A stretch of DNA of 22,936 nucleotides. Origin: Gemmatimonadota bacterium. GTDB lineage: Bacteria; Gemmatimonadota; Gemmatimonadetes; Gemmatimonadales; GWC2-71-9. The position numbers and the translations under genes are program-made. Below the pieces are notes generated by a model. It worked only from the letters and a program-made list of their open reading frames with translations. It was not told the origin of the DNA and made no database searches. How positions within the stretch are numbered: the stretch's first letter is position 1; each line of letters starts with the position of its first letter. Of this stretch, positions 1-22,936 are shown piece after piece. The stretch spans positions 1-22,936 of the forward strand of contig JBDHAB010000050.1 of NCBI GenBank assembly GCA_039588295.1, given 5' to 3'.

Positions 1-1
1 C

Positions 2-748
2 TCGCTGGTCGGCCTTTTTCGGCTCGAGGCAGGGGCCAACACGTTCGGCTCGGCCGCGGACAACGACTTCGTCTTTCCGGAGAAGGCGCCGGCGCAGGCC
101 GGCGTGCTGCGCCTGGACGGCGAAGTCGTCACCGTCGAGCCGGCCGGCGGCGCCGGCATCACAGTGGGCGGCAAGCCGATCGGCCGGATGGCGCTCGCGA
201 GCGACACCACCGGCGCCCCCACGGTGCTCGAAATGGGCTCGCTACGCCTCTACGTCATCGCCCGCCCCAGCGGCCTCTTCGTGCGCCTCAAGGACCGCGA
301 GGCGCCGTTGATCGCGAGTTTCGATGGCATCGAACGGTACCCCGTGCGCGAGAAGTACCGCGTGGTCGCGCGCTTCGAGCCCTACGAACCGCCCAAGATG
401 CTCACCATTCCCAACATCATGGGCTACGAGTCCATCGAGGCGTGTCCGGGCGCGCTCGTCTTCACGCTGGACGGGCAGACGTACCGCCTCGAGCCCACGG
501 TGTCCGGCGACGAATTCTTCGTCGTTTTCGGCGACGAGACGAGCGGCATGGAGACCTACGGCGGCGGCCGCTACATCTACACCGCCATGCCCGACGGCGA
601 GAGCCGCGTGATCCTCGACTTCAACCGGGCCTACAATCCGCCCTGCATATTCACCCATTTCGCCACCTGTGCGCTGCCGCACGCGGACAACATCCTCCCG
701 ATTCGCATCGAGGCGGGCGAGAAGGTCTGGGGAGAGGCGTCCCACTAG
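2..748 (+). CDS. DUF1684 domain protein (5' end lies outside the window)
   Basis: The frame is open from base 2 (SLVGLFRLEAGANTFGSAADND...). It carries the typical DUF1684 C-terminal motifs 'F.D.TSG.ETYGGGRY', 'LDFNRAYNPPC.F...ATC.LP...N.LP.RIEAGEK'. The ORF track start at 104 is internal. Confidence 0.9.
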   Translation, partial: SLVGLFRLEAGANTFGSAADNDFVFPEKAPAQAGVLRLDGEVVTVEPAGGAGITVGGKPIGRMALASDTTGAPTVLEMGSLRLYVIARPSGLFVRLKDREAPLIASFDGIERYPVREKYRVVARFEPYEPPKMLTIPNIMGYESIEACPGALVFTLDGQTYRLEPTVSGDEFFVVFGDETSGMETYGGGRYIYTAMPDGESRVILDFNRAYNPPCIFTHFATCALPHADNILPIRIEAGEKVWGEASH

Positions 749-784
749 GGCGCTCCGCGCCTGTTTGGGCTGCAGAGACAGATT

Positions 785-819
785 CGCCCGGCTCGGGTCG
801 TACAACCACGGGCCGGGCG
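785..819 (+). terminator. Stem-loop downstream of the DUF1684 gene, possible intrinsic terminator
   Basis: cgcccggctcg (785-795) pairs with cgggccgggcg (809-819), 11 bp with one G-U pair, plus an inner ggt/acc stem. It is followed only by a weak 'tctct' tail. Confidence 0.45.
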
Positions 820-947
820 TCTCTGCATAACCCCTTGCGCCCCCGATTGTACCATGGCAGTTCGTGGCGTCAAGACGCCATTTTCGAGACCGGCCCCGCC
901 GCGGGCCGCTGGCGGGCGGACTCGAGGCGGGCCGGCGAAGTGCGGCG

Positions 948-975
948 TTGCCTTTCGGAGCCGCTCCCCTATAAT
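948..975 (+). promoter_or_regulatory. Putative sigma70 promoter for the Na/Pi symporter-phoU pair
   Basis: TTGCCT (948-953), 16-nt spacer, then a perfect TATAAT (970-975) in a GC-rich context. GGAGG follows at 991-995. Confidence 0.6.
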
Positions 976-1032
976 GGGGGGCCTGGACCGGGAGGGTCGG
1001 CTTTCAAACGTCTGCCTTGGAACCATCCGCTG

Positions 1033-2091
1033 GTGCGCGTCGGCGTGCTGCTGGGGTTGCTCTACGTCTTCTTCCTCAGCATTTCGCTCATGGGTGCGTC
1101 GTTCAAGTTCTTCGGCAAGGACTTCGCCGCGCAGCTCATCGAGACGACTTCCAGCCCCTTCGTCGGGCTGTTCATCGGCATTTTCGCCACCAGCCTGGTG
1201 CAGAGCTCCTCGACGACGACGTCCATGACGGTGGGGCTGGTGGCGGGGGGGGTGCTCGACGTAACGCACGCGGTGCCGATCGTGCTCGGGGCAAACATCG
1301 GCACCAGCGTCACCAACACCCTGGTGTCCGTGGGTCACATCTCGCGGCCGGAGGAGTTCCGGCGCGCCTTCGCCGCGGCTACTGTGCACGACTTTTTCAA
1401 CCTGATCTCCGTCCTCATTCTGTTCCCGTTGCAGCTGTGGACCAATTTCCTGGGGCGGGCATCGACGGCCATGGCGGAACGCTTTGCCAATATCGGAGGA
1501 TTGGCGCTGCTCGATCCGGTGAAGACCGTCACCAAACCGGCGGTGGCGTGGGTTACGGAGGTCAGCGGTCAGTCGGGCGTGATCATGCTGCTCGTGTCGG
1601 TCGTGCTCCTCTTCATTGCGCTTCGCTACCTGGTGGTAACACTGCGGGCACTGGTGATCGGCCGCGTCGAGTCGTTCTTCAGCGAGACGCTGTTCCGCAG
1701 CGCCTGGAGCGCCCTGGCCCTGGGGCTGGTGCTCACCATCATGGTCCAGAGCAGCTCGATCACGACGTCGCTGGCCGTGCCCCTGGCGGGCGCCGGCATC
1801 CTGACGCTCGAGCAGATCTTCCCCATGACCATGGGCGCCAACGTGGGCACGACGGTCACGGCCATCCTGGCCTCGCTGGTGACGGGCAGCGTGGCGGCGG
1901 TATCGGTGGCGTTTGCGCACCTCCTCTTCAATATGTGCGGCATCATCATCATCTGGCCGGTGCGGCGCCTGCCGCTGATGCTGGCGCGGTTAGTTGCCAC
2001 GCTGGCGCTCCGGCGCAAGGTGGTGCCGCTGGTGTATATTCTCGTCGTGTTCTACATGATTCCCCTCCTACTCATCACGTTGATGGGGTGA
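1033..2091 (+). CDS. Na+/phosphate symporter (Na_Pi_cotrans, NptA/NaPi-II-like); start codon uncertain
   Basis: Two inverted-repeat signature motifs, 'VQSSSTTTS...GANIGTSVT' and 'VQSSSITTS...GANVGTTVT', plus 'AFAAATVHDFFN' and many TM segments. The track ORF from 442 overlaps DUF1684 and its N-terminal part is not credible. In-frame start candidates are GTG 940, CTG 1012 and GTG 1033. Confidence 0.9.
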   Translation: MRVGVLLGLLYVFFLSISLMGASFKFFGKDFAAQLIETTSSPFVGLFIGIFATSLVQSSSTTTSMTVGLVAGGVLDVTHAVPIVLGANIGTSVTNTLVSVGHISRPEEFRRAFAAATVHDFFNLISVLILFPLQLWTNFLGRASTAMAERFANIGGLALLDPVKTVTKPAVAWVTEVSGQSGVIMLLVSVVLLFIALRYLVVTLRALVIGRVESFFSETLFRSAWSALALGLVLTIMVQSSSITTSLAVPLAGAGILTLEQIFPMTMGANVGTTVTAILASLVTGSVAAVSVAFAHLLFNMCGIIIIWPVRRLPLMLARLVATLALRRKVVPLVYILVVFYMIPLLLITLMG

Positions 2092-2097
2092 TCGGCC

Positions 2098-2772
2098 ATG
2101 TTCAATTTCAGAGAACTGATAGAGCTGTGGCGGAGTGACAACCTGCTCACGCAGGCGCTCAACGACTCGTACGCGATGTTGGACACCACGCGCGACATGT
2201 TCCGCGCGTCCGTGCGCTCGCTGCGCTCTAGCGACAACGGCGAAATGGGTGTCGACGTCTACAAGATGGATCAGCAGGTAAACCAGTACGAGCGGGAAGT
2301 TCGTCGCAAGGTGCTCAAGCACCTCGCCATCACCGGCGGCCTCAACATCATCCCGGGGCTGATCCTCACCAGCATCGTGATCGACGTGGAGCGCATCGGC
2401 GACTACACCAAGAACATCAAGGATCTCGCCGTCGTGCACCCCAAGAAGCTCATGTGCGGGAAGCACGAGGCTGACATCGCGCGCATCGAGCCGGCGGTGA
2501 GCGCACTATTCGACGAAATCATCCCCGCCGTCAAGACCACCGACAAAGAGAGCGCGCGCAAGACCGTCGAGGAAAACTGGTGGATCGTGAAGACGTGCGA
2601 CGAGATCCTCAACAGCCTCATCAGCGACGAAAACTCAGGAATGAGCTCGAGCGACGCGGTGGCCACCGGTCTCTACGCGCGCTACCTCAAGCGCGTAGCC
2701 GCCCACCTGATGAACATCGCTACCAGTGTCGTCAACCCCTTCGAGGGCATCGGCTTCCACCGCGACGCGTGA
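2098..2772 (+). CDS. phoU: PhoU-family phosphate transport regulator
   Basis: Two helical PhoU repeats with 'D..VN.YE.E.R', 'D.ERIGDY.KNI' and 'RYLKRVAAH..NIA'. It starts 6 nt after the symporter stop. Confidence 0.85.
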   Translation: MFNFRELIELWRSDNLLTQALNDSYAMLDTTRDMFRASVRSLRSSDNGEMGVDVYKMDQQVNQYEREVRRKVLKHLAITGGLNIIPGLILTSIVIDVERIGDYTKNIKDLAVVHPKKLMCGKHEADIARIEPAVSALFDEIIPAVKTTDKESARKTVEENWWIVKTCDEILNSLISDENSGMSSSDAVATGLYARYLKRVAAHLMNIATSVVNPFEGIGFHRDA

Positions 2773-2818
2773 CGCCCTTGACATCGAACGGGCGGATGGG
2801 TCGCAGCCAACGCCGCCC

Positions 2819-3997
2819 TCATCGATCCGGAAACCTCCTGCGTATCTCGGCTGGCACCGGGCCGTGGGCCTCCCAGTTCTTGAACCCGAGACGGTCATTG
2901 ACGTCGAGCCACGACGGCTGCTGGTGCCCGCGAAGGTAATCCAGGTCGAGAATCGGCATGGGTAGCTCGATCTCGCGCAGGTCGTCCACGTTGATGTCGG
3001 GCAGCACGGGCAATCGCAGTCGCAACCCCGGAATGTAGAGGCGTAACCCGACGAGTGGCGTGGACGGAAGATCCAGGGCAAGCTCGGGCGCCGGCGTCGC
3101 TGACGAAGCGGCCACTGCGTAGCGCATCCCCGCCGAACGCGCCACTCGCCAGGTGTCGGGCGGCGACACCCAAAACATATAGGCGGTGGGCTGATGCGTC
3201 CCCCATTTGCGCAGCCAGGCGCCCTCGATGTCGTGCACGAGGAACCACTCGAACGGCGCGGGCGGCCCGTCGGATCGCGTGTACTCGACCTTGAAGGTGT
3301 GGTGAGGTGCGATGAGAATCTCAACTTCGTCATCCGATCCGGTCGGAAAGTTCACGCGGAGCACGCGGCGCTTTTGCCCACTGATTTTGACGTCCCTCAC
3401 GCACCACCGCAGCTGCTTGCCGCCGTGACCGGCGACGCCTTTGAGCTTTTCATCCACGCGGTAGCGCATGCACACGCGGCCCATGCCGAGACGTACGCGC
3501 TCGAGGCGCGCCCCGATGAAGAGATTCACATCGGAGTAGCGCAGGTAGAGATCGTGCAGCGTGGCCCCGTCCGCTTCGTACACGCGATAGGGGTCGCAGG
3601 CGAGTCGGACGAGGTCGCGGTAGGCATTGATCGTGCTGATCCGCGCCAACAGATGCGCTGTCTCGAGTGCCTTCTCCTCCTCCGGCGGCCCGTAGCAACC
3701 GGCCCGCAGGAGAGAATCGATCCGTGCAAACTGCCTGGCGTTGAACGACGTATGCCTGCGCGCCATCGAATGGAGCGACGCCGCGGAGAGTGGTATCACC
3801 GACACTTTCAGATCCGGCGCGCAAAGCGGACAACGGTCGGAAGTGGCGGCTGCCTGCAATCTCGACTCGTAACCGGTCACCGCGATCGCCGTCGAGGCAA
3901 TCACGAGCAACGTGGCGCTTCGTCGCAGCACCTGCCCGCCCCGCGTTCTCTCGCGAACCTTCGCGGCCGGCATATGGTTTGATCGAATCCTTTTCAT
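2819..3997 (-). CDS. Hypothetical exported protein (392 aa), last gene of the putative four-gene operon
   Basis: SD AAGGGAG precedes the ATG, 27 nt after the VTT gene stop. It has a basic N-terminus and hydrophobic stretch (LRRSATLLVIASTAIAVTG) followed by a CPLC motif. No family recognised. Confidence 0.7.
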   Translation of the reverse strand: MKRIRSNHMPAAKVRERTRGGQVLRRSATLLVIASTAIAVTGYESRLQAAATSDRCPLCAPDLKVSVIPLSAASLHSMARRHTSFNARQFARIDSLLRAGCYGPPEEEKALETAHLLARISTINAYRDLVRLACDPYRVYEADGATLHDLYLRYSDVNLFIGARLERVRLGMGRVCMRYRVDEKLKGVAGHGGKQLRWCVRDVKISGQKRRVLRVNFPTGSDDEVEILIAPHHTFKVEYTRSDGPPAPFEWFLVHDIEGAWLRKWGTHQPTAYMFWVSPPDTWRVARSAGMRYAVAASSATPAPELALDLPSTPLVGLRLYIPGLRLRLPVLPDINVDDLREIELPMPILDLDYLRGHQQPSWLDVNDRLGFKNWEAHGPVPAEIRRRFPDR

Positions 3998-4024
3998 GAC
4001 AATCTCCCTTGGCTCGCCCCGACT

Positions 4025-4618
4025 TCACAGGGCGATGATTCCTGCTCCCAGCGACGCGTAAATGATTGAGCCTGGCAACGCACCGATGACGATGCTCAAA
4101 ATGTGAACGGGTAGCGGTACACGGTGTGATCCGGCGATGAGATTCGCCAGATTGCACCCCACGCAGGGAACGACTCGCATGACGATCAGCGAACGCAGAT
4201 CGGCGCGGGCGAAGCGCCGCGCCCAGGGCGGCAGGCCCTGCATCCGCTCGCGGATCTGGAAATCGTGTTGGCCACGACGCCACACGTAGTAGAGAGCGAC
4301 GCCCCCGAGCACGGCGCCAGACAGATTGAGAAATACGGCCAGTAACAGGGGGAACAACATGCCATTTAGAATGGGAATCACGCTCGAGCCCATGGGGGTC
4401 ATCGCCATGCTCCCCTGCACCAGTACGACGACAAACGGCGCCACGATCCCCCAGGCACGGATGGTGCTTCCGGGGTCGGCCTGCGAGCCGAGCCACACTT
4501 TGCTCGCAACACTCATTGTCACAAGCGTTGCCAGTTGCCAGAAGAATGGCGCGCGGATGACGGGCATGACGACCTGCCGCACGGTATGTCTTTGCCGGTA
4601 GTTTTGAAGCGCGTCCAT
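4025..4618 (-). CDS. DedA superfamily VTT-domain (TVP38/TMEM64, SNARE_assoc) membrane protein
   Basis: SD GGGAGG upstream. Hydrophobic 197-aa protein with 'P.....I..LNG.LF', 'GA.LGG.ALYY..R', 'R.VP.....AN..AG' and 'IGALPG.IIYA.LG', the VTT/TVP38 pattern. Confidence 0.85.
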   Translation of the reverse strand: MDALQNYRQRHTVRQVVMPVIRAPFFWQLATLVTMSVASKVWLGSQADPGSTIRAWGIVAPFVVVLVQGSMAMTPMGSSVIPILNGMLFPLLLAVFLNLSGAVLGGVALYYVWRRGQHDFQIRERMQGLPPWARRFARADLRSLIVMRVVPCVGCNLANLIAGSHRVPLPVHILSIVIGALPGSIIYASLGAGIIAL

Positions 4619-4656
4619 TGCTGTACCTCCCGCCAGGCTCCGTGGCGAGCCTCGAT

Positions 4657-7600
4657 CTACCCCGCGGCGACCGCAAGGGTCCGGTTAGCGGCCAGCTCCT
4701 CGCGATGCCGGCGGAGAAAGTAATCGATCGTTTCGACACGAATCTTGATCGATCCGGACGATTTGTTTTCGTCGAGATCCTTGAAGCTGAAGTACGGCGT
4801 TCCGGAGCTCTCCACAATGGCCTCGACGGCCGAGTAGATCGGCGCGTCGTGCCCACATCGAAAGCTCGAGACCTCGAGCGCAATCAGGTTGGGATGTCGG
4901 GCCGCAAACTTCGCCGCCCACAGCTTCTGATTCGATACGGAATTGAAAGTGTTCTTCCACACGTCCGAAATATCGAGCGGATGAGCAATGACCCCTGCCT
5001 TCACCTCTTCCCCGAACAAGCGGCTCATCGTGTCGCCGTCGATCGGCAGGCTGTCGGACGTAAAGATGGGATAGCCCCGCTTCTGAAGCTCGCGAAGGAT
5101 GTCGTGGTTGATGCCGGGGTCGCTGTGATAGGGCCTACCGAGGAGTACGATACCCACCTGGTTTTCCATTTCCAGGCGCCGAAGGACCACGCCCGCTCTC
5201 TGTCGCATGTTTTCCTTGTACCGGGCGAGAGCCGCGTAGCCGGCCCCAACCGCGCGGGCGTTTTCCTTTCTCGATAGCCCGAGAAGCCCCGCGAGCTGGT
5301 CGTACATCTGCCGCTCGATGCCCTTCTCCGCAAACGTGTCGCCGTCCCGACTGAATGCCGCTCGCACCGCCGTCGCACTCGCCGTGATGGTGGGACATAC
5401 CCGGCACGCCCGGGTGTTAACGAGATCCGTGGGAAGGTCGTCGAGCATGGGGAAAATGATTGCGTCGAGCGGCTGCTTCCTGTGCTTCTCGAAAATCAAG
5501 TTGTGCACGTGGGCGATGCCGAGTTTGCTCGGGAAGCACGGGTCGATCGACGCTCGCGTGCTGCCCTCGCGGTAGAGCTTTGCGGTGGTGTTATCGGAGA
5601 AGACGATGTTCTTGTGGGCCACACCGAGACTCTCGAAGTATGCGGTCAGGAGAGGCGCCGCCGCGTAAACGTTCAGTACGCGCGGAATCCCGATGCGGAG
5701 AGTTTCGCGCTTCCGCCTGGTCCGCGTGCGCTCCCGAGCCCCACGCGTGAGGGCGATTCGCGGCACTCGCTCGGAGACGATCTCCGGCTCGAAGCTCTTG
5801 AATGCCTCTTTGGCCGCAATAGCGGGGAAGTTGTCCGTGCGACGCAGGACGTCGTTCAGCTGGTCCGCAATCGCGCGAACCTGTTTGGGATCCTCGGCCG
5901 CCCCTTTCTCGCAGGCGTTACCCGTGATCAGCCGCCGCGCTCCGTCCTGCGCCGACTCGGTCTCCATGTCGATGAATGTGCGCTGGCAGTGATTGTTACA
6001 GAAGGGACAGATCGTCTGCTCGCTCGTCGTTGCCGCGTAGGTCATCCGCTCGACCACGTCGAAGCCGATGAAGCTGGTCTTTCGGCCCTGCTCCCACAGC
6101 CGGATCGACTCCATCGCCGCGCCAATCGCGCCGCTCTCGCCGCAGTGCTCGTGGACGACGATGTTGGGCTCCTGTCCCGCGCTTCGTTTCTTCGATCGAA
6201 TGAAATCGACCTGCGCCTTGACGGCGGCGAGATTCCGCTGGGTGCCTCCCTGAAGAACGAACGTCCGGCCGAGGTGGGAGAAATTCGCGATTTGCGCGAC
6301 GTAGAGCCAGATGTTCTTGGGGAGGATCGCCGCCAGACCCGCCATGATCTCGGCGGGCTTCCATCCCTGTCGCTGAAAGTTCACGATGTCGGACTGCAGG
6401 AACACGGCACACCCATAGCTGAACTCGGGCATCTTCTCGGCGCCGAACGCGACCTCGGCGTATTGCTCCACGGGCACCCCGAAGTCCTTGGCGACGTTCT
6501 GCAGGAAATATCCGTTTCCGGCTGAGCACTGCGTGTTGAGCTTGAAATCTTTCACTTTCCCGTTCTGCAGGATCATGATCTTGATGTCCTGCCCCCCGAC
6601 GTCGCAAATGACATCGACGTCGCGATAGAGGTGCATTGCCGAGGCCGCGTGAGCCACGGTCTCTACGATAGCCACGTCTGCGCAGAGAATGTCCTTGAGC
6701 GCATCCTTCGCGTACCCCGTCACGCCCACACCGCGCACAACGAGATGCGCGCCGGTGGACTCGACGGGCGCTCGCAGCCGCTCGAATATCCGCTTCGTGT
6801 CGTCGATTGGATTTCCACTGCAAAGCTCGTAGGCCTTTGCCAGCACCTCCCTGCGCGGATTGAGAAGCACCGCTTTCGTGGAGGTGGAACCGCCGTCGAG
6901 CCCGACGAAAACCTCGACCCGCTCGCCCTGCTTGAAGGCGCGGGGAACGAACGGTTTCTTGCGGTAGGTCTCTTTGAATGCCTCCAGCTCCTCGGCCGAC
7001 CGTACGAGACCTTGCGCGAGCGCGCGGCTGGTCTGGGCCTTTCGTCCCGCCAGAAAGCGCTCGAGCTTCTTCCAACCCGTGTACGGTCGCGCGACGTCGT
7101 CCGCCCCGTCGTCGGCCTCGATCGCCCCCAGGGCGGCGAAGTACTGCGCCTTGTCGGGCACGCTGATGAGCGACCTGGGATCGACCCCCTCGGGCAGCGG
7201 GTATCCCCTTTCTTCCCACGTCCGGGGAATGTTGGCCCGCCAAGCCTCCTGCATTCCGCGGATGTAGGTGTTGGGCCCGCCGAGGAGAAGAACGTGCGGG
7301 CGAAGCGTGTGGCCCCTCGTGAGCACGGAGAGGTTCTGTCCCACGATGGCCTGGAACAGACTCGCCATGAGCTGGTCGTTGGGAATTCCCTGCACCTTGA
7401 GGCTGTTGACGTCGGTCTCGGCAAACACACCGCACTTCCCGGCAACGTGGTGCAGCTTGAGACCGTCGTAGCCCTGCTTGGAGAGCTCTTCGGGCCGGAT
7501 GCCGAGTTTCGCGCTGATCTTGTCGAGCACGGCGCCCGTCCCTCCCGCGCACTTGTCATTCATGCTGGGGATCTTTTTCTTGCATCCGCTCTTGGGATCG

Positions 7601-7959
7601 TCCTTGAAGATGATGATTTTTGCGTCCTGGCCACCGAGCTCGACGACGGAACCCACTTCCGGATAGCGATTCTCGACGGCCACCGAGACGGCGTTCACCT
7701 CCTGGACAAACCTGGCGCCAACCAGGCCTTCCAGCGCGCGCGCGCCGCTCCCGGTGGCCGCGACCGTGATCTGCTCGTCGGCGACGTCGGGAAAGTCGTC
7801 CTCGATTCGCTTGAGGAACTCGAGAACCTTTTCCAGCTGCCGCGTCTCGTGACGCTGGCAGTCCTGCCAGAGGAGTTTTCCCGATGCGGCGTCGGTGACG
7901 ACCGCCTTTACCGTGGTGGATCCAACGTCCAGTCCCAGTTTCAGAGTGATCTCATTCAT
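4657..7959 (-). CDS. CoA-substrate-specific enzyme activase with two BcrAD_BadFG ATPase domains plus DUF2229/reductase-type C-terminus (PlsA/Ger-like architecture)
   Basis: Two ASKHA modules: 'GLDVGSTTVK...ELGGQDAK...NDKCAGGTG...KCGVFAETD' and 'GLDGGSTSTK...DVGGQDIK...NTQCSAGNG...GCAVFLQSD'. These are followed by 'CPFCNNHC...GNACEKG', 'IGIPRVLN', 'DPCFPSK', 'GRPYH.DPGINH.I' and 'SSFRCGHDA'. Start taken as ATG 7959 (SD GAGGTG), overlapping the upstream stop. Confidence 0.9.
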   Translation of the reverse strand: MNEITLKLGLDVGSTTVKAVVTDAASGKLLWQDCQRHETRQLEKVLEFLKRIEDDFPDVADEQITVAATGSGARALEGLVGARFVQEVNAVSVAVENRYPEVGSVVELGGQDAKIIIFKDDPKSGCKKKIPSMNDKCAGGTGAVLDKISAKLGIRPEELSKQGYDGLKLHHVAGKCGVFAETDVNSLKVQGIPNDQLMASLFQAIVGQNLSVLTRGHTLRPHVLLLGGPNTYIRGMQEAWRANIPRTWEERGYPLPEGVDPRSLISVPDKAQYFAALGAIEADDGADDVARPYTGWKKLERFLAGRKAQTSRALAQGLVRSAEELEAFKETYRKKPFVPRAFKQGERVEVFVGLDGGSTSTKAVLLNPRREVLAKAYELCSGNPIDDTKRIFERLRAPVESTGAHLVVRGVGVTGYAKDALKDILCADVAIVETVAHAASAMHLYRDVDVICDVGGQDIKIMILQNGKVKDFKLNTQCSAGNGYFLQNVAKDFGVPVEQYAEVAFGAEKMPEFSYGCAVFLQSDIVNFQRQGWKPAEIMAGLAAILPKNIWLYVAQIANFSHLGRTFVLQGGTQRNLAAVKAQVDFIRSKKRSAGQEPNIVVHEHCGESGAIGAAMESIRLWEQGRKTSFIGFDVVERMTYAATTSEQTICPFCNNHCQRTFIDMETESAQDGARRLITGNACEKGAAEDPKQVRAIADQLNDVLRRTDNFPAIAAKEAFKSFEPEIVSERVPRIALTRGARERTRTRRKRETLRIGIPRVLNVYAAAPLLTAYFESLGVAHKNIVFSDNTTAKLYREGSTRASIDPCFPSKLGIAHVHNLIFEKHRKQPLDAIIFPMLDDLPTDLVNTRACRVCPTITASATAVRAAFSRDGDTFAEKGIERQMYDQLAGLLGLSRKENARAVGAGYAALARYKENMRQRAGVVLRRLEMENQVGIVLLGRPYHSDPGINHDILRELQKRGYPIFTSDSLPIDGDTMSRLFGEEVKAGVIAHPLDISDVWKNTFNSVSNQKLWAAKFAARHPNLIALEVSSFRCGHDAPIYSAVEAIVESSGTPYFSFKDLDENKSSGSIKIRVETIDYFLRRHREELAANRTLAVAAG

Positions 7960-9766
7960 GGTCAGCACACCTCTGCAGAATTGCCCATGGGGCGCGCGCG
8001 CCTTCCGCGTGCGCGCTCCCTGAGTCGCTCTTCATCAACTGCGACACGTGCAGCGCAAGGAGCGCCGCCCGGCCGACGATTCCGTTTTGTCTCGGCACGC
8101 GATACATGGGGCGCTTGAGCTCGGGATGGGCGTCGACGTACGCGCGCACCTTCTGCATGCTCAGCCCCACTTCGGTCAGGGTGGATTCGAGCTCTTTCCT
8201 GGCCTTCGCCCGTGCATTAGCCAGCGCCATCTGCACCCGGCTGTAGGCGAGGATCTCGCTGTCGCCGGATGTTTCGATGGGCAGGTAGATGAGGTCGTTA
8301 TAGTCTTCGAGGACGGCCGCCTGCGCGCCGTCCGATTGCGTGCTGGGCATGCATCCGAACGGCTTTAAACTCAGCACCATGTGGCAGAGGTTATGGGTCT
8401 GGTAGTAGATGTTCTCCCCGACCTCGAGATGCCCCTCTCCCGACGCGCAGCGCCACTCGTAGTACGGGGCCGCGAGCTGCTGGAATTTGCGCTGATCGAC
8501 GATCTTGTGGAGCGTCCCGTTGAGCGCGTCGATCAACCGGTCGTTCTCGCGTCTGTAGAGCTTCTCTGCCAGGGTGAGCAGGCCCAGCTTTCGGACATAC
8601 CCGATGCGCTGCGAGAGCAGCCTTTTCGGCCGCCGGATGGAGACGGCCTTCCCGTTCGCGTCTATTCCCTTCTTCGCCCTGGCCATCTGCTTGGCCATGT
8701 GAAAGATGTACATGAGCCGCGTGCCGATCATCCGGTCGACGTAGGCTTCCGCCCGCTCGTCCTCCAGAAACCTCACCATGCGGAAGTTGCCGTCGCCATC
8801 CGTAGTCTGCGCCCAGAACTCGCCGATCACCCTCACGATGGGACGCACCCGCAGGTGGTCGATCTCGATCGCATCGAACTCGGCGCGCGCGCGTGTCATC
8901 GCATCCACGAGATCTCTGTTGAACAGCTGCCGGAAGACTTTGGCGACATAGACGAACGGGGCACCGAACCCGATCGCGGAGAACACCGTCCTCCACAACC
9001 CCGGCGGCGAATACGGCGTGCGCTTCTCCAGGAGATCGGCCACCATCTCCATCACGCGTTCGAGCACCTCGTCGGTCTTTCCCGGCTCAACTTCGTAGGG
9101 CCTGATCTGGCAGGCGAGCTGGTTGAGGATGTCTCCCAGGTTGAGGGCGTTGGCCAGCGCGAGAAAAAAGTCGAAGTTCATTTCCAGGCCCGCGCCGTCC
9201 TCGGCCTGGTCGGGCGCGCGGTCGATGCCGAACGTGAGGATGCGGAAGCCCACGAAGCCGGCGTTGCGCAGAGCCAACTGGTACTCTTCCTCGTACATGC
9301 CGAAGCGGCACGTCCCGCAGCTGCCGGCCGTCAGAAAGACGTATCGATCGGCGATCTCCTGCCGGCTCAGGCCGTTCGCTTCGAGCGACTGCAGGTGCTT
9401 GACGAGATTGCCGACCGTGAAGTAGGCCGGGTTGCAGTAAGCGTTATTCTGGAACTCCTTCCCCGTCTGGTAGGCGCTAAGATCCGGCGTCGGCAGGGCC
9501 TCGCACGAGTAACCGAGGCTGCGCATGGCCGCTTCGGCGAGTCTTTCATGTATAGAAGAGAGACCGCCGATTAGTATGGTGGTCTTCTCTCGCTCCCTGC
9601 GAATGAAGGGGCGCGTGAGCGGACGGTGGTAGTGCCTTCGCCCTTCGGTCTCCCCCGAAGAATCCTTCTGTAGACACTGCTGTGATGGAACGTACACAGG
9701 TTCATCGTCCTGGGCGCAAACGTTCGCGCTTCTTCCTTGTGCGCTAAACTGTTTGACGACTCTCAT
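7952..9766 (-). CDS. 2-hydroxyacyl-CoA dehydratase/reductase-type Fe-S subunit (PlsR-like partner of the activase)
   Basis: Motifs 'GKEF.NN..CNP.YFTVGNL', 'GSCGTCRFGMY', 'IRPYE..PG.TD', 'IGEFWAQTT.GDGNF', 'GEGHLEVG' and 'LKPFGCMPSTQSDG'. Start taken as ATG 9766 with SD AGGAG rather than the track's TTG 9796. Confidence 0.85.
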   Translation of the reverse strand: MRVVKQFSAQGRSANVCAQDDEPVYVPSQQCLQKDSSGETEGRRHYHRPLTRPFIRREREKTTILIGGLSSIHERLAEAAMRSLGYSCEALPTPDLSAYQTGKEFQNNAYCNPAYFTVGNLVKHLQSLEANGLSRQEIADRYVFLTAGSCGTCRFGMYEEEYQLALRNAGFVGFRILTFGIDRAPDQAEDGAGLEMNFDFFLALANALNLGDILNQLACQIRPYEVEPGKTDEVLERVMEMVADLLEKRTPYSPPGLWRTVFSAIGFGAPFVYVAKVFRQLFNRDLVDAMTRARAEFDAIEIDHLRVRPIVRVIGEFWAQTTDGDGNFRMVRFLEDERAEAYVDRMIGTRLMYIFHMAKQMARAKKGIDANGKAVSIRRPKRLLSQRIGYVRKLGLLTLAEKLYRRENDRLIDALNGTLHKIVDQRKFQQLAAPYYEWRCASGEGHLEVGENIYYQTHNLCHMVLSLKPFGCMPSTQSDGAQAAVLEDYNDLIYLPIETSGDSEILAYSRVQMALANARAKARKELESTLTEVGLSMQKVRAYVDAHPELKRPMYRVPRQNGIVGRAALLALHVSQLMKSDSGSAHAEGARAPWAILQRCADHE

Positions 9767-9824
9767 TTCTCGGCTCCTACGAAAGAATGGTTGCAACGCC
9801 GGTGATATTGCTGAAGTAGACTAC

Positions 9825-9840
9825 TGCAACCACCGCGCCA
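9825..9840 (-). promoter_or_regulatory. sigma54 (-24/-12) promoter of the four-gene operon
   Basis: The minus strand reads TGGCGC-GGTGG-TTGCA, against the consensus TGGCAC-N5-TTGCW with exact GG-N10-GC spacing. It lies about 60 nt upstream of ATG 9766 in the correct orientation. Confidence 0.75.
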
Positions 9841-10179
9841 CGCGCAATTCACGCGTGACCCGGTCGTGTCTGTGAGCCCACGCGGCACGGGCGTGGAGAC
9901 GGCCGTCATTGATCCGAACACGACTAAGAAGATGGTGACCTCGGCGATGTCCGCGGGTGCGTCAGGCGTTCACAATCGTTCACAGCGGAGTGTTCTGTTG
10001 TGTACATCCAACGGCGGGAAGTAGCGGTGTCCGCAGCGGGACTCAGAGCCCGATGTGCGCTCAAGACAACGAGATAGACGGGCACGCGCCGGCAGTTACG
10101 GGCCGGGTACAGTCCATGCTCTTGATGGATGAATGGGGACGCAGAACAACTCACCCTTACTCCATAAGGAGAGCCCAAG

Positions 10180-11415
10180 ATGCTGAACCATCATTCATTG
10201 ATTAGTGGTCTCGCCGTCGTTGTCGTGATCGCAACGCTGGCTGGATGCTCCGATAGGTCCGCGTCGCCGCTGGAACCGACGTGGGATTTCCAGATCTTTC
10301 CAAGCCGCGGCGTTGCCATCGACCCGCCCACTGGTGTCGTCGATGTAACAGCCGGTGAAGAAACGTTGTCCCTGTTTCCATATACGGGGAACGACTTCAG
10401 CGGCAACCCCGTCGACCCTATTAACATTGTGTTTGTCGGGAATGTGGATGCGACCACGATCCGCAACGCACTGATGGCGCTCGATGGCGACCGGACCGGC
10501 GCCGGCTTTCCACCGGTCGCACCGTTCAACGGCACCTGGAGCGACGCGCTCGGCGGTGTTCAGACCACGTATGCCGATGGTGCCGGCTGGGTTGGCAGCG
10601 TCGTGCAGCTGAACCTCGGGGGGTATGGCCCCGTACGCGTTCACCTGCGGCTGTTCGAGACCCGTCAGCCCTACGACGACGGCGGTAAGTGGACGCTCGG
10701 CGGCGCCCACTTCGAAGTGCTTATCCCGGGGACGACGGATCATCAGGTACTCGGCTGGGAACTGGCCGAGCTGATCGTCGTCTCGGATCTCGTGCGCAGC
10801 GGGCTCGTGGTCGCCACGTCGTCCAGCGGCGTCATCAACGCGGCGCCGAGTTTCCGGACCATTCCCGCCATGATTTACAATGGCATTCCCGATGAGCTCA
10901 AGCTACTGGCTGGTCTGCCGGTTGGACCCTCCACCACCGATGTGCCGATTCCATCTGACGGAGAGGCGACGGTGCTGCAAATCGAGGGTGAGGTTTCGAG
11001 CATTGCCGACAGCCGCGAGGCGTCGTTCACGCTGCAGTTCAGCCAGATCATCCCCAAGCCGTTCTGCAGCGACAGTCCCTTCGACTATCTGCTCGTGGAG
11101 GGGCCAGTGTCGCTGCGTAAGGTCGTTCGCATCTCGGCGCAAGGATCATACGCCTACGACGCGGCAATTCGGGGGCAGTTGACAGCGACACCGGTCGACG
11201 TCACGCAGAATCCACCGGTTCCGGCGGGCGAGCCCTTCAAAGTAACCGCGAGCGACGTTCAGCACGGATTCATTTCTGCCAGCGACGCTCGCGTGTCAAT
11301 GCAGGGGAAACGCATCATTATCGGCAACGGCGCCGAAAAGCAGTTCACCCGGCTCGAAGTTCACGAGCGCGGCACGAATGATTTCCGCGTCGACGTCAAG
11401 TGCCTCCAAGATTAA
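10180..11415 (+). CDS. Hypothetical lipoprotein, possibly with a distant LssY C-terminal-like domain
   Basis: SD AAGGAG, then a signal peptide with lipobox LAGC. The order of motifs 'DPINIVFVG', 'RVHLRLF', 'WTLGGAHFE', 'HQV' recalls LssY_C. The C-terminal third is beta-rich. Confidence 0.75.
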   Translation: MLNHHSLISGLAVVVVIATLAGCSDRSASPLEPTWDFQIFPSRGVAIDPPTGVVDVTAGEETLSLFPYTGNDFSGNPVDPINIVFVGNVDATTIRNALMALDGDRTGAGFPPVAPFNGTWSDALGGVQTTYADGAGWVGSVVQLNLGGYGPVRVHLRLFETRQPYDDGGKWTLGGAHFEVLIPGTTDHQVLGWELAELIVVSDLVRSGLVVATSSSGVINAAPSFRTIPAMIYNGIPDELKLLAGLPVGPSTTDVPIPSDGEATVLQIEGEVSSIADSREASFTLQFSQIIPKPFCSDSPFDYLLVEGPVSLRKVVRISAQGSYAYDAAIRGQLTATPVDVTQNPPVPAGEPFKVTASDVQHGFISASDARVSMQGKRIIIGNGAEKQFTRLEVHERGTNDFRVDVKCLQD

Positions 11416-11420
11416 TGCGC

Positions 11421-11462
11421 TCGGGCACCGGAGCAGCAACGGACGCTCGCTCCGGTGCCCGA
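11421..11462 (+). terminator. Strong intergenic stem-loop (terminator or mRNA-stabilising hairpin)
   Basis: tcgggcaccggagc (11421-11434) is the exact reverse complement of gctccggtgcccga (11449-11462). It is followed by 'agttctt'. Confidence 0.6.
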
Positions 11463-11486
11463 AGTTCTTGAAGAGAGGGAAGAACG

Positions 11487-12371
11487 ATGAAAGCGCGACA
11501 CGACAATTGGTCTCTCCTGGCAGCCGTCGCAATCGTTGCACCAATGGCTGTCGGCGTTCCGGACAGTGACAGCACGTACAGCACGACGGTTACCCTGGGC
11601 GGCGGCATGGGAAGGCATGGAACGGGCCTCGACGTCTATCTGGGCACGATGTCGGGATCGGGGTACGAGTGCGATGGCACGTACGTACCAGGTCACGAAG
11701 TGCGTGGTCCCCTCGATCTGGAAGAAACATTCACGGACATTGGGGGCGGTATCGATCATCGAGTCGGGAACTCCAGAGTGCACCTCGGCGTTCGGGGTGG
11801 GTACGTCTGGGAGGAAGCAACCCTCGTGGGCAGCGCGCCGATCAACCCGTTTACGAACGAACCCGTGGACCTCTCGGAAGCGATGGGCTCCTATGCGAAA
11901 ACAGCGTACTGGTACGTCAATCCCTACCTGGCGATCGAGGCGAGCAATGTCGGCATAGGTTTTGGCGTTGTTCGCTCGCAGATTCCGCTTCGAACGGACA
12001 AAGAGCAGAGAATACCCGAGGACCTCGGAAAGGGCGCGGGCACCCAGCCTTCGTTTCACCTCCGCCTGGGACCGCGCGACCTTCTGTACGTTTCGTACAG
12101 CCTCTGGGAGGGAATCCCCATCTACTCGGGTGGCGGCATGCACAACGCCGGTGTCGGCTTTCAACCGGGTCGCCAGCTCGACGTGTGGGCCGGCTACGCC
12201 TTCGGGGGCCCGTATCAGACCGACGGGGTGTATCTGCGCACAACAGTGGGAGCCGCTTCACCGGTGGCCTTGAACCTATCCCTCCGCGTGCCAGCCACGT
12301 ACCAAACCGCTGACGGAATCGGATGGATCAACGAGGTCGGCGGAAGTGTGGGGGTGCAGTTTCGCAGATGA
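11487..12371 (+). CDS. Hypothetical exported protein, probable outer-membrane beta-barrel
   Basis: SD-like GAGGGAAG and an N-terminal signal peptide. Many Gly/aromatic-rich amphipathic strands (VHLGVRGGYVW, LDVWAGYAFGG, VALNLSLRV) end in 'VGGSVGVQFRR'. Confidence 0.7.
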   Translation: MKARHDNWSLLAAVAIVAPMAVGVPDSDSTYSTTVTLGGGMGRHGTGLDVYLGTMSGSGYECDGTYVPGHEVRGPLDLEETFTDIGGGIDHRVGNSRVHLGVRGGYVWEEATLVGSAPINPFTNEPVDLSEAMGSYAKTAYWYVNPYLAIEASNVGIGFGVVRSQIPLRTDKEQRIPEDLGKGAGTQPSFHLRLGPRDLLYVSYSLWEGIPIYSGGGMHNAGVGFQPGRQLDVWAGYAFGGPYQTDGVYLRTTVGAASPVALNLSLRVPATYQTADGIGWINEVGGSVGVQFRR

Positions 12372-12397
12372 ATCCGGAGCGTGTAATCACCACAGTA

Positions 12398-12426
12398 TTG
12401 CCACCAACCCCCGCGGGGACTAGGAT
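12398..12426 (+). promoter_or_regulatory. Putative sigma70 promoter of the TonB-dependent receptor
   Basis: TTGCCA (12398-12403), 17-nt spacer, TAGGAT (12421-12426). Confidence 0.5.
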
Positions 12427-12502
12427 GGGTTCACCGCCATGGCGTCATGCTCTGCACCGTGATTCCCGTCACGCTCGAGAGTTCTGACAAGGAGAGAGAG
12501 CC

Positions 12503-15064
12503 ATGAATCTCTGGTGTTTGATTCTGATCGCGAGTCTTGCCGCGGAGCCGCCGCCAGCGCCGGGATCCATTCACGGCGTCGTGCGCGCCGCAGAGACGGG
12601 TGAGCCGCTTTTCCTCGCCCAGGCTCAACTGGTAGCGGCACCGCCGCGCGATTACCAGTGGAGCGGTGCCACCGGACGGACGGGCGAGTTTCGCGCAGAC
12701 GGCCTCGCGCCAGGCGCCTACCGGCTGACCGTCACGTACGCGGGACGCGCGCCCTGGACGTGGGAGCTTCTCGTCGAAAGCGGTTCTGTAACAGAGGTCG
12801 AAGTCGACCTCCTGTTCAGGCTCTACGAGGTGGGCACAATCGTGACCACCGGTTCCCGGCGCGAAGAGAAGGTGCTGGAAGTTCCCGCGCGCGTACAGGT
12901 GATCACGGGAGATGAAACGCGATCGAGAACGGTGCTCACACCACTCGATCACATGCAGGGCAAGCCTGCTTTGGATGTCGCGCGAACGGGGTTGAACCAG
13001 GGCACCGTTGTTATTCGCGGTTTCAACAATATCTTTTCGGGGGCCACGCTGACGCTGGTCGATCATCGCATCAGCCGCCTGCCCTCGCTCCGCTATAACG
13101 CGTTCAATCTCATTCCCACTTCGTACGACGATATCAAGCAGGTCGAGGTGGTGTCCGGTCCCGGTTCGGCGCTCTACGGCCCCAACAGCGCCAACGGCGT
13201 TCTTCATATACAGACCCTGTCGGCGTTCGACTCCGCGGGTACGAGCGCGACCGTGGCGGGCGGGAATCGCGGCGTGGGGATGGTCTCCGGGAGACACGCT
13301 CGGCTTTGGGGCGATCGGGTCGGCTTCAAGGTGACGGCACAATATCACCAGGGTGAAGACTTCCCGTTCGACGATCCGGCCGAGCAGTTCCCGCGGGAAT
13401 ACACGAACAAGCGGCTTGCCGTTGAGGGCCGCGTGGATGTCCGCTCCGACGCCGGCGCCCTTTTCGCCTTCAGCGGCGGATGGAACCAGCTCGATGCGGT
13501 GGAACTCACACCGCTGGGCGCCTCGCAGGCCTCGGAGCTGAGCTACGGTTATGGTCAGGCACGGATGACGTGGGGAGATTGGTTTGCGCAGACCTACGTC
13601 ACGACCAACGACGCCGGAGATTCGTTCAACCTGCGCACCGGCGACGACTTCGTCGACACGTCCAAGCTCATCGTCGGTGAAGTGCAACGTCGCTGGGGGC
13701 CGCACGACCGGCTGGCTCTCATCACCGGTGTCGACATGCTGTTGACGCGGCCGCAGACGGGCGGAACCATCAATGGCCGCAACGAAGACATCGACAACAT
13801 CGACGAGCTGGGGGGATACGTCCACGCGGAGACCGAACTGTCCCGGAGATGGACGCTCGTGGCGGCAGTGAGACTCGACGGACACAGCGAGCTCGAGGAC
13901 CCGGTGGTCTCGCCGAGGGCCGCGGTCTTGTACGAGCCCGCACTCGGTCAACGAATTCGCGCTACCTATAACCGGGCGTTTTCGACGCCCACGTCCACCA
14001 ACCTGTTTCTCGACCTGATGGCCGGGCAGGACATTTTCGCGGGCGCAGGGCTGAACGGCTTCGACTTGTGGGCCAAGGGCGTGCCCGAGTCGGGCTTCCG
14101 GTTCCAGCGCGACGCGATGGGTGGGGTCGACGGCCTTTACATGCAGGTGCCGGAGACGATGGGCGGAACCCCCGACCACATTCCGGCGGACGCCACGCTC
14201 ATGTGGCCGTTCATCCAGCAGATTATCGGACCGATTCCCGCGCCCACGCCGGCCGAGGTCTCAACCGTGCTTGCCACGGCCGACCCGAACACGGGTAGCT
14301 TCGTTTCCACAGCGCCCGAAGAAGTGCGCGACATCGACCGACTCCAGCCCACCATTACCAATACCTTCGAGGTGGGTTACACCGCGCTGTTCGGCGAACG
14401 TTTCTTGCTGTCGGCCGACGTCTACCACAGCCGCATCGAGAATTTCGTGGGGCCGCTGAGAATCGAAACCCCCAACGTATTTCTCGAGCAGTCCACCCTG
14501 CGCAACTATCTCGTCACCTACATGTCACCCGCGCAGGCCGACGCGGTCGCAGCCCAGCTCGCCGGCATTCCCTTGGGCACGGTAACACCGGACGGCACAC
14601 TCGACCCCGCCGACCTCATGCTCACGTATCGCAACTTCGGGATGGTGGACCTCACGGGTTTCGACATCGGCACACGGTTCCGCCTGCATCCCAGCTGGAC
14701 GCTCGCGCTCAATTACTCCTACGTAAGCGACAACTTCCTCGAGAATGTCGAGGGCGGAATCGACGTCGCGCTCAATGCCCCACAGCACAAAGCGGGCGCC
14801 GGCATCGAGTACCGGCTTCCCCGCCATCGCTTGGGGGCCGGCGTCCGGGCTCGCTACGTGGACGGCTTCCCCGTGCAATCCGGCGTATATTCGGGTTACG
14901 TCGACGCCTACACGCTCGCCGACGTCACGGCGACGTACGAGGTGCTGCCGAAGACGCACCTCGGATTGACGGTGCAGAACGCGTTCGATCACAGGCACCA
15001 GGAGTTCGTCGGCGCGCCGTTGATCGGCCGCACCGCGCTGCTGCGACTGACGAGGGCGTTCTAG
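12503..15064 (+). CDS. TonB-dependent receptor with N-terminal carboxypeptidase-regulatory-like domain
   Basis: Signal peptide; 'GSIHGVV...TGEPL..A', 'GLAPGAYRLTVTYAG'; TonB-box-like 'TIVTTGSRREE'; plug 'IRGF...LVD', 'IKQVEVVSGPGSALYGPNSANGV'; barrel end 'VQNAFD...GR.....LTRAF'. SD AAGGAG. Confidence 0.95.
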   Translation: MNLWCLILIASLAAEPPPAPGSIHGVVRAAETGEPLFLAQAQLVAAPPRDYQWSGATGRTGEFRADGLAPGAYRLTVTYAGRAPWTWELLVESGSVTEVEVDLLFRLYEVGTIVTTGSRREEKVLEVPARVQVITGDETRSRTVLTPLDHMQGKPALDVARTGLNQGTVVIRGFNNIFSGATLTLVDHRISRLPSLRYNAFNLIPTSYDDIKQVEVVSGPGSALYGPNSANGVLHIQTLSAFDSAGTSATVAGGNRGVGMVSGRHARLWGDRVGFKVTAQYHQGEDFPFDDPAEQFPREYTNKRLAVEGRVDVRSDAGALFAFSGGWNQLDAVELTPLGASQASELSYGYGQARMTWGDWFAQTYVTTNDAGDSFNLRTGDDFVDTSKLIVGEVQRRWGPHDRLALITGVDMLLTRPQTGGTINGRNEDIDNIDELGGYVHAETELSRRWTLVAAVRLDGHSELEDPVVSPRAAVLYEPALGQRIRATYNRAFSTPTSTNLFLDLMAGQDIFAGAGLNGFDLWAKGVPESGFRFQRDAMGGVDGLYMQVPETMGGTPDHIPADATLMWPFIQQIIGPIPAPTPAEVSTVLATADPNTGSFVSTAPEEVRDIDRLQPTITNTFEVGYTALFGERFLLSADVYHSRIENFVGPLRIETPNVFLEQSTLRNYLVTYMSPAQADAVAAQLAGIPLGTVTPDGTLDPADLMLTYRNFGMVDLTGFDIGTRFRLHPSWTLALNYSYVSDNFLENVEGGIDVALNAPQHKAGAGIEYRLPRHRLGAGVRARYVDGFPVQSGVYSGYVDAYTLADVTATYEVLPKTHLGLTVQNAFDHRHQEFVGAPLIGRTALLRLTRAF

Positions 15065-15129
15065 CGGGTGCCGGGCCGCACTCGAAGCTGCGGCGGATTC
15101 TACCGCGGTCGGTTGCGGCGGTCGGTCCC

Positions 15130-16473
15130 TCACACCTCGATATTGAGGTCTTTCATGAGGCGATTCAGGTAGCTTCTTTGAATCCCCAGCAGTTCTGAGG
15201 CGCGTGTCTGGTTGCCATCGCTCGACCGAAGGGCCCGGCGCACGATCTGCCGCTTGGCCTCCACCAGCGCTTCCTTGTACCCGAGCGATCCGATATCGGC
15301 ACGCCCCGCCGAGGGTCCATCGAGCACCTCGGGGGGGAGCATCATGGGCATCAACGTTGAATCGCGACACATCACCGCCATGCGTTCGACGGCGTTGCGC
15401 AGCTGGCGAACGTTTCCCGGCCACGGATAACGCTTCATGATCTCCAGAGTTTTGGGGGCGAAGGAGAGCGCTTCGCGTTTGAATTCGGCTACGAACCGCT
15501 CCAGAAACGCCTGCGCCAGAACCTCGATGTCCTCGACGCGCTCGCGCAGCGGCGGAACGCGCAGGATGATCACGTTGAGACGGAAGTAGAGGTCGTCCCG
15601 GAACCGTCCCGACGCGATCTCCTCTTCGAGGTTGCGATTTGTGGCAGCAATGAGCCGGCAGTCGACGGTAACCGTTTGATCCCCGCCCACTCTCTCGAAC
15701 TGGCCCGATTCCAAAAAGTGCAACAGCTTCGCCTGGAGCGTCGGGGAGATATCTCCAATCTCGTCGAGGAACGCCGTCCCACCAGCCGCCGACTCGAGGC
15801 GCCCGGACTTGCTCTTCACCGCGCCCGTGAAGGCTCCGCGCTCGTGTCCGAAGAGCGTCGACTCGATGAGCTCATCCGAGATCGCCACGCAGTTGACGTA
15901 CACGAACGGGCCGCCTCCCCGCGGGCTCTTGCTGTGGATGTGCTCGGCGATCACCTGCTTGCCGCTTCCGCTCTCACCGGTGAGCAGCACAGTGCTGTCG
16001 AACGCCGCCGCCCGCTCGGCCTCTTCGTAGAGCTGCCGCATGACGGCCGACGGGCCCATGACCGGCGAGGGGGTGCTTTCCCGCAGCGCCTTGTTCACGC
16101 GCTTGAGCTGCCGGCCTTCGAGCGATCGCTCCACGACTTTCTTTAGCAGGCTCATATCCGCCGGCTTGGTGAGATAATCGGTGGCCCCGCGCCGCAGTCC
16201 GTCGACGGCGCTCTCCACAGAGCCGTGGGCCGTCAGCACCACGATGTCGGCGTCGCACTCGTTGGCCACGAGGCGATCGAGCACGTCGAGCCCGGACATG
16301 TCGGGCATATTGAGGTCGAGCAGGATCAGATCGAACCGTTTGGCGGCAGCAACTTCGAGCGCTTCTGTGCCGTTCTCGGCAACGTCGACGTCGTGCCCCC
16401 AGAAGCGGAAGCGATCGCCGAGAACGCGTCGCAGAGCCTCTTCGTCGTCGACGATGAGCACGGATGCCTTCAT
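15130..16473 (-). CDS. sigma54-dependent response regulator (NtrC/AtoC family: receiver, AAA+, Fis-type HTH)
   Basis: Receiver 'LIVDDE...LLDLNMPD...TAHG...KP'; Walker A GESGSGKQ; 'ESTLFGHERGAFTGA'; 'FLDEIG'; 'FRDDLYFRLNV'; 'WPGNVRQL'; HTH 'GNQTRASELLGI.R'. Confidence 0.96.
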   Translation of the reverse strand: MKASVLIVDDEEALRRVLGDRFRFWGHDVDVAENGTEALEVAAAKRFDLILLDLNMPDMSGLDVLDRLVANECDADIVVLTAHGSVESAVDGLRRGATDYLTKPADMSLLKKVVERSLEGRQLKRVNKALRESTPSPVMGPSAVMRQLYEEAERAAAFDSTVLLTGESGSGKQVIAEHIHSKSPRGGGPFVYVNCVAISDELIESTLFGHERGAFTGAVKSKSGRLESAAGGTAFLDEIGDISPTLQAKLLHFLESGQFERVGGDQTVTVDCRLIAATNRNLEEEIASGRFRDDLYFRLNVIILRVPPLRERVEDIEVLAQAFLERFVAEFKREALSFAPKTLEIMKRYPWPGNVRQLRNAVERMAVMCRDSTLMPMMLPPEVLDGPSAGRADIGSLGYKEALVEAKRQIVRRALRSSDGNQTRASELLGIQRSYLNRLMKDLNIEV

Positions 16474-18881
16474 TCAGATACCTCCTCGGTGACCGGCCAG
16501 CGCAGCAGTCGACACGTGAAAAGCGCACCGCCATCGGGGTGATTGGTGGCTTCGACGCTTCCCCCCATCTGTTCGACATGAGTCCTGACGATATGAAGCC
16601 CTAGTCCGAAACCCCGCCCCGACGAGTAGGGGCTGCGCTCCCCCCGGCTGTGCGGATCGAAGATTGTGTCGAGAATCGTCTCATCGATACCCGGGCCGTG
16701 ATCGCGCACCTCGACCGCGACCTTCCTGGCGCCGTCGCCGCGAATCTCGACTTCGACCGCCGACCGCGGCGGCGAGTACCGTACGGCATTGTCGAGTATG
16801 TTAATGACGACCTCCCGAAGGGCGGCCGTGTGCCCGGCCACGACGAACCGCTCCGAGCCCGGACGCAGCTCGAGCGAAACCTCCTCGCGCTCGGCGATGG
16901 GCCACACCGCGGATATCGCATTTTCCGCTATTTCCACGATGTTGACACGCTCGCGATCGAGCTCGATCCGACCCTGATCGATACGCGAGGCGGCGAGCAG
17001 GTTGGCCACGAGTTGTGAGAGTTGGTCACCCGAGGTCCGAATCGACTCGACGTAACGCAACTGCTCTTCGTTCAGCTTCCCTACGACGCCGTCCATGAGA
17101 TTTTGCGACGACCAGGAAATCGATGAGAGCGGCGTGCGGAGGTCGTGCGACACCCGGGACAGGAACTCGGTCTTGGCCTGGTTGATTTCGTCGAGTCGCT
17201 CGCGCTCCACCGATTCCGCTGCAACCGTCTGAACGAGCTCGATGCGAGCCAGCACGCCGCTGGTCATCCCACAGCAGTCGTCGAGAAATGTGAGATCGGG
17301 TTCAATGTAACGTCGTTCCGTTCTGCGGCGGCCGAGCATGATGAGCCCCATGAGCTTATCCTCGTCGCGAATGGGAGCAACGAGCACGAAACCGCTGTCG
17401 AGGAGTCTGCTCGGATAGTTTCCCGTCTCGCGCTCGGGCACGGTCGTGCTCTCCGACGCGGCGAATGTCTCGGCGCATTCGTCTCCCCGCTCCTCGCAGA
17501 AGCGAAACGCGTCGACGGCCACGTCCCGAGGAAGATCGCCGGCCACGTGATATGCTCTCCCCGCGCGCACGATCACCGCGAGCGTGGCCGGGTGCAGAAC
17601 ATGACCGATCCGCCGGGCCAGCACTTCGACGAGCTCTTCCTGGCCGGCGACATTATTGAGGGCTCCCCGAATATCGCGGCCGGCGCGGTCGTAGTCGTAG
17701 GCGAGCTTGAAGAAGGCGCGGTCGACGCGGGATCCCATCCAGCGACGTAACGGGCCGAACGCGAGCCCCGCGGCCAGCCCCGCCATCAGCAGCACGATTC
17801 CCGCTCTGCCCGAGACCCGGGTTTCGATGTATCCGCCGAGGGCCTGGAACATCACGAGGTAGACGACGAGCCCCGTGACGGCAATAACCGTGTACATGAG
17901 GCCGCGTCGCAGGATGATGTCGATATCGAGGAAGCGGTGGCGGACAACCAGCACGACGAACGCCGTTGGAATGGCCATCTCGAATATCCGATCGAAGTGG
18001 CTGGGGGTGGGTATCGCCATCCCGAAAACCCCGGGGAGCGTGCGCAGAAACACGTAGGGGCCTGCTCCCACCGTGAACCCCCACAGCAGCCAGTAGATCT
18101 GCCTCTTCCTCCAGATGACGTCTGTGCGCACGCCGCGCAGAAACAGTATGGCGAAGCCCGCCACAGTCTCGGCCACCAGCAGTACGTCGGCGATTGTCTG
18201 TGGCGCGTCGAGCAGCGATCCCCTCCCGGGCCCCGGATCGAGGAAGTAGAGCTGAAACACGGCGATTTGCCACGCCACGATGCCGACGGTGACGACGGAT
18301 AGCACCGGTATCAGCCATCGCATCTTCTCGATGATCACGCTGCGATCCGGAAACGTGAGGGTCAGGTGCAGGAACACCACCGGCAGCACGGCCAGGCTTG
18401 TGAGCTGCAGGTAGCCCATCGCGTACGACAGCCAGGTGCGGTCGCCAGGGAAATAGATGCCTCCAATCATCACCGACAGGCCGTACAGAAATGTAATCCG
18501 GAAAAAACTTCGCGCGCCGGGCCTCTCGAGTCGGGGCGCAAAGATGAACGTCGCGACCGACCAGAAGAACAGGCCGCTGATGCCGATGACGATCATGTAG
18601 GCGATGTCTCGTCTACGAACGACGCGCGGGTGATAAACCGTCCCCTCGGCGTCGACGATCGTGAGCGCCTCGCCGGGCGAGGCCCCCTCGGCCACGAAGC
18701 GCAGGCGATCGGGACTTTCCACAACCACTTCGCCCACCTGCGCCGGGTAGCTCAGCGATTCGCGGGGAAAGTCCGCCGGGAGGGCGGACACCCTGGACTG
18801 GAGGGTAAAGGCGAGGGCGTAGATCCCAAGCGTCACAGCGGAGAGCAGCAGAGACTGGACCAGTTGCGATCTCGGGAACAT
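16470..18881 (-). CDS. Multi-TM sensor histidine kinase (TM region, GAF-like, HisKA, HATPase_c)
   Basis: H-box 'FLSRVSHDLRTPL', N-box 'NILDNAVRYS', G1 'VRDHGPGI', G2 'GFGLGL'. About 9 hydrophobic segments, and a GAF-like 'LVAPI...LMGLIMLG' region. ATGA overlap with the regulator. Start taken as ATG 18881 (SD GAGG) rather than TTG 18929. Confidence 0.93.
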   Translation of the reverse strand: MFPRSQLVQSLLLSAVTLGIYALAFTLQSRVSALPADFPRESLSYPAQVGEVVVESPDRLRFVAEGASPGEALTIVDAEGTVYHPRVVRRRDIAYMIVIGISGLFFWSVATFIFAPRLERPGARSFFRITFLYGLSVMIGGIYFPGDRTWLSYAMGYLQLTSLAVLPVVFLHLTLTFPDRSVIIEKMRWLIPVLSVVTVGIVAWQIAVFQLYFLDPGPGRGSLLDAPQTIADVLLVAETVAGFAILFLRGVRTDVIWRKRQIYWLLWGFTVGAGPYVFLRTLPGVFGMAIPTPSHFDRIFEMAIPTAFVVLVVRHRFLDIDIILRRGLMYTVIAVTGLVVYLVMFQALGGYIETRVSGRAGIVLLMAGLAAGLAFGPLRRWMGSRVDRAFFKLAYDYDRAGRDIRGALNNVAGQEELVEVLARRIGHVLHPATLAVIVRAGRAYHVAGDLPRDVAVDAFRFCEERGDECAETFAASESTTVPERETGNYPSRLLDSGFVLVAPIRDEDKLMGLIMLGRRRTERRYIEPDLTFLDDCCGMTSGVLARIELVQTVAAESVERERLDEINQAKTEFLSRVSHDLRTPLSSISWSSQNLMDGVVGKLNEEQLRYVESIRTSGDQLSQLVANLLAASRIDQGRIELDRERVNIVEIAENAISAVWPIAEREEVSLELRPGSERFVVAGHTAALREVVINILDNAVRYSPPRSAVEVEIRGDGARKVAVEVRDHGPGIDETILDTIFDPHSRGERSPYSSGRGFGLGLHIVRTHVEQMGGSVEATNHPDGGALFTCRLLRWPVTEEVSE

Positions 18882-19210
18882 GCTTGAACCTCTGAACCGG
18901 CGTGTCGGAGATTCTCCCCCTGTGGTCAATCGCAGGTGCAGATGCGGCGGCGGATCTCTCGGTCGGTTTGACAGTATCGCGTTCGCGCAAACCTCAAAGT
19001 GAGGCCACAGCCACGCTTTAGCGAGTGTATCACAGGTGGATCATAGCGCCGCCTCGGCTCGCCGGGGCCGCAGTCGGGTAATCATTGGGGTAACGTATTT
19101 GACGAAACCAGCTTAGCGGTTAGGCGCTGCGAGAACCTCGGATCCCATGATGGAATCCGCCCGCGGACGTCGGCCTGGGGAGTGGTCGGGGGAACCCTCG
19201 CGCTCACAGC

Positions 19211-19849
19211 CTACTTGTTGGGCTGTGGCGTTACGCGAAGGTACGGGCGTACGACCTTGTATCCCTTCGGAAACTTGGCCTTCAGCTCCTCCGGATCCTG
19301 GATCGCCGGCGCGATCACGACATCATCGCCATCCTTCCAGTTCACCGGGGTAGCCACGCCGTAGTTGGCCGTGAGCTGAAGCGAGTCGATCACCCGCAGG
19401 ATCTCACTGAAGTTCCGACCGGTGGATGCGGGATAGGTGATCGTGAGTTTGATCTTCTTGTCCGGGCCGATGACGAAAACCGAGCGCACGGTCATAGTGT
19501 CATCCGCCTGGGGGTGGATCATGTCGTAGAGCTTCGACACTTTCTGGTCGTGATCGGCGATCACGGGGAAATTCACGGTCGTGTTCTGCGTTTCATTGAT
19601 GTCCTTGATCCAACCCTCATGGGAATCCGTCGGGTCTACGGAAAGTCCGAGGACCTTCACGTTCCGCTTGGCGAACTCCCTCTTCAGCTTCGCGACCTCG
19701 CCAAGCTCGGTGGTGCAGACCGGCGTGAAGTCCTTGGGATGGGAAAAAAGAACTCCCCAGGAATCGCCCAGGTACTTGTAGAGGTTGATCGTGCCGTCGC
19801 TCGACTCCTGCGTGAAATCAGGGGCGGTGTCGCCTAGTCTCAGTGCCAT
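19211..19849 (-). CDS. 1-Cys peroxiredoxin (Prx6 subfamily)
   Basis: 'FSHPKDFTPVCTTELG' active-site motif, 'TVRSVF.I.PDKK', 'YPASTGRNF.EILR..DSLQL', 'TPVNWK.G'. It has a single Cys. SD GAGG. Confidence 0.97.
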   Translation of the reverse strand: MALRLGDTAPDFTQESSDGTINLYKYLGDSWGVLFSHPKDFTPVCTTELGEVAKLKREFAKRNVKVLGLSVDPTDSHEGWIKDINETQNTTVNFPVIADHDQKVSKLYDMIHPQADDTMTVRSVFVIGPDKKIKLTITYPASTGRNFSEILRVIDSLQLTANYGVATPVNWKDGDDVVIAPAIQDPEELKAKFPKGYKVVRPYLRVTPQPNK

Positions 19850-19924
19850 TTTCTAACCTCGCTTGGTGATTCGAGACCAAAAGGATGACCGGCAACAGGT
19901 GCGCGGCCGGGCACGAACAAGTAG

Positions 19925-19953
19925 ATAGTATATGGAGTGGTTTTACAAGTCGA
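19925..19953 (-). promoter_or_regulatory. Possible sigma70 promoter of the peroxiredoxin
   Basis: The minus strand reads TCGACT-17 nt-TACTAT within an AT-rich patch. Confidence 0.4.
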
Positions 19954-19980
19954 AAGCTGGACTATCGTGGCCCACGACAA

Positions 19981-19996
19981 AGTGACTGTTTTCACA
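19981..19996. promoter_or_regulatory. CRP/FNR-family-like binding site
   Basis: AGTGA-ctgttt-TCACA matches 9 of 10 positions of TGTGA-N6-TCACA, with AT-rich flanks. Confidence 0.5.
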
Positions 19997-20067
19997 ATCT
20001 CTTTGCCACCGCGCCGGAGTCTGCTAGAGGGCGCGCCAACCGGTATGAGCGGAAGTGGCGGCTCCAC

Positions 20068-20098
20068 TCGCCTGCTGTCCGCCAAGCCAAGCAGGCGA
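20068..20098 (-). terminator. Stem-loop immediately after the serine hydrolase stop
   Basis: tcgcctgct (20068-20076) and agcaggcga (20090-20098) form a perfect 9-bp inverted repeat. There is no clear U-tract. Confidence 0.4.
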
Positions 20099-20100
20099 CA

Positions 20101-21576
20101 TTATTCGACTTTCTCTGCGGGGATCTCGATGCCATCGATCTCGAGGTTTACGTGCGTCACCTTGCCGGCGCTGCTCTTGACGAATAGGAATCTGTAGTTC
20201 TCTTCCGCCAGAAAGAAACGGGTTTCGGTCTCGGCCAGTAGAGGCGTCCACTGAACTTTGTCGTCGCTTATCAGCAGCTGCCCTTCCTTGAGTTTGACGA
20301 TCAAGGTCTTGCCAAGAGTTGTCATTTCGTAAGTGCCGGTGTACGTCTCGAGAACAGCGGGGTCGACGTCGATTGCTACCGGCTCCGGAGGAGATTCTCT
20401 GTTCGCGTTGGGATCGTAGTGAGGATACCCGAGCCAGTCGAACGGGGAGTAGGTGTCGCCGATCGTGGCCTCTGCCAGCTCCCTGGCCACGCTCTCGAAA
20501 TTGTCGCTGTTGCTCAAGAAGACTACGCCTGTACCGGCGTCAGCGAATGTAACGGTGTAGTTCTGCCAGCCAAAATCGTGACCGGTGTGAAAGAAGGCCC
20601 GTCCGTGTTTGGTGTCGAACCGCCCCCATCCCAAGCCCCACGCCAGGCGGATCGATCCGTATTCGTCGGTATTCTGCCACGCGCCCGGGCCGAACATGTT
20701 CCTGTAGCCGATACTGACCTGCGAGTCTAGCATCTCAGCCATGGTCGCTTTGCGTTTGCCCTCGGCGTTGATTATCGCGACCAGAAGCTTGGCGTAGTCA
20801 CCGGCGGTGGTGAACATCGACCCGGCCGCGTCTGCCTCGTTTTTCTCGTCGAGCCGCTTTGGCCTCCGGTATTGATCGTGCGGGGCCGCTGCGTTTTCTT
20901 GCCATGTCTCCTGCCACACATAACTCGTCCGCGTCATACCCAACGGATCAAATACCTTCTCGCGGGCCAGCTCTTCCAATCCTCTCCCGGTCACCTCCTC
21001 CACAACCATCTGCAACAAAGCGACTCCCTCACCCGAGTAGCTATGCCGCTCACCGGGATCGAACAGAAACTGCAACCGGTTGTCCTCCGTCAAGAACCTC
21101 CAGTTGGGAAACCCGGTGGAGTGACTCAGGCACATCCTGGCCGTGATCTTCTTGTAGCGAACGTCGCCCTCGAGGTCGGAGTACTTCTGGTAGTCGGGTA
21201 GCGACTGGCTGAGGTATTTGTGCAGGGGCCTGTCCAGGTCGAGAGCGCCATCTTCCACCAGGAGCATCACCAGGTAAGCAAACACGGTCTTGCTGAACGA
21301 CGCCGCAGCGAACACGGTTTCTTCGTCGTTGGGTTCGCCGCTCTCGCTGCTCTTAACACCAAATGTCTTGCCGTAGACGACTTTCGAACCGTTGATAATG
21401 ACGCACGATAGACCCGGAACGCCGGCTTTCTCCATAATCTCGACTACGACCGCTTCCATCGCCGGAATCGAGATCGACTTCCCGTCGAGTGATTTCAACT
21501 CGCCTGACTGACCGGAGTCGCCAATCGACCCGCTCACAAGAAACAAAACGATCAAGAATCCCAGCTTGGATATCAT
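20101..21576 (-). CDS. Secreted serine hydrolase (beta-lactamase class C/AmpC-like family) with C-terminal DUF3471-like domain
   Basis: Signal peptide; 'VPGLS', SxxK 'ASFSK', 'IT.R..LSH.TGFPN', 'YSGEG', 'F.PLGM..T', 'HTG'; C-terminal 'DPAVLETYTGTY...L.AETETRFF'. SD TAGGAG. Confidence 0.92.
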   Translation of the reverse strand: MISKLGFLIVLFLVSGSIGDSGQSGELKSLDGKSISIPAMEAVVVEIMEKAGVPGLSCVIINGSKVVYGKTFGVKSSESGEPNDEETVFAAASFSKTVFAYLVMLLVEDGALDLDRPLHKYLSQSLPDYQKYSDLEGDVRYKKITARMCLSHSTGFPNWRFLTEDNRLQFLFDPGERHSYSGEGVALLQMVVEEVTGRGLEELAREKVFDPLGMTRTSYVWQETWQENAAAPHDQYRRPKRLDEKNEADAAGSMFTTAGDYAKLLVAIINAEGKRKATMAEMLDSQVSIGYRNMFGPGAWQNTDEYGSIRLAWGLGWGRFDTKHGRAFFHTGHDFGWQNYTVTFADAGTGVVFLSNSDNFESVARELAEATIGDTYSPFDWLGYPHYDPNANRESPPEPVAIDVDPAVLETYTGTYEMTTLGKTLIVKLKEGQLLISDDKVQWTPLLAETETRFFLAEENYRFLFVKSSAGKVTHVNLEIDGIEIPAEKVE

Positions 21577-21634
21577 CGAAACGACTCCTAAGAACTAGTC
21601 CCCTGGACTATTGTGCCTACTGCACTCAGCCCCT

Positions 21635-21666
21635 GAAAAGAATTGGCTCCCCAGAGTGGAGGGGCC
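21635..21666 (-). terminator. Possible intrinsic terminator after the beta-propeller gene
   Basis: The minus strand has ggcccctcca-ctc-tggggagcc, an imperfect hairpin, followed by aattcttttc. Confidence 0.35.
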
Positions 21667-21672
21667 CGCGCC

Positions 21673-22776
21673 TCACTCCAACGCGTACGCGAACCGACCA
21701 CTCGTCACATAAACAGATGCCCCGTGAGGGGTCGGCGTCCTGACCGCCGCCTCTGTCCCGAACCGCCACAGCTCGGTCCCTGTCGCGAGATCGTGGGTGT
21801 ACAGGTGGTGGTCGCCACTTCCGATGTACACCACGTCGCCCGCGATCGCGGGCTTGGAGTAGACCTCGCCGGACCTCTTGACGCCCCAGAGCGGGCGCCC
21901 GGTCCTCGCATCGAGGGCGTAGACGTGGCTATCCACGGTCGTGAACACCACGACGTCGTCTTTAACCGCTGGCGCCCGGCTCAGGATGCCATCCGCGTCG
22001 AACGTCCACTTCACCTTCCCCGTCTCGATGTCAATCGCGCTGAGCGTGCTGTCGAACCTGACGAAGTAGGCTACGCCGTCCGCGATCGACGGTGCCGTGA
22101 ACCACTTGGTCTTCTGATTGACCTCGTGGGTCCACAGCTTCTTGTTCGTCTTAGCGACCATGGCGTGGAGGTTGCCACCCCAGTCCGGGTAATAGATGAC
22201 ACCGCCGTGAATCGAAGGGGTGCAGCACAGGTCATACTGCTCCTCGAGGCGCGCAATCTGTTTGCCGTCGGCGATGTCGATGAGGTACATATAACGGTCG
22301 TGACTGCACGCGTAAGCCACGCCTTCGTGGATGGCCGGTGGAGCGCATATGCCGCCACTCGTTTCGACGCTCCACCTCTGCTGGCCGGTGTCGATGTCGA
22401 TAGCGTACACGCGGCCGTTGCTGCAGCCGAGGTAGGCTGTGTTGTCGAGTACGGCGGGGGCGTTGTACAGCTTCTTGCCCTCGCTGAATCTCCATCGCTC
22501 TTCACCCGTGTCGACTTCGACTGCGTAGAGATGCCCCTCGGAGCAACCGAAGAACGCAACGCCGTTACTGATGACCATCGTGCCGGAGGCCTCGCCGACG
22601 GTCTCGAACTTCCACCGAACGCCCTTCAACGCCTTGACGGGGATCGCGTCATAGACGCCGGTGTGTTCCTGATTGGCGCCGACGGTGACTACAGCGGAAT
22701 GCTCGCCGCCGAACGACGGGTGAGCGCAGAGCAGAAAGGTCCCAACCGCCGTGAACAGAATCAATGATGTGCGCAT
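21673..22776 (-). CDS. PQQ-binding-like beta-propeller repeat protein (BamB-like fold), exported; start uncertain
   Basis: About eight repeats of the type 'P....G.VY.G..DG.LYA.D..TG...W.F'. ATG 22776 (MRTSLILFTAVGTFLLCAHPSFG) gives a clean signal peptide, although the frame is open to the window edge. Confidence 0.88.
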   Translation of the reverse strand: MRTSLILFTAVGTFLLCAHPSFGGEHSAVVTVGANQEHTGVYDAIPVKALKGVRWKFETVGEASGTMVISNGVAFFGCSEGHLYAVEVDTGEERWRFSEGKKLYNAPAVLDNTAYLGCSNGRVYAIDIDTGQQRWSVETSGGICAPPAIHEGVAYACSHDRYMYLIDIADGKQIARLEEQYDLCCTPSIHGGVIYYPDWGGNLHAMVAKTNKKLWTHEVNQKTKWFTAPSIADGVAYFVRFDSTLSAIDIETGKVKWTFDADGILSRAPAVKDDVVVFTTVDSHVYALDARTGRPLWGVKRSGEVYSKPAIAGDVVYIGSGDHHLYTHDLATGTELWRFGTEAAVRTPTPHGASVYVTSGRFAYALE

Positions 22777-22936
22777 CTGGGCTGACGCCCGCGACACCTG
22801 CCGCTTTATCAATGCCATGGTGCTGTCGCGGGCTGGGGTCCGCTTCACTGAGCTGTCAAGCATGCGACTTCGGCCTTGGGCTGAACCCCGGAAGAAACAT
22901 CGGGGTCTGCCTTCGATATTCGATGTACTCATCTCC

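Follow-up and report, generated by a model that had tools for sequence, protein, structure and literature searches.

The window, a 22,936-nt stretch of DNA from contig JBDHAB010000050.1 (C50) of a Gemmatimonadota assembly, contains four co-directional genes on the minus strand, with intergenic gaps of -8, 38, and 27 nt. SD-like purine runs precede all four starts (AGGAG for P0001, GAGGTG for P0002, GGAGGT for P0003, and GGGAG for P0004). The original prediction described this arrangement, and the coordinates and starts confirm it. The four genes form a genuine operon. A sigma-70 scan returned no promoters, and no terminator was found on the operon strand. The features of the locus are as follows.

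7952..9766, minus strand: P0001, 604 aa, PlsR-like Fe-S reduction/dehydration subunit (profile matches to Pls-type proteins, invariant cysteines)
4657..7959, minus strand: P0002, 1100 aa, PlsA-like subunit (two PF01869 domains and PF09989, cysteine motifs, activase tree)
4025..4618, minus strand: P0003, 197 aa, DedA/VTT-family membrane protein, candidate lipid translocase (PF09335)
2819..3997, minus strand: P0004, 392 aa, exported orphan, candidate periplasmic lipid-binding or lipid-acting protein (context, N-terminal hydrophobic stretch, AF2 model)
9825..9840, minus strand: sigma-54 (-24/-12) promoter-like site (11 of 12 consensus positions)
9991..10006, no strand assigned: TGT-N10-ACA palindrome, possible enhancer-binding site (pattern match only)
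about 5314..5318, minus strand: site of a 45-nt in-frame deletion in plsA (alignment to homologues, TCGAG microhomologies)

The site at 9840-9825 agrees with the sigma-54 consensus at 11 of 12 positions and lies about 60 nt before the start codon of P0001. Just 11 sites across the 4.5-Mb genome reach this score, so that about 4e-4 would be expected in 300 nt of a single strand. By itself, the bare pattern TGGC-N7-TTGC is no evidence: it occurs twice in the window versus 0.88 times expected, and 26 of 100 shuffles reach 2, which is not above chance. Upstream of 16 related but distant loci (15 genomes), the sigma-54 motif was not found (best match, 9 of 12 positions), which rules it out as a general feature of the pair of large genes; one locus, L031, has no TGGC-N7-TTGC upstream. 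Thus, of the sigma-54-controlled inducible module in the original prediction, the site itself stands, but this type of control is local at best. In the operon's own lineage, transcription may be by sigma-54. An NtrC-type regulator is encoded on C50, and the palindrome TGT-N10-ACA, about 150 nt upstream of the -24 box, weakly suggests a possible enhancer-binding site.

C50 is probably Krumholzibacteria DNA and foreign to the rest of its bin (G000). Composition is a weak test of misbinning: C50 has a tetranucleotide rank of 12 of 174 chunks, and its codon rank is 9 among 60 contigs, or 7 when compared with the 22 small contigs. G000 encodes RpoN on a different contig and a fused Pls-family protein on contig C34; because C50 may be misbinned, we set both aside as same-cell context for the operon.

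P0002 contains two PF01869 activase domains (B1 and B2), a CxxCxxxC...C linker, and PF09989 (DUF2229); the order of these Pfam domains is the BBD arrangement of the PlsA/PlsR/Ger family. The Fe-S cysteines of the activase, linker, and reductase domains are conserved and are shared with Pls-type proteins. In trees, both activase domains fall within the Pls-type domains and group with those of the Listeria/Collinsella/Fusobacterium type (SH-aLRT of 100 and 99), and seven HAD/Bcr-type activases sit across a branch with an SH-aLRT of 100; these were quick trees with SH-aLRT support only, midpoint roots, and stand-in references in place of the validated enzymes (CPE1195, Tmari_0479, and SHJ90043). 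The branch of P0002 is about 30% identical to canonical-type PlsA, has a stem length of 2.43, and carries an extra invariant cysteine, Cys606.

P0001, like P0004, had no match in Pfam or NCBIfam, and the PF06050 model also misses it. A profile of P0001 built from 120 homologues matches fused Pls proteins in their C-terminal part as well as free PlsR-type proteins (E values of 1e-13 to 1e-28). The profile matched 10 of 12 other Pls-type rows, including Brevibacillus at 1e-157; Monoglobus reached E = 0.001 and Paraclostridium had no match. None of five HAD-type controls was significant. C111, C150, C153, and C472 are invariant in all 120 homologues, and the core motifs align with the second reduction/dehydration unit of Pls enzymes (PlsR or the fused C-terminal part); the motif GSCGTCR, with its added Cys150, is an invariant feature of P0001's own branch. 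A scan of the genome collection with P0001 alone returned one locus, and acidobacterial names (Terriglobia and Blastocatellia) occur among the homologues of the pair. A soluble 2-hydroxyacyl-CoA dehydratase or benzoyl-CoA reductase, with free single activases and HgdAB/BcrBC-type subunits, was rejected: the NCBIfam equivalog model for Bcr scores far below its cut-off, the P0001 profile does not match the HAD subunits, and the two groups are separate in the tree. The trees, the profile controls, and the cysteines bear out the predicted assignment to the PlsA/PlsR/Ger family rather than to HgdABC/Bcr-type systems, and as judged from sequence, P0001 and P0002 are a split form of this enzyme from a deep, divergent branch.

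The reductase domain of P0002 is not intact. Fifteen residues are missing from the DUF2229 domain after residue 881, and the corresponding 45-nt in-frame gap (at about 5314-5318) is flanked by two TCGAG microhomologies. The segment is present in all 119 homologues and in all four of the runs compared. A near-identical allele, P0394, which is the same as P0002 at 1098 of 1100 residues, contains the segment and is the intact natural form of plsA. The gap would be either a strain lesion or an assembly collapse, and since the 15 missing residues are conserved, the P0002 allele should be either inactive or misassembled.

P0003 contains a DedA/VTT domain (PF09335, E = 2.9e-15) and has four hydrophobic segments. 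For P0004, we found 50 close homologues and 93 matches at 50% clustering; among 59 full-length members, 54 have a hydrophobic stretch at the N terminus, versus 4 with one further in. The AF2 model of P0004 (pLDDT of 91, pTM of 0.88) has an alpha/beta fold. Four fold searches on two models gave best Z scores of 5.2 and 5.6 and no Foldseek hit at E ≤ 0.001, and the protein was not identified by Pfam on 69 members, by a PDB sequence profile, or in the ESM Atlas; these missing matches do not prove a new fold. The family has invariant residues (H268, D339/R341, W276, W363, and W375). Four full-length proteins from three sources (P0193, P0408, P0409, and P0410) are fusions of the orphan to PplT, and more distant paralogues end TatT-DctP-DctQ-DctM (TatT-TRAP) operons at nine of nine loci examined. 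Because of these two contexts, together with the replacement of DedA/VTT by PplT described below, guilt by association suggests that both small genes handle lipids. P0004 is probably a lipid handler in the periplasm, as a candidate binder or lipid-acting protein.

The predicted linkage of PlsA, VTT, and orphan in relatives was found at 3 of 28 orphan loci (L048, L050, and L051, with VTT in the same position as P0003) and on one contig of run X1, but most loci are unlinked: 13 with enough upstream DNA show other neighbors, and 10 are too short. These linked loci are kin, not independent, and the exact four-gene set is limited to one small lineage. One more locus, L054 (an activase fragment, a PplT fragment, and the orphan), looks broken or chimeric and was counted as weak. 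Some PlsA-like and orphan proteins also have longest contigs of equal length (78961, 16245, and 26872); this is an indirect sign of linkage, and they were left out of the locus counts.

Outside that lineage, other genes take these positions. In genome G422, the orphan lies directly after a PlsA-like gene, and a second contig carries the C terminus of the orphan and then PplT; in this lineage, the PplT flippase occupies the DedA/VTT slot. The orphan family is present in 12 of 12 genomes of G422's phylum and P0001's type of PlsR in 1 of 12. Among the 16 genomes of another family (f7), PplT adjoins the pair in 5, in 4 of which it carries a fused TPR domain, and the TPR domain alone is next to the pair in 1 further genome; 7 of the 16 clearly lack helper genes, and 3 more are interrupted by contig ends. 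The best PDB match of this TPR domain is RMDN3/PTPIP51 (7cc7, E = 0.0018), so a PTPIP51-like domain appears to fill the orphan's slot in other lineages. (Lipid binding by the PTPIP51 TPR domain is contested [PMC10243591].) None of 21 comparison loci has a DedA/VTT, PplT, TPR, or orphan partner, and the pairs from Brevibacillus and G326 are also without helpers. What is new is the recurrence of two accessory slots that unrelated proteins can fill: DedA/VTT or PplT in one, and orphan or TPR in the other. The four-gene combination is not described in the literature that we searched.

DedA and PplT are unrelated families of lipid translocases, and DedA genes adjoin genes for the synthesis of their cargo (PMC10193950; 10.1101/2022.03.11.483950). 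Because the helpers are swapped between unrelated translocase families, this branch of the pair would act on a membrane lipid, and this evidence is independent of domain architecture. We infer the lipid substrate and the direction of transport from these associations. On balance, we slightly favor an operon that makes and distributes a modified glycerolipid, with an ether-forming pair, a flippase, and a periplasmic orphan. By the chemistry of the family, a membrane phospholipid would be reduced at its sn-1 ester carbonyl by low-potential electrons that ATP hydrolysis drives along a [4Fe-4S] chain; together with dehydration, this would yield an alkyl ether or vinyl ether at the cytoplasmic face. 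By gene context, DedA/VTT (PplT in other lineages) would equilibrate this lipid into the outer leaflet. The orphan (the RMD/PTPIP51-like TPR domain in other lineages) would bind the lipid, or its acyl or alkyl chain, in the periplasm and pass it on. In two reports, every assayed member of the PlsA/Ger family makes ether lipids (PMC13159169, PMC12838417), and a third states that no sequence motif is established that separates Ger (alkyl ether) from PlsA (vinyl ether) (PMC13274423).

Some observations count against this reading. Most pairs lack helpers, most orphan homologues are not linked to the pair, and the orphan's other context, TatT-TRAP, is an import system. This last context favors uptake and anaerobic salvage for reuse, in which the orphan captures an outside fatty acid, lysolipid, or ether lipid in the periplasm, the translocase imports it, and the radical Fe-S pair reduces, dehydrates, or cleaves it under substrate-induced sigma-54 control. 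Sigma-54 control often marks catabolic operons, and transport by DedA and PplT/MprF-type translocases is not necessarily directional. Also, in proposed importers, TatT proteins have long-chain fatty acids as their ligands (PMC11713862). But no assayed enzyme of the PlsA/Ger family is catabolic in the literature searched; no acyl-CoA ligase, beta-oxidation, or outer membrane uptake gene was found in the operon or the scanned neighborhoods; and many pairs lack any transport gene, so we consider salvage unlikely.

It is rather improbable that the pair instead alters lipids in a different way, such as reduction or dehydration of hydroxy- or oxo-acyl chains or etherification at sn-2 rather than sn-1, with the helpers moving the product. 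The deep branch, with its long stem and its own invariant features (Cys606 and the GSCGTCR motif), leaves room for another activity, and the several Pls-family paralogues per genome (G422 has two from P0002's branch, and G000 has the fused one) suggest a division of labor; the formation of sn-2 ethers is called enigmatic in PMC8788747. Yet all of the core cysteine motifs align with those of canonical-type Pls proteins, and we saw no direct hint of a different substrate. More doubtful is a soluble, non-lipid substrate for the pair, with VTT and the orphan as lineage-specific passengers. Neither large protein has a transmembrane segment, helpers are missing from most of the branch, and the orphan family is mostly found elsewhere. 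Against this, each slot beside this branch is filled by either of two unrelated proteins (two translocase families and two periplasmic domains), versus 0 of 21 comparison loci, and the activase domains are placed apart from those of HAD/Bcr systems.

The literature searched does not discuss how bacterial ether lipids made on the inner leaflet get to the outer leaflet or the outer membrane. Most Acidobacteria, moreover, have no assigned enzyme for making ether bonds. A broader and quite speculative proposal is that environmental diderms owe their unassigned ether-forming step to this branch, which would be widespread in Acidobacteria and in genomes of the Gemmatimonadota and Krumholzibacteria types, and that the branch comes with a modular export line made up of a flippase (DedA or PplT) and a periplasmic carrier after it; the orphan would be a new lipid-carrier fold for ether-lipid export and, in its paralogues, a fifth component of TatT-TRAP. 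The orphan is of interest as a small soluble protein from no known family or fold that has a second foothold in TatT-TRAP transport.

One of the closest known systems is the plasmalogen synthase PlsA/PlsR of Clostridium perfringens (CPE1195/CPE1194; Jackson et al. 2021, as described in PMC8788747, PMC10087280, and PMC12838417). Both have a two-gene split, a large subunit with two PF01869 domains and PF09989, a homologous second subunit, and the Fe-S cysteine motifs of Pls-type proteins. Our pair differs in its gene order (plsR and then plsA), its low identity to canonical-type stand-ins (about 30%), its 604-aa second subunit without a PF06050 match, its extra invariant cysteines, and the attached genes for a flippase and an exported protein. 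The glycerol ester reductase Ger (Tmari_0479 of Thermotoga maritima and SHJ90043 of Desulfatibacillum alkenivorans) shares the BBD core of two activation domains and one reduction domain, which is said to be kept in all alkyl-ether producers, but Ger is one polypeptide (PMC13159169). Acid_0922/Acid_0921 of Solibacter usitatus, the proposed PlsAR for brGDGT precursors (PMC10087280, supplement Fig. S13), resembles our pair in having two PF01869 domains and PF09989, a partner with no PF06050 listed, and low identity to PlsA and PlsR (>30% and >20%). From its drawn architecture and stated identity, we infer that it belongs to the same branch as P0002/P0001; its description, in the text consulted, includes no translocase or exported partner. 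The TatT-associated TRAP (TPAT) fatty-acid transporters (PMC11713862) have distant orphan paralogues as the fifth gene of their operons, but the orphan differs from TatT in its alpha/beta fold and its lack of a PF16811 match, and the window has no TRAP genes. Finally, cotranscription of a lipid-making enzyme with a translocase is also seen in pssA-petA-psd of Bacillus (PMC10193950) and in PplT/YbhN beside clsB (10.1101/2022.03.11.483950); the P0001-P0004 operon has a different enzyme and lipid and adds a periplasmic partner.

By sequence, the core of the operon (9766-2819, minus strand) appears to be an enzyme of a known kind, on a branch of predicted function. The original prediction placed the PlsR-like protein (P0001) and the PlsA-like protein (P0002) in the PlsA/PlsR/Ger type. 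This assignment stands: in the core cysteines, a profile of P0001, a 41-row tree of activase domains, and the region with two activation domains and one reduction domain (BBD), no grouping with soluble acyl-CoA dehydratases was seen. The core cysteines of both proteins are all invariant across about 120 homologues each and align with those of Pls-type proteins. The P0001 profile matches free PlsR-type proteins as well as fused Pls-type proteins, the latter in their C-terminal parts, and matched none of five subunits of the 2-hydroxyacyl-CoA dehydratase (HAD) type. In the tree, whose Pls-type reference rows are stand-ins picked by architecture rather than validated enzymes, both P0002 activase domains nest among Pls domains of the Listeria/Collinsella/Fusobacterium type (SH-aLRT 100 and 99), and seven activases of the HAD or benzoyl-CoA reductase (Bcr) type fall apart from them. 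Across the full BBD region, the P0002 branch stands on its own (support 100, stem 2.43), at about 30% identity to canonical-type PlsA; it takes in Brevibacillus as well as proteins that bear the names Marinimicrobia, Latescibacteria, Krumholzibacteria, and Blastocatellia. The branch is large: 7204 of 8000 scored candidates in the P0001 search passed E 0.001, weaker relatives counted in.

The DUF2229 domain of P0002 itself is 15 residues short, corresponding to a 45-nt gap at about 5314-5318 with one TCGAG microhomology on each side. The missing segment is kept in 119 of 119 aligned homologues and is present in all four sequencing runs examined. A near-identical allele, P0394, is intact across the gap and elsewhere matches P0002 at 1098 of 1100 residues; the VTT, PhoU, and regulator proteins of the window recur unchanged on its contig (30,959 nt). 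The gap reflects either collapse during assembly or a lesion of the strain.

The predicted four-gene layout, with its gaps and an SD site for each gene, agrees with the re-examined sequence. Family searches found two PF01869 domains and PF09989 in P0002 and a VTT domain in P0003 (DedA-like); the same searches gave no match for P0001 or the exported orphan (P0004). The proposed sigma-54 (-24/-12) promoter survives in part: a site at 9840-9825 agrees with the sigma-54 consensus at 11 of 12 positions, but sigma-54 control is not general. Sites scoring as high number 11 in the whole genome, and the count of the short promoter pattern by itself in the window is not above chance. Upstream of the operon are the following features.

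9991-10006: TGT-N10-ACA palindrome, a weak pattern match
10180-15064, plus strand: exported proteins of 411 and 294 aa, both hypothetical and without Pfam match, and a TonB-dependent receptor; divergent from the operon, with a 413-nt intergenic region common to both
15130-18929, minus strand: membrane histidine kinase with GAF domain and NtrC-type sigma-54 response regulator

The kinase and regulator, 5.3 kb from the promoter, are a candidate activator.

The contig (C50) was probably binned with the wrong genome or acquired by recent transfer, because homologues of its genes are scarce in the phylum of its genome (G000), another locus (L048) matches it closely, and G000 has other copies of its phosphate and peroxiredoxin genes. 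In 60 relatives of G000, no match exceeded 36% identity to P0002. Among 400 genomes of the phylum, none had the orphan and three had the PlsR type of P0001, none of the three in G000's family. DNA of L048, whose proteins NCBI names Candidatus Krumholzibacteria, is 90-92% identical to the window along 5.5 kb, phosphate genes included. Besides those of C50, G000 has further peroxiredoxin copies and two further nptA-phoU pairs, the pairs being 29-46% identical to the window's. The composition of C50 is only mildly odd relative to the rest of G000. Therefore, G000's RpoN and the Pls-type gene on contig C34 may not share a cell with the operon. The latter, a fused 1487-aa PlsA/Ger-type gene (G000:C34:17506-21807; L037:7381-11841, minus strand), belongs to another Pls branch and is 24-25% identical to the window's pair.

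Several other genes were seen in these genomes. DUF1684, Na/Pi cotransporter, and PhoU genes (window 104-2772, plus strand) are syntenic with L048 (protein identity 87-89%), where a 5'-truncated peroxiredoxin directly behind the orphan (L048:2767-3282) is 96% identical to the window gene at 19211-19849. G000 also has two neighbouring free activase genes of HAD/Bcr type (G000:C1:42927-44530), and its relatives (L038-L046) have at least two more split PlsA/PlsR-type branches, in the order plsA then plsR.

The predicted linkage of VTT and orphan recurs in related genomes, but not throughout. Among 28 orphan-bearing metagenome loci, PlsA-like, VTT, and orphan genes stand in series in three (L048, L050, and L051), and in sequencing run X1 a single contig spans the orphan, VTT, and the end of plsA. 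Of the 28 loci, 13 with at least 600 nt of upstream DNA have other neighbours. PplT (PF03706) lies immediately 5' of the orphan in two loci (L069 and the fragmentary L054), and 10 were too short to judge. Four full-length proteins (728-730 aa; from NCBI, JGI, and ENA) are PplT-orphan fusions. In genome G422, the orphan directly follows a PlsA-like gene and runs to the contig end, and a second contig begins with an orphan C-terminus, then PplT; we infer that the two join into one locus. Pls-linked orphans form a single clade (10 rows, support 98).

In one genome family, the pair occurs in 16 of the 301 members, all 16 of which were fetched. PplT adjoins the pair in five, four of which encode it as a fusion with a TPR domain at the C-terminus; a TPR protein alone follows in one, neither is present in seven, and contig ends cut three. 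The fusions, whose TPR domain is RMD/PTPIP51-like, directly follow the PlsR/PlsA-like pair (L132:14089-16023, encoding P0422; L159, L163, and L169). The top PDB match of the TPR domain is RMDN3/PTPIP51 (7cc7, E 0.0018), and the PTPIP51 TPR is a proposed, disputed phospholipid-transfer domain (PMC10243591). Of the two translocase types, DedA proteins act as lipid flippases and their genes adjoin synthesis genes of their cargo (PMC10193950), and PplT corresponds to the flippase domain of MprF (10.1101/2022.03.11.483950). Single-sequence queries, which distant forms could escape, found no VTT, PplT, TPR, or orphan partners in 21 comparison loci (19 from other Pls branches and 2 from the P0001/P0002 branch). 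Other members of the P0001/P0002 branch also have lipid-related neighbours: lgt lies 20 nt 5' of the pair in G326 (L134:10378-11223). In Brevibacillus, where plsA precedes plsR and lantibiotic dehydratase genes lie in front of both, a diacylglycerol-kinase-family gene stands two genes 3' of the pair (L076:14713-15597).

The orphan family is small, with 50 close proteins and 93 matches in 1.84 billion representatives. By hydropathy only, 54 of 59 full-length members have a signal-like N-terminus. The mature domain is predicted to combine helices with a long beta sheet (pLDDT 91, pTM 0.88), and fold searches with this model gave no significant structural match. Three tryptophans are among the invariant residues, as are H268, D339, and R341. 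Each of the 12 genomes of G422's phylum carries a distant subfamily (about 25% identical), but only 1 of the 12 has the PlsR type of P0001. In all nine loci fetched (L113-L120 and L122), all kin from one small phylum, this paralogue is the fifth, exported gene, last behind TatT-DctP-DctQ-DctM. These operons are often convergent with a 5'-nucleotidase gene and are broken in G426. Long-chain fatty acids are the ligands of TatT proteins (PMC11713862). Because lipid movement is the common theme of three different contexts, our best guess is that the orphan binds or acts on lipids.

We put it at slightly better than even that the pair would turn the ester of a phospholipid into an ether by reduction, the translocase would move the ether product, and the exported protein would take it on. 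Lipid import and salvage is unlikely. That the pair performs another lipid modification is a shade less probable. We give still less credence to a non-lipid substrate with the helpers as passenger genes. The exact four-gene set is local, and the helpers are optional.

In the published literature searched, we found no description of the helper module or the orphan family. Ether formation has been demonstrated for Ger and PlsA (PMC13159169, PMC12838417), which PMC13274423 describes as indistinguishable by sequence. Latescibacterota homologues with BBD only are described in 10.64898/2026.06.23.733905, and a pair similar to P0001/P0002 has been proposed in Solibacter (PMC10087280).
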